From positions 199,891 through 263,890 of the forward strand of contig DIUZ01000024.1 of assembly GCA_002423205.1 (NCBI GenBank): DNA of 64,000 bases. The letters run 5' to 3'. Source of the DNA: Micavibrio sp. UBA6145 (GTDB lineage Bacteria > Pseudomonadota > Alphaproteobacteria > Micavibrionales > UBA1664). The stretch's first letter is position 1. Each line of letters starts with the position of its first letter. Under the pieces are notes generated by a model that ran no database searches, was not told the origin of the DNA, and was given only the letters and a program-made list of their open reading frames with translations. Made by a program: the position numbers and the translations under genes. Of the stretch, positions 1 through 64,000 are shown in pieces.

Positions 1-82
1 CAAACACGATCAGGCTGTAAAAGCCGCGTTTATTGGCGCGAAATTGTTGCAGCCGGCGGCGGGTAAGGGGGGACAGGTTCAT
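1..82 (-). CDS. yejE: ABC transporter permease, YejE-like (5' end only, gene runs off the window)
   Basis: Manual reverse-strand translation from ATG at 82 gives [27 protein letters not shown], the RFRxNxRGxxSL pattern of YejE-type permease N-termini. ATGA overlap with the upstream permease stop at 79-82. Confidence 0.6.
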
Positions 83-1200
83 GATGTCCTCGTATTAAAA
101 TCAATGCGCGGGTCGACCAGAACATAGGTGATGTCAGAGAGGATTTTGAGCAGCAGGCCCATCAGCGTGAAGATGTAGAGCGTGCCGAACATCACCGGGT
201 AGTCGCGGTTGATGGTCGATTCAAAACCGAGCAGACCCATACCGTCGAGGGAGAAAATGACCTCGATCAGCAACGATCCTGTGAAGAAGATTGCCATGAA
301 CGCACCGGGGAAACCGGCGATGACGATCAGCATGGCGTTGCGGAAGACATGTTTATACAGCACGCGGCGTTCGGACAGGCCCTTGGCGCGGGCGGTCAGG
401 ACATATTGTTTGCCCAGTTCGTCGATGAACGAATTTTTGGTGAGCATGGTCAGGCCGGCGAAGCCGGAGATGACGAGGGCCATGACAGGCAGGGTGATGT
501 GCCACAGATAATCAATGATCTGACGCCACCACGGGAAATCGCCCCAGCCGTCAGATGTAAGGCCGCGTAATGGGAACCAGTCGAAGTAGCGGCCCCCGGC
601 AAACAGGATGATGAGCAGGATAGCGAACAGGAAGCTGGGTACGGCGTAGCCCACGAAGATGGCACCCGACGACCAGACGTCGAACTGGCTGCCGTCCTTG
701 ACTGCTTTGCGGATGCCAAGCGGGATGGAGATGAGGTAGATCAGCAGCGTCGACCACAGGCCGAGCGATATGGATACGGGCATTTTCTCAAAAATCAGCT
801 GGGTCACGCCGACATCGCGGTAATAGCTCTGCCCGAAATCGAATTTCAGGTAGTTTTTGACCATCAGCCAGAAACGTTCATGCACCGGCTTATCGAAGCC
901 GAATTGTTTTTCAAGCTGCGCGATAAAGGCGGGGTCCAGCCCCTGTGCGCCGCGGTATTTGCCGGATGATCCGCCGCCACCGGCATGTCCTGGTTCGGGG
1001 GCCATGCCCTGGGCGGTGTCGCCGCCATTGCCGGAGAAACGCGCGGTGGCATCCGTCGACAGGCCTTGGACCTTGGCGATCATCTGTTCCACCGGACCGC
1101 CGGGCGCGGCCTGAACAATCGCGAAGTTGAGCAGCATGATCCCGAACAATGTCGGGATGATCAGCAGAAGACGGCGCAGTATGTAGGCGGATATGTTCAT
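79..1200 (-). CDS. yejB: ABC transporter permease, YejB/OppB-like
   Basis: ORF 79..1269 trimmed to ATG 1200 ([26 protein letters not shown]...), a typical OppB/DppB/YejB N-terminus with a multi-TM body. ATGA overlaps at both ends. Confidence 0.85.
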
Positions 1201-1820
1201 GCGGGCGGTTTCACGTTCCAATGGCTGATCATCCACAAACCGCCGGACCCTTCCATGACGGACACGCAACCGGTGCCCATCTTGCGGTTGGGGCCAATGA
1301 CGTCTTCGGCGTTGTTGGCCAGAAGCGGGGCAAAGCGCGCCACGCCGTTGGATGTGACGACCAACACGGTTTTATCGTCGTAAGCCTTTTCGCAATGCGC
1401 GGCGAAGTCGAACCAGCGTTTGCGCAACACGTCCGGCTGCGGCGACCATTCGCGCGGCATGACGTTGTTGCTTTCCCATTGGCCGAAGCTGGCGGCACCG
1501 ATGCGGGCGACGATCTCGGGGTCGGTTTTGTTTTCATCCGGTCCATGGTCGATTTCGTCGAACATATCGCTCTGATGGATCGCGCGGGTAACGCCCAGTT
1601 GTGCGATAACACCCTGCGCCGTTTCAATCGTGCGCTTCAGACGCGATGTATACACGATATCGGGCAGAAGATTATTGTCCTTGAGGTATTTGCCAAGGCG
1701 CGTGGCCTGCGCATGGCCGGTTTCGACCAGCGGCAAATCGGTGGGGGCACCCACGCGGCGCGGTGTTTCATCAGGTTTGAACGTGTTGCCGTGACGGGCA
1801 ATGAGAAGGCGGACGGTCAT
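1197..1820 (-). CDS. Histidine phosphatase family protein (phosphoglycerate mutase-like)
   Basis: N-terminal RHG catalytic motif (LLIARHGNT). The usual distal SHG appears as SNG ([10 protein letters not shown]). ATGA overlaps with both neighbours. Confidence 0.7.
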
Positions 1821-2611
1821 GCGGCAAGCAACCTTTTTGCGCGTTCAAGATCTTCAGGGGAATCGATGCCGGAATGGATCAGCGTGCCTGGGTCGATGGT
1901 CACACACTGGATGGGGATGCCGTTTTCAAGGAAGCGCAGCTGTTCCAGGCCTTCGAGTTCTTCATACACACCGGCTTTGGTATTGGTGAAACGTTCAAGC
2001 GCGCTGAGCTGGTATCCATACAGGCCCAGATGCTGATACACGGGCGAGAAGGGTGATTGTTCGCGCAGGTCTTTTTCCTTGCGGATGCCGGGGATGATGT
2101 TTTTTGAAAACCACAAGGCGCGGCTTTGCTGGCTGACGGCGACGGTGGTGCCGGAAAACGGCGTGGTTTTTTTGGATTCCCGCAGATTGTCGAGTTCTTC
2201 CCATTTCAGGCGTTTGACCGGCGTGGCCACGCGCGTGGCCGGGTGGGTCCAGAATTCGTTCAGTACGCCCTTGATGGCGCTGACGGGCATAAGCGGTGCG
2301 TCACCCTGTAGGTTGATGACAACGTCATCAGATTTCATGCCCAGCTGATCAGCGGCGGCGATGACACGGTCGGAGCCGGTCGCGCAATCCGCCGAGGTCA
2401 TCAGGACGGTAAAATTTTTGGACTGGCAGAACGATGCAATACGTTCGTCGTCGGTGGCAATCGCCACGCGCACATCCGGGTCGTTGCCGACGGCTTCCAG
2501 CGCCTTGGCATGCACGTGTTCGATCATCGCCTTGTCACCCAGCATGGCCAGCGGCTTGCCGGGAAAGCGGGTCGACCCGAAACGGGCGGGGATGATAATG
2601 CTGATGCTCAT
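1817..2611 (-). CDS. kdsB: 3-deoxy-manno-octulosonate cytidylyltransferase (CMP-Kdo synthetase)
   Basis: 264 aa. The MSISIIIPARFGSTRFPGKPL N-terminus and overall length and pattern are typical of KdsB. Confidence 0.9.
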   Translation of the reverse strand: MSISIIIPARFGSTRFPGKPLAMLGDKAMIEHVHAKALEAVGNDPDVRVAIATDDERIASFCQSKNFTVLMTSADCATGSDRVIAAADQLGMKSDDVVINLQGDAPLMPVSAIKGVLNEFWTHPATRVATPVKRLKWEELDNLRESKKTTPFSGTTVAVSQQSRALWFSKNIIPGIRKEKDLREQSPFSPVYQHLGLYGYQLSALERFTNTKAGVYEELEGLEQLRFLENGIPIQCVTIDPGTLIHSGIDSPEDLERAKRLLAA

Positions 2612-2680
2612 GGGCAGAAGTTTAATGGTATCAGCGGCTTATGGAAGCCCTTATTTGGCGGTTTTTGTCTTCGCCCGCCG

Positions 2681-4480
2681 CTATTGTTTTGGTTGCTTTG
2701 CCCACCATGTGTCAGCAATGCCCAGATCATACGGGGCCTGCACTTTCGGGCGTTCGAAGTTTGCCCAGTGCGCGACGCGCCATGTGTCGGCATACCATTG
2801 CGGCACGACGTAATAATTCCACAACAGGACACGGTCCATTGCCTTGACGGCGGCGGTCAGGTCTTCCTGTGTGTTGGCCTGTGTGATTTTGTTGATGAGC
2901 GCGTCGACGACCGGGTTTTTGATGCCGATAAGGTTGCGGGAACCGGGGGCGTCAGCCTTTTCCGAACCCCAGAATTCACGCTGTTCATTGCCGGGCGAGA
3001 GCGACTGGCCGAAGCCGGAAACCGTCATGTCGAAATCAAAATCATTCATGCGCGCGACGGTTTGCGACGTGTCGATGATGCGGAACGTGGCTTCGACGCC
3101 GATGCGTTTGAGATTGCGGATATAGGGCAGTACCCAGCGTTCGAATTCCGGCTGGTTCTCAATGATCTCGAACGACAGGCGCACGCCGTCCTTGGCACGG
3201 ACGCCGTCGGTGCCGACTTTCCAGCCGGCATCATCCAAAATTTTCATCGCGGTGCGCAGATTGGCGCGGGCATCGCCCGATCCGTCAGTGACAGGGTTTT
3301 TAAATTCCTGCGTGAAAACTTCCGGGGGAAGTTTGTCTTTGAATTCGTTCAGGATTGCCAGTTCCTTGCCCGTGGGAAGGCCGGTTGCGGCGTAGAACGA
3401 GTTGGTGAAATAGGAATAGCTGCGCTTATACGCGCCGTGGGCCATGGCCTTGTTACCCCATTCGAAATCGAAGGCGTATTGCATGGCCTTGCGCACGGCG
3501 ATGTCCTTAAACACAGGGCGGCGGGTATTCATGACGAAACCCTGCATGCCTGCGGGCAGGCCGTTTTTAATTTCTTCCTTAACGATGCGGCCGTCCTTCA
3601 CGGGCGGCGCGTCGTATCCGGTGGCCCAGACCTTGGCGATGTTTTCCTGGCGCACGTCATAGCGGCCGGCGAAGAATGCTTCCACCACCACGGTGGTGTC
3701 GCGGTAATAGTCGATGACAAGACGGTCGAAATTATAACGGCCCTTGTTGACGGGCAGGTTTTCACCCCACCAGTTTTTGACGCGTTCAAACGTGATGGAA
3801 TGGCCGGGGTCGATGGTGGCGACCTTGTAGGGGCCAGCGCCAATCGGGCGTTCAAGCGTGGTTTTTGTAAAGTCGCGCTTGTCCCAGTAATGTTTGGGCA
3901 GCACCGGCAACTGGCCGACGATCAGAGGCAATTCGCGGTTGCCCGCCTTTTTGAATTTGAATGTAACGCGGGTGGGGCTTTCGGCGGTGGCGCTTGCAAC
4001 TTCGCTGTAATACGACGCGTAAAAGGGTGCGCCTTTTTCCATCAGCGTGTTGAACGACCACACGACATCCGCGGCGGTGACGGGTTTGCCATCTTCCCAC
4101 ACGGGATTTTTGCGCAGGTTAAAGGTGACGTAAGACCGGTCTTCCGGCATCTCGACGCTTTCGGCCAGAAAACCGTATTCGGCAAACGCCTCGTCAGATG
4201 ATGATGTCATCAGGGTCGGGTAAATCATGCCGACATTCGCGGCGGGTACGCCCTTGACCAGAAACGGGTTCATCGAGTCATACGTGCCGATGGCGGACAG
4301 GCGCAGCGTGCCGCCCTTGGGGGCATCGGGATTCACGTATTCAAAATGTTTGAAATCAGCGGGGTATTTGAGGCTTCCGTAAATGGCCAGACCATGAACC
4401 GGGTTGGCGGCGAAAGCGGAAAGGGGGCAAAGCAAAGCGGCAGTTAGCAATAAAGCGCGCAATGAGAAAAGGCTGGGCAT
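2681..4480 (-). CDS. yejA: ABC transporter periplasmic substrate-binding protein, family 5 (YejA/OppA-like)
   Basis: 599 aa with a signal peptide (LLLTAALLCPLSAFA). Size and composition fit peptide-binding SBPs, and it sits at the head of the permease operon. Confidence 0.8.
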   Translation of the reverse strand: MPSLFSLRALLLTAALLCPLSAFAANPVHGLAIYGSLKYPADFKHFEYVNPDAPKGGTLRLSAIGTYDSMNPFLVKGVPAANVGMIYPTLMTSSSDEAFAEYGFLAESVEMPEDRSYVTFNLRKNPVWEDGKPVTAADVVWSFNTLMEKGAPFYASYYSEVASATAESPTRVTFKFKKAGNRELPLIVGQLPVLPKHYWDKRDFTKTTLERPIGAGPYKVATIDPGHSITFERVKNWWGENLPVNKGRYNFDRLVIDYYRDTTVVVEAFFAGRYDVRQENIAKVWATGYDAPPVKDGRIVKEEIKNGLPAGMQGFVMNTRRPVFKDIAVRKAMQYAFDFEWGNKAMAHGAYKRSYSYFTNSFYAATGLPTGKELAILNEFKDKLPPEVFTQEFKNPVTDGSGDARANLRTAMKILDDAGWKVGTDGVRAKDGVRLSFEIIENQPEFERWVLPYIRNLKRIGVEATFRIIDTSQTVARMNDFDFDMTVSGFGQSLSPGNEQREFWGSEKADAPGSRNLIGIKNPVVDALINKITQANTQEDLTAAVKAMDRVLLWNYYVVPQWYADTWRVAHWANFERPKVQAPYDLGIADTWWAKQPKQ

Positions 4481-4514
4481 GGAACCTCATGTAAAAGAGA
4501 GTTAGACTATAGCC

Positions 4515-4949
4515 ATGAAAATCCTGTTTGTCTGCACCGGCAATATCTGCAGATCCCCCACCGCGCACGCGGTTTTGCGCCATCTGGCGGCGGAATCAGG
4601 CGCGGATGTTTATGTCGAATCCGCAGGCACCCATGCGTATCATGTGGGGCATGGGTCCGATCCGCGTTCGGTCGCGGCGGCCAGATTGCGCGGCTACGAC
4701 ATGTCGGATATCCGCGCACGGCAGGTGACGTTCGGCGATTTTGAAGATTTCGACCTTATCCTTGCGATGGACGCGGGGCATAAGCAGATTTTGGAAAAAG
4801 CCGCGCCCAAGGCGCTGCACCACAAGATCAAAATGTTCGACGATATCGATGTTGGTGATCCGTATTACGGATCAGGCGACGGGTTTGAGCGCGTGCTCGA
4901 CCAGATCGAGGTCGCGTGCAGGCGGTGGCTTACCAATATTCGTATATAA
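4515..4949 (+). CDS. Low-molecular-weight protein-tyrosine phosphatase
   Basis: C-X5-R-S P-loop (VCTGNICRS) at the N-terminus and a DPYYG motif near the C-terminus. 144 aa. Confidence 0.85.
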   Translation: MKILFVCTGNICRSPTAHAVLRHLAAESGADVYVESAGTHAYHVGHGSDPRSVAAARLRGYDMSDIRARQVTFGDFEDFDLILAMDAGHKQILEKAAPKALHHKIKMFDDIDVGDPYYGSGDGFERVLDQIEVACRRWLTNIRI

Positions 4950-5119
4950 AAGCACAGCTTAGACAGATGGCTTACACAAAATCGCTGGGTTGATGACGTA
5001 ATTTGTGGTCTTAACCCGTTCTCGATTTTTTCCGACACTGTGGTGTAGCCGGACATGGAATAACCGGCACCGTAAAGCTAGATTTGGACACTGGGTTGTT
5101 GTGTCTCTAGGTGGCTTGA

Positions 5120-5662
5120 TCAGATACGAAAATTGGCAGTGATTGTTGGAAAATGACGGGCCGTATTTGCGCTGACTGCAATATTGCCACTACTTGAAAC
5201 GGGAAACTGTCCAGAGGCGATAGATGCATCCTTGCCCACATGTTCGACAATCCCCGCAATGCTTTTGGATTCTACGCCGTTGACGTCTTGCATGTGCGGG
5301 CCGATCTTAAATGTTTCAACTCGAACAATATCGCCGGGGTGGAGTGATGACACAATCGCGTCAACTGAAGGTTTGGGCGCAATCATTAGAGGGTTAGGCG
5401 TTTTGTGAACAAGAAGTTCACCGCACTCTTTTGTAATGACTACAGGAGTGGGCATTTCCACAGACACATTTCGTAATCCTTTGCCTACGATTTGCGCCAT
5501 TCTCCCTGTAACTGTACCCATGAGAACATCGGTAACAGTGCAGGTCTCCAGTGCGCGGCTTTGTTCTTGATAGATACGCGTATTGATCGCCGGTGCCGCC
5601 AATACACCGGCCGCGGCCGTCATTGCGGCTAAGGTGAAAGCTTCTTTTAAAAATCCACGCAT
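5120..5662 (-). CDS. Hypothetical secreted protein
   Basis: 180-aa ORF with a signal-peptide-like N-terminus (TLAAMTAAAGVLAAP). No recognisable motif. Local GC is lower (~50% in one 60-nt spot count). Confidence 0.4.
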   Translation of the reverse strand: MRGFLKEAFTLAAMTAAAGVLAAPAINTRIYQEQSRALETCTVTDVLMGTVTGRMAQIVGKGLRNVSVEMPTPVVITKECGELLVHKTPNPLMIAPKPSVDAIVSSLHPGDIVRVETFKIGPHMQDVNGVESKSIAGIVEHVGKDASIASGQFPVSSSGNIAVSANTARHFPTITANFRI

Positions 5663-5694
5663 ACTTGGACTGTATCATTTTCCGTAAAATTGGT

Positions 5695-6540
5695 CTATAT
5701 ATTAAATCCGTGAATTAAACCAATGGGTTGTGGCTGTCCTTTAAGTACGGTTTTGAGCTTGTCGGGATCGATATGGTCGTTCAATGACACTTCATCCCAG
5801 TGGATGCCTTCGACGTTCCAGACAACATCACAGCCAAACGTGTTGGCACCGCCGACATCGGTCAGCAGGCCGTCGCCGATGGCGAGGATTTTTGATTTGT
5901 CTGGTTTGCCCAGTGTTTCCCATGCCTGGTCGTAGATCGGCCTGAACGGTTTGCCGAACCACACGACCCTGCCACCGGCGTTTTCGTAAGCTTCAGCGAG
6001 CGAACCGACGCAGAGATGCAGCGTGCCGCCATTGACGACGACGCGATCCGGGTTGCCGCAGATGAATGGAATATCGCGTGCATGCGCGGCTTTGAGCACG
6101 GCATCATACGTATCGCTTTGCGCGTTATAGGGGATGAGGGATGCGTAGATGAAATCGGCTTCATTGATGTCGTAGACGCGATTGATATCGAGATGTTCAA
6201 GCGCGGTCGGGTTTTCATCATCCCAGAATGTGTAGACATTTTGCCCGGCGTGATGCTGGGCCATGTAATCATGTGCGGCTTCACCGGATGTCATGATGTA
6301 CTGGTAGGTATCAGCCGGAATACCAATGGGGTTCAGCACTTTTTCCACAACGCGCGATGCGCGGTTGGGCGAATTGGATAACAGAAGTGCGGTCTTGCCC
6401 TTTGATTGCAGGTAGCGCATGGCGTCGGCCGCGCCGGGATAGGCGTTGTTGCCGTCGTGCAGGACACCCCAGATATCGATCAGGAAAAAATCATACGCGT
6501 CGGTAAAATCGGCAATGCCTTTGAACAGTTTCGGGGTCAT
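5695..6540 (-). CDS. HAD-superfamily hydrolase, subfamily IIA-like
   Basis: HAD motif I DxWGV (FLIDIWGVLHDG) and motif IV (ILAIGDGLLTDVGGA). ATGA overlap with pyrD at 6537-6540. Confidence 0.7.
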   Translation of the reverse strand: MTPKLFKGIADFTDAYDFFLIDIWGVLHDGNNAYPGAADAMRYLQSKGKTALLLSNSPNRASRVVEKVLNPIGIPADTYQYIMTSGEAAHDYMAQHHAGQNVYTFWDDENPTALEHLDINRVYDINEADFIYASLIPYNAQSDTYDAVLKAAHARDIPFICGNPDRVVVNGGTLHLCVGSLAEAYENAGGRVVWFGKPFRPIYDQAWETLGKPDKSKILAIGDGLLTDVGGANTFGCDVVWNVEGIHWDEVSLNDHIDPDKLKTVLKGQPQPIGLIHGFNI

Positions 6541-7616
6541 TCTACGTCCACGCCGACGGCGTCTTTGATGTTGTTGAATCCGTCGCGGGCCAGCAGGGCC
6601 GCGAGGTCGTGCTTGATTTTGCCGATCAGTGCCGGGCCTTCGAACACGAGCGCGGAGTAAAGTTGCACCAGGGACGCGCCGCTGCGGATTTTTTCGTAGG
6701 CGTCGATACCGGATGAAATGCCGCCGACGCCGATGATCGGCAGTTTGCCGCCGGTCAGTTGATAGAATGTGCGGATGATGGCGGTGGATTTGTTGCGCAC
6801 ATGCGGGCCCGAAAGGCCGCCGGTCTCATCGCGGAACGGTTGGGGCAGGGATTCAGGGCGATCGGTGGTGGTGTTGGCCAGCACAAGGCCATCGACACCG
6901 GATTCAATGATGACGTTTGCGATGTCTTCGCATTCATCGTCGGCCAGATCGGGGGCGAGCTTGATAAACAACGGCGTGCTGCGTGCGCCTGCGCAAATCT
7001 GATCACGCTTTGCGACCAGCGCATCCAGAAGCGGCAGCAGGATTTCGCGGCCCTGCAATGTGCGCAGGCCCGGCGTATTGGGCGACGAGATGTTGACGGC
7101 CAGGTAATCCGCCGTGAGCCCAAATTTTTCAATCAGGGTCAGGTAGTCGGCGGCGGGGTCTTTGGTGTCTTTGTTCTTGGCGATGTTGATGCCAACCACG
7201 GCGTCGGGTGTGGTGCCGTGCTTGCGGAAATGGTCGTAGCGGTCGGCGAAGACGTTCATGCCTTCGTTGCTCATGCCCATGCGGTTGATGACCGAGCGGC
7301 TGTGCGGGTCGCGGAACAGGCGCGGGCGCGGGTTGCCGTATTGGGGTTTGGGTGTTACCGAACCCGCCTCCATGAAACCAATGCCAAGGCGCTGGGCTTC
7401 GTCGATCACAAAGGCGTTCTTGTCGAACCCGGCGGATATGCCGACGGGGTTAGAAAAATCCATGTCCAGTATGCTCTGGCGCAGACGCGCGTCGTGCGGC
7501 GTATGGTCGGCGGGCACCAGTTTCCATTTCAGGGCCTGCAGGGCGATCTTGTGTGCGTTTTCCGCGTCCATGCGGAAGAGAATGGGTCGAATGAGCGGAT
7601 ATAAATTCACGCTCAT
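6537..7616 (-). CDS. pyrD: Dihydroorotate dehydrogenase (quinone), class 2
   Basis: ORF trimmed to ATG 7616 (MSVNLYPLIRPILFRMDAENAHK). Active-site loop NISSPNTPGLR. ATGA overlap with pgsA at 7613-7616. Confidence 0.9.
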   Translation of the reverse strand: MSVNLYPLIRPILFRMDAENAHKIALQALKWKLVPADHTPHDARLRQSILDMDFSNPVGISAGFDKNAFVIDEAQRLGIGFMEAGSVTPKPQYGNPRPRLFRDPHSRSVINRMGMSNEGMNVFADRYDHFRKHGTTPDAVVGINIAKNKDTKDPAADYLTLIEKFGLTADYLAVNISSPNTPGLRTLQGREILLPLLDALVAKRDQICAGARSTPLFIKLAPDLADDECEDIANVIIESGVDGLVLANTTTDRPESLPQPFRDETGGLSGPHVRNKSTAIIRTFYQLTGGKLPIIGVGGISSGIDAYEKIRSGASLVQLYSALVFEGPALIGKIKHDLAALLARDGFNNIKDAVGVDVE

Positions 7617-8194
7617 GGTTTTTTTTCGTCCATGGTCTTGATGATGGCCAGACCCTTTTTCATGTAATCCCAGCCGGTGATGACGGTGAGCAGGGCGGCA
7701 ATGCACAGGCCGATCTGGCCGATCAGCAGATTATGCGGGACCAGTTCCTCGCCATGTCCGCCCATGATCAGGAAACCCATGGCCACCATCTGGCTTGTGG
7801 TTTTCCATTTCGCCAGTTTGGAGACCGGCAGAATGATGCGGTGCGGACCCAGAAATTCCCGCAGGCCCGCGATGAGCATTTCGCGGCTCATGATCAGTAC
7901 GGCGGGAATGGTCCAGAGGCCGGGCAGGCGGTCGAACGAGGCAAGGATGATCAGCATGGATGCGATCAGAAGTTTATCGGCAATCGGGTCGAGGAAACGG
8001 CCAAAGGCCGACATCATGTTCCAGCGCCGCGCGAGGTAGCCGTCAAAGAAATCGGTAATCCCGCCCAGAATGAACAATGCCAGCGCCGACCACAGGCTGA
8101 CCTTGGTCTGCATGTAAAAAAGAATCATGACCACGGGAATCACGGCAATGCGTGAGAGGGTCAGAATGTTGGGGATGTTCAAGAGCTTGCGCAT
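7613..8194 (-). CDS. pgsA: CDP-diacylglycerol--glycerol-3-phosphate 3-phosphatidyltransferase
   Basis: CDP-alcohol phosphotransferase motif DFFDGYLARRWNMMSAFGRFLDPIADK. 193 aa, multi-TM. Confidence 0.9.
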   Translation of the reverse strand: MRKLLNIPNILTLSRIAVIPVVMILFYMQTKVSLWSALALFILGGITDFFDGYLARRWNMMSAFGRFLDPIADKLLIASMLIILASFDRLPGLWTIPAVLIMSREMLIAGLREFLGPHRIILPVSKLAKWKTTSQMVAMGFLIMGGHGEELVPHNLLIGQIGLCIAALLTVITGWDYMKKGLAIIKTMDEKKP

Positions 8195-8209
8195 GCTTAT
8201 CGTTTTAGG

Positions 8210-9157
8210 CTAGTTCGTGTGGCCGGGCAACGCCCGGACAAGGGTTTTTGCCAGAAGATCAGAGAGTTTTTTGGCCGATTCCGGCGTCAGGTGGGAGCCG
8301 TCATAGCTCTTATAGCCCGGCCCCGGTTCAACCCACAGGCCGCCGGCCTTTGTAAATCCAGCACGAAAGGCAGATTCGTCAAAACCGCTTTTGGCGGTTT
8401 CGAGCGCCAGCATGGAAGATGTGGTGGGCGGGCGGTATCCGATCACGATAATACCCTGGTTGCGCCAGATTTTGGTCTGGCGGTATACATCATCGATGAT
8501 GCTCTGGCTCACGGTGTTGTTCGTGAACAACTCCTGATAGCTGGAAAGGGCATAGGCGGGGTCGTGTTTAACCCAGTCGGTCTGGAGCCAGCCATCGTCG
8601 TGATATTCCGAAATTTCGTCTGATGTGGGGATGTTCAGATTTCCGGTGATGATCTTGCGCATGCGCTTGGAATCGAGCGGGCGGAAATAATCGCTGAACG
8701 GCGTCGCCTCCGCGCTTTCACCGTGGCGGCGGCGGTAGCTCAGGTAATGTTCGTTCGCCTGTGTCCTGGGTGTCAGGGAATGGGGCGTGATGGCAAGGAT
8801 GACGGCGCGGGGCTTACCCCTGTCGGTCGTCAGCATGCGGTCGACATCAGCGAAAATGACCGGGTTATGCCCGCCGCTGGAAAACCCGTAATTCAAAGCC
8901 TTGGTGCCGGGCAGGGCGGCTTCGAACGCCGCGGGTGAGAGGCCGCGATACAGGCGGGAATCACCGATCATTATGATGTTCTGGGTGCCCGGTGCGTGGC
9001 CGAAGACCTTGCGCAGCCAGAACCGGTCGTCCTTGCGCTGGAATTCATAACTGGTATCAGGTTTGGAATTGTTGACGAGTGCCAACCCCATAAACACAAG
9101 GGCCGCCAGTGCGTAGACGAAAACGCTGCGCTCAGAACTGGAAATAGATAAAGCCAT
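8210..9157 (-). CDS. Membrane-anchored SGNH-type hydrolase/O-acetyltransferase partner of the MBOAT protein
   Basis: ORF trimmed to ATG 9157 (MALSISS...). TM anchor VFVYALAALVFMGLALV, GDS block (IIMIGDSRLY) and distal D-x-x-H block (YDGSHLT). Overlaps the MBOAT stop by 26 nt. Confidence 0.55.
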   Translation of the reverse strand: MALSISSSERSVFVYALAALVFMGLALVNNSKPDTSYEFQRKDDRFWLRKVFGHAPGTQNIIMIGDSRLYRGLSPAAFEAALPGTKALNYGFSSGGHNPVIFADVDRMLTTDRGKPRAVILAITPHSLTPRTQANEHYLSYRRRHGESAEATPFSDYFRPLDSKRMRKIITGNLNIPTSDEISEYHDDGWLQTDWVKHDPAYALSSYQELFTNNTVSQSIIDDVYRQTKIWRNQGIIVIGYRPPTTSSMLALETAKSGFDESAFRAGFTKAGGLWVEPGPGYKSYDGSHLTPESAKKLSDLLAKTLVRALPGHTN

Positions 9158-10529
9158 GACCTGGTCCTCTGAATCCAATTGCGATGCATAACATAAAGGC
9201 GAGAAGCGCGATTTCGGCGCGGCGTGCGGCGATGGCGTTGTAACGGGCCGCGTAACGCACCGGCTGGAAGCGCGTGTAAAGTTCAAACAGGATGAACAGA
9301 ATGATCGGCAGGTTCGGGAATTCACCCGGCACGTGGTCGGCGCGGCCCACGGGGGTCAGCATGTTGTAGGCGATGTGCAGGGCGTCGTTCAGGTTGCTTG
9401 CCCGGAAGAACACCCATGCCAGAACCGCGAGCGCGAATGTCCCGAGCATCGCGATGGCTTTGCCGGCATAGGGAATGGCGGATATGCGTTTTGGCCACGA
9501 TGTCACACGTTCCGCCGTCAGATAGGCCGCGTGCAGACCGCCCCAGATCAGGAAATTCCAGTTGGCCCCGTGCCACAGCCCCGAAAGCAGCATGGTCGCC
9601 CACATGAAGACCATCGATTTCGCGCCGCCAAGCGGGATGTACACGTAGTCGCGGAACCAGTGCGAGAGCGAAATATGCCAGCGGTTCCAGAAATCGCGGA
9701 AGCCGATGGAAAAGTAAGGGAATTTGAAATTGGGTTTGATCGACCAGCCCATACCCTTGAGCAGGCCGCGCGCGATGTTGCTGTACCCGGCGAAGTCGCA
9801 ATAAATCTGGACCGCGAATACGGCCATGATACCCCACCAGAACAGCGTGCCGTTGGATGCGGCGGGGTTGGCGAAGGCGGAATCGACGTAACCGGCAAGG
9901 TTGTCGGCGATCAGCATTTTCTGGACGTAGCCGGCGACGATCAGTTTGGTCGCGGAAAAACGCTGTGATTCAGTGGTGTGCGGTGTTTTCTCCATCCGCC
10001 ACAGCAAGTCCGTCGCGCGGATGATGGGGCCAGCCACCAATTGTGGGAACAGGCTCAAGAACGCAAAGAAATGGATCAGACTGCGTGTGGGTTTGATGGC
10101 ACCGCGATAAACGTCGATCGTGTAACTGAGCGACTGGAAGGTATAGAAGCTGATGCCGATGGGCAGGATCAGCATGAAGGGCGGGATGTTGGCCTCAAGC
10201 GCGGTGCCAAGAAGTGCGTCGATATTGCTGGCAACGAAGGACGAATATTTGAAGATCGACAGGACGCCGAGGTTGCTGAGCAGGGACACGCCAAGGATCG
10301 TGCGGCGGATATTTTTGGACTTCGCCTTTTCCATCGCGATACCGGCAACGAAGTCGACGAGACCGGTAAAGATGATCAGAAACAGGAAACGCCAGTCCCA
10401 CCAGCCGTAGAAAATGAAGGATGCGACCGTGATGGTCCAGTAACGCGCCAGCCGGTGGCCCTTGATGAACGGCCATAGCGCCCCGAAAAGGGCGATAAAA
10501 ATCAGGAATGTGACCGAATTAAACGACAT
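9132..10529 (-). CDS. MBOAT family O-acyltransferase (AlgI/PatA/DltB-like)
   Basis: 465-aa polytopic protein with the conserved histidine region LSGLWHGANWNFLIWGGLHA. Confidence 0.85.
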   Translation of the reverse strand: MSFNSVTFLIFIALFGALWPFIKGHRLARYWTITVASFIFYGWWDWRFLFLIIFTGLVDFVAGIAMEKAKSKNIRRTILGVSLLSNLGVLSIFKYSSFVASNIDALLGTALEANIPPFMLILPIGISFYTFQSLSYTIDVYRGAIKPTRSLIHFFAFLSLFPQLVAGPIIRATDLLWRMEKTPHTTESQRFSATKLIVAGYVQKMLIADNLAGYVDSAFANPAASNGTLFWWGIMAVFAVQIYCDFAGYSNIARGLLKGMGWSIKPNFKFPYFSIGFRDFWNRWHISLSHWFRDYVYIPLGGAKSMVFMWATMLLSGLWHGANWNFLIWGGLHAAYLTAERVTSWPKRISAIPYAGKAIAMLGTFALAVLAWVFFRASNLNDALHIAYNMLTPVGRADHVPGEFPNLPIILFILFELYTRFQPVRYAARYNAIAARRAEIALLAFMLCIAIGFRGPGHGFIYFQF

Positions 10530-10577
10530 CGCCCGACAATGTGCCGGGCGATGATGAATACGTCAATCGAAGGTATG

Positions 10578-11309
10578 TTAAGCCGTAGCAGCTTTCTTCT
10601 TGTCGGCCTTGGGCTCGGCTTCGCCGGCCACGTCCGGGTCACGCAGAACGTAACCGCGGCCCCACACCGTTTCGATGTAATTGAGGCCCGAGGAGGCGTC
10701 TTCGAGTTTTTTGCGGAGTTTGCAGATGAACACGTCGATGATCTTGATCTCCGGCTCATCCATCCCGTTGTAGAGGTGGTTGAGGAATGTTTCCTTGGCA
10801 AGGGTCGTGCCTTTGCGCAGGGCCAGGAGTTCGAGAATGCCGTATTCCTTGCCGGTGAGGTGGACAGGCTTGCTGTCGATATCAACCGTGCGGGAGTCGA
10901 GGTTGACGACCAGGCGGTCGCCGACCTTGATCTGGTTCTGGCTGTGACCTTTCGAGCGGCGGATAATGGCCTGAACGCGCGCCATCAGCTCGCGCTTGTC
11001 GAAGGGTTTGGTCAGGTAATCGTCAGCGCCGAAGCCAAGGCCCTTGATCTTGTTGTCGAGTTCGGCAAGGCCGGACAGGATCAGGATCGGGGTTTCGATT
11101 TTCGCGGCGCGAAGTTTTTTCAGGACGTCATAGCCATCCATGTCGGGCAGCATGAGGTCGAGGATGATGATGTCGTATTCGTAAACCTTGCCGAGATCGA
11201 GGCCTTCTTCGCCAAGATCGGTGGTGTCCACGACGTGACCGTCGGATTTGAGCATCATCTCGATGCTCTTGGACATGGAGCTGTCGTCTTCTACGAGCAG
11301 TACGCGCAT
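10578..11309 (-). CDS. ctrA: Cell-cycle/motility response regulator CtrA (OmpR family)
   Basis: [12 protein letters not shown]...[10 protein letters not shown]...[19 protein letters not shown]...[20 protein letters not shown]...[13 protein letters not shown]. Near-colinear pattern match to CtrA as I recall it from Caulobacter. Confidence 0.9.
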
Positions 11310-11333
11310 GTGTGGGGCCTTCCTGTCATAACG

Positions 11334-11365
11334 TTAACCTTGGTTAAGATTTTAACAAAGTTTAA
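11334..11365. promoter_or_regulatory. Two tandem TTAAC-N5-TTAA repeats upstream of ctrA (CtrA-box-like, spacing 1 bp shorter than canonical)
   Basis: TTAA at 11334, 11344, 11352 and 11362: TTAACcttggTTAAG and TTAACaaagtTTAAC. They lie 25-56 bp upstream of the ctrA ATG (11309). Confidence 0.35.
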
Positions 11366-11441
11366 CACCACCTACAAATAGTTTCGAGTCTTCAATGTTT
11401 TATCAACTGCCGATGTAGTGGGTCGGGGTGGAATTGTGAGT

Positions 11442-11461
11442 CATTGCAAGGTCTTGCAATG
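11442..11461. repeat. Perfect palindrome CATTGCAA-ggtc-TTGCAATG in the ctrA upstream region
   Basis: 8-bp arms read directly. A GAGTC (GANTC) site at 11438-11442 abuts the left arm. Confidence 0.6.
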
Positions 11462-11486
11462 GTTTGTTTAAACGGCTTTCTTTGGG

Positions 11487-12359
11487 TCAGGCGGGGGTAT
11501 AGCCAGCGTTGCTGCGCTGAAATTCGCCCGGACGGACATACCGGCCGATTCCCCGCAGGGTGCGCGGCGCACCGAGGCCGAGCGTGGCCAGTTTGTTTTT
11601 CATGTTCCGAATGGGGGTATTCAGCCCGCGTTCATCCGCGACCGATTTGATGCCCTGCGCACGTAACTCGGTAATAAGCAGCGGCGTAGGTACCCATGCG
11701 TTTTGATACGCGGCCAGCACGCCAAGGGTTGCAGACTCGAGTTTGCTCAACGGCACAGGCTGGCCATCGGTGAATGTCGCCACATTATTCGTGCGGTCGA
11801 TCACAAGGTCGCCCAGCGTGACGGTTTGTCTTTGCGGATCGTCGACCAGTTCGGGCGAACGCAGGGGCGTATCGCATTCACCGGCCAGCACGGTCTGCAT
11901 GATGGTTTTGAAATGCTTCTGGCGCATGCTTTCCAGGAAGTTGAACGGTGGCACTGCGAATTGCTGCATCGGCAGATCGGCGTAGATCAGATCAATATGC
12001 GGGCAGGCGACGGCAGCGTTGAACAACGGCGTGGCACGGATCAGGCGAAGATCATCGGGGCGGCGGCCATTGAAAAAGACGGCGATCTTGCGATCCGGGT
12101 TTTGCGCCCGGATAGCGGCAAGGTTTTCGATCATGCTTTCGTCGCTGGAGCGGTAGACGGTTTCCACCGTGATGTCCTGCGCGATGATCAGGCTTTGCGT
12201 GTCGGTGATGTGGCTGCCCATCGGGCCCAGTTGCCTTATGCCGTGCGCGGGGCCGGGTATGGCGGTGGCATACGCAAACTTGTCCGTCAGGGTCTGGATC
12301 AAACCCATCTTCGCGATTTCCGGGTACTGGGACGGAACGTAGACGCCGTGACAAATCAT
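11487..12359 (-). CDS. Orphan OmpR/PhoB-type winged-helix DNA-binding protein with an unrecognised N-terminal domain
   Basis: The C-terminal ~100 aa fit the Trans_reg_C pattern (LGDLVIDRTNNVATFTDGQPVPLSKLESATLGVLAA...LNTPIRNMKNKL...LRGIGRYV). The track ORF starts at TTG 12386. First ATG is at 12359, alternative at 12308. Confidence 0.55.
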   Translation of the reverse strand: MICHGVYVPSQYPEIAKMGLIQTLTDKFAYATAIPGPAHGIRQLGPMGSHITDTQSLIIAQDITVETVYRSSDESMIENLAAIRAQNPDRKIAVFFNGRRPDDLRLIRATPLFNAAVACPHIDLIYADLPMQQFAVPPFNFLESMRQKHFKTIMQTVLAGECDTPLRSPELVDDPQRQTVTLGDLVIDRTNNVATFTDGQPVPLSKLESATLGVLAAYQNAWVPTPLLITELRAQGIKSVADERGLNTPIRNMKNKLATLGLGAPRTLRGIGRYVRPGEFQRSNAGYTPA

Positions 12360-12467
12360 GCCCCACCATGATCCGGGCAGGGCCAAAAAGGCAAGCGATT
12401 TTGCATTATGTTAATGATTCTGCGAGTGGGATGAGCGCCCGAAATGTGTTAAGATTTATCTGTCCGC

Positions 12468-13829
12468 ATGAGCATGTCCCCAGACCAGATCGCCCGCCGC
12501 CGCATAGAAACGATAGTCGCCGACATCGGGTCGCTGGCGACTGTCACCGTTTATGGCAGCGTGACCAAGCTTCTGGGGCTTCTGGTCGAAATAACAGGTT
12601 TTCCTGAAACGCTTTCCCTCGGCGCGCGTGTCACCCTGATGCCCGATGACGGGCGCAAGGTGCTGTGCGAGGTCGTGGGCTTTCGCGAAAACCGCGCGCT
12701 GGTCATGCCGTTCGGCACGCTGGAAGGTATCGGCCTTGGGTGCAAGGCCGTGATAGGGCAGGCGCGCCCGGTCATCACGCCGTCGCGTGCCTGGCTTGGC
12801 CGCGTTATCAACGCGCTGGGCGAACCGCTGGATGGCAAGGGGCCGTTGCCGGTTGGCGATATTTCCATGGCGCTGCGTGCGCCTGCGCCGCCGGCGAATA
12901 AACGCACCCGTCTTGGTGAAAAGCTGGACCTTGGCGTGCGTGCGGTAAACACATTTTTGTCCATCGTGCGCGGGCAGCGCATGGGGATTTTCTCGGGCTC
13001 GGGCGTTGGTAAATCCGTCACGCTGTCGATGATGGCGCGGTACACGGTGGCCGAAGTATCGGTCATCGGCCTGATCGGTGAACGCGGCCGCGAGGTGCAG
13101 GAATTCATCAACGACGATCTTGGTGAAGAAGGTTTGGCGCGGTCCGTCGTGATTGTCGCCACCGGCGACGAAGCGCCGCTGATGCGCCGTCAGGCGGCAT
13201 ATTTGACCATGGCGATTGCTGAATATTTCCGCCAGGACGGGTCGGACGTGCTGTGCATGATGGATTCACTTACGCGTTTTGCGATGGCGATCCGCGAAAT
13301 CGGCCTGAGCGCGGGCGAACCGCCGACGACCAAAGGCTACCCGCCGTCCATGTACGGTGAAATGGCGCGCCTTCTGGAACGCGCAGGACCGGGCGAAGAG
13401 GGACAGGGCACGATCACCGGCATCTTTACCGTGCTGGTCGAAGGCGACGACATGAATGAACCCGTGGCCGACGCCGTGCGCGGTATTGTCGATGGTCACA
13501 TCGTGATGGACCGTTCGATTGCCGATCGCGGGCGATATCCGGCCATCGATATTTTGAAAAGCGTGTCGCGTGCCATGCCGGCGTGTCAGACGCCCGGTCA
13601 GTGGGCGCTGGTCAAACGCGCCAAGCAACTGATCACGACCTATGAAGACATGGCCGAACTGATCCGTCTTGGCGCATACCGCAAGGGTGCGGATGCGCTG
13701 GTGGACGAGTCGGTGAAGTATTATCCGCTGATCGAAGAATTCCTGAGCCAGATGAAATCGGATCGTACATCGCTGGAAGACGGTTTCCGCCGTCTCGCGA
13801 AGATTCTGGAGATGCCGTATAATGGCTAA
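12468..13829 (+). CDS. fliI: Flagellum-specific ATPase
   Basis: Walker A GSGVGKS and Walker B VLCMMDS. 453 aa with an F1/T3SS-ATPase pattern. Confidence 0.95.
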   Translation: MSMSPDQIARRRIETIVADIGSLATVTVYGSVTKLLGLLVEITGFPETLSLGARVTLMPDDGRKVLCEVVGFRENRALVMPFGTLEGIGLGCKAVIGQARPVITPSRAWLGRVINALGEPLDGKGPLPVGDISMALRAPAPPANKRTRLGEKLDLGVRAVNTFLSIVRGQRMGIFSGSGVGKSVTLSMMARYTVAEVSVIGLIGERGREVQEFINDDLGEEGLARSVVIVATGDEAPLMRRQAAYLTMAIAEYFRQDGSDVLCMMDSLTRFAMAIREIGLSAGEPPTTKGYPPSMYGEMARLLERAGPGEEGQGTITGIFTVLVEGDDMNEPVADAVRGIVDGHIVMDRSIADRGRYPAIDILKSVSRAMPACQTPGQWALVKRAKQLITTYEDMAELIRLGAYRKGADALVDESVKYYPLIEEFLSQMKSDRTSLEDGFRRLAKILEMPYNG

Positions 13830-14250
13830 TCTGGAACCACTGATCCGTTACCGTAAATTCCAGCTGGATGAAAAACGCCGCTTTATCGCGCGTCTTTATG
13901 CGGAAGCGGACAAGGTTTATAATTTCAAGCAACGCGCATTGGACGAAGTTGCACGCGAACGTGCCTATGTCGACGAATCGTCCGACCCGCATGTTATTAC
14001 CGGCTTCCTGGGCTATCAGGGGCTGATGAAGAAAAAAATCGCCATGATCGACGTCGAGGTCAAACGCATCGACGCCCGTATCCAGGTGGCGCAGGACGAT
14101 CTGCGTGAGGAATTCACCGAACTTAAGAAATTCGAAATCGTACAGCGCAATCGCTTGAGAAAACGCCGCGAAGAGCTGGAACGCCGCCAGGCCGCCCTGT
14201 TCGACGCGCAGGCGCTGGAAGCCTACCGAAGGTCGTTCGAGACTGCGTAA
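13822..14250 (+). CDS. fliJ: Flagellar export protein FliJ
   Basis: 142-aa coiled-coil protein overlapping the fliI stop by 8 nt. Position and composition are typical of alphaproteobacterial FliJ. Confidence 0.65.
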   Translation: MANLEPLIRYRKFQLDEKRRFIARLYAEADKVYNFKQRALDEVARERAYVDESSDPHVITGFLGYQGLMKKKIAMIDVEVKRIDARIQVAQDDLREEFTELKKFEIVQRNRLRKRREELERRQAALFDAQALEAYRRSFETA

Positions 14251-14307
14251 AATTGCGCACGGCTAGGCGTCTGGGATATAGTCACCGCAAAACAAGACAT
14301 AGACCTT

Positions 14308-15708
14308 ATGCCCGGCGGTACTATTTTACAGTCTAAAAAAGCCATTGCGGCGCTCACCATTCTGGGCGCATTTGCAAGCGCTTCGCATGGGCAGACGGAA
14401 GACGAACTGATCGCCGCGCGGCTGCAGGTGTTTGACAAGACAATGGCGGTCCTACGCGACAATCACTATCTCAAAGGCCGTTATGACGCTTTGGCTGCTG
14501 ATATTGAACGGGTTCGCGTCGACATCAGTAATGGGCGCCAGGATTTTTTTGAGGCGGTTGATGCGCTCGCTCAATCGTTTGATTCACGCACCTCGTTTTC
14601 CAAAATTGTTTTCAAGAAGAGGAAGCGCGATGCCAATGCTCTGGGTTTTGCAGCGCTGGGGTTAATTACGCAAAAAACGGGTGCGCGCCTGCTGGTGGAT
14701 CGTGTGTTTTTTAATACGTCAGGGTTCGGAGCGGGTTTAAAACACGGTGATGCCATTGTGTCCATCGATGGTAAATCTGTTACCGAGATGAATACAGCCG
14801 GGATTGATGAAGCCGTCTGCAATGATTTTGCCGATTTCACACAAATCGGCATTGCGCGCGGCAAAGGCAAAGCCGTCATTCAGCATGATCTTGAATGCAA
14901 TTATGATACCGAGCATGCGGTAGAGATGCGCGTCATTAACGATAAAATTGGATATATAAAAATAGATTCGTTTGTTGAATTCGTGGATTTTGATGTTCAG
15001 GAAGCGATTCAGACGATGCGTAAGACCCATCCTGGCGTCAAAAGCTATATTCTGGATTTGCGCGACAACACGGGCGGACAGGCGCTGGCCGCGCAGTCTC
15101 TGGTCGACTTATTTGTCGATTCTGGGGATGTATCCATGATTAAAAAAATCCGTGACGATAGCGGGAATGTTTACAACACTCCGGGCGATCATGCGCAAGC
15201 CGCGCCGCTTGTGGTTCTGGTCAATCATGATTCATGGTCCGCGGCAGAGCTTGCGCCCATGGCTTTGCAGTATCATCGACGTGCAAAAATTGTCGGGACA
15301 ATCACGGGCGGCAAAGGCACAAGCCAGAGAACTTTCAGTATTTTCCCCAATCGTCTCAGGAGCTTTTTGCCTGGCGGAGCGCTTACGATCACGGAAAGCG
15401 TCATTACCATGCCTGATGGCAATTCCCATCAATTGAAGGGTGTTATTCCGGACGTGCAGGTTCTTAGCAACCTGCTTCCAGCCAAAGCGCCACGTGAAGC
15501 GGATATGAAATTGGCAATACCCAATCCTATGGGCGGCGCGCTAACGCCCGCGGAAAAGGCGCGTACGGAAACTTGCGAAGTGCATGCCGATTTCAAGGGG
15601 GCCGCCGTTTACGGACATGATGGAAAAATCGACCCTATTCTGACATGTGGGGTCATGGTCCTTCGAAATCAGACTCAGGCCAAAGCCGCCGCTTTCGTGC
15701 CGCGATGA
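14308..15708 (+). CDS. S41 family C-terminal processing peptidase with PDZ domain, periplasmic
   Basis: Signal peptide, PDZ (GLKHGDAIVSIDGKSV), LDLRDNTGGQ block, Ser motif HDSWSAAEL and Lys motif GGKGTSQ. GC spot counts are 27-45% versus 63% in fliI. Confidence 0.8.
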   Translation: MPGGTILQSKKAIAALTILGAFASASHGQTEDELIAARLQVFDKTMAVLRDNHYLKGRYDALAADIERVRVDISNGRQDFFEAVDALAQSFDSRTSFSKIVFKKRKRDANALGFAALGLITQKTGARLLVDRVFFNTSGFGAGLKHGDAIVSIDGKSVTEMNTAGIDEAVCNDFADFTQIGIARGKGKAVIQHDLECNYDTEHAVEMRVINDKIGYIKIDSFVEFVDFDVQEAIQTMRKTHPGVKSYILDLRDNTGGQALAAQSLVDLFVDSGDVSMIKKIRDDSGNVYNTPGDHAQAAPLVVLVNHDSWSAAELAPMALQYHRRAKIVGTITGGKGTSQRTFSIFPNRLRSFLPGGALTITESVITMPDGNSHQLKGVIPDVQVLSNLLPAKAPREADMKLAIPNPMGGALTPAEKARTETCEVHADFKGAAVYGHDGKIDPILTCGVMVLRNQTQAKAAAFVPR

Positions 15709-17879
15709 TCGTCGATGTCGATCCAGCTTTTGCGGCTGGGGTCGGCGTTGAAATTCAATTCACCTGAAAAGCCGATATTGTTCACCGCGTCACGGTAACG
15801 CGCGCGCATGGCGTCGCGCATGGACGGGCTCATGGCCTGTTCACTGCGCAGTGTGACGTCAAGTTTGCGGCCTTGTGAAAACCCGTCGATCTGCATGGGG
15901 CCCATGCGGGTGAGGGACAGGTCCATGACAAAACGCATGCCGCCGTTTTTGGTTTTGTCCTTGCTGTCGTCCTGTCCCTGATCGAAGGAGCGGTAATGCA
16001 GTTGAATGCGGGCAATCTCGCCGCCGAAGATCAGCGGCAGGTTGAGCGATTTCCAGTCACCGGCGGGGCGCGCGTCTTCTTCGCGCATGGTTTGCGTCGC
16101 CGATGCGAAATCAGCTGTAAGGCGCGCCAGCGCGTCGGGCCTGCGGCCACCACGCACGGCTTCCAAACCCTTTTCACCCATCCATGCGGTGATGTCGCCG
16201 CCGCGAAGGGCGGCCACGAACATCAACACGGGCGCGGTGAATGCCGCGGCACCGGGTTTGGGTATTGCGGCCTGCAACGCGGCGGCTTGCGGGTTTTGTG
16301 TCGATGACGCGGTGCCGGTATGCAGCAGATCATCCAGCGTATCCCATGGCAGGCCCATGCCCGTGGCCTGCGGCATGCCGGTGGCCACGGGCGATGTCAT
16401 GGGCACGCCCGGTAAAACGTCGAGGCGCATGATGGTGCCGGGGACGAGGCCGCGTGCAGGATATTGCAGCACCATCTGCGAGATCGTGGTTTTGAGCGAG
16501 CCGTCGGCAGACAGGGTGAATGTCGGCATCTCCAGCACGGGCAGACCCTGTGGCGTTTGACCGGCGACCTGCGCAAACAATGCGGGTGTCGAGGGCGTGC
16601 CGTGGATCAGGTTTGTGCTTAACGCGTTTTGCAGGATCGGCGGGCTGGCGGTGGGAAGCACGGCGCTGATGCGTACGTCCAGAACCTGCACCGGCATCGT
16701 GTGCGACGACAGGCCGTTCGGTGTCGAGACAATCAGGTGCTGTGTCTGCGGGGTCGCGCCTTGCGGCAGGCTGGGCGTCAGGGATGTGGGTATCAATTGT
16801 CCCAGCGCTTGCGGTGCTGCAGCACCTGAAGATGTTGTGATGACGGGTGTTGCCATCGCACTGCCCGGCAGAATGATACGCGTATCACCCGCGGGCATTG
16901 CAGGCGTTGGTTGCGGCATGCCGGGTGTGGTGAGGATCGTTTGCTGCGGCAGCATGTTTTGCGCGATGCCGGTGGGTGTCGACGCCGGGACGATCACATT
17001 CGGGGTTGCGGATGATGGGATCAACGTTGCGGCAAGACCTGGCAGGGCGGGCGCGTTTAACGGCATGCCGGGTTGCGGCACAAAATTCTGGCCAAGCGCT
17101 AACGGTGTCAGGCGCACCATCTGCCCGATCTGCAGCGGGCGCTGCGCCGCGGCGGTCAATGAGGGTTCAGAAGAAGGAACGCCCAGCGTGTTGCCGGTTG
17201 CCTGTGTGGGCAGGGCCGGTGTTTTCAAAAACGTCTGCATCGATGTCTTTAAAAATTCGAGCAGGTTTTGCGGGCTGAGCTGGGGCTTTGCCGCGTCGGC
17301 GGTTTGCTGCAGCAAAACAACGCCGGACGGCAATGCCTGTTGCGGTGTTGGGGCGGGCGCATCGGACGGTACCGGGATGCTGGTGGGCAACGGCATTTGT
17401 GCCGTGGGTGTTTGCGTTTGTGGTGGCTGCGCCGGTGTTTGCTGCGGCTGGCCTGGCATGGCTGGATTTTGTGTGACGGGTGTCTGTCCCGGGATCTGTG
17501 GCGTCGGCACCTGTGGTATGGGCACTTGTGATTGCGGTGGTGCCGGTTGTGCGGGTATTTGCGGTTGTGCGGGCAGGGTGACGGTGACGGTGCGCGGCGG
17601 GTTGCCGGCGCGAATTTGCAGGTTCACCTCCGTCCCGCGCGCGGGCAGCGGCTGGGGCAGTTGCACATCAATGGGGCCGCGCGGGGTGTTGATGCGCGTG
17701 GTGCCGTCCGGGTTTTGTCCGGCCACAGTGCCCCGCAAGCTTACGTCACGGCCGTTATTCTGTAATGACGGCGGGAGAGACTGGGCCTGCGTTTCCACGT
17801 CCTGGCCATCCGGGGACGGCGCGGGCGACGCCGCCTGAACAGGGGGCACATAAGGAGACGGGGGCGTGACTGATGCCAT
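15675..17879 (-). CDS. Pro/Gln-rich protein with FliK-like (Flg_hook) C-terminal domain
   Basis: 734 aa. The N-terminal half is PQ-rich low complexity. The C-terminus MRFVMDLSLTRMGPMQIDGFSQGRKLDVTLRSEQ...NNIGFSGELNFNA aligns by pattern with the FliK C-terminus at 40904-42787. It follows flhG by 36 bp. Confidence 0.5.
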   Translation of the reverse strand: MASVTPPSPYVPPVQAASPAPSPDGQDVETQAQSLPPSLQNNGRDVSLRGTVAGQNPDGTTRINTPRGPIDVQLPQPLPARGTEVNLQIRAGNPPRTVTVTLPAQPQIPAQPAPPQSQVPIPQVPTPQIPGQTPVTQNPAMPGQPQQTPAQPPQTQTPTAQMPLPTSIPVPSDAPAPTPQQALPSGVVLLQQTADAAKPQLSPQNLLEFLKTSMQTFLKTPALPTQATGNTLGVPSSEPSLTAAAQRPLQIGQMVRLTPLALGQNFVPQPGMPLNAPALPGLAATLIPSSATPNVIVPASTPTGIAQNMLPQQTILTTPGMPQPTPAMPAGDTRIILPGSAMATPVITTSSGAAAPQALGQLIPTSLTPSLPQGATPQTQHLIVSTPNGLSSHTMPVQVLDVRISAVLPTASPPILQNALSTNLIHGTPSTPALFAQVAGQTPQGLPVLEMPTFTLSADGSLKTTISQMVLQYPARGLVPGTIMRLDVLPGVPMTSPVATGMPQATGMGLPWDTLDDLLHTGTASSTQNPQAAALQAAIPKPGAAAFTAPVLMFVAALRGGDITAWMGEKGLEAVRGGRRPDALARLTADFASATQTMREEDARPAGDWKSLNLPLIFGGEIARIQLHYRSFDQGQDDSKDKTKNGGMRFVMDLSLTRMGPMQIDGFSQGRKLDVTLRSEQAMSPSMRDAMRARYRDAVNNIGFSGELNFNADPSRKSWIDIDDHRGTKAAALA

Positions 17880-17915
17880 GCCCCCATCTTAGCAAAATTT
17901 CATTAATTTAGGAAT

Positions 17916-18764
17916 TCACGCGACAGCGGCGGCAGCGGCGGCTTCCTTGCGCAGGGCTTCGTCGACATTGCGGGCGATACGCTCAACATCCGTGGCGGCT
18001 TCCGAATTGGGCGAACGGATCAGAAGCGGCGTCTGGTGGCGGATGCAGTCCTTGACCTTGGGGTCATGGCGGATCATGCCGGCCAGCGGCGGCGACAGGC
18101 GCAGGAAGTTTTCACATGCTTTCAGAAGGGTCTTGTACGTTTTTTCGCCTTCCAGCGTGTTTGCCGCCTGGTTGATGACGATGCTGACGTTTTTCGACAT
18201 GCCGGCAGCCGAACCCAGTTTGATGAATGCGTAAGCATCCGTAAGCGAAGTCGGTTCGTCCGTCGTGACAAGCAGGGATTTGGTGGCCGATGCCGACATC
18301 ATGCGCACGGTGCGGTCGACGCCCGCGCCGAGGTCGACGACAACGGCGTCGTATTCGTGGGACAGGTCGATCAACTGATCGCGCAGCATGATCAGGCGCT
18401 GCGTCGGCAGGGCCGAGAGCGATGCCTGGCCGGAGCGGCCCGCGATAATGTCAAAACCGCCTTCTTCGTAACGCTGGACAACCTTGTCGAGCGACAGGCG
18501 TCCGCGAATGACGTCGTTCAGGTCGCGCTTGGGCATCAGGCCCAGTTGCACGTCCACGTTGGCGAGGCCCAGATCACCGTCAAACAGCAGAACCCTTTTG
18601 CCCTGACGCGCAAGCGCCGTGGTCAGCGAGATGGAGAACCATGTCTTGCCGACGCCGCCCTTGCCGGATGCGACGGCCAGGATGTTGTGACCGCGCGGGA
18701 AACCACCGCCGGTAACGGCATCGTTGCTGATGGGTTGGACAAGCGTGTTTGTAACCTCGGTCAT
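17916..18764 (-). CDS. flhG: MinD/ParA-type ATPase FlhG (FleN)
   Basis: Deviant Walker A SGKGGVGKT, then DGDLGLANVDV. Located immediately downstream of flhF. Confidence 0.85.
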   Translation of the reverse strand: MTEVTNTLVQPISNDAVTGGGFPRGHNILAVASGKGGVGKTWFSISLTTALARQGKRVLLFDGDLGLANVDVQLGLMPKRDLNDVIRGRLSLDKVVQRYEEGGFDIIAGRSGQASLSALPTQRLIMLRDQLIDLSHEYDAVVVDLGAGVDRTVRMMSASATKSLLVTTDEPTSLTDAYAFIKLGSAAGMSKNVSIVINQAANTLEGEKTYKTLLKACENFLRLSPPLAGMIRHDPKVKDCIRHQTPLLIRSPNSEAATDVERIARNVDEALRKEAAAAAAVA

Positions 18765-18767
18765 GGT

Positions 18768-19892
18768 TTATCCTGTTTGACGCAAGTTGCGGGGTGAAGC
18801 GGCACTTTCTGTACCGGTGGTGGGTCTGCCGCCTTTGGATGACGACAAGAGAAGCGTGGAAAGCGATTGCGCGGTCAGCGTGACGACACCGTTGGCGACC
18901 ATCGGCGTGTTGGACGCATCGCAAAATGCAAGGCCCGCGCGACCGGCCGCGGACAGCAGACCGCCAAGGCGGCGCGCAACATCAAGGCGGGTCGGGAAAA
19001 TACGTTGTACGCCAAGCACGGCGAAACAGCGCGCGACTTCGGCGGATTCTTCGGCGTCACCGCCTGCGGCCATGACCAGCACGGGTTCAATCGCACCGGC
19101 TTCAAGCAACTGGCTCTGGCGGCGCATGTCGTCGACGTCGAACGGGTTGGTGCCGCCGGTGTCGACCAGGATGAGATCGGCGCTGCGGGAATCTTCAAGA
19201 CGTGCGCGCAGTTCGGTGCCCGTGCGCGCCTTGAGCAGCGGGATGTTCAAAAGTTTGGTGAAGGCTTCGAGTTGCTCGACGCCGCCTGCGCGCTGCGTAT
19301 CCGTCGTGATGACGGCGGCGGTGTGTCCGGCCATGGCGGCGCGTGCGGCCAGTTTTGCGGTGGCCAGTGTCTTACCGGCGCCGGGTGCGCCGATCATCAT
19401 CAATGCCTTGGCCTTGTTCTTGATCGGCAGCGGCGCGAAACGGAAGGCGTGATCCATCGCCATTTTCATCGCGCTTTGTGCGTCGGTCATGCCCATCATG
19501 GTCGCGGTAGAAAGGATAATATCGCTGATATCACCCGGCACGCCGTGACGGAGCAGCGTATCGGTCAGCATTTCGTTGATGGCGTCTTCGGCGTCTTCTT
19601 CCGCGTCGTATTGCAGATAGTCTTCCGGCACGATGGCTTTGGGGCGCACGCGCACCTGTGCCACGCGGTCGGCTTGCGCCTGCGGTGCGGGTTCGGGCAT
19701 GCGGGTTTTCGTGCGCGGGGCGATTTCGAAATTCGGCATTTCATCCATGCGTTCGACGGCGGCGGTAACGCGCACAGAGCGCCCGCCGTTTTCTTCACGT
19801 GTCGCAACGATAATGGCATCGTCGCCCAACTGTTCGCGTACCATCTGCATCGCTTCAGTCATTGTCTTTGCATAAAAGGACTTTAGCCGCAT
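18768..19892 (-). CDS. flhF: Flagellar biosynthesis SRP-type GTPase FlhF
   Basis: G1 GAPGAGKT and G3 DTGG, with an NG-domain pattern. 374 aa. Confidence 0.85.
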   Translation of the reverse strand: MRLKSFYAKTMTEAMQMVREQLGDDAIIVATREENGGRSVRVTAAVERMDEMPNFEIAPRTKTRMPEPAPQAQADRVAQVRVRPKAIVPEDYLQYDAEEDAEDAINEMLTDTLLRHGVPGDISDIILSTATMMGMTDAQSAMKMAMDHAFRFAPLPIKNKAKALMMIGAPGAGKTLATAKLAARAAMAGHTAAVITTDTQRAGGVEQLEAFTKLLNIPLLKARTGTELRARLEDSRSADLILVDTGGTNPFDVDDMRRQSQLLEAGAIEPVLVMAAGGDAEESAEVARCFAVLGVQRIFPTRLDVARRLGGLLSAAGRAGLAFCDASNTPMVANGVVTLTAQSLSTLLLSSSKGGRPTTGTESAASPRNLRQTG

Positions 19893-20106
19893 GGGATCGC
19901 AGCCCGTGTTCGAATCATCTTCATAATTGTCACGCTCGATTCGAGAAAAGTCCAGCGTTTCAAGGACTTCCGTGCTGCTATCAACATCGCCAAGTCTTCA
20001 CCTCTAAAAGTAAACAAAGCGTTAACGCCCTGTTTTTGCCCATAATTCTCGAGACGGGCTCTTTACATAGATAGGGGATTGTTGCGGCGTGGCAACAGCA
20101 AAAGAC

Positions 20107-20697
20107 TTAAGTGTTGTGCCAGCCGGGGGCGGCGTAACGGCCCGACAGGGGCAAGACATTCAGGCCGGTGTTTTCCATGACCTGCGCCAAAGCCGTCTGG
20201 CAATTATGACGGCCACGGCCCCAGCCGAAACGGTCATAGGGCAGGTTTTGCAGATCAATTTCGGCTGCCTGTGCACGCAGGTTTGTCCATAGATCGTTAA
20301 TCTGACTTTGTGCACCACAAATCAGCACCTGACGTTCAGTGGCGCGCGAATACTGCGTGGCGCAGCTATGAAAGGTGCTGTGTATTGTCGGGTAGTAACG
20401 GTGCAAGGGCGTGTGCTGCACGCAAGTACGGACGAGTTTGTCGATGCCGGTAAGGCCTGTGATAGCTGTAGATAATTCAAACAAACGGTTCAGGCGCGTG
20501 CGTGCTTTTTTCTCGACCGTGCTGCGCGTGCGATCATAAGGGCCGAGATGGATTTCGCCAGCAACGTTACCGTCTTCATCAATCAGCGCCAGAAATGGGT
20601 GGGATAAAGGCCGCTTGAACAGCGCGTAATCGAGATGGCGCGCCAGTTTGACCGGTCGCTCGCATAATTCGATATGCCATATCGGTGTATAAGCCAT
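20107..20697 (-). CDS. Hypothetical protein (196 aa), 42 bp downstream of flhA
   Basis: Clean ATG-started ORF with no signal peptide. The only pattern seen is His50 (GEIHLGPY) and Cys166 (RHNCQTAL). Confidence 0.5.
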   Translation of the reverse strand: MAYTPIWHIELCERPVKLARHLDYALFKRPLSHPFLALIDEDGNVAGEIHLGPYDRTRSTVEKKARTRLNRLFELSTAITGLTGIDKLVRTCVQHTPLHRYYPTIHSTFHSCATQYSRATERQVLICGAQSQINDLWTNLRAQAAEIDLQNLPYDRFGWGRGRHNCQTALAQVMENTGLNVLPLSGRYAAPGWHNT

Positions 20698-20739
20698 TTG
20701 TTTTTATGGCAAATCGAGATCGTCAGGTCAAGTTTTGCG

Positions 20740-22836
20740 TCAAACCTGGCCCACGGTCTTGATGCGGACCTTGGGGTGGACTTCGTTCTGGCTCATCACA
20801 ATGGTGGACGGGCGGAAACGTTCGATGACCGAGCGGACATAGGGGCGGATACCCGGCGATGTAAGCAGCACCGGGGCTTCGCCGCGGCTCTGGAAATCTT
20901 CGTAGATGTCGCGCACGCGGGCGATGAATTGCTGCAGGTTGCTGGGTGCCATGACCAGCTGGCGTTCTTCGCCTTCGCCCATCAGCGCTTCGCTGAAGGC
21001 CTGTTCCCAATCAGGCGACAGGGTGATGAGGGGCAGCATGCCGTGGATGTTCATGTTGGCCGTGCAGATCTGGCGCGACAGGCGCGAGCGCACATGTTCG
21101 GAAATCAGCGCCACTGACTTGGTGTACAGGCTGGCTTCGGAAATACCTTCGAGAATGGTCGGCAGATCGCGGATGGATACACGTTCGGAGAGCAGGTTCT
21201 GTAGCACGCGCTGCAGGCCCGAGAGCGAGATCTGCGACGGGATAACGTCGGCGACCAGTTTCTGGAACGGCTTGCCCATTTCGTCGAGCAGTTTCTGCGT
21301 CTCGGTATAGGACAGAAGATCGGCCATGTTGTCTTTGACGATTTCCGTCAAATGCGTGGTGACGACGGTGCTGGAATCCACGACGGTGTAGCCGCGGAAG
21401 TTTGCTTCTTCGCGGTATTGTTCATCAATCCACATGGCGGGCAGGCCGAAGGTCGGTTCCATCGTGGCTTCGCCGGGCAGGGTGATGGGTTCGCCCGACG
21501 GGTCCATGCACAGAAGCATGCCGGGGCGCACGGTGCCGCGGCCGGCTTCGATTTCCTTGATGCGCACGACGTAGTCGGATGCGGTGAGCTGCAAATTATC
21601 CTGAATGCGCACGGACGGCAGGACGAAGCCCATTTCTTCTGCCAACTGGCGGCGCAGGCCCTTGATCTGGTCGGTCAGTTTGTGACCTTCCGCGTTGACG
21701 AGGGTGAGCAGGCCGTAACCCAGTTCGAGGCGGATGATATCCATGGCCAGCGATTTGCTGATCGGTTCTTCCACTGGCTTGGCCTTGGCGGTTTCCTGCG
21801 CGGCGATCTGGACACGCTGGTTTGCAAGCTCGCGGCTTTTTTTGTTCAGGAAATACGACAGGGTACCCATGGCAGCAGCCAGTACGGCAAAGGGCAGGAA
21901 GGGCAGGCCCGGTATGATCGCCATCATGCCCATTGTGCCGGATGTCAGCGCCAGACCCTTGGGATATTGTGAGAATTGTTTGAACAGTGCCTTGTCGGCA
22001 GAACCGGCAACGCCACCCTTGGACACCAGCAGACCGGCGGCGATGGATACGAGCAGCGCGGGAATTTGTGTGACAAGACCGTCACCCACGGTCAGGAAGG
22101 TGTAGTTGTGGGTGGCGTCGCCCATGGACAGATCGTACTGGACCGTGCCGATGATGATGCCGCCGATGATGTTGACGAAGGTGATGATCAGGCCGGCAAT
22201 GGCGTCGCCGCGCACGAATTTCGCGGCACCGTCCATGGCACCGTAGAAGTTCGATTCCTGTTCCAGTTCGGTGCGGCGGGTGCGGGCCTGGTCCTCGGTG
22301 ATAAGGCCTGCGGACATATCGGAGTCGATCGCCATCTGTTTGCCGGGCATGGCGTCCAAACTGAAACGTGCGGCGACTTCGGCGATACGGCCCGAACCCT
22401 TGGTGATAACCACGAAGTTGATGATGATCAGGATCGCGAAGACAATGATACCGATCACGAAATTGTCGCCCATAATGAACGATCCGAAGGCCTTAATAAC
22501 GTGACCGGCAGCATCAGTGCCGGTATTGCCTTCACCCAGAATGATGCGTGTGGTGGCCACGTTTAGAGAAAGCCGCAACATTGTCGCAATGAGCAGCGTG
22601 GTCGGGAATGTCGTGAAATCCAGCGGGCGTTCAATGAACAGCACCGTCATCAGGATCAGGACGGAGAAGGTGATGGATAATGCCAGCGCAATATCCAGCA
22701 GCCATGTCGGAAACGGAAAGATCAGGCCGGAGATGATGCACAGGATGGCAAGCGCGAACAGAATGTCACCGCGGGCCAGCGTTGAACGCAGGCTTGCGAA
22801 ATCCATTCCCGGTGTAGATGCGGCTGGCTCAGCCAT
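20740..22836 (-). CDS. flhA: Flagellar export apparatus protein FlhA
   Basis: 698 aa. N-terminal polytopic FHIPEP region (GDGLVTQIPALLVS) and a large cytoplasmic C-domain. Confidence 0.97.
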   Translation of the reverse strand: MAEPAASTPGMDFASLRSTLARGDILFALAILCIISGLIFPFPTWLLDIALALSITFSVLILMTVLFIERPLDFTTFPTTLLIATMLRLSLNVATTRIILGEGNTGTDAAGHVIKAFGSFIMGDNFVIGIIVFAILIIINFVVITKGSGRIAEVAARFSLDAMPGKQMAIDSDMSAGLITEDQARTRRTELEQESNFYGAMDGAAKFVRGDAIAGLIITFVNIIGGIIIGTVQYDLSMGDATHNYTFLTVGDGLVTQIPALLVSIAAGLLVSKGGVAGSADKALFKQFSQYPKGLALTSGTMGMMAIIPGLPFLPFAVLAAAMGTLSYFLNKKSRELANQRVQIAAQETAKAKPVEEPISKSLAMDIIRLELGYGLLTLVNAEGHKLTDQIKGLRRQLAEEMGFVLPSVRIQDNLQLTASDYVVRIKEIEAGRGTVRPGMLLCMDPSGEPITLPGEATMEPTFGLPAMWIDEQYREEANFRGYTVVDSSTVVTTHLTEIVKDNMADLLSYTETQKLLDEMGKPFQKLVADVIPSQISLSGLQRVLQNLLSERVSIRDLPTILEGISEASLYTKSVALISEHVRSRLSRQICTANMNIHGMLPLITLSPDWEQAFSEALMGEGEERQLVMAPSNLQQFIARVRDIYEDFQSRGEAPVLLTSPGIRPYVRSVIERFRPSTIVMSQNEVHPKVRIKTVGQV

Positions 22837-23017
22837 AGATGAAAAAACCCCAATTCCGAACGGCTTAGTATATCAGGAATCGCACGAGCCTTCACCCCTC
22901 AAAGTGATTATGGGAAGGGTGTTTTTTTGAGGCTCTTTCACGGGCGTGGCAGCGCCGGTCCTGAGACCGGTGGGCCGACCTCATCCTTGAAGTTTCTGTC
23001 AAAAATGACGGATTGTT

Positions 23018-24322
23018 TTACTCCGTCGGCACGGGAATACCGGCGTCGCCGTATTCCTTTAGCTTGTTGCGCAGGGTGCGGATGGAAATGCCAAGGATTT
23101 TTGCCGCGTGCGTGCGGTTACCCAAAGTGTGATCCAGTGTATCGAGGATCAGGCGGCGTTCGACATCGGCCAGGCTCTGGCCCGCGCCGGCGGCGACCTT
23201 GGACGATGCAGGGGCGGTTGAGGGTTCATCCGATGTGTGGATCGCGTCGGCTTCGATCTCGTCTTCCATCGCGATCAGCACGGCGCGGTGCATGGCGTTT
23301 TCCAGTTCGCGCACGTTGCCGCGCCAGACGGAATTCTGGATTTTGTCGATGGCGGCCCTGGAGAGTTTCTTTTTGGCTACGCCGTTGACGTCGGCATATT
23401 TGTCGGCAAAAAACTGCGCCATTTGCGGCAGGTCGCCCTTGCGCTCGCGCAGGCCCGGCAGGGCGATGTTGACGACGTTGAGGCGGAAATACAGATCTTC
23501 GCGGAACTGGCCGGCCTTGACGGCGTCCAGCATGTGACGGTTGGACGTGGCGATAATGCGTACATTGATTTTAACAGGTTCCTTGCCGCCGATACGGTCG
23601 ATGACGCGTTCCTGAATGGCGCGCAGCAATTTGGCCTGCAGGCTCGGGTGCATTTCCGTGACTTCATCGAGCAGTAATGTGCCGTTGGTGGCTTCCTCAA
23701 ACTTGCCGATGCGCCGCGCGACGGCACCGGTGAAGGCACCCTTTTCGTGGCCGAACAATTCTGATTCCAGTAGGTTTTCAGGAATAGCGGCGCAGTTGAG
23801 CGCGATGAACGGACCGTTTGCACGCTTCGATTTTTTGTGGATGTAGCGCGACATCACCTCTTTGCCGGTACCGGATTCACCGGTGATCAGGATGGTGGCC
23901 TCAGACGGGGCGACCTGGTCGGCCATCTTCACGACCTTTTGCATCGCGGGGTCGGTCGCGATCATGGATGATGATTCTTCCGTGACCGCTTCGATCACGG
24001 CGGCGATCAGGTCGGCATCGGGCGGGAGCGGCACGTATTCTTTCGCGCCCGCTTTGATGGCTTTTACGGCGGCGGTGGAATCCGAGCCCACGCCGCAGGC
24101 GACGACGGGAATTGCAAAGCGTTCTTTCTCAAGATCTTCGATGAATTTGGCGATGTTCTGTTTAACATCGATCATGACCAGATCGGCACCCTTGCCATTG
24201 CGCAATGCGCCCATGGCCTGCAGCGTGTCCTCACAGTGAACGACCTTGGCCCCGCGCTGGAGGGCGATTTTGCCCGCCGCACTGATATGGCCTTCGAGGT
24301 GACCCACGATCATCAAACGCAT
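23018..24322 (-). CDS. flbD: Sigma-54-dependent transcriptional activator FlbD
   Basis: Receiver-like N-terminus (MRLMIVGHLEGHIS...GADLVMIDV), Walker A GESGTGKEV, GAFTGA loop and a Fis-type HTH (AAKILGISIRTLRNKLKEY). Confidence 0.85.
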   Translation of the reverse strand: MRLMIVGHLEGHISAAGKIALQRGAKVVHCEDTLQAMGALRNGKGADLVMIDVKQNIAKFIEDLEKERFAIPVVACGVGSDSTAAVKAIKAGAKEYVPLPPDADLIAAVIEAVTEESSSMIATDPAMQKVVKMADQVAPSEATILITGESGTGKEVMSRYIHKKSKRANGPFIALNCAAIPENLLESELFGHEKGAFTGAVARRIGKFEEATNGTLLLDEVTEMHPSLQAKLLRAIQERVIDRIGGKEPVKINVRIIATSNRHMLDAVKAGQFREDLYFRLNVVNIALPGLRERKGDLPQMAQFFADKYADVNGVAKKKLSRAAIDKIQNSVWRGNVRELENAMHRAVLIAMEDEIEADAIHTSDEPSTAPASSKVAAGAGQSLADVERRLILDTLDHTLGNRTHAAKILGISIRTLRNKLKEYGDAGIPVPTE

Positions 24323-24429
24323 TTGAAACCCTTATGTTATTTGAAGTCGAGTGTAACGGCTTCGCCGCCGGAGGCAACCCCATACAAGGTATTGTTTCCA
24401 GTGTGTTTTTTGAAGGGGGTTTGCGGTGC

Positions 24430-25293
24430 TTACTGCGAGAAATAACGCACGCGTTCGCCGGGCGGCAGGATCATGTTGAGTTCATGTTCCAGTTTGCGCG
24501 GGTGGTCCTGGCGGGCCATGGAAACGATGGCGGTCAGGATCATGTCCTTGATCATCACGTCTTCAGTGGCGTTGCGTTCCAGCTTGGCGGCCAGCGGCAT
24601 CAGCACGACGGTCGAGAGTACGGCGCCGTAAAACGTGGTGAGCAGGGCGATGGCCATGGAGGGGCCAATTTTTGACGGGTCCTGAAGATTGTTCAGCATC
24701 TGCACAAGACCGACCAGCGTACCGATCAGACCCATGGAGGGGGACACTTCGGCCGCGCGGCGCGCGATGGACGCGGTGCGGCGGTGGCGTTCGATAACGG
24801 ATTCTATGTCCTGGGTGAGGATGCGTTTGATTTCGTCGGCGGTGTAACCATCGGCGATGAACATGACGCCCTGGTACAGGAACGAGTCCTTGCGCAGTTC
24901 GCTCTCAACCTGTGACAGGGCAAGGGGCCCGCGCATACGCACCAGTGTGGCAAGGTCCAGCAGCTGGCGGGCCATGTTGGACGGACGGCGCACATATTTG
25001 ATCAGCGCGGATTTAAAGATATCGAGCGATTTTTTTAAGTCGTCTGACGAGAACGAAATGGCGGTGATCGTAAATGTACCGAAAATAACCATCAGCACGG
25101 CGGCCGGATCGTAATAGGCAACCAGGTTGCCCGATATGCCAAGTGCCGCGCCAATAAGGGCGATGGTCAGGAACAGGCCGAAACCGGTCGCGGTATCAAA
25201 ACGTTTGCGCGGGCGCGCAATGCGAATGGCATTGACGCTGGGGCCGCTGCTTCCGGTGACCGGTGCGGGCTGTGGGGTGGTATCGTCAGCCAT
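24430..25293 (-). CDS. motA: Flagellar stator protein MotA (MotA/TolQ/ExbB family)
   Basis: 287 aa with four TM segments. C-terminal ALLTTFYGAVLSTVVLMPLAAKLE motif. Confidence 0.85.
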   Translation of the reverse strand: MADDTTPQPAPVTGSSGPSVNAIRIARPRKRFDTATGFGLFLTIALIGAALGISGNLVAYYDPAAVLMVIFGTFTITAISFSSDDLKKSLDIFKSALIKYVRRPSNMARQLLDLATLVRMRGPLALSQVESELRKDSFLYQGVMFIADGYTADEIKRILTQDIESVIERHRRTASIARRAAEVSPSMGLIGTLVGLVQMLNNLQDPSKIGPSMAIALLTTFYGAVLSTVVLMPLAAKLERNATEDVMIKDMILTAIVSMARQDHPRKLEHELNMILPPGERVRYFSQ

Positions 25294-25308
25294 TGTAAGG
25301 TTTATTCC

Positions 25309-25641
25309 TTATGCGCGATCAGACTTGATGATCTCGGTCATCGTGATGCCAAGCTTGTCTTCAACGACGACCACTTCTCCGCGCGCAACAAGGCGGTTGT
25401 TAACATAGATGTCGATGGCTTCACCGACCTTGCGGTCGAGTTCGACGACGGCGCCGCGGCCGAGTTTGAGCAACTGGCTGACCTGCATGGTCGAACGGCC
25501 GAGCACGGCGGAAATCTGGACCGGGATGTCGTAAATCGCCTCGACATCCTTGGCCATCGGTTCGCCGGCCTCATGTTCAAAGGTTTCCTCCCCGGAATTC
25601 GGGTCGGTCATTTCCTGAAGGTTCATTTCGTTGTCGGCCAT
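25309..25641 (-). CDS. fliN: Flagellar motor switch protein FliN
   Basis: SpoA-type C-terminus IPVQISAVLGRSTMQVSQLLKLGRGAVVELDRKVGEAIDIYVNNRLVARGEVVVV. Confidence 0.9.
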   Translation of the reverse strand: MADNEMNLQEMTDPNSGEETFEHEAGEPMAKDVEAIYDIPVQISAVLGRSTMQVSQLLKLGRGAVVELDRKVGEAIDIYVNNRLVARGEVVVVEDKLGITMTEIIKSDRA

Positions 25642-25644
25642 GTC

Positions 25645-26385
25645 TTAGCTCCCTTGTGGAGTGTCGGTAGTATGCGGTGTTTGGTCAGAGGCGTCCATAA
25701 CCTCCAGTGTATCATCAATTTCGGGCGTTACGGGCGGGTTGGCCGCGCCGCGCAGGTGTTCGGGCAAATGCGCGGTGATGGCGTCCAGCATGCGGGTGGC
25801 CACGGTCTGCGGGTCCCAGTCGGCACCGCCGCCGGTCCATTCGATCTTGCACTGCATTTCATGCAGGGATGGATCGCCCTGGACGATCCACGGCGTTTTC
25901 CGGCGCATGGTTGCCGCCATCGCCTCAAGACGTTCGGTGACCGGGATCACGCGCATCGGATGTACATAGATGGACAGGGTCTGCGCCTTGACCTGTTCTT
26001 CGTAAATCCTGGTCACAAAGGATGCGATTTCAGAGACGGCCACGCGTTCCAGCAGAACAGGTAAAACCTTGTTCAGTGCCTGCACGGTGATGAGGGCGGC
26101 CTGATCGATGAAGGTGGCCATGCGGTCGGATTCATCGGCGGCCAGACGTTCGGTCGCCATGACGATCTGCTGGCTTAAGTCCCGGATCTGGGCTTCCTGC
26201 GAACCGATGGCTTCCTGTAACCCGGCGACGCGGCCTTCGGTGAAACCGGTCTGGCGCGATGCTTCCATCTCTTCCTGCGAGAAGGTGGGCTTGCGCGCGG
26301 CCTGTGCCTTTGCGCGCAGGGCGTCCTCGCCGAAATCGTTGAGATCGAACATGAACTTCTTGGCCGGGTGCACGGGTGCGTCCAT
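25645..26385 (-). CDS. fliH: Flagellar assembly protein FliH (FlbE-type)
   Basis: Sits between fliG and fliN as in the Caulobacter fliF operon. ATG at 26385 overlaps the fliG stop by 1 nt (TGATG). Charged coiled N-terminal half. Confidence 0.6.
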   Translation of the reverse strand: MDAPVHPAKKFMFDLNDFGEDALRAKAQAARKPTFSQEEMEASRQTGFTEGRVAGLQEAIGSQEAQIRDLSQQIVMATERLAADESDRMATFIDQAALITVQALNKVLPVLLERVAVSEIASFVTRIYEEQVKAQTLSIYVHPMRVIPVTERLEAMAATMRRKTPWIVQGDPSLHEMQCKIEWTGGGADWDPQTVATRMLDAITAHLPEHLRGAANPPVTPEIDDTLEVMDASDQTPHTTDTPQGS

Positions 26386-27407
26386 CAATAGATAATCTGG
26401 TCCTCTTCCTTGCCGGTTGAAACACGAATTTCACCGCGGGATTCCAGATCCTTGGTCACGGATACGACGTAGTTCTGTGCTTCTTCCACGTCTTTCAGGC
26501 GGACAGGTCCCAGCGATCCCATGTCTTCGCGCAGGATTTTGGCGGCGCGTTCGGACATGTTGGAAAAGAACAGGTCGCGCAGGGTTTCTGTCGCGCCTTT
26601 GAGCGCGAGCGGCAGCTTGTCCTTGTCGATGGCGCGGATAAGCGCCTGGATCGATTGCGGGTCGAGCTTGGCCAGATCCTCGAAGGTGAACATGAGGGAG
26701 CGGATTTTTTCGGCAGCCGAGGGTTCGGACTCCTCGAGGCCGGTCATGAAGCGCGATTCTACCTGGCGGTCGAGATTGTTGAAAATCTCGGCCATCATTT
26801 CGTGGCTGTCGCGGCGCTGGCCACGGGCCAGGTTCGACATGAATTCGGTGCGCAGGGTTTTTTCAACGTCTTCCAGCACTTCTTTCTGGACGCTTTCCAT
26901 GCGCAGCATGCGGTGGATGACTTCCATCGCGAAACCCTGCGGCAGAAGGGCCATGACGCGCGCGGCGTGGTCGGGCTGAATTTTCGACATGACGACGGCG
27001 ACGGTCTGCGGGTATTCCTTGACCAGAAAGTTGGCGAGGACTTCCTCGTTCACGTTGCCGAGTTTTTCCCACATGGTGCGGCCGGCGGGGCCGCGGATTT
27101 CTTCCATGATCGCGCCGACTTTTTCCTTGTTCAGGACCTTGGCGAGCAGGCGTTCGGTGGAATCCAGCGTACCGACAAGCGAGCCGGTGGACGACATCTG
27201 TTCGGCGAAATCAACGAACAGGCGTTCAATGACAGTGCTTGAGACTTTGCCGAGTGCGGCCATGGTGGTCGAGATTTCCATGATCTCGTCTTCGTCCATG
27301 AATTCGAACAGTTTGGCGGTATGTTCCTCGCCCAGGGACAGCAGGAAGATCGCGGCTTTTTCTTTGCCGGTCAGGGTACGGTAATCTTCGCGTATACGCA
27401 TGGCCAT
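26385..27407 (-). CDS. fliG: Flagellar motor switch protein FliG
   Basis: 340 aa. [16 protein letters not shown]-terminus and MFTFEDL motif in the C-domain. Confidence 0.95.
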
Positions 27408-27414
27408 CGTTACA

Positions 27415-29061
27415 TCACTCCTGCGTCATCCAGTTGCGGATGATGGACACAGTTTCGTTCGGGTGCGTGGAGACAATGTCACCGACCTTGCGCACGGTTG
27501 ATGCCTTGACCTTGCCTTCGACGGCATTCATGTCGATCAGGCTGTCTTCTTCCTGCTGCATGCGCGCCTCAATCTCGGCGGCGGACGGGCCGGTCAGGGC
27601 CGGGGCCGAAGACGGTGCGGATTGTGCCAGCAGCATTTCTGAGCGTGCCTCTTCAATCGCGGCTTTCTGCGCCTGGAAGAGGGACGTCATGATGGGTTTC
27701 AGGACCAGCAGGATGACGAGGATACCCATGATGGCGAGCATGATCATCTCAGCTGTTTGCAGCAACTGGCCACGGTCGAAACCAAAGAGGGTGGAGTCTG
27801 ACCCGATTTCCGGCGTTTCGACTTCGGTGAACGCCATGTTCACCACTTCAACCGTGTCACCGCGCTTGGCATCAAAACCGATGGCGGATTTGACGAGGGC
27901 GCTGATCTTGTCGAGTTCTTCCTGCGTGCGCGGGGTGTAGGTTTTGTTACCTTCCTTGTCGGTGACTTCCGTACCGTCGATCAGGACGGCGACGGAAATT
28001 TTGTTCACCGTGCCGGTAGATGTGGTGATGGATTTTACCGTCTTGGAAATTTCGTAATTAGTTGTTTCTTCGCTGCGGACGTTTTTGGAATTATCACCGC
28101 CGGTTGCGTTGCCTTCGGTGCCTCCGGGCACATTGTTCTGGACGCTGACGGTGGTGGCGTTGCCGCCGGCAGTGGTTTCGGCGGATTCATCGCTGACCGA
28201 CTGGGTGGAGCGCACCACCTGGCCTTCAGGATCATAGGATTCCTGATTTTGTGTGATGCGGTCGAAATTCAGGTCGGCGGTAACATGCGCGCGGACCTTG
28301 TTGAAACCGACAATGCGACCAACCATGTCTTCGATGGCGGTGTTCAGGCGCTCTTCATAGGCGCGGCGCTGGTCCTGATCCTTGGCGGTATCCATCAGAC
28401 CGGTATCGTTGCTGCCGCCACCGGCCAGCATGTTGGCTTCGGTGTCGATAATCGTGACTTTTTCAGCCTTCAGGCCCGGCACGGCGTTGGCGACCAAATT
28501 CTGGATGCCGAAAACCTGTTCGCGCGAAAGACGTGCGGCGGGCTTGAGCTTGAGTGTCACGGATGCGGATGATTCACGCGTGTCGCGCGTGAACAATTCG
28601 CGCTGCGGCAGGACAAGGTGGACCTTGGCGAAGTCGACCGGGCCGAGTGTCGCAATGGTGCGGGCCAGTTCGCCCTGAAGCGCGCGGACCTGATTGATGT
28701 TCTGGACGAAGGATGTGGTGCCGAAACCGTTCTTCTGGTCGAAAAGTTCGTAACCCATGGTGCCGCCGTTGGGCAGGCCTTCCTGTGCCAGCACCATGCG
28801 GGCGCGGCCGATCTCGTTTTTCGGGACGCGGATCTGCGAGCCGTCGGTCGAGCCTTCGAACGGGATTTTCATTTCCTCAAGCTTGGCGGCGACGGATGCG
28901 GAATCAACGCTTGAGAGGTTGCCGTACAGCAAAGTCAGGCTAGGTTTGGAGACTTGGGCCGATACGAACACGAAGAAGATGAGAAGGCCCACGAACACGC
29001 CGCCAAGAACGGCGAGGCGGGCGGGACCTAGACTGCGAACGGTATCGACGAATGAGCTCAC
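27415..29061 (-). CDS. fliF: Flagellar MS-ring protein FliF
   Basis: The track ORF begins at GTG 29121. I prefer GTG 29061 (VSSFVDTV...), which has an AGGGA Shine-Dalgarno 7 nt upstream. Two TM segments flank a large periplasmic domain. Confidence 0.88.
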
Positions 29062-29171
29062 GTAAGTTCCCTGATCTTTACTATCGCGCCTGAACGGCAG
29101 GCGATGACGCTGGCCGATCACGCGCTAAAAAGCTGAAAAAACAGCGTTTTATGCCCAATCTACCCCTGCTG

Positions 29172-29185
29172 TTAACATACATTAA
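29172..29185. promoter_or_regulatory. TTAAC-N5-TTAA repeat upstream of fliF
   Basis: TTAACatacaTTAAT. GANTC sites at 29196-29200 and 29249-29253. Lies 51-111 bp upstream of the candidate fliF starts. Confidence 0.3.
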
Positions 29186-29313
29186 TTTTTTACCCGAGTC
29201 CAATCATTGGCCACAGATATGCAAACGCATCACCCTTTTATGGTCAATGATTCGCGTAATGGAATGATATGCAAAAGACGGGCCTTAAAAGGCGTGTATT
29301 ACGAAAATTTATG

Positions 29314-30567
29314 TCAGATTTGTGCGGCAAGGCCGGGTATTGATCGCTGCGGCGTTGCGGATGGTGCATTGCCGGAAGCGGCGATTTTTTCGCCAAAGTC
29401 GCGCGCGGCCTGTCCGGGCAGCGCGTCTTCGATCATGACAATCTGGCCCTTATACCCCTTGGCGTCTTTCAGGTTAAGGAGGCCCGGGGTCATCACTTCT
29501 TCGCGGTGGGTGCCGCCGATCATCGTGTCTTTTTCGGTGCCGATGCGGTGCGCGACATAGTTTTTGCCGGGCGCTTCGCTGTGGAATTCGCCGTTCGTGG
29601 CCAGGCCGCTGGTCCATACGTTGCCCCACGAGGCGCGCAGAGATGTCTGGTTTTGTTGCAGGTTGGCGCGGAATTCATCTCGGCTGACGATTTCGCTCAT
29701 ATACGCAAGGTTGCGCATCAGGCGATGTTCAAGATTACGGTCATGCGCGCGTGGTTCCACCAGGAATGATTTGAAGCCCAGGCCCGTCAGCGTCATTGCA
29801 GGCAGGGTGCCGCCGGAATGCCCGGCCAGGACAAGTTTGTCTTTGATTGTTTCACCGTTTTCGTAGCCGAGTGTTTGCGCGGTGGTGCCGTTGGCGATCG
29901 TGATGCTGCCCTGTTTCAGATCGGTATCGAGTTCGCCGATATATTCCTTCATGGCGCGGGTGGCGCGTAAAAATGTGCTGCCCTTGTAAGTGTCTTCGGC
30001 ATTGAACAGCACGTCTCCGTAATCGCCAATGCCGCGGCTGGCCATGCCCATGAAGTTCTGCGAGATGTTGTTTGTGCCGCTGCCTGGCGTATCGCCTTCA
30101 AGGCCGGGGGCTGCGATCATGATCTTACCGCTGGCCTTGTGATACAGGGTCACGAAATATGCGTTGCCCATTTTTTTGCGCTGGTCTTTCAGGCTTGCGC
30201 GGCCATGACGTTCGTTCCAGCGGTTGCTGTCATCGAGGACAAGAAAGGGGCTATCCGGTTTGCCGAAATAATCGGCCATCGCCTTTTCCATGTTGAAGAC
30301 GTTGGTAGCACGGCCGTCGAGATCGGTGTTGTCCTGTGTGACCGGTGCGGTGGTGGGGTCGCGCATATTCGCACCGACATAATAGGCAGCGTAGGTTGCC
30401 ATCATGGTGTCTGCCATCGGGATGCCCTGAACCGTCTGGGTGCTGATATCGGTTTTTTTCATCTCAGGTTGCGGTATGTCTGGCGCCTGACTGCTTGCAT
30501 CAGAGCCCCTTACGGAGCCGAAGAAAATGGCCGCCAGGGATTTGCGGGTGAACGACGCTGGTTTCAT
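29314..30567 (-). CDS. Putative alpha/beta-hydrolase (GxSxG esterase/lipase-like), uncharacterised
   Basis: 417 aa with a nucleophile-elbow motif LVLAGHSGGT. No clear Sec signal peptide. Lies between flaG and fliF. Confidence 0.5.
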   Translation of the reverse strand: MKPASFTRKSLAAIFFGSVRGSDASSQAPDIPQPEMKKTDISTQTVQGIPMADTMMATYAAYYVGANMRDPTTAPVTQDNTDLDGRATNVFNMEKAMADYFGKPDSPFLVLDDSNRWNERHGRASLKDQRKKMGNAYFVTLYHKASGKIMIAAPGLEGDTPGSGTNNISQNFMGMASRGIGDYGDVLFNAEDTYKGSTFLRATRAMKEYIGELDTDLKQGSITIANGTTAQTLGYENGETIKDKLVLAGHSGGTLPAMTLTGLGFKSFLVEPRAHDRNLEHRLMRNLAYMSEIVSRDEFRANLQQNQTSLRASWGNVWTSGLATNGEFHSEAPGKNYVAHRIGTEKDTMIGGTHREEVMTPGLLNLKDAKGYKGQIVMIEDALPGQAARDFGEKIAASGNAPSATPQRSIPGLAAQI

Positions 30568-30830
30568 ACCATATGTTTACATATATTTTGGTTAAGGCGG
30601 AGTTAGTGGCCCTAATGCCAGAAAGCGGCTGCTTAAACGTTAACATGACGGGGAGGGGTGTAGCTGTTTATTAACCATTGGAATTCTTCTGTTTTCGCCA
30701 GCATCCATAATTTTTGTGGTGATATCAACAGCTTGCAGAATTTTATTTATTTAAGTGGAAAGTCGGCGGCTGAAAGGGTTAACCGAGTCGTTGCGAATGC
30801 GTTAACGCTTTAAAAATACAGGGAAATTGT

Positions 30831-30859
30831 TTGATTTTCGAAGCCAGTCGCGGTATGAT
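30831..30859 (+). promoter_or_regulatory. Sigma-70-like promoter upstream of flaG
   Basis: TTGATT-N17-TATGAT, 40 bp upstream of ATG 30899. Confidence 0.35.
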
Positions 30860-30898
30860 GGTAGTAAGGACAAGTAGACCTTGTCACTTGGGGAAAAT

Positions 30899-31351
30899 AT
30901 GATTGAGGCAGTCAAATCAACGGTCGCCAGTAGCGCCCTTTTAAGAGCCAATGTGGACCAGTCGTCCACGTTGAACTCTTTTGCCGCCAATCCGGACAAA
31001 ATCCAATCCGTATCTCAGGCGCCTTACGTCAGCCCGACAATCCGTGTCGACGTAAACACCAAGATCGCGATCATGGAATTCCGTGAATCTGATACTGGCC
31101 AAGTGGTCGCCCATATTCCGTCCGAACAGGCAATTCGCACATATAAACTGCGCGAAGCAAAACAGGACGCTCAACTTATGGCCAAGCTGACCCAAAAAAC
31201 CGGCACCCAGAATGGTTCTGTGCCTGTGCAAACATCGCCATCTGCGCAAGAAGCGCCGGCGATTGTTGCCACAAGCTCGTCCCAGGAGGCCGACGTCAGT
31301 CTGGCACGCGAGTTACGTGCGATCACAAGCATCGTTCCTATTTCCGCTTAA
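30899..31351 (+). CDS. flaG: FlaG-like flagellar protein
   Basis: ORF trimmed to ATG 30899. Core IAIMEFRESDTGQVVAHIPSEQAIRTY fits the FlaG family pattern (xFxVDxxTGxxVVxIxDxxTGEVIRQIPSEE). Confidence 0.6.
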   Translation: MIEAVKSTVASSALLRANVDQSSTLNSFAANPDKIQSVSQAPYVSPTIRVDVNTKIAIMEFRESDTGQVVAHIPSEQAIRTYKLREAKQDAQLMAKLTQKTGTQNGSVPVQTSPSAQEAPAIVATSSSQEADVSLARELRAITSIVPISA

Positions 31352-31444
31352 TTGAAGCGGGTTTAGGTACAAAGACGTAAAAGGCGCATTTTGCGCCACG
31401 CTGCTGCTTTGTCTTTTTGGATTTTTTGTCCGGAAAGCGGGCAT

Positions 31445-31476
31445 ATAAAAAAGCGCGATCCTCTAAGGTTCGCGCT
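31445..31476 (-). terminator. Rho-independent terminator after flaF
   Basis: Stem AGCGCGA/TCGCGCT (31452-58 / 31470-76). On the minus strand it is followed by TTTTTTAT. Confidence 0.6.
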
Positions 31477-31506
31477 TTCGCATATCTGGAATTATCTAAG
31501 ATAGCA

Positions 31507-31974
31507 TTATGCCGATGTGCTGGTGCCCGGCGTTTCGGTCGATTGCGCGGCGGACGCCTGGGTGCTTGCGGCGGCGGTCGTGCCGGCGGGTTTCATCATC
31601 AGTCCGGCCGCGATCTGGCGGTTGATGTCGACTAGGACGCGCAGTTTTTCCTTGCTCGGCTCAGTCAGAATATTGATCGAGCGTTTGAAGATGAAGTTGC
31701 ACAGATTGACGATGTTGTTGCGCAGGTCGACCGGGCGTTCGTCCGGATTTTCCAGCGCGGTGTCGAAGAACAGCATCCAGAGTTTGCGGTTGTAGTTGAG
31801 GATGTTGTCGATGTCTTCCGGCGTCGCCTGGTCCCAGTTGTCGTGAAGTTTCTGAAGTTCGCCTGCAGCTTTGAGCAGCAATTGTCCTTCCAGTTCACGC
31901 TGATCCGGCGTTTCCTTGGCTTGCTTGCCGTATTTGCCGGCGGCGCTGGCGTATGGGTTGGGTGCTTTAGACAT
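31507..31974 (-). CDS. flaF: Flagellin synthesis regulator FlaF
   Basis: RELEGQLLLKAA...YNRKLWMLFFD...LRNNIVNLCNFIFKRS...LVDINRQIAAGL matches the FlaF pattern. Overlaps flbT by 8 nt. Confidence 0.8.
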   Translation of the reverse strand: MSKAPNPYASAAGKYGKQAKETPDQRELEGQLLLKAAGELQKLHDNWDQATPEDIDNILNYNRKLWMLFFDTALENPDERPVDLRNNIVNLCNFIFKRSINILTEPSKEKLRVLVDINRQIAAGLMMKPAGTTAAASTQASAAQSTETPGTSTSA

Positions 31975-32350
31975 TGGCCATCAGCTCCTGTTCGTAATCG
32001 ATGAGTTTTCTAGCTTCGCGAAGTGCCTTGTAATAATGACCGCCGAGAATATGCGATGAAATGTCGGCGATGAGAAGGGATGTGGTGGGGGCGGCGTCCT
32101 GTACTTCGCGCACGGCAGTGAAGTATGAGTCGTAAATCTCCGTCGGGTCGTTCGCAAGATACATCATCTGGATGATGAAATAGATGCGTTTGCAAGGCGA
32201 TGTCGCATCTTCTTCACGCAAGACATCTTTCTCGCGGAGGATGGGGGCGTCGCCTTCGATATGCAGGCGCGTGCGCTGGTTATCGTTTGTGATAACGGCG
32301 TTGCCGATAATGATACGTTCTTTGGGTTTTAGGTCTATGACCAGAGCCAT
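31967..32350 (-). CDS. flbT: Flagellin translational repressor FlbT
   Basis: MALVIDLKPKERIIIGNAVITN...APILREKDVL, a typical FlbT N-terminus. Confidence 0.85.
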   Translation of the reverse strand: MALVIDLKPKERIIIGNAVITNDNQRTRLHIEGDAPILREKDVLREEDATSPCKRIYFIIQMMYLANDPTEIYDSYFTAVREVQDAAPTTSLLIADISSHILGGHYYKALREARKLIDYEQELMANV

Positions 32351-32463
32351 GAGTTTCTCTCAAATGTTACAAGGGCATCCTGCCCAGGAGTTTAGTGGGT
32401 GTAGTCAGAATATCAAAAGAAAACTTCGGTGTTGGTTTTCCTTGGATCTTCCGACGGGAAGAG

Positions 32464-32493
32464 TTGAAAAGGGACCGGATTTCTTCCGGTCCC
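32464..32493 (-). terminator. Rho-independent terminator after the flagellin gene
   Basis: Stem GGGACCGG/CCGGTCCC (32471-78 / 32486-93), 7-nt loop, followed on the minus strand by TTTTC. Lies 15 bp after the stop. Confidence 0.65.
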
Positions 32494-32507
32494 TTTCCAC
32501 TTTAAAA

Positions 32508-34271
32508 TTAGAACAGACGCAGGACCGACTGTTGAGCCTGAGCTGCCAGCGACAGGGCGGTAACGCCCAGCTGTTGGCGGGTCTGCAGAGCGAGCAGTTT
32601 GGCGCCTTCTTCGTTCTGATCGGCGAGGGTCAGTTTATCCGAACCTTCATTCAGGGTATTGATCAGGTTCGTCGTGAAATCCTGACGGGTCTGAATAACC
32701 GAGAGCGAGTTGGCCAGGGTCGAACCGAAGTTACGCAGCGTCGACAGGCCCGCGCGGGTCTGGGTAGCAGCGGTTTCGATCGTATCAAGGCGCGAGAAGT
32801 CAGCTTTAGCGATCCCAATATTAGTCGATGACAGGTTGGTACCAGTTGTCGACAGTTTGTTGGAACGGTTTTCGTTGAAATAGGTATCCAACGTATCGCC
32901 CTTAAGCAGGTTGACGCCACGGTAGCTGGAATCTTCAACCAAATCATCGATCTGATCGCGGATTTTGTTGTAGTCAGCTTCGTACTGGGACAGCGTGGAA
33001 GCAGCTGAGGCAAGAATAAACGTCTCACCCGTGCTGATACCAGCGGTTGCACCAGGCAGGAAAGCCTGAGATGTACCGAAGTCAAAGTCGACTCTGGTGG
33101 CTGCACCGTTGTCCGAACCGACGGCATCAATTTTGATGGTCTGAACGGTCGCGTTTTTAGCTTCAATCGTGAACTGACCGGTTGTGGCATCGTAGTTGGC
33201 CTTAACCAGGCTTCCCACGTTGCTGTCGTTATTGATGCTGTCGACCAGGCCCTGGATCGTCGTACCGGTAATGCGGACTTTCGAAGAAGTCTTGCTACCG
33301 TTAACGGTGATCGTAATACCCGAGGTTTCGTTCGCAGAAGCGGAGAAACGTACCTGACCGCCGGTATCAGAATCATCTACCGCAGTCAGAAGATCTGAAG
33401 CGCTAGCGAAACCACTGTTACCATTCTTGTAGAAGATACCTGAGGTGAGTTTGGTGTTATTGGTTGCCGTTGCGGAAACCGTGAAAACCTGGCTAGCCGC
33501 AGCAACGCCGGCCGAAGTCTGGATGGCAATGCCACCAAAACCAAGTGCCGAAGCAAACGTCTGATCAGCCGTCGATGTGGTTGCCGTAGTGGCAACACCA
33601 GTACCGTCGGCGTCAAATGCCATGTTGAAGCTACCGCCATTAAGTGCAGTGACTTTCAGGTAGCCAGCCGAGGTCAGTTCAGCCTTAAGGACAGCTTCGC
33701 CGGTTGCCGAGTTCACGAGGTCATTGATTTTCGTGATCAACTGCTCCGTGGAATCGCCGGTGACGATGTTGACCGAGCCAGCACCGATACCACCCGGGTT
33801 GTTAAGGACAACGGCAGTGCCGTCAGCCTTTTTAACGGTGAACGTGAGTTCGGCGCCGGTGTTGATGCCTGTAACACTGGTCAGGCCGCCGGTTGCGCCG
33901 TTCGACGTGATCTTGGACAGGTTAACAGTACCGGTCAAAGCTGCTTCTTTTGAGCCGTTGGTGATGGCGTCACGTGCCGAGTCAACGATCGACGAAGCTT
34001 GTTCGACGAGTTTGGTCAGCGAGGTAACACCGGTATCAGCGGTTTTAATGGTTTGAATCGACTGACCAATGCCGTCCAGAAGGGCGGAGAGGTCGGACGA
34101 GCGGTTTTTGAGAGCTTGAGACGCGAAGAAGCTTTGCGGGTTATCAAGTGCCGAAGACACTTTCAGGCCCGTTGAAAGAATACCTTGCGTTCTGTCGATT
34201 GAAGACTGCGTACGCTGAAGCGAAAGCAGGTTGTTGCGCAATGCTGCGCTGAGGACGACTTCACCAGTCAT
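32508..34271 (-). CDS. Flagellin (long, 587 aa)
   Basis: Conserved N-terminus (LSAALRNNLLSLQRTQSSIDRTQGILSTGLKVSSALDNPQSFF) and C-terminus (EEGAKLLALQTRQQLGVTALSLAAQAQQSVLRLF) flank a ~400-aa T/S/G/A-rich central domain. Confidence 0.85.
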   Translation of the reverse strand: MTGEVVLSAALRNNLLSLQRTQSSIDRTQGILSTGLKVSSALDNPQSFFASQALKNRSSDLSALLDGIGQSIQTIKTADTGVTSLTKLVEQASSIVDSARDAITNGSKEAALTGTVNLSKITSNGATGGLTSVTGINTGAELTFTVKKADGTAVVLNNPGGIGAGSVNIVTGDSTEQLITKINDLVNSATGEAVLKAELTSAGYLKVTALNGGSFNMAFDADGTGVATTATTSTADQTFASALGFGGIAIQTSAGVAAASQVFTVSATATNNTKLTSGIFYKNGNSGFASASDLLTAVDDSDTGGQVRFSASANETSGITITVNGSKTSSKVRITGTTIQGLVDSINNDSNVGSLVKANYDATTGQFTIEAKNATVQTIKIDAVGSDNGAATRVDFDFGTSQAFLPGATAGISTGETFILASAASTLSQYEADYNKIRDQIDDLVEDSSYRGVNLLKGDTLDTYFNENRSNKLSTTGTNLSSTNIGIAKADFSRLDTIETAATQTRAGLSTLRNFGSTLANSLSVIQTRQDFTTNLINTLNEGSDKLTLADQNEEGAKLLALQTRQQLGVTALSLAAQAQQSVLRLF

Positions 34272-34305
34272 ATTTGTAACTCCTATCCTAGGGGTTATAT
34301 GTTAT

Positions 34306-34325
34306 GTCACCTGTTCCTTGGTGAC
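34306..34325 (-). promoter_or_regulatory. Hairpin in the presumed flagellin 5' leader
   Basis: GTCACC-N8-GGTGAC inverted repeat, 35-54 nt upstream of the start codon and between the CtrA box and the AGGAG Shine-Dalgarno. Confidence 0.3.
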
Positions 34326-34349
34326 TAATACATCATAGTACAATGATTC

Positions 34350-34364
34350 TTAATGAATTGTTAA
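34350..34364. promoter_or_regulatory. Canonical CtrA box TTAA-N7-TTAA upstream of the flagellin gene
   Basis: TTAAtgaattgTTAA (minus strand TTAACAATTCATTAA), 79-93 bp upstream of ATG 34271. A GATTC site sits at 34345-34349. Confidence 0.45.
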
Positions 34365-34462
34365 AGGGGAAAATTTATCAAAGTCCGATGTCTGTAATCT
34401 TTTCCTTTTTCTTTCAGCTGTTTGTTCAAAAATGTATGGACGTTAGGGTAAGCAATCTTGGG

Positions 34463-37400
34463 TCAATAGGACTTAAGGTTTTCCTGTGCCGTCTTTGTCC
34501 ATTTTTTTACCATATTTTCTTTACGGCGTAGTGCGGCTATAGCCGCATCCATTTTCCGAAAGGCGCTGGGGTCTTCGTAAAATATCGGACTTGATAAGGC
34601 GGTCATTTTTTCAATTCCCATAAAGCTCAAAACATTTGTTCCGGTTGTGAAAGGTTGGGTGGGAATGCCTGCAGCGTGCGACATGAGACAGGTTGAATGA
34701 AAACCGCTGATGACCAACTTCGCCCCAAGAAGAGTGGCGGTAAATTGTTCTGCCGACTGTGCGTCTATGGTTTCGAAATGGCCGCCAATCAGCTCGGACA
34801 TATCTTTTTCGAGCATCATATCTTCCTGAGATAGGTGCCATTGCGCCCCTTTGAGGAGCGTGGGCTGCAATCCTTGTTCCCGAAGATGCAGGCACAATTT
34901 GGCAAAAACTGGTGCGTAGAATGACGTGTACCCTGGGCCGGCGGTGATGACCGCGGTGTTATGCTTTTCGATTTTCGGTTTAGACTCTAGGTAATCCGAA
35001 AGCCAGAGTAGTGCGGTATCCATACCCAAAGTACATGGAATATTGATTGAACGCAGGATGTCGTAAGATATCTGGTCGCGTACAACGCAGGCATCCAGTT
35101 TTGTGTAAACCTTGTGATAGAAGGCCAGTTTTTGTGGGTCGCTTAGTGAAGGTTTGTCTTCCGGGAAGACTGAATGGTTGATAATGCTGACTTTTTTGCC
35201 AAAAAACTGTTTTGCGATATAAGCAAGATACAGCATATAGAGCGCTGTATCGCTCAGACCGTTCATCATGCTCTCGCCGTTAATTATGATCTGGTCGGAT
35301 TGTTCGATTGCATAGAATAAAGTGGGATTTTTGTAACGCCAGTAAGCCAGAAAACGGCGGTCATCGAAATCCTGTAATGTCGGTTTCCCAACGGGAAACC
35401 AGTTCAGCGCGATCGTGGAAAGATCTTCGACGTCATAATTCTTTTTCTCCAGCACGGACTTTATCCCCTGCATGGACGCATAGTGCCCCCAGGTGAATGC
35501 AGCGCCAGTATCATTGATGAGAAACGCACGTTTTTTCTTTTTACTGTTGGCAGGAAATAAGCGTTGGTATTTGCGCGGGGCTATACAGTTTTTATCGCCT
35601 GCAATAAATTTACGAAACTCTGCGTCGACGCGGACAAACAATTCCGTATAGTCTTTTTGTGTCTGACGGAAAAGGCGCAGGGATTCATACCAAGGCGTGG
35701 CCTCGCCGCTCACTGGCCAGCGCCAAAAAGGTTCCTGCGCGAGGATGGTCCAGCATGGCACGCCCATGGCGCCCGCGGCATGAACAGTTGTGTTGTCGAT
35801 AGATATAATCAAATCGCAGGCTGCAATCTGGTCCATGAATGGTTGCATGGCTGTCCATGAATCGACTTTGTCGTCATGAAAAATATGGAATCCTTTTTCT
35901 GCGGCATCCTTGCGTTCCGCAGATGTGTCGCCGTACTGCAAATCGATTACACGAATATTGTCGTATTTTGCCAAGAAATCGAAATCCATCAATTTCAGGG
36001 AGCGTATATATCCGGCATCGAGGCTTTTTGTGTACCAGGAAATGCCAACCACAAATTCCTTATTGCTGTCTTTCTTGTAATCAAGTGTTTTGTCTTTTTT
36101 CAGGTAATGATCGGTATGAGGTATTTCGTCAATTTCAGTGTTGAAGATGTGTGGCAAGGTTGTTGCTGCGACAAGCAGGTCGATCGTATTGTCGGTATGT
36201 AGAGCGGGATCAAAAAATTCAACCTTGCCGCTTTCGAATATCTCAGGAAAGCTGACAGAGAAGAGCGCTTCCATTTTTTGGTTAACGTTAATGATCAGTT
36301 TTTGTGGCGCGTATCTATTAACGATCTCGGGCACGTATCGCATCATCATGATAATGTCGCCAATGCCCTGATCCGCATAAAACATCAAGGTTTTGTCGCT
36401 GATATCTTCACCATACCAGCGCGGCGTGCTTTCAGGCATGCGCTTGCTGGTTAGTTTTGCCTTGTGCCAATACCATTCCAGTTCAGCAAAAGCTTTTGGA
36501 TATTGTTCCATTTTGAGGGCAGCCACGCCAATGGCGTAATGAACATCCGGTGAAAGCGGGTCAACCGCCAGCGCTTTTTCCAGATCACCTTCCAGGTTTA
36601 AGTATTCTTTTTTGTAGCGATGAATGGTCGACCGATTAAGGTATGGGGCCATCATCAACTTATCGAGACGGGTTGCTTCGTCAAAGCATGCCAATGCTTC
36701 GTCTATGCGGGCATTTCCGAGATAAGACAGGCCAAGATTGCATTTGTATACAGCGCTTTCCGGATCGAGAGCTGCGGCTTTTGCAGAGGCCTCCAGCGCT
36801 TTGTCGAACTGGCGCAGTGCCGTATAAGCACGTTCCAGTGCGGACCATGCTTCCGGCGCTTGGGGGTATTCCTGTGTTGCGTTGAGCGCGACAGTTTCTG
36901 CCCTTTGAAGCTCCTGATTCATGATCAGTGCATCGACATATTGAGCCGTCTGGTTTGGTGTATTTGTCGCCTGGCTCTCGTAAACTTTAATAGCCAGGCC
37001 AGGCTTCAGGGTTTTGACCAGGCTAAGCATCAAAGCTTCGCGATAATCCCCGTCAGCCATGAAGGCTGCTTGGCACACTTCCAGTTCGAGACATTTTAAG
37101 GCGGCGTCGTAATTCTCGACTTTCGAAAACGCTATACCTGCCTTGCGGTATGCGCGTGGATCTTTGGTGATTTGCGCATATTCCAGGTAATGCCCGGCTG
37201 CGTGTATAAGGTCGTTATTTTTGAACGAAATTTCACCAAGGTAATAAAGAGCCTGGGGGGCCGCGCTAAAGTCTTTGATGCTAAGTAACAGGAGGCGTGC
37301 CTGTGTAAATTTTTCCTGCTTAATCAGGTTTACCGCCTGACGCGTGATTTCGTCATTGGGCGAGGGGTCTGTGATGGCGCTGGACGTTTGCTGAGGTAGC

Positions 37401-37975
37401 GAAGTGGCAGTTTGACGATTCTTATCTTGAGGTTTCACGATAAGGTAAAACTCACCGTGAACGCTCTCCGCAAAAGTTACATCCATGACTTCATTCCACT
37501 TGTCCAGCCACCAGGACGGATGTTCGATGATCAGGTGTGCATTTCTTCCGTCAGGAAGACGGTGAACGGCGGGGACGCATGAAATGACTAAAAACGCAGC
37601 TTTCAGCGTACGGTGGGCAATGTCTGCCATTACGTTGTCAAGAAAACTAGGTTCAATATGTTCCATGACATCTGTGCAGATCAGCAGATCGGCCTGATGC
37701 TTATCGTCAGCTTTCTCAGGAATCGCTGGATCGTATTCGTAAAAGGCTACCTCTTTATAAGGAGAATTCGGTTTTTTTTGTTCTTCTCGGAAAAGTGTGC
37801 CGATCGTGCCCTTGCCGCATCCATAGTCCAGAACTGATTTTGCATCTAGTTCGCCAATAAGTTTTAAAACTGTCTGGTAATGTATCTGGCCGGTATTACC
37901 CCAGGTGTTATCATCCTGGTGTTTTTCCTGGAGCTGAGAGCGGTAATCATCGGACAGTGTCTTGGGCTGGGTCAT
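34463..37975 (-). CDS. Four-module protein: SAM methyltransferase + TPR + GT9-like glycosyltransferase + polysaccharide pyruvyl-transferase-like domain
   Basis: Module 1 (aa ~30-180): VLDYGCGKGTIG and DLLICTDVMEHI. Module 2 (aa ~205-500): TPR-like helical repeats. Module 3 (aa ~500-790): ADQGIGDIIMMMRYVP...DLIISIDNTTVHAAGAMGVPCWTIL, a GT9/heptosyltransferase-like pattern. Module 4 (aa ~800-1170): ...LVISGFHSTCLMSHAAGIPTQPF, a pyruvyl-transferase-like pattern. GC spot counts are 38-45%. Confidence 0.6.
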   Translation of the reverse strand: MTQPKTLSDDYRSQLQEKHQDDNTWGNTGQIHYQTVLKLIGELDAKSVLDYGCGKGTIGTLFREEQKKPNSPYKEVAFYEYDPAIPEKADDKHQADLLICTDVMEHIEPSFLDNVMADIAHRTLKAAFLVISCVPAVHRLPDGRNAHLIIEHPSWWLDKWNEVMDVTFAESVHGEFYLIVKPQDKNRQTATSLPQQTSSAITDPSPNDEITRQAVNLIKQEKFTQARLLLLSIKDFSAAPQALYYLGEISFKNNDLIHAAGHYLEYAQITKDPRAYRKAGIAFSKVENYDAALKCLELEVCQAAFMADGDYREALMLSLVKTLKPGLAIKVYESQATNTPNQTAQYVDALIMNQELQRAETVALNATQEYPQAPEAWSALERAYTALRQFDKALEASAKAAALDPESAVYKCNLGLSYLGNARIDEALACFDEATRLDKLMMAPYLNRSTIHRYKKEYLNLEGDLEKALAVDPLSPDVHYAIGVAALKMEQYPKAFAELEWYWHKAKLTSKRMPESTPRWYGEDISDKTLMFYADQGIGDIIMMMRYVPEIVNRYAPQKLIINVNQKMEALFSVSFPEIFESGKVEFFDPALHTDNTIDLLVAATTLPHIFNTEIDEIPHTDHYLKKDKTLDYKKDSNKEFVVGISWYTKSLDAGYIRSLKLMDFDFLAKYDNIRVIDLQYGDTSAERKDAAEKGFHIFHDDKVDSWTAMQPFMDQIAACDLIISIDNTTVHAAGAMGVPCWTILAQEPFWRWPVSGEATPWYESLRLFRQTQKDYTELFVRVDAEFRKFIAGDKNCIAPRKYQRLFPANSKKKKRAFLINDTGAAFTWGHYASMQGIKSVLEKKNYDVEDLSTIALNWFPVGKPTLQDFDDRRFLAYWRYKNPTLFYAIEQSDQIIINGESMMNGLSDTALYMLYLAYIAKQFFGKKVSIINHSVFPEDKPSLSDPQKLAFYHKVYTKLDACVVRDQISYDILRSINIPCTLGMDTALLWLSDYLESKPKIEKHNTAVITAGPGYTSFYAPVFAKLCLHLREQGLQPTLLKGAQWHLSQEDMMLEKDMSELIGGHFETIDAQSAEQFTATLLGAKLVISGFHSTCLMSHAAGIPTQPFTTGTNVLSFMGIEKMTALSSPIFYEDPSAFRKMDAAIAALRRKENMVKKWTKTAQENLKSY

Positions 37976-38011
37976 GGTGTAACTTTAGGTTAAAGCGCTG
38001 TAAGCGCAAGG

Positions 38012-38058
38012 TTAAAAGAGTGCGCCCCCGCTAGTCCTTTCTGAACCAACGGGGGCGC
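38012..38058 (-). terminator. Terminator after flgE
   Basis: 9-bp GC stem GCGCCCCCG/CGGGGGCGC (38022-30 / 38050-58) with a 19-nt loop, followed on the minus strand by CTCTTTTAA. Confidence 0.5.
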
Positions 38059-38100
38059 GGTAGCCGAAACGAGGACCTGTTTATTAGGCCCGCCGCGCTC

Positions 38101-40068
38101 TTAGCGCAGTCTCAGCAATTCTTCCGTCATCTGGTCGGCGGTCTGAATGATCTTGGTGGCGGCGCTGTAGGAGCGCTGCGTCACGATCATCTTTGTAAAC
38201 TCGTCCGCGATGTCGACGTTAGAGGTTTCAACGGCAGAGCCCTCGACCTGGCCCGCACCACCGTCACCGGCGGCACGAAGGTTGTAAGAGCCGGATTCGG
38301 CCGTCTGGATGTATGCGTTGCCCGATTCTTCACCCAGGCCGTTGACGTTGGTGAACGTCGCGAGCGGGAGCTGGAACAGCGCCGATGTCTGACCGTTCGA
38401 GAAGCGCGCCGTGACGACACCGTCACCGTCGATTTCGATACCGGTACGAAGACCGAGTTCGGCGCCGTTCTGCGTCACCGCAGTCACGTTATACTCACCC
38501 GAGAACTGGGTCAGTGCGCCGATTTCGAAGTTGATGTTCTGCAGGGCCGAACCGTTGCCCCAGTTGATGTTGTTCAACCGTACGGCCTTGCTGCCGGCAA
38601 TGTCTGCCTGACCGTTCAGGGTCCCGTCTTCGTTGAAGTTCATCATCCCGCTGGACAGGATGGTGTTGGTGTCCAGGTCGACCAGGTTCAAATTCCACCA
38701 GCCGAAGGCGTTGGGCGTTTCAGCAAGACCGGCATCCGGGAACTGGGTCGGCTGTGCCGGTGTGGTCGCGGGCGCTGCGGTCATGCCGAGTTTGGTCGCC
38801 AGCGTACCGGAGGTTGCAACCGCGTTGTTGGTGTTGAGTGAAATGATCTTGATTTCGCCGTCTGCACTGAGTTCAGCGCGGGCAAAGCCATCAAGATCGG
38901 TGTTCAACTGGGTCACAAGCTGTTGAACCGTAGTGCCGGCCAGAAGGGTGATAGTAGAGGTGGCCAGGATGGGTGAGCCGACATCAACCGTGATGCTGTC
39001 GCCGGTCACAACCGTGCCGGTACCGTTCAGCACCTGTGCGCGCGTCATCGGAGCGAGCAGGGTCTGGTGGCTGTCGGCACCGTTATAGCTGAAGCCAAGG
39101 GCGTTTGCGCCGCCCGGCAGGCCGTTGGTGACCGGGCCGTTGGTGACGGCGACGGTTTCGTTGTAGTTACGCGCCAGGATCTGGAGCTGACCGGTTGAGC
39201 TCAGCTGCGCCACCGAGTGGAGCTGCAGGTCCGGGTCGTTGTTCACGAAGTCGATCAGGTTACCCATGGTCGATGTCGATGTAACGGTATAGGTCGAATT
39301 ATAGCCGCCAACTGCGATGTTGATGGTATCGCCCACCGCCATGCCGGTGATCGAGGTGAGAAGGGTCGGGCGGGTTGCGCCGCTGCCGCCGATACTGCTG
39401 GTCGCCGTTGCGGTCGGGGTGAACACTTTCGTGAACTGCATTTCGATGTTCTGGCCTTCACCGAGGGAGTCGAACACTTTGAGCGTACGTTTGAAGTCCG
39501 GTGCCGTATTGGCCGGGATCGGGTACGGCGACGGTGATTCAGCGGCGTTCAGGTTGATCGAGAATTCAGCAGCGGTGGTTGCCTTGGTCAGGCCGCCGAG
39601 CAGCGAGACGTTGACGGCCTGGGTCGACGAAATATCGTCGCGGCCTGCGGGCAGCTGACCGTTTTCATCAAGCTTCCAGCCCATCAGGTAGAAACCGGCG
39701 GTGTTGCGCAGGTAACCGTTTGCGTCTTCGCTGAACGAACCGGCGCGGGTAAAGAGTTTTTCCTGCAGACCGGTCGGTGCCTTCTGAACGATCAGGAAGC
39801 CGTTGCCGGAAATGGCGACGTCGGTGGTCGAGTTGGTTTGCTGGAGCGCGCCCTGTGCGTCGATTTTCTGAACCGCACGGGCCAGAACCGAACCGGAGCT
39901 GTATTTTGCGGCACCGGCAGAGGCGGTGACGAGCGATTCAAACGCTGCTTCGCGGCGTTTGTAACCAACGGTGTTCACGTTGGCGATGTTGTTGGAAATC
40001 ATGGAGATCGACTCTGCCTGTGAAGCGAGGGCCGAAACGCCGGTGATGAGTGAGCCGAAAAGTGACAT
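38101..40068 (-). CDS. flgE: Flagellar hook protein FlgE
   Basis: N-terminus SNNIANVNTVGYK and C-terminus MIVTQRSYSAATKIIQTADQMTEELLRLR. AGGAGG Shine-Dalgarno upstream. 655 aa. Confidence 0.95.
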   Translation of the reverse strand: MSLFGSLITGVSALASQAESISMISNNIANVNTVGYKRREAAFESLVTASAGAAKYSSGSVLARAVQKIDAQGALQQTNSTTDVAISGNGFLIVQKAPTGLQEKLFTRAGSFSEDANGYLRNTAGFYLMGWKLDENGQLPAGRDDISSTQAVNVSLLGGLTKATTAAEFSINLNAAESPSPYPIPANTAPDFKRTLKVFDSLGEGQNIEMQFTKVFTPTATATSSIGGSGATRPTLLTSITGMAVGDTINIAVGGYNSTYTVTSTSTMGNLIDFVNNDPDLQLHSVAQLSSTGQLQILARNYNETVAVTNGPVTNGLPGGANALGFSYNGADSHQTLLAPMTRAQVLNGTGTVVTGDSITVDVGSPILATSTITLLAGTTVQQLVTQLNTDLDGFARAELSADGEIKIISLNTNNAVATSGTLATKLGMTAAPATTPAQPTQFPDAGLAETPNAFGWWNLNLVDLDTNTILSSGMMNFNEDGTLNGQADIAGSKAVRLNNINWGNGSALQNINFEIGALTQFSGEYNVTAVTQNGAELGLRTGIEIDGDGVVTARFSNGQTSALFQLPLATFTNVNGLGEESGNAYIQTAESGSYNLRAAGDGGAGQVEGSAVETSNVDIADEFTKMIVTQRSYSAATKIIQTADQMTEELLRLR

Positions 40069-40106
40069 GAGTTACCTCCTAAAGGTTCTAAATCGAAAAA
40101 GTTTTG

Positions 40107-40883
40107 TTAGCCGTTATCCGTTGTATCTGTGGTGTCCGTTGTATCTGTTGTGTCAGTGGTGTCTGTTGTATCTGTTTCGTCGTCTTCGCCGGCGGCGGGC
40201 GGGAGCGCGATGTCGTCGGGGTCTGAAATCGAAAGCACGGCCGTCGAGTCGATACGCGAGTTGCCCTTCAGTGCCAGGTACAGAATGCCCTCGATGGATT
40301 CGATACCCTGGACATGGCCGGGGATGGCGGTATAGGCGCTCAGCTTCTTGTTGGCGGAGTCAAACGCCGCAAGGGTCAGCGTATAGTTGCCTTCCTTGGC
40401 CTGAATACCCTCGTTGTCTTTGCCGTCCCAGATGATGGAGCCGGTTGTCTCACCCGGTTTCATGGTGATGGTGCGGACAACAATTCCGTCCTTGTCGGTG
40501 ATCTGGAGTTTGGATGTCTTGGCGTCGCCGTCGATAGCGAATGCGAATTTGGTTTCAGGGGTTTTGCCGTCGTAATAAGCGGTGTTACCGCGGTAGTAGA
40601 CGTCCTTGCCGATATAACCCAGAGACTGGCTGATCAGGTTGTTGGCGCTTTGCGTCAACATCGCATCCAGTTTCTGGTTGGTGAGAATACTCTGTTCGAC
40701 CTGACTGAAGCTGACCAGCTGGCTGGTGAATTTGTCCGATTCCATGGGGCTGAGCGGATCCTGGTTCTGCAACTGCGTGGTCAGCAGAACGAGAAACTGG
40801 TTATACGTGTCCGACGCCTTCGTGGTGGAGGCTTGGGTCTTGGAATAGAGCGAGTCCAGTGCGCTTGATGAAATCGAAGTCAT
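40107..40883 (-). CDS. flgD: Hook capping/scaffold protein FlgD with C-terminal (DTT)6 tail
   Basis: LTTQLQNQDPLSPMESDKFTSQLVSFSQVEQ motif. C-terminus ...EDDETDTTDTTDTTDTTDTTDTTDNG. Confidence 0.9.
   Translation of the reverse strand: MTSISSSALDSLYSKTQASTTKASDTYNQFLVLLTTQLQNQDPLSPMESDKFTSQLVSFSQVEQSILTNQKLDAMLTQSANNLISQSLGYIGKDVYYRGNTAYYDGKTPETKFAFAIDGDAKTSKLQITDKDGIVVRTITMKPGETTGSIIWDGKDNEGIQAKEGNYTLTLAAFDSANKKLSAYTAIPGHVQGIESIEGILYLALKGNSRIDSTAVLSISDPDDIALPPAAGEDDETDTTDTTDTTDTTDTTDTTDNG
40116..40175 (-). repeat. 9-bp-periodic coding repeat encoding (DTT)6 at the FlgD C-terminus
   Basis: The units differ at wobble positions (gtc/atc for Asp; tgt/cgt/ggt/agt on the plus strand for Thr codons), so the repeat is conserved at the protein level. 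Confidence 0.85.
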
Positions 40884-40903
40884 GTTCGTTCTCTGTCTTT
40901 TTG

Positions 40904-42787
40904 TTAAACCACGATATTGACGTGGGTCAGGCCGGTTACCGGATCTACGAAGACCGACATGACGGTATGAATGGTTGCAAGGTCCGTGCCATCTTCATCG
41001 GACGGCTTATTTCCGCCGTTTTGATAGGAATTACCGTTCTGGGACATGTTGCCGGAAAAGGAATTGTTATCGCCCAGGCTGAATGTCAGGCCGTCGGCTT
41101 TGACGTCGAATCCGGTGTTGTGCAGTGATTTTTCAAGCGCAGCCGCATCCTTTTGCAGAAGGGCGACGGTTTCCGGACGCTCGGCAATCAGCTTGGCTTT
41201 CACGGTGTTGTTCTCACCGAATTCAAGCGTCACTTTAACGCGGCCCAGATTTTCCGGGTCGAGCTGGATGGTGAACTGGCGGTCGCCGCCGGGAATGCCG
41301 CCTTCGGCCGCGCGGGCCAGAGACACAGACACGAGATGTATGGCCGGGTGCGGGACGCTGGCGGTTTTTGCCATCAGCAATGTGCTGGCGGCGGCGGATG
41401 TGCCGGCCGATTCAGCACGCACCGGGAAGGCCGTGTCGAGGCTGAGGCTGGAAGACATGTCGCCGGCATCAGCGTCGGCACTGATCAGGGATGTATCAAG
41501 ACCTTTGAGGGCCGTACCGGCATTGATGGCGGTTTTGCCCGGCTGCAATTGCGCGGCGAATGACTGGACCAGCGGCGTGCCCTGCGCCACAGACGACTGC
41601 GGAAGGACGGGGCCTTGTGCAAATTGCAGGGCGGCGTCGGCGGTCTGTGCCTTGGCGGCGGCAGTCGTGGTCGCGGTTTTTTGTGCCTCGCTGCTGGGTA
41701 CGCCCAGAAGCGCGGCATAAAGACCGGCGCGGTTGAAGGCCATGGTCTGTGCGTCCGTGGTCTGTGCCGTAGATGTGACCGGTGTTTGCGTGACCTTGCC
41801 GGCGGCGCGCGCGATGACAGCGGCGTCGAGGAAAATGGGGGCGGCGGATACGCCCGCCTGATTTTGCGCCTGTGCGTCCAGTGCGGACTGAACATGCGAT
41901 ACGGCTTGTGACGACAGATGGGCAAGGACACCCGCGGGCAGTGCGCCGACGTTTTCCGATACACGAATGAATGTGACGCGCGGTGCGTTCGGGTCGAGCA
42001 GGAAGTCCGGCCCTTGCGCGATATTCATGATGGTGTGCGCGTCAACGCGCACGGCGCGTGTTTCGGTCAGGAACGGTGCCAGATCGGCAAAGGCCAGCTT
42101 CTTGAAGGCGTTGAACTGGTCCAGATCCATGTCGGCGACATTGATGGTGACATTGCCCTTGTCGGTGACCAGCACCAGGCCGTCACCATTTTCGCTGACA
42201 TGCGCGGCGGTGACATTGGCTGTGGTGCCCAGGGTTTTGGACGCAAGTTCATCGAACAGGCCGGCAAAGGCACCGTCTTTAATATCTGTCGTGGCCGTGC
42301 CTTTCAGCGCGGCGGAAAGCTGGCCCAGCAGTTTGGCAATCTCCGGGTCCTGCATGAACAGGCCTTCGATCGATTGTGTCTGCGTTGTCAGGCTGGCCAG
42401 CGTGTCGAGCATGGATTGCGCGGTTTCATCCAGCGTGCCGTCCGGCGTCATGTGCGGGGCGAATACGGCAGCCAGCGGACCGGGCAGGGATGCGAGATCT
42501 TCGGTTTTAAGGCTTTGAAGCCTGGCCAGAAGGTCCGGCGAAACGCTGATCAGTTCGATCAGGCCGGACTGGTCGGCGTTGGCGGGTTTAGCCCCAGACA
42601 AAAAGTCACTGGCAGCCACCTGGCTTGCGCGCGACTTGGCAAGGCCGCCAAGCAGCAGGGATTTAAATGCCTCGGCATCACCGCCGCCGAGCAGGGCGTC
42701 GCCGATCGATGCCGTGCCTTTACCTTTTGCACCGGCAGATGTGGCCGCGCCAAGCAGTTGTGCAATATTGAATGATGCGTTTGCCAT
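40904..42787 (-). CDS. fliK: Hook-length control protein FliK
   Basis: C-terminal Flg_hook pattern FTIQLDPENLGRVKVTLEFGENNTVKAKLIAERPETVALLQKDAAALEKSLHNTGF. Located upstream of flgD-flgE. Confidence 0.8.
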   Translation of the reverse strand: MANASFNIAQLLGAATSAGAKGKGTASIGDALLGGGDAEAFKSLLLGGLAKSRASQVAASDFLSGAKPANADQSGLIELISVSPDLLARLQSLKTEDLASLPGPLAAVFAPHMTPDGTLDETAQSMLDTLASLTTQTQSIEGLFMQDPEIAKLLGQLSAALKGTATTDIKDGAFAGLFDELASKTLGTTANVTAAHVSENGDGLVLVTDKGNVTINVADMDLDQFNAFKKLAFADLAPFLTETRAVRVDAHTIMNIAQGPDFLLDPNAPRVTFIRVSENVGALPAGVLAHLSSQAVSHVQSALDAQAQNQAGVSAAPIFLDAAVIARAAGKVTQTPVTSTAQTTDAQTMAFNRAGLYAALLGVPSSEAQKTATTTAAAKAQTADAALQFAQGPVLPQSSVAQGTPLVQSFAAQLQPGKTAINAGTALKGLDTSLISADADAGDMSSSLSLDTAFPVRAESAGTSAAASTLLMAKTASVPHPAIHLVSVSLARAAEGGIPGGDRQFTIQLDPENLGRVKVTLEFGENNTVKAKLIAERPETVALLQKDAAALEKSLHNTGFDVKADGLTFSLGDNNSFSGNMSQNGNSYQNGGNKPSDEDGTDLATIHTVMSVFVDPVTGLTHVNIVV

Positions 42788-42802
42788 GGGGAAATTCTTT
42801 CC

Positions 42803-43255
42803 TTAGAGGACTTCGTTGACTTGCAGGGACAGCGGCGCTTGCGACTTGTTGCCGCTTTCGCCTTTTTTGTTATAGGTGTGGCGGTTGCCGTGCACGGTGT
42901 CGCGTGCGCAACGCACGATACGGTCGACGATGCGTTGCATCGAATTGCGGCCGGCTTCCAGCGCGAGGCTGTTGCGGGCGGCGGATTCGCGGAACTTGTC
43001 GTTGGATGCCTTGAGGCGTTCGATAATCTTCGGGTCGGCCTTGTTCAGGTTGGGCGTCTGGCGCTGCAATGTGTCCATCATCGAACGGTAACGTGTCAGC
43101 ATCGCGAATTTGTCGTTCTGAATGTCACGGAATGATTTGAAATCCGATGCGTGCACGGCCTGTGACTCGCGGTCCAGGATATCGGTCAGCGTCGACATGA
43201 TGTTTTCGACTTCGCTGGTCAGTGTGATGGTGGCGTTGGTGATGGCCGGGCTCAT
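42803..43255 (-). CDS. Putative flagellar chaperone (FlgN-like), uncharacterised
   Basis: 150-aa helical protein between the rod-binding protein gene and fliK. The call rests on position and helical heptad-like composition only. Confidence 0.35.
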   Translation of the reverse strand: MSPAITNATITLTSEVENIMSTLTDILDRESQAVHASDFKSFRDIQNDKFAMLTRYRSMMDTLQRQTPNLNKADPKIIERLKASNDKFRESAARNSLALEAGRNSMQRIVDRIVRCARDTVHGNRHTYNKKGESGNKSQAPLSLQVNEVL

Positions 43256-43261
43256 ATTGTA

Positions 43262-43609
43262 TTACTCCCCTGAGTTCATTTTGGATTGCATCTCGATCAT
43301 GGCGCCCTTGATAGAGTCAGCCAGGCCAATGCCGCCCGCTGCCGAGATTTTTTTGCCGTATTCCTGGATCATCATGCTTTTCCATGTCTCTTCCGCCTGA
43401 CCGCCGCCGAATTCGGAATCGGTCGGAATGGTTTCGAACATGGGCTGCATCATTTCGCTGATGAACATGGCTTCGAAGTCCTGGGACGCGGCGTCGATCT
43501 CAGCCATTTTCTTGTCGCTGATCGCGCCCTTGGCTTTTTCAAGCGCAACGTCAACATTGGCCATACGCGCGAAGAACGGGTCGGATGCTGTGAAGATATT
43601 GCCGCTCAT
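43262..43609 (-). CDS. flgJ: Rod-binding protein (FlgJ N-terminal domain only, CheL-like)
   Basis: DFEAMFISEMMQPMF...WKSMMIQEYGKKISAAGGIGLADSI pattern. ATG 43609 overlaps the flgI stop by 1 nt. No muramidase domain (115 aa). Confidence 0.75.
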   Translation of the reverse strand: MSGNIFTASDPFFARMANVDVALEKAKGAISDKKMAEIDAASQDFEAMFISEMMQPMFETIPTDSEFGGGQAEETWKSMMIQEYGKKISAAGGIGLADSIKGAMIEMQSKMNSGE

Positions 43610-44727
43610 CACAGCACCTCGATTTCGGCCTGGAGGGCACCGGCGGCTTTGATGGCCTGCAGAATGGTGATCACATCGCGCGGGGTTACGCCCAGTGCGT
43701 TGAGGCTTGAGACCAGTTCCTGCAGCGTTACGCCTTCGGGCAGGTAGGCAATATTGGCCTGGTCGTTGTCGCCGGTGATGTCGAGGCTGGTGCGCGGGAC
43801 GACGACGGTATCGCCGTTTTCGCTGAACGGTGCAGGTTGCGACACCTGCGGTGTTTCGGTGATGCGCACGGTCAAATTGCCTTGAGCGACGGCAACGGTG
43901 GAGATGCGCACATCGGCACCCATGACGATCACGCCGGAGCGTTCGTCGATCACGATCTTGGCGACCTGATCCGGCTGGATGGTCAGTTGTTCGACATCGG
44001 TAACCAGATCCACCACGGCCTTACCGGCGGGCGGGGTCAGTTTGACGGATGAATTGTTCTCAACCACGGCGACTTTGGAGCCGTATTGCTGGTTGATGGT
44101 GGCGGCGATGCGGCGCGCGGTCGTAAAGTCAGGATTGCGCAGGCCAAGGCGTACGGACGGCAGGGACGCCAGGTCAAAGCCGATTTCTTTTTCAACAATC
44201 GCGCCGTTGGGGACGCGGCCCGCGGTCGGGGTGTTCTGGGTCACGCCGCCGGCATCGCCGGATGCGGTGAAGCCGGACACGGTCACGGGGCCCTGGGCAA
44301 CAGCATAGACTTCAGAGTCGCCGCCCATAAGCGGGGTGACCAGAAGCGTGCCGCCCTGCAACGACTTGGCATCGCCCAGGGTGGATACGTTGACGTCGAT
44401 ACGGCTGCCCTGATTGGTGAAGGGGGGCAGGGTGGATGTCACCATGACGGCGGCGACGTTGCCGGTGTTCAGGTTCTGGTCGCGGACGTTGACGCCAAGG
44501 CGTTCAAGCATGGCGGTGAGGGATTGTTTGGTGAATGGGGCGTTGCCCAGCTTGTCGCCAGTACCGTTCAGGCCGACAACAAGGCCGTAACCGATCAGCA
44601 TGTTTTCGCGCACGCCTTCGACGTCCACGATGTCCTTGATACGGGACGGACCCTCAGCCGATGCGGTGCCGGCGAAACCGAGACCGAAGAGAGCGATGGC
44701 CGTCAAAGTAAGGGCTTGTATGCGCAT
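43609..44727 (-). CDS. flgI: Flagellar P-ring protein FlgI
   Basis: Signal peptide, then SRIKDIVDVEGVRENMLIGYGLVVGLNGTGD. 372 aa. Confidence 0.95.
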   Translation of the reverse strand: MRIQALTLTAIALFGLGFAGTASAEGPSRIKDIVDVEGVRENMLIGYGLVVGLNGTGDKLGNAPFTKQSLTAMLERLGVNVRDQNLNTGNVAAVMVTSTLPPFTNQGSRIDVNVSTLGDAKSLQGGTLLVTPLMGGDSEVYAVAQGPVTVSGFTASGDAGGVTQNTPTAGRVPNGAIVEKEIGFDLASLPSVRLGLRNPDFTTARRIAATINQQYGSKVAVVENNSSVKLTPPAGKAVVDLVTDVEQLTIQPDQVAKIVIDERSGVIVMGADVRISTVAVAQGNLTVRITETPQVSQPAPFSENGDTVVVPRTSLDITGDNDQANIAYLPEGVTLQELVSSLNALGVTPRDVITILQAIKAAGALQAEIEVL

Positions 44728-44752
44728 GGTATTCCTTTCCGGGAATTACCTT

Positions 44753-44768
44753 TGCGAGAAGCGTGCCA
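44753..44768 (-). promoter_or_regulatory. Sigma-54 promoter of the flgI operon
   Basis: Minus strand reads TGGCAC-gcttc-TCGCA (GG-N10-GC). The -12 element lies ~26 bp upstream of ATG 44727, with a GGAAAGGA Shine-Dalgarno between. Confidence 0.65.
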
Positions 44769-44808
44769 AGTCCGGCCTGCCCACGAGTCGTGGGTATCCC
44801 GGACTTGG
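44766..44808. repeat. Nested inverted repeat: CCAAGTCCGG-4-CCCACGA-g-TCGTGGG-4-CCGGACTTGG
   Basis: Read directly. The centre is a GAGTC site (44785-89). The left arm overlaps the -24 element of the flgI promoter. Confidence 0.75.
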
Positions 44809-44816
44809 TTTGTTGA

Positions 44817-44834
44817 TGCCTGCTATCGCAGGCA
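44817..44834. repeat. Inverted repeat TGCCTGC-tatc-GCAGGCA
   Basis: 7-bp arms read directly. Lies ~50-65 bp upstream of the flgI sigma-54 -24 element. Confidence 0.7.
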
Positions 44835-44836
44835 CC

Positions 44837-44880
44837 CCCCGCATAATATGGCCGCCCCACCAACCCCATATTATGCGGGG
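44837..44880. repeat. Perfect 15-bp-arm inverted repeat CCCCGCATAATATGG-N14-CCATATTATGCGGGG
   Basis: Read directly. Followed by a duplicated GGGGACCCC / GGTGGGG motif (44877-44911) and the fliX ATG at 44945. Confidence 0.8.
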
Positions 44881-44944
44881 ACCCCTATATAAGGTGGGGA
44901 CCCCGGTGGGGTTGTTCTTGAAGTCTTAAGGCTTTGGCCAGACA

Positions 44945-45397
44945 ATGAAGCCCATGAGAATTGAAGGGCCTCGGTCCACTTCCGACGTTAAAAAGTCCGA
45001 CAAGGCCCGCAAATCCGGCGGGACAGGCGGCGCGTTCAGTGCCTTTCTGGATGAAGGCGGGGCGGAAACCGCCCCCCCGGCGCGGGGTGCAGCGCCCATG
45101 GGTGGTATTGGCAATCTTCTCGCCGTGCAGGGTGCGGATGATCCGACCGAGGGCAGAAAACGTAAAAAGATGATGGAGCGGGCGGACAAGGTCCTGACCG
45201 CGCTGGACGGCGTGCACCGGGGGCTGGTGAACGGCGACCTGTCGACCGTCCAGATGGACGAGGTTGGCCGCGCCGTGCGCGAAAACCGCGAAAATATCAA
45301 TGATCCCAGATTGTTGGCGATTCTGGACGAGGTGGATTTGCGGGCCCAGGTGGAGCTTGCCAAGCTCGAAATGGCCCGCGATAAAGCCAAATCATAA
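44945..45397 (+). CDS. fliX: Class II flagellar assembly regulator FliX
   Basis: Divergent from flgI as in Caulobacter. C-terminus DPRLLAILDEVDLRAQVELAKLE matches the FliX family pattern. Confidence 0.75.
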   Translation: MKPMRIEGPRSTSDVKKSDKARKSGGTGGAFSAFLDEGGAETAPPARGAAPMGGIGNLLAVQGADDPTEGRKRKKMMERADKVLTALDGVHRGLVNGDLSTVQMDEVGRAVRENRENINDPRLLAILDEVDLRAQVELAKLEMARDKAKS

Positions 45398-45436
45398 CAA
45401 AGGTTTAGATAAACGGGTGCAAACGCCTTGTTTCGC

Positions 45437-45465
45437 TTGCGGAATCACCCGACCATTTCTATATA
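45437..45465 (+). promoter_or_regulatory. Sigma-70-like promoter upstream of dksA
   Basis: TTGCGG-N17-TATATA, 34 bp upstream of ATG 45499. Confidence 0.3.
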
Positions 45466-45498
45466 TGTTGCCTTGATTCACCAGGGGGTTTTTGACCA

Positions 45499-45933
45499 AT
45501 GACCATGCCAAGCACTGTCACCGTCCCACCGGATTACGATCCGAAAAAGGACAAAGGCAAATTCATGAACCCAATTATGGGTGCCTACTTCAGAAAGAAG
45601 TTGATCGCCTGGCGCACCGAGCTATTGGCCGGATCGGAAGAGACGGTTCATAACACCCTTCAGAGCACCGAACTTCAAAAGCCGGATATTGCCGACCGTG
45701 CCGCCGCTGAAACGGATCACGCGCTGGAACTGCGCACCCGCGACCGTGAGCGCAAGCTGATCGGCAAGATCAACGAAGCGCTGATGCGCATCGATGACGG
45801 CAGCTATGGTTTCTGTGAAGAGACCGGCGAGCCGATCGCCGTGGCCCGCCTGGACGCCCGTCCGACGGCGACACTTTCGCTCGAAGCGCAAGAGAGGCAC
45901 GAGCGTCTGGAAAAAACGCATCGCGACGATTAA
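45499..45933 (+). CDS. dksA: RNA polymerase-binding transcription factor DksA (Cys-depleted variant)
   Basis: Coiled-coil region plus GSYGFCEETGEPIAVARLDARPTATLSLEAQ. Only one of the four canonical zinc-finger cysteines is present. Confidence 0.85.
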   Translation: MTMPSTVTVPPDYDPKKDKGKFMNPIMGAYFRKKLIAWRTELLAGSEETVHNTLQSTELQKPDIADRAAAETDHALELRTRDRERKLIGKINEALMRIDDGSYGFCEETGEPIAVARLDARPTATLSLEAQERHERLEKTHRDD

Positions 45934-46001
45934 TTAAATCTGGCGGCAACGCCGCCGGGGCGACGATTAATTCGCGTTATTTCCTAAGGAATAATCAAAC
46001 C

Positions 46002-46035
46002 AACCCGCACCAGCTTAGGAGGCGGGTTTGTTTTT
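46002..46035 (+). terminator. Rho-independent terminator after dksA
   Basis: Stem ACCCGC/GCGGGT (46003-08 / 46022-27) followed by TTTGTTTTT. Confidence 0.6.
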
Positions 46036-46195
46036 GCCTGAAATTTTTAAACTGCATTTGAGGCGCGTTCTTAAAGTGTTGCTTTAAAGATTTTGATTCA
46101 AAAGTATCACTTTAAAAGTAATGAATCTGAGTCTTTGGTTTAAGAGTGTCGCTTTAAAAGCGATGCTTCTAAAGTTCTGAATCAGTGATTCCGGT
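46036..46195. other. AT-rich, GANTC-dense, TTTAAA-repeat island between two convergent terminators
   Basis: 27% and 38% GC in the two 60-nt lines counted. Five GANTC sites in 97 bp. Five CT(T)TAAA(A)G motifs. Imperfect ~20-bp direct repeat at 46071-89 and 46140-60. Confidence 0.7.
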
Positions 46196-46229
46196 AAACA
46201 AAAAAGACCCCGCTTTTGAGGGCGGGGCC
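46196..46229 (-). terminator. Rho-independent terminator after flgH
   Basis: Stem CCCCGC/GCGGGG (46208-13 / 46222-27), followed on the minus strand by TCTTTTTGTTT. Confidence 0.7.
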
Positions 46230-46297
46230 AAGGCTTTGGGTCCTACTGGAGAAAAAACTTTTGGGTTTGCGCGAGCCGCCACGCCAACCCTCGCGCG

Positions 46298-47056
46298 TTA
46301 GAATGGTGAAATTACGTCCAGAACCTGCTGGCCGTAACGCGGCTGCTGGATGTCGGTGATCTGGCCGCGGCCGCCGTATGAGATGCGGGCTTCGGCAATT
46401 TTTTCGTACGGGATCGTGTTTTCGATCGAGATGTCTTCGGGGCGGATGACGCCGGTGACGTTCAGGACGCGATTTTCGAAGTTCACGCGCACTTCCTGGT
46501 TGCCGGTGATGACCATGTTGCCGTTGGGCAGGATCTGGTTCACGGTCGCGGCGACCTTCAGTTTGATGTCTTCATTGCGTTTGACTTCGCCTTTGCCCGC
46601 GTTGGACGAGGCGGTTTCGCCGCCGATCAGGGCCGCCGGGTTCACGCCGTTCGGGAGGATCTTGTCGAGATAGCCTTCAAATCCAAGAGCGTTGGTCAGG
46701 GCCGAATCTTCGGTTGCGCTGCGGTCGCGCTTGGTTTCGTTCTTCATGTTGGCTTCATCGGCGATGTCGATGTTCACGGTCAGGATGTCACCGATATCCT
46801 TGGCGCGCTGGTCCTTGAAGAATGTTTTGCGGCTGCCCCCGGCCCAGAGCGAGTTGGGCTGGCGTTCGGTGAGTTCGGGCGCCGGCATCGGCATGCTGAC
46901 CGGGCGGTAACCGGGTACGGCGGTCGGGTTCTGGATGGCGGACTGGCGCGGAACTTCGCCAATGCTGGCCAGGCGGTCGACGGCGTTGCAGGCGCTTAAA
47001 GACAGGGCCGTCAGGGTGCCGAGGGTCAGAAGTTTGAATGTTTTCAGGTGTTTCAT
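46298..47056 (-). CDS. flgH: Flagellar L-ring lipoprotein FlgH
   Basis: ORF trimmed to ATG 47056 (GAGGA Shine-Dalgarno upstream). Lipobox LSLSAC. Typical FlgH C-terminal two thirds. Confidence 0.9.
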   Translation of the reverse strand: MKHLKTFKLLTLGTLTALSLSACNAVDRLASIGEVPRQSAIQNPTAVPGYRPVSMPMPAPELTERQPNSLWAGGSRKTFFKDQRAKDIGDILTVNIDIADEANMKNETKRDRSATEDSALTNALGFEGYLDKILPNGVNPAALIGGETASSNAGKGEVKRNEDIKLKVAATVNQILPNGNMVITGNQEVRVNFENRVLNVTGVIRPEDISIENTIPYEKIAEARISYGGRGQITDIQQPRYGQQVLDVISPF

Positions 47057-47067
47057 AGCGCACATCC

Positions 47068-48072
47068 TCAATTAACGGTGATTTGTTTGGTCCCGGTCAC
47101 ACGTCCCTCGATCGTGCGGTTGGACCCTGAATTGGAGACTTTGATGCTCTGGCCCATGGCGCCGTCTTCGAGGGCGCGGCCCTTGGTAGTCAGGCGCATG
47201 CCGTTATTGTCGAACACCATGGTCACCATTTCACCGCGCGATACCATTTGGGGCATCTGAAGGTCGTTCGGGCTGATCACCACACCGGCGGCAATAGCGC
47301 GGCGGGGGGTGGAACCGATCATTTCGCCGGCGCTCTGGATCACGTTCGGACCAACGGTCGATGCCTTGCGGGTGACATAGGCGATATCGTTCTGGTTGAT
47401 GACTTCGCCGTTGCGCTTGTCCTTTTTAAGGACGGGGACGCTGACGACGCGCTCGGCGACGCCGCGGACATTGACGGTCTGCTGGTTTTTGCCGTCGGCA
47501 TCCGACACCTTGATGATGGCCGAATATGTGCCGCCAACCGGCTGCATGTTGAAGTCGGTGACATCGACGCGCGGGGTGCCGTTATTGGGGATGATGATCT
47601 GCGGCACCTCGGATGTGACGCTGATATTGTACATCGCGGGGTCGCCTGATTCTGTCAAATGATCACGCAGGATCGATTTGATCGTGCCGCTATCCACGAT
47701 CGACGCGTCGCGGCGGATACGGACCTGATCGTCACCCTGCGGACGCCACGGCATATCAAAGGCCGTGGCAATGCGCAGCAATGTGGCCGAATTCCAGACC
47801 AGTTCTTCACCCGGTTGCGGGGCGGGGGCGAGGACGAATTCCGCGTTTTGCGACACGCCTTCGAAAACATCGCCCAGGGTGACGTTATGCCCTTTGACCG
47901 CAACATCGGCACGCGGCACGGGGTTGAGCGGGCCCGCGAACGCCTTGTTCGCACCGCAAATCACGATACCAGCCACGACCGTGAGGGCGAGGATGATCAC
48001 CAGAAGCTTGCCGGCCAGATGGGCGGAAAGCTCGTTGGGATTTGTGCGTTTGAACGTGGCGGTGGCGGTCAT
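47068..48072 (-). CDS. flgA: P-ring assembly chaperone FlgA (long form)
   Basis: C-terminal SAF-type region VSRGEMVTMVFDNNGMRLTTKGRALEDGAMGQSIKVSNSGSNRTIEGRV. 334 aa. Confidence 0.7.
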   Translation of the reverse strand: MTATATFKRTNPNELSAHLAGKLLVIILALTVVAGIVICGANKAFAGPLNPVPRADVAVKGHNVTLGDVFEGVSQNAEFVLAPAPQPGEELVWNSATLLRIATAFDMPWRPQGDDQVRIRRDASIVDSGTIKSILRDHLTESGDPAMYNISVTSEVPQIIIPNNGTPRVDVTDFNMQPVGGTYSAIIKVSDADGKNQQTVNVRGVAERVVSVPVLKKDKRNGEVINQNDIAYVTRKASTVGPNVIQSAGEMIGSTPRRAIAAGVVISPNDLQMPQMVSRGEMVTMVFDNNGMRLTTKGRALEDGAMGQSIKVSNSGSNRTIEGRVTGTKQITVN

Positions 48073-48107
48073 GTCAGACTCCGTTGCTGCGTTATTAAGG
48101 GTTTTTG

Positions 48108-48893
48108 TTATCTAAGCTGGGTCAGGGTGCCGAGCATGTCGTCCGAGGTCTGGATGACCTTGGAATTCATCTCGTATGCGCGCTGGGCGGTGATCAGCGT
48201 GGTGATTTCATCGACCACGTTGACGTTGGATGCCTCGCGGGCACCCTGTTGAATGGCGCCAAAGCCGACATCGGTGGGGTTGCCGACGGTGGGCGTGCCC
48301 GATGCGTCGGTTTCCAGCAGGATGTTACCGCCGACCGCTTCAAGACCCGCGTCGTTCTGGAAGACCGCGATCTGGATCTGGCCGATCTGCTGGGTCGCAA
48401 TCGTGCCGGGGACTTTCACCTGGACCATGCCGTCTTCAGAAATGTCGACCTGGGTCGCGTCCGCCGGAACGGTGATGCCCGGTTCCAGAGGGTAGCCGTC
48501 GAGGTTAACGATTTCGCCGTCGCCGTTGAGCGAGAAGGAACCGTCACGGCTGTAGCCGATGCTGCCGTCCGGCATGCTGATCTGGAAGTAGCCGCGACCG
48601 GCGATGGCCATGTCATAGGTGTTGCCGGTGATGGACATCGGGCCCTGTTCATTGATGCGGTAGATCGAACCCGGTTTGACGCCGAGGCCGACCTGGATGC
48701 CCGAAGGCAGGACTGTGCCGACCGACGACGACGTAATGCCGGGGCGGGTCTTGTTCTGGTACATCAGGTCCTGAAACTGAGCGCGCTGACGTTTAAAGCC
48801 GGTTGTGGTCATGTTGGCGATGTTGTTGGAAATGGTATCCACATTCATCTGCTGGGCCAGCATGCCGGTGGCTGCGATATCAAGGGAAAGCAT
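48108..48893 (-). CDS. flgG: Distal rod protein FlgG
   Basis: SNNIANMTTTGFKR N-terminus and LITAQRAYEMNSKVIQTSDDMLGTLTQLR C-terminus. Confidence 0.95.
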   Translation of the reverse strand: MLSLDIAATGMLAQQMNVDTISNNIANMTTTGFKRQRAQFQDLMYQNKTRPGITSSSVGTVLPSGIQVGLGVKPGSIYRINEQGPMSITGNTYDMAIAGRGYFQISMPDGSIGYSRDGSFSLNGDGEIVNLDGYPLEPGITVPADATQVDISEDGMVQVKVPGTIATQQIGQIQIAVFQNDAGLEAVGGNILLETDASGTPTVGNPTDVGFGAIQQGAREASNVNVVDEITTLITAQRAYEMNSKVIQTSDDMLGTLTQLR

Positions 48894-48946
48894 GTTTTTA
48901 TCTCCTGTAGTCTTTTAAATTCTGATCAAAATTTGCTGCGTTTATC

Positions 48947-49672
48947 TTATGATGGGCTGGTCAGTGTTTTAATGGTTGAGCGGACGCGGTCGTGTTCGTT
49001 CTGCATCATTTTGGCCACGCTCTGGTAGCTGCGGGATACGTCGATCATGTCGGTCATCTCAAGGACGCCCTGGGTATTGGACCCTTCCAGTGCGTTCTGG
49101 ATGACCTTGGTTTTTTCAGCCGGGATACCGGCGTCTCTGGCCTGGTACAGGCCTTCGCCAAACGGCGTCAGGGTCTGGATATTGGCGAATTCGGTGACCA
49201 TCAGGTTGCCGACGGTGCCGTCCATCGTGGCGATGGAACCGGTGGCGTCGATTTTGATGTCGCGGCTGCCGGGTGGGACGGAAATCGGTGCGCCGCCGCC
49301 GTCCAGTACCTTGTACCCCTGCTGGGTGACAAGATTGCCTTCGGTATCAAGGCCGAACGAGCCGGCGCGGGTATACATGGTTTTTCCGCCCGGTCCCTGA
49401 ACACCCAGGTAACCCGGACCTTCGAGTGCCACGTCCAGCGGGTTGCCGGTCAGTTTGACCGGACCGTTGGCGGCGACGCGGAAATTGCCGTAGTCCTCAA
49501 CCATGGAAAGGGTTTCTTTCATGGTCTTGGGTTTGTCGAGGTATTCAGCGAACACCATCTTGCCGGCCTTGAAGCCCGGCGTGTTGATGTTGGCGATGTT
49601 GTTCGCGATCATGTCCATGTGGGACTGGAGCGCGGTTAATCGCGAAAGGCCGATGTAAATGGTATTTTCCAT
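48947..49672 (-). CDS. flgF: Proximal rod protein FlgF
   Basis: ANNIANINTPGFK N-terminus and SRSYQSVAKMMQNEHD C-terminus. 241 aa. Confidence 0.9.
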   Translation of the reverse strand: MENTIYIGLSRLTALQSHMDMIANNIANINTPGFKAGKMVFAEYLDKPKTMKETLSMVEDYGNFRVAANGPVKLTGNPLDVALEGPGYLGVQGPGGKTMYTRAGSFGLDTEGNLVTQQGYKVLDGGGAPISVPPGSRDIKIDATGSIATMDGTVGNLMVTEFANIQTLTPFGEGLYQARDAGIPAEKTKVIQNALEGSNTQGVLEMTDMIDVSRSYQSVAKMMQNEHDRVRSTIKTLTSPS

Positions 49673-49705
49673 GGTGGTCCCGTATTTTTATCTCGGTTAT
49701 CTCTT

Positions 49706-49721
49706 TGCACAGGGCGTGCCA
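49706..49721 (-). promoter_or_regulatory. Sigma-54 promoter of the flgF-flgG-flgA-flgH operon
   Basis: Minus strand reads TGGCAC-gccct-GTGCA (GG-N10-GC), 34 bp upstream of ATG 49672. Confidence 0.6.
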
Positions 49722-49944
49722 GCGTGATTTTGTTCATGTTTTCAATGGGTTTTTCCGCTCCATCCGGTGGTGTGACATTGTCTGTCCCGAGTCGTTGAGG
49801 GGGCGTGCAGGCGGAAGTATGGAAAAAATTGCCTGACGTTGACGCGACGTCGCCTTGCGCCAGTCTGTTGGCGGCTTTTACGGCACAAGGCTTTGTGTTA
49901 ACCTTTTCGATACAAGCAGGATTTCTCCTCAAGGACCCTCGATC

Positions 49945-50529
49945 ATGGCCAAAAAAGACGACGCCGAAACCAAACCAGCAGCCCCCGCAGCCGAAGGCGC
50001 GGAAGGCGAAGTGAAGCCTTTAGACGATGAAGGCAAAGGCTTCGGTGCCAAGAAGCTGTTGCTTATCATTGTGCCTGTGATCCTGATCGGTGTCGGTGCC
50101 GCCCTGTATTTCACGGGTGTGATTGGCGGCAAGAAAGACGCCGGTGCCGAGGGCGAACATGCCGCCGCCAGTGCCGAGGGTGGTGAAGCTGCCGAAGGCG
50201 GCGAGGGCAAAGGCCAGGCTGCGGGTCCGCAGTTCATGGAATTGCCCGATCTTCTGGTCAACCTGTCCGGCGCGGGTGGCCCGGCACGGTTCCTGAAACT
50301 CAAAGTGAAGCTTGAGGTGGCCAGCGCGGCTGACCTTGAGGCCCTGACGGCGGTCGCTCCGCGCGTAATCGACCAGTTCCAGACATTCCTGCGCGAGATG
50401 CGGGTCCAGGACCTGCGCGGGTCTGCCGGTATTTACAGATTGCGGCAGGAGCTGCTGTACCGCGTCAACCTCGCGGCCCAGCCGGTCAAGGTCAGGGACG
50501 TCCTTTTCCAGGAAATCCTGATCCAGTAA
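49945..50529 (+). CDS. fliL: Flagellar basal-body-associated protein FliL
   Basis: ORF trimmed to ATG 49945 (MAKKDD...). Single TM. C-terminal FLKLKVKLEVAS...QELLYRVN...VRDVLFQEILIQ pattern. Confidence 0.85.
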   Translation: MAKKDDAETKPAAPAAEGAEGEVKPLDDEGKGFGAKKLLLIIVPVILIGVGAALYFTGVIGGKKDAGAEGEHAAASAEGGEAAEGGEGKGQAAGPQFMELPDLLVNLSGAGGPARFLKLKVKLEVASAADLEALTAVAPRVIDQFQTFLREMRVQDLRGSAGIYRLRQELLYRVNLAAQPVKVRDVLFQEILIQ

Positions 50530-50558
50530 CGGACACGTTTTAGGAATTTCCGCTTTGT

Positions 50559-50574
50559 TGGCATGATTTGTGCT
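50559..50574 (+). promoter_or_regulatory. Sigma-54-like promoter in the fliL-fliM spacer
   Basis: TGGCAT-gattt-GTGCT (GG-N10-GC), 42 bp upstream of the fliM ATG 50616. Confidence 0.45.
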
Positions 50575-50580
50575 ATATTG

Positions 50581-50594
50581 TTAACGAACATTAA
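50581..50594. promoter_or_regulatory. TTAAC-N5-TTAAC direct repeat just downstream of the fliM sigma-54-like element
   Basis: TTAACgaacaTTAAC read directly. Same 10-bp phasing as the sites upstream of ctrA and fliF. Confidence 0.3.
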
Positions 50595-50615
50595 CGCGCA
50601 ACCTGTGCAAGAATA

Positions 50616-51743
50616 ATGGCCGACACCGAAACACCGCCAGCCGCAGCCGCCGATGGGACCGCCGATGGTCCGATGAGCGAAGAAGAACAAGCCATGATGG
50701 CCGAATGGGACGCCATGGCTTCGCAGGCATTGGGTGTGGATGGCAAACCACTCGGCGCCGATACCGATGACGGTGGTGGCACCCGTATCCTCAATCAGGA
50801 CGAAATCGATTCCCTTCTGGGCTTTAACGATGCCTCCGGCCAGGAGCAGGCATCGGGCGTCATGGCGCTCATCAACTCGGCGCTGGTCAATTATGAGCGC
50901 CTGCCGATGCTCGACATCGTGTTCGACCGACTGGTCCGACTCATGTCTACGTCTTTACGTAACCTGACATCAGACAACGTTGAAGTTTCCCTCGACCAGG
51001 TGTCGACGGTGCGCTTTGGCGACTACATGAATTCGATCCCGCTGCCTGCCATGCTTTCCATATTTAAAGCAGAGGAGTGGGATAACGGTGGTCTGCTGAT
51101 GGTCGACTCGGCACTGATCTATTCCATCGTCGACGTTCTTCTGGGTGGCCGAAAGGGCACCCCGGCGATCCGGATTGAGGGTCGCCCATACACCACGATT
51201 GAGACCAAACTGATCGAGCGCATGGTCGGCGTTGTCATGTCTGACATGTCGTCGGCCTTCGATCCGTTGTCGCCCGTCAGCTTCACGATGGAGCGGATGG
51301 AAACCAACCCACGCTTTGCCGCAATCACCCAGGGATCGAATGCGTGTGTCCTCGCGCGGCTGCGTATCGACATGGGTGACCGGGGCGGCCGGGTGGAGAT
51401 TTTGCTCCCCTATGCCACGCTTGAGCCGATCCGCGAACTGCTCCTCCAGATGTTCATGGGTGAGAAGTTCGGACGTGACTCGATTTGGGAAACTCACCTC
51501 ACTAACGAATTGTATTCAACGGATATTGACCTTCAGGCGGTGCTTGCAGAGAAGACCGTTCCGCTTGGTGAACTGCTCAACTGGAAGCCCGGTTCGACCG
51601 TGTTTTTTAACACGAGACCCAAAGACCGGATTGAAGTCCGCTGTGGTCAGTTCCCGATGTTCAAGGCATCGACCGGCCAGAAGCAGGGCATGCTCGCGGT
51701 GCGAATCGACAAGTACATTCCGCCCGCGAAGAAGTCTGAGTAA
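50616..51743 (+). CDS. fliM: Flagellar motor switch protein FliM
   Basis: N-terminal CheY-P-binding-type motif ILNQDEIDSLLGF, with FliM middle and SpoA-like C-terminal regions. Confidence 0.9.
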   Translation: MADTETPPAAAADGTADGPMSEEEQAMMAEWDAMASQALGVDGKPLGADTDDGGGTRILNQDEIDSLLGFNDASGQEQASGVMALINSALVNYERLPMLDIVFDRLVRLMSTSLRNLTSDNVEVSLDQVSTVRFGDYMNSIPLPAMLSIFKAEEWDNGGLLMVDSALIYSIVDVLLGGRKGTPAIRIEGRPYTTIETKLIERMVGVVMSDMSSAFDPLSPVSFTMERMETNPRFAAITQGSNACVLARLRIDMGDRGGRVEILLPYATLEPIRELLLQMFMGEKFGRDSIWETHLTNELYSTDIDLQAVLAEKTVPLGELLNWKPGSTVFFNTRPKDRIEVRCGQFPMFKASTGQKQGMLAVRIDKYIPPAKKSE

Positions 51744-51794
51744 GACATCTCTATACCGCTTGTAAGACTAGCCATAACGTTCTAGCTTTCATTT

Positions 51795-52463
51795 ATGGAA
51801 GGCGCGCCCGTATCCCTGATTCTTGATGTCATTGTCGTGGTCCTGCTGGGCCTGACGATCGTCTATGCTGCGCGTCTTAGTCTCCAGCTGCGCCGTCTGC
51901 GCGATTCCAAATCCGATCTTGATAAAGTGGTCCGCGACCTGGTGAAGAACCTGGACCGGGCCGACCGCGCCATTAGTGGTCTGAAAGAAGCCGCCCGGGA
52001 ATCGGGTACCGATCTCCAGAACGCCGTCGACAAGGCTATGGCCCTGTCGGATGAGCTTCAGCTGATTACGGATAGCGGCGACCGTCTGGCATCGCGTCTT
52101 GAATCCCTGGTCGCTGCCGGCCGTCCGCTCGCGGCACCCCTTAATACGCCACAGTCGGCCCCGACGCCCAAGACTATCGTTGAACCCAGCAAGTCCGGCG
52201 CTGACCGGCGTTCTGGTCAGGATAGTCAGCAAGCAAATTCGCCTCAGGGCGTTCAGGCATCCTATGCCCAGCACCTGCGCAAGCTGGATGCCGGCATTGT
52301 GGCACCTTCCAATGCCCCTGTTTCAGGTGGGCCTTTCTCTATCCGCGACCCGGATGCTGAACGCGGGATCGACCCGCTGGACACCGCCGAGGACGAAAGC
52401 CTGTATTCCGAAGCTGAGCGCGATCTGTTCCGCGCCATGAAAAGCCGCGGCCGTCCCAGATAA
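51795..52463 (+). CDS. Hypothetical membrane-anchored coiled-coil protein
   Basis: N-terminal TM (LILDVIVVVLLGLTIVYAA), then a coiled coil. Co-oriented 51 bp after fliM. No recognised motif. Confidence 0.5.
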   Translation: MEGAPVSLILDVIVVVLLGLTIVYAARLSLQLRRLRDSKSDLDKVVRDLVKNLDRADRAISGLKEAARESGTDLQNAVDKAMALSDELQLITDSGDRLASRLESLVAAGRPLAAPLNTPQSAPTPKTIVEPSKSGADRRSGQDSQQANSPQGVQASYAQHLRKLDAGIVAPSNAPVSGGPFSIRDPDAERGIDPLDTAEDESLYSEAERDLFRAMKSRGRPR

Positions 52464-52536
52464 CATTTTGGCGGATGGTTTCCTAAGACCGGCCTGACAA
52501 GTCTCCACCCCATCACATGGGTATGATAGAATTTCT

Positions 52537-53415
52537 ATGATGAACGATTTTCTCACCCGTTTTCGTATCCTGCCGCTTCTGGTTCTGGTCGCCCTGCTTG
52601 CCTTTGGCCTGCGCCTGGGAGAGACCGTTACGGATGTGAAGGATATGACTGCCTCGGCCCTGGCCGAAGTCCAACCGGCCGCCGGTGAAGCGCCGAAGAC
52701 GGAAGGGGCGGCTCCCCTGGCGACACCCCCCGGTGACAAATCCAAGACCGAAGCCCCGACTGATATCACCGGCGCTGTTCTTCCGGCGTCGGGGGACGAG
52801 CCCCAGCCGTCCAGGGACAATGCCCCGAAAGTGACCCTGCCGGACCCGAATGCATCCCTGCCGGAAGTGTGGGCCGACCCCGCCAGCCAGTCGATGTCCG
52901 ATTCCCCGGAGCAGATGCAGCTTCTGGCCGATCTCGCCAAGCGCCGCCAGCAACTGGACGCGCGGGAGAAGCTTCTGGATACCCGTGAGGCGCTGATGAA
53001 GGCGTCTGAGAAACAGATCGATACCAAGCTGGCCGAGATGGGTCAGCTCAAATCCCAGATCGAGGGCCTTCTGGGTAAGCAGCAGGCTGAACAGACTTCC
53101 AAGATCACCAGCCTGGTTAAAATCTATGAGCAGATGAAGCCGAAAGAGGCGGCGGCGATCTTCAACCAGATGGACATGAATATCCTTCTGCAGGTCGTGT
53201 CCAAAATGGCGGAGCGTAAAAGTGCACCGATCATGGCAGCCATGGAGACCGCAAAGGCGAACGAGTTGAGCGTGCGTCTGACCGAAATGAACAAGCTGCC
53301 AGAACGCCGCCCGCAACCGACGGGCTTTCGCGGTGCCAATACCGGTGCGCCGGTTCCGACGGCCGCCCCTGCGGGATCGGCCTCATTGCCCGGTCTCGAC
53401 GCGCTTGGGCAGTAA
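52537..53415 (+). CDS. MotE-like protein (MgtE_N-type domain)
   Basis: N-terminal TM/signal, coiled coil, then KIYEQMKPKEAAAIFNQMDMNILLQVVSKMAERKSAPIMAAM, an MgtE-N/MotE-type helical motif. Confidence 0.6.
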   Translation: MMNDFLTRFRILPLLVLVALLAFGLRLGETVTDVKDMTASALAEVQPAAGEAPKTEGAAPLATPPGDKSKTEAPTDITGAVLPASGDEPQPSRDNAPKVTLPDPNASLPEVWADPASQSMSDSPEQMQLLADLAKRRQQLDAREKLLDTREALMKASEKQIDTKLAEMGQLKSQIEGLLGKQQAEQTSKITSLVKIYEQMKPKEAAAIFNQMDMNILLQVVSKMAERKSAPIMAAMETAKANELSVRLTEMNKLPERRPQPTGFRGANTGAPVPTAAPAGSASLPGLDALGQ

Positions 53416-53567
53416 GGTATTTCCCTAACTTATCCTGTTGAGCATAGTTGCATGTGTTGGCGTGTTTTCTTCATGACGTTTTAACCAAATCGCGGCACAC
53501 TTACGCTTCAAAGGTGCTGATTTCCGGCCCTTTTTCGTAATTCCACTAATTCTTCCGGGGTTTTTTT

Positions 53568-53957
53568 ATGGCTGTCGATAAAACTATGAACGTGCTGATT
53601 GTTGACGATTACGCAACGATGCGCCGCATCATCCGTAACCTGCTTAACCAGATTGGCTTTCCGAATATCGACGAGGCCAGTGACGGCGGCGCGGCTCTGA
53701 AAATGTTTAATGAAAAGAAATACGGCATGATCGTATCCGACTGGAATATGGAGCCGATGTCGGGCATGGACCTGCTCAAAGGCATTCGCGGCAGCACCAG
53801 CGACAATAAAGGCGTGCCCTTCATTATGGTCACGGCCGAAAGCAAGACTGAGAACATCATCGCCGCCAAGCAGGCGGGCGTGAACAACTATATCGTGAAG
53901 CCGTTCAATGCCGAGACATTGAAGGCCAAGATCACGGCCGTATTGGGAGCACTCTAA
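53568..53957 (+). CDS. cheY: Chemotaxis response regulator CheY
   Basis: 129-aa single receiver domain: VLIVDDYATMRR...MIVSDWNMEPMSG...FIMVTAES...NNYIVKPF. Confidence 0.9.
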   Translation: MAVDKTMNVLIVDDYATMRRIIRNLLNQIGFPNIDEASDGGAALKMFNEKKYGMIVSDWNMEPMSGMDLLKGIRGSTSDNKGVPFIMVTAESKTENIIAAKQAGVNNYIVKPFNAETLKAKITAVLGAL

Positions 53958-53959
53958 TC

Positions 53960-54538
53960 ATGTCATCCACAAATCAGTACGACCGCAGCAAAGTCGTCAA
54001 CATAGTCAATTCCGTGATCGCCAAAATGGCGACGTCGACGGATTCGAACCAGGATGCAGTTATCAAGGAATTGCGCGGCGTTCTGGACGTCATCCAGGTC
54101 CTGCGCGCGGATATTTCGGGCCTGCGTCCGCAGGATGTGACCGCAAAGCACGTGCCCGGTGCGACCGACGAACTGGACGCGGTGATTACCGCCACCAAGA
54201 CGGCGACGGATACGATCATGTCGTCATGCGAGGCGATGGAGAAGGCGGCTGCCGGCAAGAGCGACCCGCTGGCACAGGCGGTCAATGACGAGGTCACCAA
54301 GATTTACGAGGCCTGCTCATTCCAGGACATCACCGGCCAGCGCATTAAAAAAGTCGTGGGCGTGCTGGAGGAAATCCAGACCAAGGTCGAACATCTGCTG
54401 GAGGTTATCGGCCACACCGAAGACCATGTCAGCCAGGATACCCGCGTCGGCGACGCCAAGCTTATGAACGGGCCGCAAATGCCGGCCAATGCCATAAGTC
54501 AGGATGACATCGACAAGCTACTGGCTAGCTTTGACTAA
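53960..54538 (+). CDS. cheZ: CheZ-like CheY-P phosphatase
   Basis: SFQDITGQRIKKV matches the catalytic-Gln motif (FQDLTGQ) of CheZ. It starts 2 nt after the cheY stop. Confidence 0.7.
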   Translation: MSSTNQYDRSKVVNIVNSVIAKMATSTDSNQDAVIKELRGVLDVIQVLRADISGLRPQDVTAKHVPGATDELDAVITATKTATDTIMSSCEAMEKAAAGKSDPLAQAVNDEVTKIYEACSFQDITGQRIKKVVGVLEEIQTKVEHLLEVIGHTEDHVSQDTRVGDAKLMNGPQMPANAISQDDIDKLLASFD

Positions 54539-54650
54539 CTTGGTTTTGGGGCCTCGCCGGCCCACTCGCTCTGCTCGCTCCCGCCCGCGCGGGTTAGCCG
54601 CGCGGCTCGCCAGTCGGCTCGCTAACATTGAAATAAGCCTCTTAAATTTC

Positions 54651-54672
54651 GGCCCCCAACGGGGCCGTTTTT
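54651..54672 (+). terminator. Rho-independent terminator after cheZ
   Basis: Stem GGCCCC/GGGGCC with a CAAC loop, followed by GTTTTT. Ends 18 bp before ATG 54690. Confidence 0.7.
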
Positions 54673-54689
54673 CATGGTAAAGTGTCGGC

Positions 54690-55292
54690 ATGCGCGAGAG
54701 AAACATACGCGACAATACCCCGCCGCCGGTTGATATGCGGTCACTGACACTGACGCTGACGGTGTCGCTCTTTATTGCGTTACTGGCGTTCTTTATCGTC
54801 ATGAACGCGCTCAGCCCCGATTCCACCGTCAAACAACAAAAACTGCGGGCATCACTGAGTCAGACCTTTGGTTTTGTCGGCTTCGGGCAATCTGTCACGG
54901 ATACGGGTAATACCGGGGCCGGGGCGCTTGGTGATGCTGAAGTCGCGGCGGCGCAGGGTTTGCGCAGCGTATTGCCGGATATCGGGTTTCAGTCATCACG
55001 CCTTGGCGAGACCGGGCAGATGATGGTGGTGCGCATACCGCGGGATGATTTCAATGCACGCTGGCCGGATTTGAGCGCACGGCTGAGCAATGTTCTGGTG
55101 AACCATAACCGGGGCAGGGCGTATTCATTACAGATGCTGGCGCTGGACGGGCCGGACAAGGCCGGTGAGCTTGTCGCCAATGCGCGCCAGCTGGCCGAGG
55201 AAGGCGTGGACGAGGATCTGATCGGCATCGGGTATATCAACCGCGGCACCCCGTCGATCGAGCTGCGCTTTATTACATCGGGGGTGCACTGA
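54690..55292 (+). CDS. MotB-like membrane protein lacking the conserved channel Asp
   Basis: TM segment LTLTLTVSLFIALLAFFIVMNAL resembles the MotB plug/TM region, but no Asp precedes it. Its stop overlaps the next start by 1 nt (TGATG at 55290-55294). Confidence 0.4.
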   Translation: MRERNIRDNTPPPVDMRSLTLTLTVSLFIALLAFFIVMNALSPDSTVKQQKLRASLSQTFGFVGFGQSVTDTGNTGAGALGDAEVAAAQGLRSVLPDIGFQSSRLGETGQMMVVRIPRDDFNARWPDLSARLSNVLVNHNRGRAYSLQMLALDGPDKAGELVANARQLAEEGVDEDLIGIGYINRGTPSIELRFITSGVH

Positions 55293-56149
55293 TGGATAAA
55301 ATGATGAAGGCGCTCGACGATTACAATGCCGAACATGCCAATTATGAGCGGGTGGATGTCACTCTTTTGGGACCCCTGCATGAGAAGCCTAAAAACGCAG
55401 CAAATCAGAAGGCCCCGGACAACGCGGAACATGCCACCGACCTGAACGCCATTGCGTTTATGCAGGGGCAAGGCGCGGCAATTGCCGGGGATGTGCGTGT
55501 CTGTCAGGAGCGCGCGCGGATTTACGGCGACCCTGAAAACAAGGCGATTCAGGCCCGCATGTGGCTGATCTCGTTTACCGACCTGTTTTCGCTGCTGCTG
55601 TGTTTTTTCCTGATGCTGTATTCGATGAAGGACCCGGCGGCCCTGAAAGCGCCCATTCTGAGCGGTGCCAACGCGACACAGATGCATGGCGGCGCGGGCA
55701 GTGGAGAGGCCGGGCAGCAGGCGGGGCAGAATATTGCCCGGGTCGGGATGGGTGAGGGGTTGAACCTGGGGTATCTGCAGGGGGTGCTGAAAAACGCGCT
55801 TGTGCAGGTGAAACTGGAAAATGACGTGCGCATTATTACAGGCGCTGATCACCTGAAACTGCATGTCGATGCAGATAAGGTTTTCAACGGCAACGCGCTT
55901 TCGGCTGATGGGCAGCGTATTGCCAAGGGACTGGCCAACCGGCTGGCGACATTGACCAACCGTATTACGGTTGTGGGTGTGCCGTCGGATTCGGCGGAAT
56001 GGTCGTCGTCTCTGGCGCAGAGCACCGCGTTTGCCGAGATGATGCGCGATGCCGGTTATCGCAAACCATTTGTCGTGGTGGGCGACGGGGCAGGCGGGAA
56101 AGCCGGTATTGAAATCCGCGTCGACGCCGACGATGGCCGGGAACGGTAA
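55292..56149 (+). CDS. motB: MotB-like stator protein with degenerate OmpA-type C-terminal domain
   Basis: WLISFTDLFSLLLCFFLMLY matches the MotB TM with the essential Asp. The C-terminal region (ITVVGVPSDS...SSSLAQSTAFAEMM) sits where GHTD...NxxLSxxRA normally occurs. Confidence 0.65.
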   Translation: MDKMMKALDDYNAEHANYERVDVTLLGPLHEKPKNAANQKAPDNAEHATDLNAIAFMQGQGAAIAGDVRVCQERARIYGDPENKAIQARMWLISFTDLFSLLLCFFLMLYSMKDPAALKAPILSGANATQMHGGAGSGEAGQQAGQNIARVGMGEGLNLGYLQGVLKNALVQVKLENDVRIITGADHLKLHVDADKVFNGNALSADGQRIAKGLANRLATLTNRITVVGVPSDSAEWSSSLAQSTAFAEMMRDAGYRKPFVVVGDGAGGKAGIEIRVDADDGRER

Positions 56150-56233
56150 AAAAGGGTTGAAAACGTAAAGGTCTTTAGGGCTCTAACGTTGACCGTACAC
56201 AGGCCCCATGTCAGGGTGAAATGTAAGGATCCC

Positions 56234-59191
56234 ATGCGCAGAATTTCTTTTCTTGCCGTAATCATTTCAGCTTTCGTTTCCAGCCCTGCCATGGCGCAGG
56301 ACGCGGCACAGAGTTCTGCGCCTTCCGATCCGGTTGCTGCGGCCATCGCCGCCGCCAAAGCCGCCGCCAATGAAGCACCTGCACCGAAGGCAACCTTAGA
56401 GAAAGCGCCCGTAAAGGCACCGGCACCGGTTACGCCAACAGAAGCCAAAACCAAGGTGCAGGATAAAATCGCCCCGGCGAAACCGGCTGATACATCGACA
56501 TCACTGGTTACCGATAATGCAGCAAAGCCAGCGGCAACACCGGTGGCTGTCGCGCCGTTGCCTGAAACCACCGCGCCTGTACCGGGTCTGCCGACACCGG
56601 CAGAAGTGATGGCCGCCGCTACGCCGACGGCACCGAATACACCGGTTGACCTGACGCCCGCGGTGACCGAGGTCAAACCGTTTACCGGGTCCGCCGTCAT
56701 TACGGTGGGATCAACACAGGGTCTGGCACTGGCCGCGTTTGAGCGCGGCGGGTATCTGTGGGTCGTCCTGAGCCAGGAAGAATTGTCGGTTCCGCCGCAA
56801 GTGTCGGGGCCTGATGCGGCGGCGCTGGGGCCGGTTGATGAAATCAAAATCGACGGCGGGTCAGCCTACCGCGTGAAGCTGCCGCAGGGCGCTTTTGTGC
56901 GCCCGGAAGGGGCCGGGCTGGTCTGGCGTCTGTATGTCAGCGGCCAGAACCCGGGGCTGAAGTCTGTTACGGCGGAGCGTGATTTTTCAAACACCGCCGA
57001 AGGGCCGCAGGTCCATATTCCGATCCCGAACGGGGTGAGCGCGGTGCGCCTGCCTGATCCGCTGATCGGCGACGATCTGGCCGTCATTACCGTCAGCCGG
57101 GCCGATTACCGCCTGATCAATTCGGATGCTTATGTCGATTTCAATATGGTCCCGGCCATAGTCGGCGTTGTGCTGAAACCCAAGGCCGACGGTATCCGTA
57201 TTTCGGTGCAGCCGACGGAAATCGTGATCGCGCGTCAGGGTGGCCTGCGCATGTCGGTGGCGGGTCCGCGTCCGGCAGGCGCGGCGCGCAATAACGCACA
57301 AGGCGAAAGCGGCACACCGAAGAACACGCCTGAGCCCACAACCATTTTTGCATTTAAAGACTGGGCGCTGGGCGGTCCGAAACAGTTCATGGATATGCGT
57401 CATTCGATTGACGACAAGGTGGCTGCGGCCCCGGATGAACGCAAATTGCCGGAGATTATTTCCGGCGCGAAATTCATGCTGGCGCAGGGTTTGCCGCAGG
57501 AAGCCACGGGCTTCCTTGCCATGGCGTTGTCGTTCATGCCGGATTTGCGCAGTTCGCCCGATTTTCAGGCGCTGATGGGTGCGGTTGCCGCGCTTAAGGG
57601 TGAAGAAGACGAAGCCGCAAAGGCATTCGCCACGCCGGGGCTTGAGACCAAGGACGAGGTGGCGCTGTGGAAGGCGTATAATTTTGCGCGCGCGGGCAAG
57701 CTGGGTGAAGCACAGAAAATCCTGCCCGCCAATGCCCGCCAGATTCTGACGACATATCCCGAACGTTTACAGACGCTGGTCATTCCCGACCTGATCGAGG
57801 CATTGCTGGCGCGGGGTGATGTGAATATCGCCGAAGGGCTGCTGGATGCGTTCGACAAGGCGAGCAGCCAGTCGCTGACCCTGGGACGCGACGCCGCGAT
57901 TGCGTATTACCGCGGGCGTATTGCTACACTGCGCGGCGATGCTGCGACGGCGACCGAATTTTACCGCGAAGCAACCGAAGGCCTGCAGGGGCAATACCCG
58001 GTGCGCGCGACGCTGGCGCTGGTTGAGCGCGGCCTGTCCGCGAAAACCATTGGCCGGGACGAGGCGGTGCGCAAGCTTGAGCGTTTTCGTTACGGCTGGC
58101 GCGGTGACGCGCTTGAGAGCGACATACTGGAACGTCTTGGACTTATATACGTGACCGGCGGCGAACAACGCCGCGGCATGACCATCCTGCGCGATGCCGC
58201 GACCATGACAAACGATGCGGCGGAACGCGAGAAACTGGTCGCCGTCATGCAGAAGGCGTTCCGTGAATTGTTCACCGGCAAGACGCGCGAACAGATGTCA
58301 CCGCTGGAAGCGGCGGCCGTTGCCACCGAATTCAACGAGCTGATGCCGGCGGGCGCAGACGGCGAAGCCATCACCATGACAATTGCCGACCAGATGGTGC
58401 AGGTCGATCTGCTGGAACGCGCGGCCGATCTGGTTGAGCCGCTGGTGGTCACGACCGCCAACCCACAGGACGCCGTGCGTTACGCGCACCGCGCTGCGAC
58501 CATCCGTATCCTGAACGAACAGCCGGGCGACGCAATCAAGATCATCGACAAGGCGCTGGGCCGTAATGATGTTGCGGGCAAGGTCAGCGATGTTGATGCC
58601 AAGCGTTTTGCATTGCTGCGTGCCAAGGCCAAGGCACAACTAAAACGCCCGGATGATGCGCTGGCCGAGCTTGCCGGCGTGGCTGAAGATACCGAGTCCT
58701 TGAAACTGACCGCCGATATTGCATGGGGTGCGCAGCGCTGGCCGGTGGCGGCGGATGCGTTCGCCAAGCTGGTTGCGGGCGCGAAGCTGAACGCGACGCG
58801 GGCACCGACCCATGAGCAGGCGCAGCTTGTCCTCAATCAGGCGCTGGCCCTGAACCTGTCCGGCGATACCGAGAAGTTGACCCAGTTGCAGGTCGCGTAT
58901 TCGGACATCATGCGCCGCTCAGACATGAACCAGGCGTTTCAACTGGTGACCCGCACGGCGCAGGAGGCGACGCTGGCCGACCGCGAAACCCTGCTGCAAC
59001 TGGTGTCGGAAGTCGACATGTTCAAGGACGTGCTCAAGGCTTACGACGCGTCGGCGGCCAAACCGGCGGCGGATGCCAAAAAGGCAGAACCGGCGGCCGC
59101 GGCACCGGCGGCTGCCAAACCGGCTACAGGTGCACAGGCGCCGACAGAACCGGGGCAGGCGGCAGAGGCCGCGCGCCAGTCAGGCAAATAA
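56234..59191 (+). CDS. Large periplasmic protein: signal peptide, Ala/Pro-rich linker, beta-rich region, long TPR-like helical repeats
   Basis: ORF trimmed to ATG 56234 (MRRISFLAVIISAFVSSPAMA/QD). About 985 aa. The helical-repeat half is Ala/Leu/Arg-rich. Starts 84 bp after motB-like. Confidence 0.55.
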   Translation: MRRISFLAVIISAFVSSPAMAQDAAQSSAPSDPVAAAIAAAKAAANEAPAPKATLEKAPVKAPAPVTPTEAKTKVQDKIAPAKPADTSTSLVTDNAAKPAATPVAVAPLPETTAPVPGLPTPAEVMAAATPTAPNTPVDLTPAVTEVKPFTGSAVITVGSTQGLALAAFERGGYLWVVLSQEELSVPPQVSGPDAAALGPVDEIKIDGGSAYRVKLPQGAFVRPEGAGLVWRLYVSGQNPGLKSVTAERDFSNTAEGPQVHIPIPNGVSAVRLPDPLIGDDLAVITVSRADYRLINSDAYVDFNMVPAIVGVVLKPKADGIRISVQPTEIVIARQGGLRMSVAGPRPAGAARNNAQGESGTPKNTPEPTTIFAFKDWALGGPKQFMDMRHSIDDKVAAAPDERKLPEIISGAKFMLAQGLPQEATGFLAMALSFMPDLRSSPDFQALMGAVAALKGEEDEAAKAFATPGLETKDEVALWKAYNFARAGKLGEAQKILPANARQILTTYPERLQTLVIPDLIEALLARGDVNIAEGLLDAFDKASSQSLTLGRDAAIAYYRGRIATLRGDAATATEFYREATEGLQGQYPVRATLALVERGLSAKTIGRDEAVRKLERFRYGWRGDALESDILERLGLIYVTGGEQRRGMTILRDAATMTNDAAEREKLVAVMQKAFRELFTGKTREQMSPLEAAAVATEFNELMPAGADGEAITMTIADQMVQVDLLERAADLVEPLVVTTANPQDAVRYAHRAATIRILNEQPGDAIKIIDKALGRNDVAGKVSDVDAKRFALLRAKAKAQLKRPDDALAELAGVAEDTESLKLTADIAWGAQRWPVAADAFAKLVAGAKLNATRAPTHEQAQLVLNQALALNLSGDTEKLTQLQVAYSDIMRRSDMNQAFQLVTRTAQEATLADRETLLQLVSEVDMFKDVLKAYDASAAKPAADAKKAEPAAAAPAAAKPATGAQAPTEPGQAAEAARQSGK

Positions 59192-59809
59192 TCAGTCTTT
59201 TACAGTGTAGCGGGTCATGAAGGTTTTAATGGCTTCGTCGACCACGGCCTCGCGGTAACCGGCGGGGGCGGCGTCGCTCATCCCGAACAGGCGGGGCCAG
59301 AGAATGGCGTCGGTGATCATGCCGAAGAACTGCCGCGCGGCGACGTTACGGTCGGTGATCAGCCAGTACCGCTGTTCGACACCCTGATCCAGAACATCGT
59401 TCAGGCGGTTGATGAAGGGTTTGCGCCATGCGTCGTTGACGGCCTGGCCCAGACCTTCGGCTTTGTCTTTGAGCAGAATGCCCATACGGATCAGCCCCAG
59501 CAGCATGGGGTTATCCAGACGGCGGGCATAGGACAGGCCGATGGACCGCAAGGCATCAGACACAGGCAGGGTGTTTCTGGCGGTGGTTTCGTCGCGCATC
59601 TTGGCCAGCACGTCGATGGCACCGGCAAGCAACGCCTCTTTCTGCGGGTAGTGCGAGAAGAGGGTGGCGGTAGAGACCTTGGCCGCCTTGGCGATGTCTT
59701 TCAGGGCGACTTCTTCGAAGCCGCGCTCCACGAATAAACCGAGTGCGGCATTTAGAATTTTCTCACGGCTTTTTTCGGCGCGTGCGGCCTGAAATTCAGG
59801 ATTGCTCAT
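59192..59809 (-). CDS. TetR family transcriptional regulator
   Basis: ORF trimmed to ATG 59809. N-terminal HTH REKILNAALGLFVERGFEEVALKDIAKAAKVSTATLFSHYPQKE. Confidence 0.8.
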   Translation of the reverse strand: MSNPEFQAARAEKSREKILNAALGLFVERGFEEVALKDIAKAAKVSTATLFSHYPQKEALLAGAIDVLAKMRDETTARNTLPVSDALRSIGLSYARRLDNPMLLGLIRMGILLKDKAEGLGQAVNDAWRKPFINRLNDVLDQGVEQRYWLITDRNVAARQFFGMITDAILWPRLFGMSDAAPAGYREAVVDEAIKTFMTRYTVKD

Positions 59810-59876
59810 GCCTTTGTTTTTACAGGAAAGTTTATACCAAGTCGAGGGACTTGTTTTTGTTGGTGGCACGAGTCCG

Positions 59877-59900
59877 AAAACGGCGGAAATCCGCCGTTTC
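59877..59900 (-). terminator. Terminator after fliP
   Basis: Stem AACGGCGG/CCGCCGTT with a 4-nt loop, followed on the minus strand by TTCGG (U-run of 4 including the stem end). Confidence 0.5.
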
Positions 59901-59923
59901 ACGTGAGTCACGAAAGGGAAAAA

Positions 59924-60712
59924 TTACTGCGTGATGCCGGGTATCTGAACGCTGCCCGGGGCGCTTTCGAAGCTTTTGACGAGCGAGCCAACCACGAGGT
60001 GCCAGCCATCGACCATGACGAAGAAGATAATCTTGAATGGCAGCGAAATCATGATGGGCGGAAGCATCATCATACCCATCGACATCAGGATCGAGGCCGT
60101 AACCATGTCGATGATGAGGAAGGGCAGGAACAGCATGAATCCGATTTCAAAGGCACGGCGCAGTTCCGAGATCATAAAGGCCGGGATCACGATGTGCAGG
60201 GGCGATTCCATGGCGGTTTTGGGCGCTTCCACGCCCGACATGTCCACAAACAATGTGTAGTCTTCCTGGCGGGTGTTCTTGAGCATGAACGCCTTGAACG
60301 GCTGTGTTGCGCGGTCAAAGGCCACGGTTTCTTCGATTGTCTGGTCCATCAGGGGCTTGATGCCCTCGTTATACGCCTGGGTGATGGTCGGACCCATGAT
60401 GAAGAAGGTCAGAAACAGGGCCAGCGACATCAAAACCGTGTTCGGCGGCGTCTGCTGGACGCCCAAGGCCGTCCGCAGGAATGACAGGACGATGATGATC
60501 CGGGTAAACGACGTCATCATGATCAGGATACTCGGTGCCAGCGAGAGAATGGTGAGCATGGCCAGAATCTGGACCACGCGGCCGGTAACGGTGCCGTCGC
60601 CGCCACCCATGTCGAGGGTCAGTTCCTGCGCCATGGCGAGGGGGACGCCCAAGATCATGACAGCGCCGAGAAGGCACAAAAGGGCGATAAAGGCTTTTCT
60701 GGTGCGGGTCAT
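59924..60712 (-). CDS. fliP: Flagellar export apparatus protein FliP
   Basis: Signal peptide plus the conserved FTRIIIVLSFLRTALGVQQTPPN and GFMLFLPFLIIDMVTASILMSMGMMMLPP. Confidence 0.95.
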   Translation of the reverse strand: MTRTRKAFIALLCLLGAVMILGVPLAMAQELTLDMGGGDGTVTGRVVQILAMLTILSLAPSILIMMTSFTRIIIVLSFLRTALGVQQTPPNTVLMSLALFLTFFIMGPTITQAYNEGIKPLMDQTIEETVAFDRATQPFKAFMLKNTRQEDYTLFVDMSGVEAPKTAMESPLHIVIPAFMISELRRAFEIGFMLFLPFLIIDMVTASILMSMGMMMLPPIMISLPFKIIFFVMVDGWHLVVGSLVKSFESAPGSVQIPGITQ

Positions 60713-60996
60713 GAGGGCTTCTGCGGCGTCGGAGGCGTTGGAATATTGGTATCGATGACCGTGTGACCCTGTGGCCCAAGGACGATCAGGTGTTCGCGGT
60801 CATCGCATTTTACCAGAGCCAGCTTGTGGCGGGAATCCAGCGTGCGGATCTCAACCAGCCCAAGGCGGCGGCCGCTGCCAAGGCCGAGGGCGATCTTGCC
60901 AAGGCCGGAGCGTTTGAACAAAAGGGCCAGAATCCCCATCAGCGCCAGCACAAAGGCCAGCGCGAAGATGAAGCGCAGATAGTCGTTGAATTCCAT
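60709..60996 (-). CDS. fliO: Flagellar export protein FliO
   Basis: 95 aa with a single TM (FIFALAFVLALMGILALLF), then RLGLVEIRTLDSRHKLALVKCDDREHLIVLG. ATGA-type overlap with fliP. Confidence 0.6.
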   Translation of the reverse strand: MEFNDYLRFIFALAFVLALMGILALLFKRSGLGKIALGLGSGRRLGLVEIRTLDSRHKLALVKCDDREHLIVLGPQGHTVIDTNIPTPPTPQKPS

Positions 60997-61055
60997 GAAT
61001 GGATAGTGCGGGGTTTCGAAGGCCCGTTCAAGCAGCCGTTTGGGTCGGCCCTCAG

Positions 61056-61313
61056 TTACTTTTTCGTCTTGTCCTTGAGGGACTGGACCTGGTCCTCAAG
61101 CGCGAAGGTCAGGCGTTCGATGGCCAGCACGGCCTTGGAGAGCAGGGGCTGGATGGTGGCATCCGGTTTGCTTTTGAGCATTTTGGACAGGGCCAGCGAT
61201 TCAGCATCCAGCGATTTGATGTCGATGCGTTTGCCGTCGCGCACGAAGGATGTCGCGGCTTCGATGCGACTGATCAGGTCTTCCAGGCGCTTATGGGCCG
61301 GGCTTTGTGTCAT
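61056..61313 (-). CDS. Hypothetical small helical protein (85 aa)
   Basis: ATG-started ORF overlapping the upstream FlhB-C-like stop by 4 nt. No recognised motif. Confidence 0.4.
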   Translation of the reverse strand: MTQSPAHKRLEDLISRIEAATSFVRDGKRIDIKSLDAESLALSKMLKSKPDATIQPLLSKAVLAIERLTFALEDQVQSLKDKTKK

Positions 61314-61675
61314 GTGATTTTGTCCTTTTCCATTTCGGCCATGAGGACCGCGTCGAACGGGTTGGGTTCGCCGTTGGCCTGATAGACATAGGCCAGGATT
61401 TCCCCGACTGCCATCAGGGCCTCGGTCGGGATGGGGGAGTCGAGTTCGAACTGGGCCAGCATCTCGGCCAGATTGGCGTCTTCGCGGACCTTTACGCCAT
61501 TGGCGTAGGCGATTTCCAGGATCTGGCGGGCAATTTCGCCACGGCCGGCGGCGGTAATTTCCGGCACTTTGCCGATGGCGGACCGGTCGCGCAGGGCGAC
61601 GGCTGTGGCCCTGGTTGAAATTGCCTGCGCATTCAACGGGTTAAGTGGGTCTTCGTCTTCGGGTAGGTTTGGCAC
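61310..61675 (-). CDS. Stand-alone FlhB C-terminal-domain-like protein (EscU/YscU/FlhB family, no TM region, no NPTH)
   Basis: AVALRDRSAIGKVPEITAAGRGEIARQILEIAYANGVKVREDANLAEMLAQFELDSPIPTEALMAVGEILAYVYQ parallels the FlhB segment just after the NPTH autocleavage site. GTG start at 61675. Confidence 0.7.
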   Translation of the reverse strand: MPNLPEDEDPLNPLNAQAISTRATAVALRDRSAIGKVPEITAAGRGEIARQILEIAYANGVKVREDANLAEMLAQFELDSPIPTEALMAVGEILAYVYQANGEPNPFDAVLMAEMEKDKIT

Positions 61676-61685
61676 GGTTTTCGCA
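61670..61685 (+). promoter_or_regulatory. Sigma-54 promoter of the flgB-flgC-fliE operon
   Basis: TGGCAC-ggttt-TCGCA (GG-N10-GC), 40 bp upstream of ATG 61725. Same -24/-12 words as the flgI promoter. Overlaps the GTG start of the divergent FlhB-C-like ORF. Confidence 0.65.
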
Positions 61686-61724
61686 AATACCTTATGTGGG
61701 ACTACTTAGAGACGAGCGATAAAA

Positions 61725-62174
61725 ATGACAATGCTCAGTGGAATTGGCCTTTTCAAAGGCATTATGTCGAAGATGGACTGGCTTGACCAGAACCAGCGCG
61801 TTCTTTCGCAAAACATAGCGAACGCGGACACGCCGGGTTATCAGCCCAAATCGCTGAAAGAAGCCGACTTTAAATCATTGATGGGGTCGACCGCATCCGG
61901 CGGCAGTAAGGGCAGCGCCCCGCAACTGGCCCTGACACCGGTCCGCCTTGAGGGTACGAATGCCATGCATTTCGGCGTGAAAGAGGGCGAGAAAGTCTCG
62001 GCCGAAGCCAAAGCACAAAAAACCACTTATGAAGCCAGCCCGGATGACAACAGCGTGGTTCTGGAAGAACAGCTGTTCAAAGCCAACCGTAATTCGATGG
62101 ATTACCAGCTGGCCACCAACCTCTATCGCCGCAATGTGGGCATGCTGCGCATGGCTCTCGGCCGTAACGGATAA
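61725..62174 (+). CDS. flgB: Proximal rod protein FlgB
   Basis: VLSQNIANADTPGYQPK N-terminal rod motif. 149 aa, first gene of flgB-flgC-fliE. Confidence 0.9.
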   Translation: MTMLSGIGLFKGIMSKMDWLDQNQRVLSQNIANADTPGYQPKSLKEADFKSLMGSTASGGSKGSAPQLALTPVRLEGTNAMHFGVKEGEKVSAEAKAQKTTYEASPDDNSVVLEEQLFKANRNSMDYQLATNLYRRNVGMLRMALGRNG

Positions 62175-62185
62175 GGAGATTAATC

Positions 62186-62599
62186 ATGGAAATCATGAAC
62201 GCAATCGGGATCTCAGCTTCAGGTATGCGCGCACAGGGCGAACGCCTTCGCGTCATCTCGCAGAACATCGCGAACTCCGACACCGCCGCCACCATGCCGG
62301 GGGAGGAGCCGTACCGCCGCAAGACCATCACCTTCAAGAACGTCATGGATAAAACCCTGGGCGCGGAAATCGTGAAGGACGGCGGCATTGCCGAAGACAT
62401 GAAAAGCCCGTTCCGCCTGAAATTCATGCCTGATCACCCGGGTGCGGATGCCAACGGTTACGTCAAACTGCCCAACGTGAACACCCTGATTGAAACCATG
62501 GATATGCGCGAAGCGCAGCGTTCATATGAGGCCAATCTGGGTATGATCGACATCGCCAAATCGATGATGAGCAGAACGCTGGACTTGCTGCGCGGATAA
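62186..62599 (+). CDS. flgC: Proximal rod protein FlgC
   Basis: ISASGMRAQGERLRVISQNIANSDT... and the C-terminus MREAQRSYEANLGMIDIAKSMMSRTLDLLR. Confidence 0.95.
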   Translation: MEIMNAIGISASGMRAQGERLRVISQNIANSDTAATMPGEEPYRRKTITFKNVMDKTLGAEIVKDGGIAEDMKSPFRLKFMPDHPGADANGYVKLPNVNTLIETMDMREAQRSYEANLGMIDIAKSMMSRTLDLLRG

Positions 62600-62623
62600 G
62601 CGCGATAATAGACACGAAAGGTT

Positions 62624-62935
62624 TTGATCATGGTCGATAAAGTATCCCAAGCCATAGGCGCCTATCTGAACACTGCCAAGATCGCGGATAAATCCGCGGG
62701 CGGCGGCGACGATGACTCGTTCTCATTCGGTTCGATGATCAAGGGCGCGATCGAAAACGTCGTGAAAACCCAGAAAACATCCGAAGCCGTCTCGGCGCAG
62801 GCGGTTTTGGGCAAGGCCGACCTGACCGATGTGGTGCAGGCCGTGACCGACGCCGAAATGACCCTGCAAACCGTCATGTCCGTGCGCGACCGCCTTGTGT
62901 CCGCGTATCAGGACATCATGCGTATGCCTATCTGA
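62624..62935 (+). CDS. fliE: Hook-basal body complex protein FliE
   Basis: 103 aa. C-terminus AEMTLQTVMSVRDRLVSAYQDIMRMPI is typical of FliE. Confidence 0.85.
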   Translation: MIMVDKVSQAIGAYLNTAKIADKSAGGGDDDSFSFGSMIKGAIENVVKTQKTSEAVSAQAVLGKADLTDVVQAVTDAEMTLQTVMSVRDRLVSAYQDIMRMPI

Positions 62936-63048
62936 TCCTTTAAAATCTGTTTTCATTGCTGCGTTTTTGCGCGCCCGTTTTTGCGGGTTTATGCAAATGC
63001 TGTATTTCGCCGTAGACCGTCCGAGGCATCCCGCGATATCATGGGTTT

Positions 63049-63321
63049 ATGGATCAAGGCATTATTCTGGATTACGGCCGTGAGGCGATCATTCTGACCC
63101 TGAAGCTCGGCGCGCCGACTTTGCTGGTCGCGCTGATCGTGGGCGTGGCTATCGGCCTGTTGCAGGCATTGACCCAGATCCAGGAAATGACCCTGTCTTT
63201 CGTACCCAAGATCGTGGCGATGTTTTTGACCCTGTTTGCGGCCATTCCCTATATGGGGCATGAGCTGATCGAATTCACCCGCCGGATTGCCGACCAAATG
63301 ATCGGGATGCCGATTAATTAG
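63049..63321 (+). CDS. fliQ: Flagellar export apparatus protein FliQ
   Basis: 90 aa with two TM segments. LKLGAPTLLVALIVGVAIGLLQALTQIQEMTLSFVPKI pattern. Confidence 0.9.
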   Translation: MDQGIILDYGREAIILTLKLGAPTLLVALIVGVAIGLLQALTQIQEMTLSFVPKIVAMFLTLFAAIPYMGHELIEFTRRIADQMIGMPIN

Positions 63322-63360
63322 CGTTGGCCGACCGGGTAGGGCAGAGGTACTCTGTTTCCC

Positions 63361-64000
63361 ATGGAATCCCTTCTTCAAACCCTTGCAGTCGCGCAGGTCT
63401 ACACCTTTATGCTGGTGTTCGTGCGCGTGGGCACGGCGTTGATGATCATGCCGGGTATCGGCGACGGATTCGTGCCGCAAAACGTGCGGCTGCTTTTTGC
63501 GCTGGCTTTCTCTGTTGTTGTATCGCCGCTGGTGGCCAAGTTCATGCCGCCCTCCGGGGATATGGGCGCGGCCTTTGTTGCCATGCTGCTGGGTGAATTC
63601 GTGATGGGCGCGTTTATCGGCGGTATCGCCCGGTGCATGATGGCCGCGCTGGATACGGCGGGTATGTTGATCTCCATGCATATGGGGCTTGCGAACGCAC
63701 AAATTTTCAACCCGGCTTTTGCGACGCAGGGGTCGATCATGGGGGCGTTTTTGTCGATCACGGGGGCATGTCTTTTGTTTGCGACCAATCTGCACCATCT
63801 TGTGCTGCAGGCGCTGATCGACAGTTACCGCACATTCCCGCCGGGCCAGATGAGCGTGGCGATGGCCGGCAACATGGCCGATACGTTTTCGAATGCGGTT
63901 ACCAAGTCCTTTGCCATCGGGGTGCAGTTCGGCATGCCGTTCATGCTGATCACCATGATGGTGTATGTGGCGATGGGTATCCTGTCGCGCGTCATGCCGC
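63361..64000 (+). CDS. fliR: Flagellar export apparatus protein FliR (3' end beyond window)
   Basis: Not in the ORF track because it is open-ended. Manual translation from ATG 63361 gives MESLLQTLAVAQVYTFMLVFVRVGTALMIMPGIGDGFVPQNVRLLFALAF..., stop-free to 64000. Confidence 0.85.
   Translation, partial: MESLLQTLAVAQVYTFMLVFVRVGTALMIMPGIGDGFVPQNVRLLFALAFSVVVSPLVAKFMPPSGDMGAAFVAMLLGEFVMGAFIGGIARCMMAALDTAGMLISMHMGLANAQIFNPAFATQGSIMGAFLSITGACLLFATNLHHLVLQALIDSYRTFPPGQMSVAMAGNMADTFSNAVTKSFAIGVQFGMPFMLITMMVYVAMGILSRVMP

Follow-up and report, generated by a model that had tools for sequence, protein, structure and literature searches.

The gene that follows flhG in the flagellar cluster of Micavibrio sp. 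UBA6145 is real and widely conserved, and its product, here called X, may represent a second regulator of flagellar protein export that has yet to be studied. The last folded domain of this 734-residue protein appears to be a very distant relative of the T3S4 (Flg_hook) domain of FliK and YscP, a remote homology that draws on sequence profiles and predicted structure alike. Tentatively, and with chances that we would place close to but below even, we regard X as a flagellar accessory protein belonging to the early flhA-flhF-flhG string, with a FliK-like three-part layout and a T3S4-like domain that would dock on FlhB.

A conserved gene in a flagellar cluster

The gene lies within a 64,000-nucleotide stretch of DNA, the whole of which is referred to here as the window (Table 1). 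The original prediction of a Pro/Gln-rich product of 734 residues, encoded by a frame opening 36 nt past flhG, is borne out by the ORF call, the composition (13.9% Pro, 8.9% Gln, and not a single Cys), and the homologs; the flhG stop ends at 17916 and the ATG of X lies at 17879. A GGGGG run stands ahead of that ATG, and a search of the minus strand of the intervening spacer found no promoter-like or terminator-like site. At the other end of the gene, the last 34 nt overlap a convergent S41 peptidase gene. No tandem DNA repeats were found under the Pro/Gln-rich region.

Table 1. Features of X and of the neighboring flagellar genes (positions in the window)
Feature	Residues	Position	Strand	Basis
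X, complete ORF, stop codon included	1-734	15675..17879	-	ORF list, homologs
flhG-X spacer, 36 nt, G-rich ribosome-binding stretch		17880..17915	-	
Disordered N-terminus, Ser/Thr/Pro/Ala-rich	1-25	17805..17879	-	pLDDT 42-50, alignment
Beta domain 1, OB-like	26-102	17574..17804	-	pLDDT ~90
Spacer 1, Pro/Gln-rich, disordered	103-253	17121..17573	-	predicted structure, alignment
Conserved amphipathic helix inside spacer 1	203-217	17229-17273	-	
Isolated conserved beta strand, GQMVRLTPL motif	254-259	17103..17120	-	alignment, predicted structure
Spacer 2, Pro-rich, disordered	260-399	16683..17102	-	pLDDT <50
Beta domain 2, homologous to beta domain 1	400-490	16410..16682	-	
Five-helix bundle	513-602	16074..16343	-	AF2 model, alignment
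Alpha/beta domain	610-712	15744..16052	-	Pfam PF02120, hhalign, Foldseek
C-terminal tail, poorly conserved, low confidence	713-734	15678..15743	-	
flhG, MinD/ParA-type ATPase, directly upstream of X		17916..18764	-	ParA/MinD-type Pfam matches
flhF, SRP-type GTPase		18768..19892	-	SRP54 GTPase domain
flhA, export gate; opens the conserved flhA-flhF-flhG-X string		20740..22836	-	
Canonical FliK of the same flagellar system, adjoining flgD-flgE; comparator		40904..42787	-	PF02120, E 4.2e-15

Such a frame might instead be a non-coding or low-complexity product of GC-rich DNA. The G+C content over X (0.638) is the highest in the window, a long antisense ORF lies opposite (16597-17838, plus strand), one homolog is annotated "DNA polymerase III, partial", and the sole NCBIfam match of X is a weak one to DNA polymerase III tau/gamma. 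The last two are typical low-complexity mis-hits, and the tau match was rejected as such. Conserved globular domains with invariant residues across thousands of homologs, a confident structure prediction, and conserved synteny refute a coding artifact, the probability of which we regard as vanishingly small.

The family is large. Beyond 34 close homologs, a profile of the C-terminal domain retrieved 3,307 representative clusters (50% identity) at E≤1e-3, 2,314 of them at E≤1e-30; the proteins returned are "hypothetical", with no PF02120-annotated bridge sequence among them. Neither Pfam nor NCBIfam holds a model for the family, and a literature search for the gene found no paper. Loci were gathered by a scan with the back-translated family motif, and the domain is present in 118 of the 120 so obtained. 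All named hosts of these 118 are Rhodospirillales-type or Micavibrio-like alphaproteobacteria, with none from the Caulobacterales, Hyphomicrobiales, or Rhodobacterales.

The typical gene order is flbD-flhA-flhF-flhG-X, followed by convergent fliJ-fliI and then ctrA; flhG precedes X in 48 of the 54 loci that are informative on this point, and fliI comes after it in 37 of 63. In two loci (L004 and L006) the start of X overlaps or abuts the flhG stop, and in Azospirillum a small ORF with no Pfam match lies downstream of X. The proposal that X is co-transcribed with flhF-flhG is plausible, and we consider it probable, given an order so often kept; because some genomes place X directly after flhA, with neither flhF nor flhG at the locus (L005 and L102), X is tied to the export cluster around flhA and not strictly to flhFG. 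The positional FliK named in the original prediction is a true PF02120 protein, and since it sits beside flgD-flgE, a single flagellar system would have two T3S4-like proteins, X being the second. The flagellar cluster in the window also holds other large uncharacterized proteins.

Domain architecture

The N-terminal two-thirds of X comprise two OB-like beta domains with some 300 disordered, Pro/Gln-rich residues between them. The first ~400 residues had been described as extended-looking, but they are not so throughout: residues 26-102 make up a confidently predicted beta domain, and there are short conserved elements at 203-217 and 254-259. In beta domain 1, T65 and G68 are invariant in the family alignment, and Foldseek gives weak matches to the IF1 and PAN OB folds. 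Beta domain 2 is predicted to contain strands at 400-408 and 433-488 (pLDDT 80-90), and comparison of the N-terminal and middle domains by hhalign (probability 84%, P 7e-6) identifies the pair, at the level of sequence profiles, as an internal duplication. When FliK sequences were searched with HMMs of both beta domains, nothing in their N-termini proved similar.

The five-helix bundle that follows is family-specific and carries conserved LPxPG and GDxxxWLG motifs. The alpha/beta domain opens with a beta hairpin and continues into a b-b-b-a-b core (residues 646-711, nt 15747-15944), which aligns with the FliK T3S4/Flg_hook domain; W609, P615, R649, F650, G660, Q663, D665, G666, G706, and F710 are invariant. 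The AF2 model of the C-terminal domain has a pLDDT of 85.6 and a pTM of 0.76. On reading, the sequence shows neither an evident signal peptide nor a transmembrane segment, and the predicted structure has no N-terminal helix. In Pfam and NCBIfam no segment belongs to the HubP/FimV or PopZ families, so that membership of a polar hub family was rejected. Despite the low-complexity spacers, family length is moderately constrained (678±48 aa; 458±47 aa for the region preceding the C-terminal domain).

Remote similarity to the FliK switch domain

A Flg_hook-like segment had been predicted at the C-terminus, and the likeness proves real but remote. A Pfam scan of whole X gives no match. The C-terminal 225 residues alone match PF02120 over residues ~640-704 at 13.0 bits (E 0.09), beneath the gathering cut-off of 29.8 bits, and just 4 of 24 homologs match it individually, all weakly (best E 0.045). 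For the family consensus, PF02120 is the top Pfam family (E 8.9e-5), spanning profile positions 4-77 of 85, although its 22.7 bits are again below the cut-off.

Profile-profile comparison gives a similar picture. A search with the window FliK C-domain returned only two proteins, and the comparison alignment therefore drew its 13 sequences from records of plasmids, chromids, and E. coli. Against this profile, X scores 35.1 in hhalign (P 9e-5; probability 48-59%) over 66-80 aligned columns covering the T3S4 core, compared with 14.2 for the reversed profile and 12.1±2.4 (maximum 19.5) for 100 column shuffles. Foldseek matches both predicted models of X to the PscP switch domain (5cuk; probability 0.99-1.00, TM 0.50-0.51, rmsd 2.8 A, 69 columns, 13% identity), at an E-value of about 0.05-0.1; no PDB match reaches E≤1e-3. 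S-adenosylmethionine synthetase and other alpha/beta proteins score near PscP, but with rmsd 6-17 A and TM 0.10-0.18 against 2.8 A and 0.51. PDB sequences searched with the C-domain profile did not yield FliK, YscP, or PscP, and a match to OSCP in that search was rejected as due to chance. BLASTP of the C-domain against the window FliK returned nothing.

No single one of these tests is strong. The case for homology is one of concordance among three weak-to-moderate tests, consensus Pfam, hhalign with its controls, and predicted fold, which point to the same family in the same register. "FliK-like" is thus apt for the C-terminal domain, as remote homology, and for the overall layout. Membership of the FliK family does not stand: by the Pfam criterion X is excluded because its score falls below the gathering threshold, and it lies outside the hook operon where the canonical FliK sits.

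One could argue that X has no functional relation to T3S4 proteins. The b-b-b-a-b unit would then be a widespread small fold, whether arrived at by convergence or left from a very old divergence, and X would serve the basal body as a structural or assembly part, for instance a lineage-particular cytoplasmic or periplasmic ring or cage element. All the similarity statistics are marginal and unrelated folds approach PscP in Foldseek score, and the other large uncharacterized proteins of the cluster make lineage-specific motor components plausible. Set against this, three independent methods agree on family and register, the competing Foldseek matches are geometrically poor, and shuffled and reversed controls fall far under the real hhalign score; we consider this reading very unlikely.

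Possible roles at the export gate and at the pole

Docking on FlhB at the export gate would be the likeliest function of X, as we infer from its analogs FliK, YscP/PscP, and HpaC. The T3S4-like domain may dock on the cytoplasmic domain of FlhB, within the flagellar type III export gate, and thereby influence which substrates are exported, or when, while the beta domains and spacer could form a distal end for sensing or anchoring. In FliK, Val-302 and Ile-304 of strand beta2 crosslink to FlhBc (PMC6972891); this strand aligns with the invariant G660-x-[V/M]-Q663-[I/L]-D-G motif of X. Several points count against this reading: binding to FlhB and export of X are both what we infer, three domains of X are confidently folded, its gene keeps company with those of early cytoplasmic regulators and not with hook genes, and a few homologs occur away from flagellar clusters, for example one adjoining an RND efflux system (L037).

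Whether X is itself exported can be approached through its cysteines. No Cys occurs in 141 of 148 full-length family members, and at the X loci Cys makes up 0.023% of X against 0.66% of FlhG, 0.70% of FlhF, and 1.34% of FliI. The flagellin, FlgE, FlgD, FliK, FlgG, and FlgF of the window have no Cys at all. Since the X family is nearly Cys-free, like these exported axial proteins, the balance tips somewhat toward X as a type III export substrate, in the manner of a tape measure, over a purely cytoplasmic protein. The lack of an evident signal peptide or transmembrane segment and the moderately constrained family length are further hints in that direction. Cys is scarce in cytoplasmic FliJ too (0.03%), the FliG and FliF of the window have none, and disordered proteins commonly avoid cysteine. 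In Rhodospirillales-type polar flagellates, an exported X might be a second, early-made tape measure, timing a step in export specificity other than the hook-to-filament switch of FliK. For instance, it could sense by measurement that the rod or periplasmic part is complete and license hook export, or couple gate maturation to the control of flagellar number by FlhF/FlhG. This more specific proposal seems to us unlikely as it stands; if it were true, two T3S4 proteins would act in sequence on one FlhB.

A docking protein need not be a ruler. In Xanthomonas, the T3S4 protein HpaC binds HrcU_C and controls specificity but plays no part in length control, and variants of FliK and YscP deficient in secretion still switch (PMC2427183). 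X may similarly remain cytoplasmic, where it would bind FlhB_C, perhaps along with early substrates, and would either set substrate specificity or delay it, with no length measurement involved. Its T3S4-like domain, its three confidently folded domains, and its early-operon expression alongside the gate component FlhA are all consistent with such behavior. HpaC is, however, about 210 aa long as judged from deletion derivatives (PMC2427183), roughly one-third the length of X, and has no counterpart of the helical bundle or beta domains; a long, length-constrained spacer would be needless in a simple cytoplasmic regulator, and Cys avoidance matches exported proteins. We therefore hold a purely cytoplasmic regulator of this kind to be doubtful.

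A role at the cell pole is conceivable as well, with X a cytoplasmic hub or adaptor for the FlhF/FlhG system, an alphaproteobacterial counterpart of HubP/FimV/FipA-type partners. Its disordered Pro/Gln-rich arms and small beta domains would tether FlhF, FlhG, or the nascent MS-ring/export gate to the pole, and the T3S4-like domain would be only a protein-binding module. X directly follows flhF-flhG in most informative genomes, probably in one transcript; flhF-flhG lie beside it wherever upstream sequence is present among the 118 loci, and the named hosts are confined to Rhodospirillales-type and Micavibrio-like bacteria. Polar organizers typically have long Pro-rich linkers that are disordered, and we know of no FlhF pole-anchoring partner named for these hosts, a literature search having surfaced none. 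The loci in which X comes straight after flhA speak against a hub, as do the absence of a transmembrane segment, LysM, FimV motif, or known hub domain in Pfam and NCBIfam, and a near-total Cys avoidance that contrasts with FlhF and FlhG. The conserved part of X, moreover, is its T3S4-like C-domain, and to our knowledge a T3S4 domain acts on the export gate in every case studied. On these grounds we think a polar hub improbable.

Comparison with known systems

Among known systems, X shares with FliK (PF02120; Salmonella FliK_C core structure 2RRL) an N-terminal region, a Pro/Gln-rich flexible spacer, and a C-terminal b-b-b-a-b switch-type domain, with profile-profile and consensus-Pfam similarity across the whole T3S4 core, an invariant motif in register with the hydrophobic FlhB_C-contacting strand, freedom from Cys, and a place in a flagellar cluster. 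It differs from FliK in falling below the Pfam threshold and showing no BLAST match to the FliK encoded in its own genome, in being encoded with the early genes flhA-flhF-flhG and not with flgD-flgE, in possessing a five-helix bundle, an additional beta hairpin, and two folded OB-like domains, all of which FliK lacks, and in coexisting with a canonical FliK in one flagellar system. YscP/PscP offer the best geometric match to the predicted C-terminal domain (5cuk) and a "ball and chain" design in which, as in X, a small switch domain ends a long flexible chain; identity is only 13%, and X has additional domains and a flagellar, not injectisome, context.

HpaC/HpaP of Xanthomonas and Ralstonia provide a precedent for T3S4 control of export specificity through an FlhB-family protein by something other than a ruler, although from its description HpaC is much smaller than X, serves an injectisome-type (translocation-associated) T3SS, and has neither long spacer nor beta domains. 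Pseudomonas putida presents a closer parallel in FliK2 (PP_4328), an uncharacterized FliK-C-like protein encoded with flhX: it is the second such protein in a single polar flagellar system that uses FlhF and FleN (bioRxiv 10.1101/2021.08.29.457346). FliK2 is nonetheless recognized by InterPro (IPR021136), whereas Pfam does not recognize X, and it depends on FliA (late) and has an FlhB_C paralog as its partner, whereas X lies in the early flhA operon; no ORF of the 64-kb window contains an NPTH or NPEH motif, and no NPTH-containing FlhB or FlhX is encoded there. HubP/FimV and PopZ resemble X in long disordered Pro-rich or acidic linkers and in a functional link to FlhF/FlhG in polar flagellates, and differ in the transmembrane segment, LysM, FimV, and PopZ domains that X lacks and in C-terminal fold.

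Implications

The switch in substrate specificity that T3S4 proteins bring about through FlhB is central to the assembly of flagella and injectisomes and continues to be debated, and all models known to us invoke one ruler or switch protein per machine. A second, cryptic T3S4-like protein, represented by thousands of sequence clusters and co-encoded with flhA and with flhF and flhG, the regulators of flagellar number and placement, would point to an unrecognized layer of control over polar flagella in a major group of alphaproteobacteria. That group includes Azospirillum, Magnetospirillum, Thalassospira, and Micavibrio, several of which are genetically tractable. At a minimum, X defines a large family, so far without a Pfam or NCBIfam model, that can now be given a proposed domain model and flagellar annotation.

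Gene X and its surroundings

X, the 734-aa protein whose gene follows flhG, begins 36 nt past the flhG stop codon, just where the original prediction had placed it. Judged from sequence, co-transcription of the two genes is plausible, since the intervening spacer carries a G-rich ribosome-binding stretch and no promoter-like or terminator-like consensus was found between them on the X strand. The protein contains 13.9% Pro, 8.9% Gln and no Cys, and its Pro/Gln richness is compositional rather than derived from recent DNA repeats. Antisense to the Pro/Gln-rich part runs a 413-aa ORF rich in Cys and Gly, which is almost certainly no gene but a shadow of the GC-rich coding strand.

The positional FliK also named in that prediction is a genuine PF02120 protein (E 4.2e-15) adjoining flgD and flgE. 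A Pfam scan of the window recovered, each in one copy as far as detected, fliP, fliM, flgF, flgG, flgA, flgH, fliK, flgD, flagellin, fliF, fliG, motA, flhF, flhG and fliJ, while flgI, flgE, a sigma-54 activator, flhA, fliI and ctrA were identified by translation and synteny with Pfam-annotated relatives. X is therefore a second FliK-like candidate inside a seemingly single flagellar system.

Convergent to X, and sharing 34 nt with its 3' end, is a gene for an S41 C-terminal-processing peptidase that carries a signal-like sequence at its N-terminus (Peptidase_S41 E 3e-34). It lies between X and fliJ-fliI, a place taken in two related loci from other genomes (L001, L002) by another gene, of 269 aa, so it has the look of an insertion into the flagellar cluster particular to this lineage. 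Elsewhere in the cluster, between fliM and fliP, a 1000-aa ORF without a Pfam match starts with what resembles a signal peptide; it also has a stretch rich in Ala and Pro and a long C-terminal half that is helical and repeat-like, and its product could be a lineage-specific periplasmic motor scaffold. A 1170-aa protein encoded between the flagellin gene and flgE joins methyltransferase and polysaccharide pyruvyl-transferase domains to many TPR repeats and is a candidate enzyme of flagellin-glycan modification. Three further ORFs of the flagellar cluster lack Pfam matches; L001 likewise has an unannotated gene after flhA.

Coordinates of genes in the window and of the segments of X (aa, residues of X)
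Feature	Position	Strand	Description
ORF, 299 aa	11487-12386	-	between ctrA and fliI; no Pfam match
S41 peptidase gene	14308-15708	+	
X	15675..17879	-	ATG start; 734 aa by ORF reading
Shadow ORF	16597-17838	+	
flhG	17916-18764	-	MinD/ParA-type; upstream of X
flhF	18768-19892	-	SRP-type GTPase; upstream of flhG
ORF, 196 aa	20107-20697	-	between flhF and flhA; no Pfam match
flhA	20740-22836	-	same strand as X, ahead of flhF-flhG
ORF, 417 aa	29314-30567	-	upstream of fliF; no Pfam match
1170-aa protein gene	34463-37975	-	
fliK	40904-42787		
1000-aa ORF	56189-59191	+	
N-terminus	aa 1-25		disordered; Ser/Thr/Pro/Ala-rich
Beta domain 1	aa 26-102		pLDDT ~90; T65 and G68 invariant
Spacer 1	aa 103-253		disordered, Pro/Gln; conserved amphipathic helix 203-217
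Strand	aa 254-259		isolated, conserved
Spacer 2	aa 260-399		disordered, Pro-rich
Beta domain 2	aa 400-490		
Helical bundle	aa 513-602		five helices; conserved LPxPG and GDxxxWLG motifs
Alpha/beta domain	aa 610-712		hairpin, then b-b-b-a-b
Tail	aa 713-734		low confidence

A large family without a name

X is a real gene belonging to a large family; the possibility of an ORF artefact is refuted. A search with the whole protein returned 34 homologues, 541-820 aa in length; none is named beyond 'hypothetical' or has a precomputed Pfam domain. A profile built from the last 227 aa, run against 1.84 billion cluster representatives, matched 3,307 proteins at E<=1e-3, of which 2,314 reached E<=1e-30; the best 150 of the 3,307 are mostly 570-800 aa long, with the domain C-terminal in all but one. 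No NCBIfam or Pfam model covers the family, RefSeq lists the Azospirillum lipoferum 4B orthologue (WP_014188891.1) as a 'hypothetical protein', and we found no paper on the family. Some predicted members on long contigs (P0205, P0188, P0176, P0187) have only 230-370 aa, essentially the C-domain alone, and may be either genuine short forms or products of truncated gene calls.

Hosts among the matches listed are Azospirillum, Nitrospirillum, Thalassospira, Terasakiella, Nisaea, Magnetospirillum, Phaeospirillum, Magnetovibrio, Roseospira, Roseospirillum, Dongia, Ferrovibrio, Elstera, Stellaceae, Inquilinaceae, Roseomonas and Micavibrio-like bacteria; no Caulobacterales, Hyphomicrobiales or Rhodobacterales appear among those matches. 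For FlhG, FlhF and X of the window, the top-scoring relatives come from MAGs labelled Micavibrio or 'Pseudobdellovibrionaceae/Bdellovibrionales' (loci L028, L033, L053, L101, L112, L133), so the probable source of the window is a predatory alphaproteobacterium resembling Micavibrio. Three X-bearing contigs (L017, L077, L134) are binned in Patescibacteria, Mycobacteriaceae and Paceibacterota MAGs, probably reflecting contamination in public assemblies.

Domain architecture and the T3S4-like C-terminus

Alignments and two AlphaFold2 models, one of the C-domain (pLDDT 85.6, pTM 0.76) and one of the full-length protein (pLDDT 64.8, confidence clearly bimodal), define the anatomy of X. By hhalign, beta domains 1 and 2 are homologues (probability 84%, P 7e-6), and they bear a weak likeness to OB folds, for example those of IF1 and the PAN N-domain. 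Given these domains and other conserved elements, the earlier description of the first ~400 aa as extended-looking is only partly right: it holds for the disordered spacers and fails for the confidently folded first beta domain. Most of the family's invariant residues fall in the alpha/beta domain: W609, P615, R649, F650, G660, Q663, D665, G666, G706 and F710.

It is this domain that had been likened to the Flg_hook domain (PF02120) of FliK, and direct sequence tests of the likeness are weak. Whole X has no Pfam match; the isolated C-terminus does match PF02120, but its 13.0 bits (E 0.09) fall short of the gathering score of 29.8, so that X stands outside the family by the family's own threshold. 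A PF02120 match of any kind occurs in only 4 of 24 homologues, BLASTP of the C-domain against the window's FliK found nothing, and a sequence profile search of the PDB with the C-domain returned no T3S4 protein (T3S4 being the substrate-switch domain type of FliK, YscP and PscP).

Three more sensitive tests are mutually concordant. An HMM consensus of 205 family members has PF02120 as its top Pfam family (E 8.9e-5, 22.7 bits, profile positions 4-77 of 85). In hhalign, the X profile was compared with 13 FliK C-termini: the window's FliK, two database relatives, E. coli FliK and replicon-borne FliKs of Azospirillum, Indioceanicola, Niveispirillum, Methylobacterium, Sphingobium, Paroceanicella and Paracoccus. 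Residues 646-711 fell on the T3S4 core with scores of 33.5-35.1 (P 0.9-1.8e-4, probability 48-59%), against 14.2 for a reversed alignment and 12.1±2.4 (maximum 19.5) for 100 column shuffles. Foldseek gave no PDB match at E<=1e-3 for either model, and a single compact match of low rmsd was obtained for the alpha/beta domain, namely the T3S4 domain of PscP, the needle ruler of Pseudomonas (5cuk; probability 0.99-1.00, target-normalised TM 0.50-0.51, rmsd 2.8 A over 69 columns). Other matches to this domain at similar E-values have rmsd 6-17 A and TM 0.10-0.18. We conclude that aa ~646-711 probably form a divergent T3S4/Flg_hook-type domain. The observation behind the original prediction is confirmed, and its interpretation of X as a FliK-like protein is partly supported, as remote T3S4 similarity that falls short of PF02120 membership.

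In FliK, Val-302 and Ile-304 photo-crosslink to FlhB_C, the cytoplasmic domain of the export-gate protein FlhB, and are critical for switching (PMC6972891). Their strand aligns with the invariant X strand G660-P-M-Q663-I-D665-G666 (family consensus GxVQLDG), under a putative mapping that carries Salmonella FliK numbering across via E. coli FliK.

Proposed action at the export gate and its alternatives

The best-supported reading is of an early-expressed flagellar accessory protein of FliK-like layout that acts at the export gate. On what we infer here, the T3S4-like domain would dock on FlhB_C, docked X would influence export specificity or timing, and the beta domains and spacers would form the distal end. 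X itself may be exported: its cysteine avoidance is consistent with passage through a type III channel, without amounting to proof. Cys is absent from 141 of 148 full-length members (family frequency 0.009%; 0.023% for X in motif-derived loci among the matches listed), against 0.66% in FlhG, 0.70% in FlhF, 1.34% in FliI, 0.44% in CtrA and 0.24% in FlhA of the same genomes, where only FliJ, a small coiled-coil protein, is similarly poor (0.03%). All flagellar-channel exports in the window (flagellin, FlgE, FlgD, FliK, FlgG, FlgF) have none; cytoplasmic proteins there mostly have 1-4, although FliG, FliF, MotA and FliJ also have 0. Length is moderately constrained for low-complexity sequence, at 678±48 aa overall and 458±47 aa ahead of the C-domain (141 representatives), and at 0.37 nm per extended residue (PMC6972891) the ~290 residues of the two spacers could by themselves reach across about 105 nm.

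Gene order bears on the proposal that X is instead a polar scaffold or adaptor for FlhF/FlhG. The order (fliF...fliN-motA-)flbD-flhA-flhF-flhG-X recurs in the Rhodospirillales MAG CP060260, Azospirillum halopraeferens, a 4-Mb alphaproteobacterial genome and A. lipoferum 4B; the X start overlaps the flhG stop in some of these, and past X, three of the four have convergent fliJ-fliI followed by a ctrA-like regulator. Scanning one genome per GTDB species with the back-translated invariant motif RF..D......G..Q.DG yielded at least 120 loci. Among the matches listed, 118 of 120 encode the X domain. Where 3 kb or more of upstream sequence is available, flhG precedes X on its strand in 48 of 54 loci; where 5.5 kb or more is available, flhA occurs in 16 of 22; and a convergent fliI follows downstream in 37 of 63. 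A polar role would suit the flhF-flhG neighbourhood and the host distribution, but hub domains are missing, the T3S4-like domain speaks against it, and X directly follows flhA in two loci (L005, L102) from which flhF and flhG are absent. With these exceptions, and at least one full-length member (L037, 923-2863) adjoining an RND efflux operon outside any flagellar cluster, X is linked most tightly to the flhA export-gate cluster and not strictly to flhF-flhG. In Azospirillum, a ~120-aa ORF without Pfam match, absent from the window, follows X with a 4-nt overlap of the X stop codon (L003 9902-10267; L006 9645-9998).

There are two other rivals. X could be a non-exported T3S4 regulator resembling Xanthomonas HpaC, which acts through HrcU_C to set specificity and has no part in length control (PMC2427183), or a structural motor component whose fold likeness is convergent only.

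Relation to known systems

That one polar flagellar system can hold two genes of FliK-C type has a precedent in Pseudomonas putida, whose second such gene, fliK2 (PP_4328), is recognised by InterPro IPR021136, FliA-dependent, paired with the FlhB_C paralogue flhX, and uncharacterised (bioRxiv 10.1101/2021.08.29.457346). Unlike FliK2, X goes unrecognised by Pfam, sits in a different, early operon, carries duplicated OB-like domains and a helical bundle, and lacks an FlhX-like partner, no NPTH ORF having been found in the window. X is best described as representing a divergent family of T3S4-domain proteins that has an architecture of its own and is specific to flagellar clusters of the Rhodospirillales type. 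Two T3S4-like proteins in one machine present the flagellar field with a puzzle, and one for which tractable hosts exist.

Follow-up and report, generated by a model that had tools for sequence, protein, structure and literature searches.

An apparent palindrome-rich insert between the divergent flagellar genes flgI and fliX carries a hairpin also found in phages

As neighbouring genes of the flagellar system, flgI and fliX are transcribed away from each other across a 217-nt gap (44728-44944) in the stretch of Micavibrio sp. UBA6145 DNA analysed here (64 kb, hereafter the window). A preliminary description of the window, made from the sequence alone, had named this gene pair, and matches to Pfam and NCBIfam models show the naming to be correct. 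Genes for FlbD (23018-24322, 712 bits to the FlbD model) and CtrA (10578-11309) are also found in the window, so that a flagellar hierarchy of the Caulobacter type is plausible; the regulatory logic of the hierarchy formed by CtrA, FlbD-FliX and sigma-54 has been reviewed (PMC3930126, PMC3096577). The window matches part of a 188-kb metagenomic contig (JGI 3300001605), and an identical flgI-fliX gap is present in a second metagenomic sample. A genome scan with FliX returned one distant locus only, which indicates an organism without a close reference genome. Loci carrying the two genes (given L numbers below) were gathered from metagenomes and assemblies, and about 45 gaps were compared; the divergent gene order is retained in every locus collected. 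The features of the window discussed here are as follows.

43609 to 44727, minus strand: flgI, encoding the flagellar P-ring protein (Pfam FlgI, 3.8e-138; NCBIfam FlgI)
44753 to 44768, minus strand (read from 44768 to 44753): flgI sigma-54 promoter TGGCACGCTTCTCGCA, with -24 GG and -12 GC, agreeing with the consensus at 10 of 11 positions
44766 to 44808: IR1, a nested palindrome, CCAAGTCCGG / cctg / CCCACGA g TCGTGGG / tatc / CCGGACTTGG
44770 to 44909: lineage-restricted, palindrome-rich segment of about 140 bp, delimited by the break in alignment to L065/L061
44780 to 44794: inner core of IR1, CCCACGAgTCGTGGG, common to the window, L004 and L009
44784 to 44790, plus strand: CGAGTCG, a GANTC site that fits YGAKTCG, the consensus of the GcrA box, at a fixed offset across lineages
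44817 to 44834: IR2, TGCCTGC-tatc-GCAGGCA, a 7-4-7 repeat
44837 to 44880, plus strand: IR3, a C-loop hairpin with a perfect 15-bp stem (arms 44837-44851 and 44866-44880)
44852 to 44865, plus strand: the 14-nt loop of IR3, CCGCCCCACCAACC (covariance model R1, 59.2 bits)
44864 to 44914: tandem 19-nt duplication of the IR3 right arm with the words GGGGACCCC and GGTGGGG (79% identity)
44914 to 44946, plus strand: putative fliX promoter, recognized by conservation, with the box GTTCTTGAAGTCTTAAG, a -35 TTGAAG (44918-23), a 17-nt spacer and a -10 GACAAT (44941-46)
44945 to 45397, plus strand: fliX, longest reading frame (Pfam FliX, 5.4e-35; gene assigned by NCBIfam and Pfam)
44954 to 45397, plus strand: fliX from its likely true start, the ATG of MRIEG; the homologues all start MRIEGP

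Three inverted repeats, IR1 to IR3, were found within the 217 nt where the preliminary description had placed them. They are genuine, and far above chance. Folded as RNA, the gap has z-scores of -7.0 (plus strand) and -5.5 (minus strand), and none of 200 shuffles folds as stably as the real sequence; folded singly as DNA, the modules have z-scores of -7.1 (IR1, whose hairpin has an energy of -17.5 kcal/mol), -5.3 (IR2) and -5.3 (IR3). When the 55 local inverted repeats of the 64-kb window are ranked, IR1 comes first, being the longest, and IR3 sixth. The arms of IR1 span 21 nt with 86% complementarity. Its centre is, as had been noticed, the GAGTC at 44785-44789, part of a YGAGTCG site conserved in six lineages, and its reported overlap with the flgI sigma-54 promoter is borne out, amounting to 3 nt, with the equivalent motif present in 40 of 40 loci. 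The duplicated words are there as well: GGGGACCCC at 44877-85 and 44896-904, and GGTGGGG at 44893-99 and 44905-11. The units of the 19-nt tandem repeat (44864-82 and 44883-901) are single copy in L004 and L062, and the segment of G/C words folded alone as DNA is unexceptional (z = -0.6). The outer arms of IR1 (44766-75 and 44799-808, 10 nt) are found in the window alone; these arms, like the G/C words, seem to have arisen locally through template switching and tandem duplication.

The gap also holds promoter elements that are widely kept. A sigma-54 promoter, TGGCAC-N5-TCGCA, stands 5' of flgI in all 40 of the loci first fetched (the pattern sought was TGGCAC-N5-TTGCW 5' of the gene, with GG and GC 10 nt apart), and TGGCACGCTTCTCGCA in the window fits this pattern 25 nt ahead of the flgI ATG; transcription of flgI would start near 44742. 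On the fliX side, a box of the form GTTCTTGA-N-TTCTTAAG followed by GA(C/G)AAT is found throughout the clade with at least 78% FlgI identity, and the promoter elements are kept in the window, L065, L004, L062, L073, L009, L070 and L071, a conservation that suggests a promoter role. The -10 element is followed by 7 nt and then by the conserved ATG of the MRIEGP N-terminus (44954 in the window), so that the putative promoter, of sigma-70/CtrA type, would abut this codon; the alternative ATG at 44945 shares bases with the -10, and translation probably does not begin there. With a -10 only 7 nt before the ATG, fliX mRNA would be leaderless or nearly so. Given this promoter position, all three repeats lie upstream of both promoters, and the DNA carrying them is probably not transcribed. 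Two regulator boxes were considered at the fliX promoter and rejected: for CtrA, where TTAA-N7-TTAA over the -35 was sought, TTCT-N7-TTAA was found (the only exact match in the window is at 34350), and for LexA (GTTC-N7-GTTC) the spacing does not fit. Comparison across this clade indicates that the flgI and fliX promoters were ancestrally almost back-to-back, 12-25 bp apart.

A further conserved element is the site at the centre of IR1. YGAGTCG occurs exactly 15 nt past GTGCCAA, the -24 element, in the window, L004, L061/L065, L073 and L076, and 25 nt past it, one helical turn more, in L009; the bases between GTGCCAA and YGAGTCG differ completely among lineages, and the distance from YGAGTCG to the fliX promoter varies. 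The GcrA-box consensus is YGAKTCG (PMC9976885), which CGAGTCG at the IR1 centre fits. The setting also resembles that of GcrA boxes and CcrM GANTC sites in Alphaproteobacteria in that GANTC is under-represented in the window (139 observed versus 238 expected) and about half of the YGAKTCG sites of the window are intergenic, as judged by mapping their coordinates onto the table of open reading frames. It differs in that GcrA works with sigma-70, whereas the spacing of this site is fixed to a sigma-54 promoter. The inner palindrome of IR1 is an elaboration around this conserved site.

The repeats themselves are distributed very differently from these promoter elements among relatives, being kept in some and lacking in others that retain the sigma-54 promoter (L061/L065, L073, L070/71, L066 and L005/6). 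The closest comparison is with L061 and L065, two independent assemblies with FlgI 99% identical to that of the window and flanking DNA 92-95% identical: the BLAST alignment breaks exactly at 44769 on one side and 44910 on the other, their gap is 100 bp, and in place of the segment 44770-44909, which holds the IR1 outer arms, IR2, IR3 and the G/C words, stands an unrelated 25 nt in which GAGTCG alone is retained. The other relatives compare as follows.

L070 and L071 (outgroups): gap of 83-85 bp, the -24 element being separated from the fliX box by 12-15 nt
L066, L005, L006 and L073: short gap, without any of the repeats
L004 (FlgI 90%): gap of 203-212 bp depending on the fliX start used, carrying IR2 and IR3
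L062-64 (FlgI 91%): gap of 174-183 bp depending on the fliX start used, with a degenerate IR3 core
L008 and L074: long gap, with unrelated palindromic inserts in the same slot, those of L008 being textbook REP-like palindromes

L062-64 have in addition a palindrome of their own adjoining the -24 element, and L062 and L064 show 7 differences over 1180 nt, 6 of them within 17 nt of this palindrome, and in the window the right arm of IR3 has been tandemly duplicated; the slot between the promoters turns over quickly. The idea that hairpins are a general feature of flgI-fliX gaps was rejected, as most of the gaps compared have none. Trees of FlgI and FliX show a patchy distribution of the element within a single clade: the window, L004 and L062 have it, whereas L061/L065 and L073 do not. 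The simplest reading would be that an ancestor acquired it and that L061/L065 later lost it, repeated gain being also possible. Since sister lineages do without the segment and the promoters of the outgroups lie 12-25 bp apart, the segment is dispensable for the basic control of flgI and fliX.

Where the insert is present, parts of it have nevertheless been held constant. When the window is compared with L004, four-fold degenerate sites have an identity of 0.64 in flgI and 0.53 in fliX, whereas the IR2 block, which is absent elsewhere, is identical at 25 of 26 positions, the inner block of IR1 at 24 of 25, and the IR3 loop at 14 of 14. The arms of IR3 differ at seven positions, which amount to three compensatory pair changes and one C-A mismatch. 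IR2, the core of IR1 and the loop of IR3 are thus conserved well beyond the level of four-fold sites, and carriers do not keep these modules as mere neutral filler; IR2 and the IR3 loop are clearly under constraint, and "dispensable" does not mean functionless in carriers.

Comparison with viral sequences shows that IR3 is one copy of an undescribed, dispersed family of hairpins with a near-invariant, C-rich 14-nt loop and a covarying stem of 13-15 bp. Exact matches to its loop core occur in contigs of uncultured viruses, and there too the matching sequence is the loop of a hairpin. The family loop measures 13-14 nt, reads CCGCC-N2-3-CCAACC and is closed by GG/CC; the window loop has this form, and 16 other aligned copies have a loop identical to it. 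In the 17 aligned copies 84.7% of cells are paired, versus 56% for shuffled sequences and no more than 52% for slid controls, and 13 of the 15 stem pairs show compensatory change; all 15 pairs form in the window. These copies were selected for having stems, so the fairer test, though only partly a remedy, is that of a control 16-mer: the 16-mer GCCGCCCCACCAACCC occurs at 39 distinct IMG/VR sites, 14 of which are flanked by arms forming 11 or more of 15 base pairs, all with different stems, versus 0 of 102 sites for a control of the same composition. Covariance model R1 scores the window copy with an E-value of 5e-12, as the sole hit in 64 kb, and the copy in L004 at 61 bits; L062-64 score weakly (17 bits). 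At E of at most 1 it found no other bacterial locus in the first search set, and in a separate 250 kb of flagellar loci the one further hit was weak, in L045 (15 bits, E 0.75). Within phage contigs R1 finds extra, diverged copies, up to four per 13 kb, with loop variants that include CCGCCACGCCAACC, CCGTCCCGCCAACC and CCGCCGACCAACC; with a single low-scoring exception, every loop variant inspected retains four runs of C, which are four runs of GG on the opposite strand. Many copies, including those of the window, L004 and L062, also have the stem foot CCCCGC...GCGGGG followed by N and CCC(C).

The phage copies sit between co-directional genes, in structural operons of several kinds of uncultured high-GC phage. 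Four of them lie directly 3' of the major capsid gene in HTVC010P-like podoviruses, and others are in unrelated phage types; relative to the flanking genes the C-loop strand is sense in 9 copies and antisense in 4. Hairpins and terminators 3' of the major capsid gene are familiar in phages (for example, at the position of T-phi in T7), as are the mobile promoter and stem-loop cassettes of T4-type phages. The family resembles these in its place behind the capsid gene in the four HTVC010P-like contigs and in being repeated at several junctions per genome. It differs from them in that T-runs follow the hairpin in few phage copies, most copies having no U-tract, and in that about a third are antisense to the flanking genes; it differs also in a 14-nt loop that is conserved across unrelated phages and a bacterial flagellar locus. 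Given the scarcity of U-tracts and the occurrence of both orientations, a terminator role is not established for the family. For IR3 itself an intrinsic terminator was rejected: it has no U-tract, ACCCCTATATAAGG follows, and 44400-45300 contains no terminator-like site. Also rejected were a pseudoknot between the loop and GGTGGGG, as loop complements are not enriched downstream (mean 5.2 nt, versus 5.5 nt in controls), and a Chi-like reading of GTTGGTGG on the G strand, which the loop variants do not keep. Rfam gave no hits in the window (at a permissive threshold, sub-threshold noise alone near the gap) and no match at the hairpins of six phage loci; a literature search for the loop sequence returned irrelevant matches only, and BLAST of the insert and hairpins gave no match in plasmids and no useful match in GenBank phages.

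The preliminary description had offered three functional readings of the repeats, of which the first, that they are FlbD enhancers or operators, is not supported. The repeats are absent from sisters at 92-95% nucleotide identity and from the outgroups, all of which keep the same promoters; they bear no likeness to the GGCA-N5-TGCC-type repeats of distant flgI-fliX gaps; none of them is seen again ahead of the other three sigma-54 promoters of the window (49721, 40991 and 61670), and no word of at least 8 nt is shared upstream of at least three of the four; and the arms of IR3 covary instead of staying constant, its phage homologues lying in non-flagellar contexts. We take ftr half-sites to be of the GGCA-N5-TGCC type, the form of the repeats in distant loci; none of IR1 to IR3 has this form, and the nearest such pattern in the gap has 3 mismatches. 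The window holds no second IR2-like site of equal spacing; scans of the window for ftr-like and IR2-like patterns were uninformative. The locus is like the fliX-flgI unit of Caulobacter crescentus in its divergent pair and sigma-54 flgI promoter, with FlbD, FliX and CtrA encoded in the window, but unlike it in having no ftr-like repeat in the gap and in that its inverted repeats have been added on, sister lineages being without them. Because the promoters were ancestrally 12-25 bp apart, any FlbD enhancer in this clade must lie elsewhere. A narrower form of the idea is the main rival to our interpretation: that IR2, perhaps with the IR1 core and IR3, would be a lineage-specific enhancer or operator, binding FlbD or another dimeric regulator and either activating the flgI sigma-54 promoter or repressing fliX. 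The 7-4-7 geometry of IR2 is that of a classical dimer site, its block is 25/26 identical in L004 at a neutral identity of 0.53-0.64, and the three repeats are centred at about -45, -84 and -117 from the presumed flgI start, with FlbD and CtrA at hand. IR2 and IR3 do sit where sigma-54 enhancers normally sit, a fact that counts against the interpretation preferred below, though the ftr distance of about 80-150 bp is matched by position only. Conservation and position thus allow IR2 and the IR1 core to be regulator sites of this lineage; in view of the absences and dissimilarities above we consider this unlikely.

The second reading, an RNA structure in a fliX leader, conflicts with the conserved fliX promoter, which lies downstream of all three repeats and would give a leaderless message. 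A transcribed element, whether such a leader or a small RNA from the hairpins, would agree with the great stability of the fold, with the transcribed intergenic regions in which the phage copies occur, mostly in gene sense, and with the C-loop strand of IR3 being the sense strand of fliX; yet both strands fold about equally well, stem mismatches give no strand signal (6 G-T, or G-U, versus 10 A-C), neither a sigma-70-like promoter nor a terminator was found in 44400-45300, and no Rfam family matches, so that we think an RNA element quite improbable. The third reading, a REP-like element, comes closest of the three, for IR3 alone, which matches hairpins at phage gene junctions; IR3 is, however, single-copy in the 64 kb searched and has no conserved stem of the classical REP kind. 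Occurrence at unrelated intergenic sites, proposed beforehand as the mark of a generic repeat, was indeed found for IR3, at those phage junctions, but a search of the window for further copies yielded no second one, either with the IR1 and IR3 arms at up to 3 mismatches, by BLAST of the insert or with the covariance model. Like REP/BIME elements and REPINs, the repeats are intergenic, GC-rich hairpins, present or absent among close lineages and occasionally arranged in head-to-head pairs (in phage contig L109, two family hairpins share one arm in opposite orientation, in the manner of a BIME), and L008 has its REP-like palindromes in the very same slot. REPs, however, keep their stem sequence and number hundreds of copies per genome, whereas this family keeps its loop and varies its stem, most of its known copies being in phage contigs. 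That a classical multi-copy selfish repeat (REP/BIME, REPIN or MITE) landed in the gap is therefore doubtful to a high degree: a weak direct repeat can be seen at the junctions (TTGGTTTGTT at 44805 versus GGGGTTGTT at 44908), but there are no clear terminal inverted repeats or target-site duplication, no GTAG-type flank, no plasmid match, and no R1 hits at E of at most 1 in the other bacterial loci searched beyond the weak homologous copies of L062-64 and the weak hit in L045. Least probable of all, and by our estimate very improbable indeed, is that no module is functional and the whole is a neutral by-product of local template switching and slippage. The IR1 outer arms unique to the window, the tandem duplication, the cluster of substitutions between L062 and L064 and the different palindromes in the slot in L062, L074 and L008 would all suit such an origin, but the IR3 loop, IR2 block and IR1 core are far more conserved than four-fold sites, and the same loop is kept across unrelated phage copies.

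On balance, we favour the interpretation that the gap combines a conserved regulatory core with an inserted, lineage-restricted, palindrome-rich segment, and that IR3 is a generic dispersed hairpin and not an FlbD site. The core would consist of the flgI sigma-54 promoter, the YGAGTCG 15 nt upstream of its -24 element, and the fliX promoter abutting the ATG at 44954. IR3, the main module of the insert, is a copy of the phage-shared hairpin that is defined by its loop; a host or phage factor may read this exposed loop, and the hairpin may act on DNA or transcripts as a boundary, as a stabilising structure or in a terminator-like way. The insert would at most space or insulate the two divergent promoters. 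As the repeats lie in an insert of about 140 bases that close relatives lack, and as IR3 is of phage type, they are unlikely to be core flagellar switches. A bolder proposal goes further: the C-loop hairpin would represent a new kind of element, common to Alphaproteobacteria and their phages, that a factor recognises in trans. It would be either a factor-dependent boundary or terminator or a cruciform whose loop caps resemble an i-motif and a G-quadruplex, recruited in this lineage as an insulator between the class II promoter of fliX and the class III sigma-54 promoter of flgI and kept by selection. Selection would, on this proposal, explain why the loop is invariant and the stem is repaired by compensatory changes; we hold it to be a minority prospect only.

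More broadly, copies of the IR3 family are spread over several phage types that are unrelated to one another, and the promoter region of at least one bacterium has one too. An almost invariant loop on a covarying stem implies a factor that reads the loop, and this factor, once identified, could reveal a new form of phage or host punctuation of transcription units. For flagellar control in this clade, the conserved YGAGTCG at -45 is a better regulatory candidate than the palindromes; since these are an optional insert, the search for an FlbD enhancer should look elsewhere, for example inside fliX.

Sequence features at 44941-44956 suggest that the start of fliX has been mis-called and that its mRNA is leaderless. 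A conserved -10-like element, GACAAT, overlaps the ATG at 44945, and the MRIEGP N-terminus shared by all homologues corresponds instead to an ATG at 44954, which lies 9 nt downstream of the first ATG and 7 nt after the -10-like GACAAT. Within the 5' end of fliX, CCCGCAAATCCGGCGGG (45006-45022) forms a weak 5-7-5 inverted repeat, which is seen again in many relatives in the form CCCGCAAAA-N-GGCGGG; this may be an enhancer that has been displaced, or the result of nothing more than codon conservation of the RKSGG motif. On the other side of the gap, a small inverted repeat, GGTATTCC...GGGAATTACC (44728-44750), spans the Shine-Dalgarno region of flgI. One half of this repeat precedes the inferred flgI transcription start, and similar repeats are present at two related flgI-fliX loci (L070 and L072).

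GANTC is under-represented across the window (139 observed against 238 expected). The GcrA-box-like word YGAKTCG has 13 sites, about half of them intergenic when mapped onto the ORF table, and three further strong sigma-54 promoter matches were found.

Promoter matches and GcrA-box-like sites singled out in the window
49721-49706, minus strand: strong sigma-54 promoter match upstream of flgF
40991-40976, minus strand: strong sigma-54 promoter match upstream of flgD, falling within the hook-length gene at its 3' end
61670-61685, plus strand: strong sigma-54 promoter match upstream of the ORF at 61725
44784: YGAKTCG site
49788: YGAKTCG site
30784: YGAKTCG site
29248: YGAKTCG site
19937/19917: YGAKTCG sites

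One of the YGAKTCG sites, CGACTCG, lies upstream of the sigma-54 promoter of flgF at a distance of about 75 nt and has the same orientation as its counterpart at flgI. Two copies of an ftr-like 13-mer, GGCAATGTCTGCC (GGCA-N5-TGCC), separated by about 1 kb (37616-37632 and 38596-38612), are found within flgE and the adjacent downstream gene; they could be FlbD sites. The repetition of a 13-mer is by itself not significant in 64 kb.

In the C-loop hairpin family, four C-runs are kept in the window loop (44852-44865) and in all inspected loop variants except the low-scoring one at 4088-4137 of the phage contig L109. The opposite strand reads GG-N-GG-N-GG-N-GG, a pattern resembling two-tetrad G-quadruplex or i-motif formers. 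A Chi-like GTTGGTGG on the G strand of the canonical loop is not retained by the loop variants. At L109:5565-5642, one arm is common to a pair of oppositely oriented family hairpins (arm, C-loop, arm, G-loop, arm), a BIME-like or switch-like arrangement.

The slot that separates the -24 element from the fliX promoter holds unrelated palindromic inserts in other lineages (L008:1119-1334 and L074:2812-3000); that of L008 contains GGGTGAGGGGCCTTT-N13-AAAGGCCCCTCACCC and CCCTCTCCCGTAAGGGGAGAGGG, both REP-like. This slot appears to be a hairpin-DNA hotspot. In two assemblies that are ~99.4% identical, 6 of the 7 differences fall within 17 nt (L062:2877-2893 versus L064:257-273), in a palindrome adjoining the -24 element; this cluster looks like a multi-nucleotide, template-switch-like event.

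Follow-up and report, generated by a model that had tools for sequence, protein, structure and literature searches.

The spacer between the dksA and flgH genes of the window, by which we mean the whole 64-kb stretch of DNA that was analyzed, contains a real, conserved, and clade-restricted noncoding element of clear architecture: some ten degenerate units of 14 nt run in phase from 46061 to 46200, between two intrinsic terminators that face inward. This 14-nt periodic array is the key anatomy of the island (46036-46195) and is new in the present analysis; an earlier note on this DNA had seen a repeat and the words that recur in it but missed the periodicity. The island is found at the equivalent slot in three further lineages, here called L072, L064, and L056/65/66, and the cores of its units are constrained across them. 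The best explanation that we can offer, which we hold tentatively and at somewhat less than even odds, is that the island works at the level of DNA as a phased array of short protein-binding sites with CcrM targets interleaved.

The window represents a flagellar supercluster of a Micavibrio-related alphaproteobacterium, the FlgH of which is 60% identical to that of M. aeruginosavorus and 72% identical to that of the nearest GTDB species representative. Pfam scans of the window identified fliI, flhF, flhA, a sigma-54 activator, motA, fliN/G/F, flagellin, flbT, and flaF as well as flgE/D, fliK, and flgI. The order around the island is fliX, dksA, island, flgH, and past flgH lie flgA, flgG, flgF, fliL, fliM, cheY/Z, motB, fliP, and flgB/C/fliE. 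GC skew is flat at about +0.09 over the whole 64 kb, the plus strand being the G-rich leading strand throughout. Elsewhere in the window, the gene at 34463-37975 (minus strand) encodes a protein of 1170 aa that has TPR repeats and a polysaccharide pyruvyl-transferase domain and that weakly matches a methyltransferase; it adjoins a 587-aa flagellin and flbT/flaF, has a third-position GC of 0.52 versus about 0.72 in its neighbors, and may be a horizontally acquired flagellin-modification gene. An OmpR-type response regulator (10578-11309, minus strand) adjoins the flagellar supercluster and a TetR-family regulator (59192-59911, minus strand) is encoded within it, and either could be a candidate cluster-specific DNA-binding protein. 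The features of the island and its flanks are the following:

44945-45397, plus strand: fliX, 5' of dksA.
45499-45933, plus strand: dksA (144 aa), the left neighbor, pointing at the island (Pfam DksA_N and zf-dskA_traR).
45997-46040, plus strand: T1, the intrinsic terminator of dksA, a GC stem followed by TTTGTTTTTG (arms 45997-46008 and 46022-46033; terminator scan match 46020-46040).
46061, 46075, 46089, 46103, 46117, 46131, 46145, 46159, 46173, and 46187, no strand: in-phase unit starts of the array (repeat family D1 with spacings 14/28/28/14, autocorrelation, and unit stacks).
46068-46130, no strand: clade-conserved core block, units u1-u4 in the order A-B-A-B (gap-free alignment of six sequences, 38 of 63 columns invariant).
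46095-46127, plus strand: central hairpin H2, containing both clade-conserved GANTC sites, 46095 and 46123 (pairing across lineages).
46129-46133, no strand: GAGTC, a lineage-specific GANTC present in the window and L072 only (sequence comparison).
46139-46173, no strand: local imperfect palindrome TTTAAGAGTGTCGCTTT / AAAGCGATGCTTCTAAA in units u5-u7, lineage-specific and partly broken in L072.
46179-46191, no strand: GAATCAGTGATTC, a small palindrome that holds two GANTC sites; the first reads GATTC in L072, which keeps the site and breaks the palindrome.
46196-46229, minus strand: T2, the intrinsic terminator of flgH, GGCCCCGC...GCGGGGTC followed by TTTTTTGTTT (terminator scan match 46229-46206).
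46298-47071, minus strand: flgH, encoding the L-ring protein, the right neighbor, pointing at the island (Pfam FlgH).

The GC content of the island is 34.4% compared with 56.9% for the window, so that the AT-richness reported earlier holds, whereas the surroundings of 60-68% GC given with it were somewhat overstated: local 100-bp windows range from 45% to 77%. The five GANTC sites described there begin exactly at 46095, 46123, 46129, 46179, and 46187. GANTC occurs 139 times in the 64 kb, never more than twice per 100 bp outside the island, and is under-represented across the window with an observed-to-expected ratio of 0.58 under base composition and 0.81 under a Markov model. Shuffling the island 20,000 times with dinucleotides preserved gave a mean of 0.54 sites and a probability of 5e-5 for five or more; the density, which the earlier note had wanted compared with expectation for AT-rich DNA, is thus above chance for the local composition. 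The stretch upstream of dksA at 45440-45490, where two GANTC (GGAATCA and TTGATTCA) lie about 35 bp apart, is among the few other spots in the window with two such sites inside 100 bp. Five CT(T)TAAA(A)G words, previously placed correctly to within 1 nt, start at 46070, 46082, 46110, 46152, and 46169. The direct repeat of 20 bp that had been described as 69 bp apart is real, but its spacing is 70 bp, that is, five times 14, and its copies are two members of the longer array. Two independent metagenome contigs of the same species (L053 and L054) carry a spacer identical to that of the window, and the island is therefore not an assembly artifact.

The units follow the consensus AG-nnnnn-G(C/A)WTYAAA and are of two alternating kinds: A units have the palindrome CTTTAAA(A)G at their end, and B units hold TTGAnTCAAA with a GANTC site. 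Autocorrelation has its maxima at lags of 14, 28, and 42 nt in the window and in every homologue, and the 14-nt periodicity has P of at most 2e-4 against the best lag of shuffled sequences, which corrects for all lags. Tandem Repeats Finder does not call the array, the units being too degenerate. The palindromic cores also make the array an imperfect long inverted repeat.

Both ends of the island are closed by transcription terminators, as had been proposed: a scan finds a hairpin and a T-run facing inward at each flank. A T1 hairpin with its T-run is present at the equivalent place in L072, L064, and L056/65/66 with differing stem sequences, and T2 is almost identical across all lineages with the island. 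The claim that no open reading frame explains the island likewise stands, in that none of 30 aa or more lies inside it and two ORFs of 37-38 aa only overlap the flgH terminator. We rejected a small-ORF reading: a 19-aa ORF beginning with the ATG in AATGAATC lacks its start codon in L064 and L056. A sigma-70 scan of 45300-46500 found no promoter, and in the promoter and terminator scans the island has neither a promoter nor a terminator of its own. Just 3' of dksA, the window has two copies of an exact 13-nt direct repeat, GCGACGATTAATT (45923-45972), the first of which includes the dksA stop codon, and a 24-nt GC-rich hairpin, GGCGGCAACGCCGCC, lies between them; 37 bp of this region are missing in L072, L064, and L056, which makes this a species-specific micro-insertion or duplication.

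Homologues were collected from relatives of FlgH, DksA, and FliX and from one DNA-pattern scan of metagenomes. L056, L065 (identical to L067), and L066 are three strains that are 97-98% identical to one another, and the six distinct aligned sequences therefore amount to effectively four lineages. Model R1 scores 83-91 bits in every lineage that has the island. Judged by protein identities, which are 67-70% and 96% for FliX inside the group versus 51-62% to others and 88-91% for FlgI versus 80-84%, the window, L072, L064, and L056/65/66 form one small clade of uncultured Micavibrio-like bacteria. The synteny of flgH with dksA-fliX is widespread among 52 GTDB species representatives identified through FlgH, and the island is absent from all of them; their slots hold unrelated ORFs or the terminators alone. 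In the sister lineages L001, L057, L059, L068, L071, and L062 the slot is occupied by a fast-evolving gene, orfX, of about 152-162 aa without a Pfam domain, which has the sense of dksA (plus) and is bounded by the same two terminators. The distribution of orfX and the lack of the island in relatives indicate that the island is a shared derived character of one small clade in which it replaced orfX. It does not appear to be a decayed remnant of that gene, as tblastn with the sister orfX proteins gave no match in 46036-46200. The dksA-flgH slot is variable in L001, L002, L005, L006, L019, L027/L028, L057, L059, L068, and L071, which are Micavibrio-like and other alphaproteobacteria: it contains the orfX family of about 155 aa, two small ORFs, an insert of 1.0-1.4 kb (L019 and L027/L028), or Cys-rich ORFs of 130-158 aa with a hydrophobic N-terminus that are likely secreted. 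The contigs L055 and L073 from one sample (JGI 3300053730), which come from a relative with an 81% identical FlgH, end on either side of the slot, and the L064 contig ends just beyond T2 (L064 position 21); assembly across the slot may be difficult in certain relatives.

A slot of such variable content, near which several contigs break, could also have received one copy of a dispersed palindromic repeat of the MITE, REP, or ERIC kind or kept the scar of a mobile element, and an imperfect palindrome of 100-140 bp in a spacer between two 3' ends would be in the usual home of such repeats. We disfavor this reading and consider it very unlikely on the comparisons made. Model R1 finds no second copy of the array in the 64-kb window and 21 related loci (about 185 kb), the pattern scan of metagenomes returned the orthologous L064 locus and one chance hit, and the island has no match among plasmids, phages, and viral contigs, for which reason a mobile or phage origin was rejected. 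The chance hit, L063, lies in an unrelated AT-rich context. The island moreover has neither terminal inverted repeats nor target duplications, and it has stayed at the orthologous position in lineages between which about 40% of four-fold sites differ.

Substitutions within the units are unevenly distributed. Positions 3-7 of the unit are variable in 17 of 20 columns, whereas the other positions are variable in only 5 of 36 (Fisher 2e-7), and invariant G and C bases are among the constrained ones. Orthologous units are 84% identical and paralogous units 64%, which excludes concerted evolution. Between the window and L064 identity is 77% over 93 nt of the island versus 60% at four-fold degenerate sites of the flanking genes. 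Among L056, L065, and L066, 10-14% of island positions differ compared with about 5% of nearby third codon positions, and all differences (L065 1274-1388) fall between cores, T1 and T2 being free of them; the stretches that separate the cores are thus unconstrained or even fast-evolving. The substitution rate between cores in this group seems above neutral. Together these patterns point to purifying selection on the array cores. Conservation in relatives, one of the checks suggested in the earlier note, has accordingly been found: the island is kept with phase-specific constraint in four lineages of one clade, which argues that it is not junk.

These patterns also bear on the idea that the island is a functionless remnant of a tandem repeat, in which a 14-bp unit would have been expanded by slippage upon the loss of orfX and the likeness between lineages would reflect ancestry together with slow mutation of A and T. 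Consistent with slippage, the length of the array shifts by whole 14-bp units between lineages, and a remnant of this kind would fit the restriction to one small clade in place of a gene, the degeneracy evident from the missing Tandem Repeats Finder call, and the lack of a match to any known motif. However, ancestry and slippage sit poorly with the strength of the unit-phased rate differences and the invariance of G/C positions, with orthologous units that are more alike than paralogous ones, with an island conserved above four-fold sites at about 77% genomic identity, and with an A-B-A-B unit order that is kept in all lineages. On this comparative evidence a functionless remnant is disfavored, and we regard it as unlikely.

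Only two of the five GANTC sites are clade-wide, namely those in u2 (GATTC) and u4 (GAATC). L072 has six, as it keeps all five of the window and gained one (GAGTC, L072 1910-1914) through substitutions in a variable segment (AGTGTCG to AGTCATG), whereas L064 and L056/65/66 keep only those in u2 and u4, with one more in L064 upstream of the array. At one site GAATC changed to GATTC in L072, by which the small palindrome was broken and GANTC was kept. The comparison hints that GANTC sites are accumulating in the lineage of the window and L072. GANTC methylation and a CcrM homologue have been reported for a Micavibrionaceae genome (MAG) (PMC9296519). The GANTC cluster of the island lies outside promoters, downstream of both neighboring genes and between their terminators.

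Among the options offered in the earlier note, a small RNA, a binding array, and a methylation-sensitive element, the data lean to the DNA-level ones, while the small RNA is kept alive by H2 and the plus-strand bias. The lean rests on the palindromic words, on the GANTC site that was kept despite a change of its central base, on the inward-facing terminators, and on the lack of an own promoter and terminator. Palindromic conserved words such as CTTTAAAG and TTGAnTCAA are as expected for dimeric DNA binders or methyltransferase targets. The AT-rich cores of the array, each with a central T-A step (CTTTAAA(A)G), recur every 14 bp in alternation with the CcrM-target cores TTGAnTCAAA. In the mechanism that we propose, the array would be coated by an oligomeric protein with a preference for AT-rich DNA that contains T-A steps. 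Candidate binders would be a protein of the MucR/Ros type or another nucleoid-associated protein, and GapR might be added, the site being AT-rich and set between converging genes. Occupancy of the array and methylation of GANTC would influence each other, as in MucR-shielded GANTC clusters, the two inward terminators would stop RNA polymerase from sweeping the complex off, and within the flagellar cluster the complex could form a barrier, structural or topological, or set an epigenetic mark. The anatomy of the array, its conservation, the constraint on its cores, and its place between two terminators are observed, and we infer the protein binding, the identity of the binder, any link to methylation, and the biological output. 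Several observations weigh against the DNA-level explanation. MucR, GapR, and H-NS-like proteins are low in sequence specificity and would not obviously need invariant flanking G/C or a strict 14-bp period, which does not correspond to a whole number of helical turns. The GANTC clusters known to be shielded by MucR are in promoters and the array is between terminators, and three of the five GANTC sites are not clade-wide.

Further evidence against a DNA-level element fits the main rival reading, a structured RNA transcribed from the plus strand, which we consider possible but doubtful: either a small RNA or a 3' extension of dksA that would arise by read-through of T1 and end at the T2 hairpin. 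Such an RNA would display the repeated CUUUAAAAG words in or between hairpins and might be a stability element or a decoy for an RNA-binding protein; flbT and flaF are 12 kb away in the same cluster. The plus strand folds better than the minus strand by 2-14 kcal/mol in all six sequences, and 93% of cells are paired in the plus-strand consensus fold, the covariation score of which was reached by none of 500 shuffles versus 203 of 500 for the minus strand. In H2, where GATTCA (46095-46100) pairs with TGAATC (46122-46127) and 46104-46107 with 46118-46121, 96.7% of cells are paired compared with 20-43% in slid controls, and two pairs have changed on both sides (A-U to G-C and U-A to C-G). The L056 group forms a hairpin of 44 pairs that has 5 non-pairs in the plus strand versus 17 in the minus strand and that exceeds counterparts with shuffled spacers in stability by a wide margin (z -2.8 to -4.5); G.U cells number 16 in this group and A.C cells 4. 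Judged by eye and uncounted, most substitutions in the variable segments seem to be transitions, as in RNA stems. In the sister lineages the slot is transcribed in the plus sense, and its gene, orfX, ends at the same hairpin.

However, a strong conserved T1 stands directly upstream, a conserved promoter would have no space, and T2 lacks a U-tract when read in the plus sense. The covariation term of RNAalifold is about zero or positive, minimum-energy folds vary by lineage, H2 is not the minimum-energy fold in L064, and support for the long hairpin is no more than marginal in the window, L072, and L064 (p 0.03-0.06). Four effective lineages give the comparison of DNA and RNA little power. Palindromic cores and GU-rich spacers pair by construction, a G-rich leading plus strand (skew about +0.09) is biased toward G.U, and the cores are invariant in sequence rather than covarying. 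There is no Rfam match, and the flagellin 5' leader lacks the core motif. An RNA of this kind, if it is one, would represent a new family with an unusual repeat design.

The searches against known elements were as follows. Rfam 15 covariance models run over 44500-47500 at permissive thresholds gave weak matches only (17-22 bits versus gathering thresholds of 41-95), and those touching the spacer were carried by the T1 and T2 hairpins, none aligning to the array. A CtrA site was rejected, as the six islands contain neither a TTAA-N7-TTAA box nor a TTAACCAT half-site and their TTAA spacing is N9-N10. Consensus sites for IHF, sigma-54, sigma-28, alphaproteobacterial LexA, FNR/FixK, and the Irr ICE gave no match that is conserved across lineages; a sigma-28-like match at 46171-46197, seen by eye, is present in the window only. 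The best matches to the DnaA box and to parS had 2-3 and 6-7 mismatches, respectively. A replication origin, terminus, or dif site was rejected because there is no GC-skew switch and no DnaA box and because the island is missing from the slot in sister genomes. A link to the flagellin 5' leader, a possible FlbT target, was also dismissed, as it shares no core motif with the array. By sequence comparison, the array matches no known element or family among those searched.

If the array is bound by protein as we favor, it would be a compact natural case of phased sites interleaved with CcrM sites, outside any promoter and insulated by terminators in the flagellar supercluster of a little-studied predatory lineage, and a connection of methylation with nucleoid proteins that is known from Caulobacter promoters would then hold for a structural intergenic element as well. 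A bolder conjecture, which as a whole we find improbable, is that a dedicated, terminator-insulated nucleoprotein or epigenetic device replaced a protein-coding gene of the flagellar cluster, with a sequence-specific oligomer that reads the 14-bp-spaced cores and whose occupancy is coupled to cell-cycle GANTC methylation, or, alternatively, that the array is a 14-nt-periodic decoy RNA for a post-transcriptional regulator of flagella such as FlbT. The device, if it exists, would provide flagellar biogenesis in a predatory bacterium with a mark that is heritable or timed by the cell cycle. With uncultured organisms and a small clade, the impact for now is modest; the six aligned sequences and the covariance model provide a concrete handle for testing.

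Among known systems, the MucR protein of Caulobacter and Sinorhizobium keeps CcrM off clustered GANTC sites (PMC5172544), and the array resembles these MucR-shielded clusters in being AT-rich noncoding alphaproteobacterial DNA with several close GANTC sites (P169 has four). Ros/MucR proteins form higher oligomers and have an AT-rich core site of 5 bp in which a T-A step is central (PMC5693944); the repeated AT-rich words of the array with their T-A steps match this definition of the site. Unlike the array, which lies between terminators and has a 14-bp period and invariant flanking G/C, the MucR clusters are promoters without a reported strict periodicity. GapR is enriched both on AT-rich DNA and in the intervals between convergent transcription units (PMC13408042), and its sites in Caulobacter are like the island an AT-rich spacer between converging units (PMC13408042, PMC8360656). 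However, GapR has no sequence motif that determines its binding and leaves the cores, the period, and the GANTC sites unexplained.

The array also resembles the Lrp/Dam system of the pap operon, in which several AT-rich protein sites, some with methyltransferase targets, correspond to the predicted binding sites of the array. At pap, Dam methylates GATC, the sites are spaced about three helical turns apart in a promoter, and phase variation is controlled; the array has no evident regulated promoter adjacent to it, and the methyltransferase differs. Iteron and centromere-like direct-repeat arrays (ParR parC, TubR tubC, and omega heptads) share with it short head-to-tail repeats of fixed period and variable copy number as well as flanking insulation from transcription. 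Unlike them, it is chromosomal, lies in a flagellar cluster, and has no rep or par gene nearby, and a 14-bp period is untypical of such arrays. ERIC and Correia elements and sponge small RNAs such as CrcZ and RsmZ are alike in having a long imperfect hairpin in a spacer between 3' ends or a short motif that is repeated often, but the array is single-copy as far as searched, its motif and period are dissimilar, and it has no Rfam match. Among the known kinds, the array is best filed with protein-binding and methylation-site arrays or with intergenic palindromic elements.
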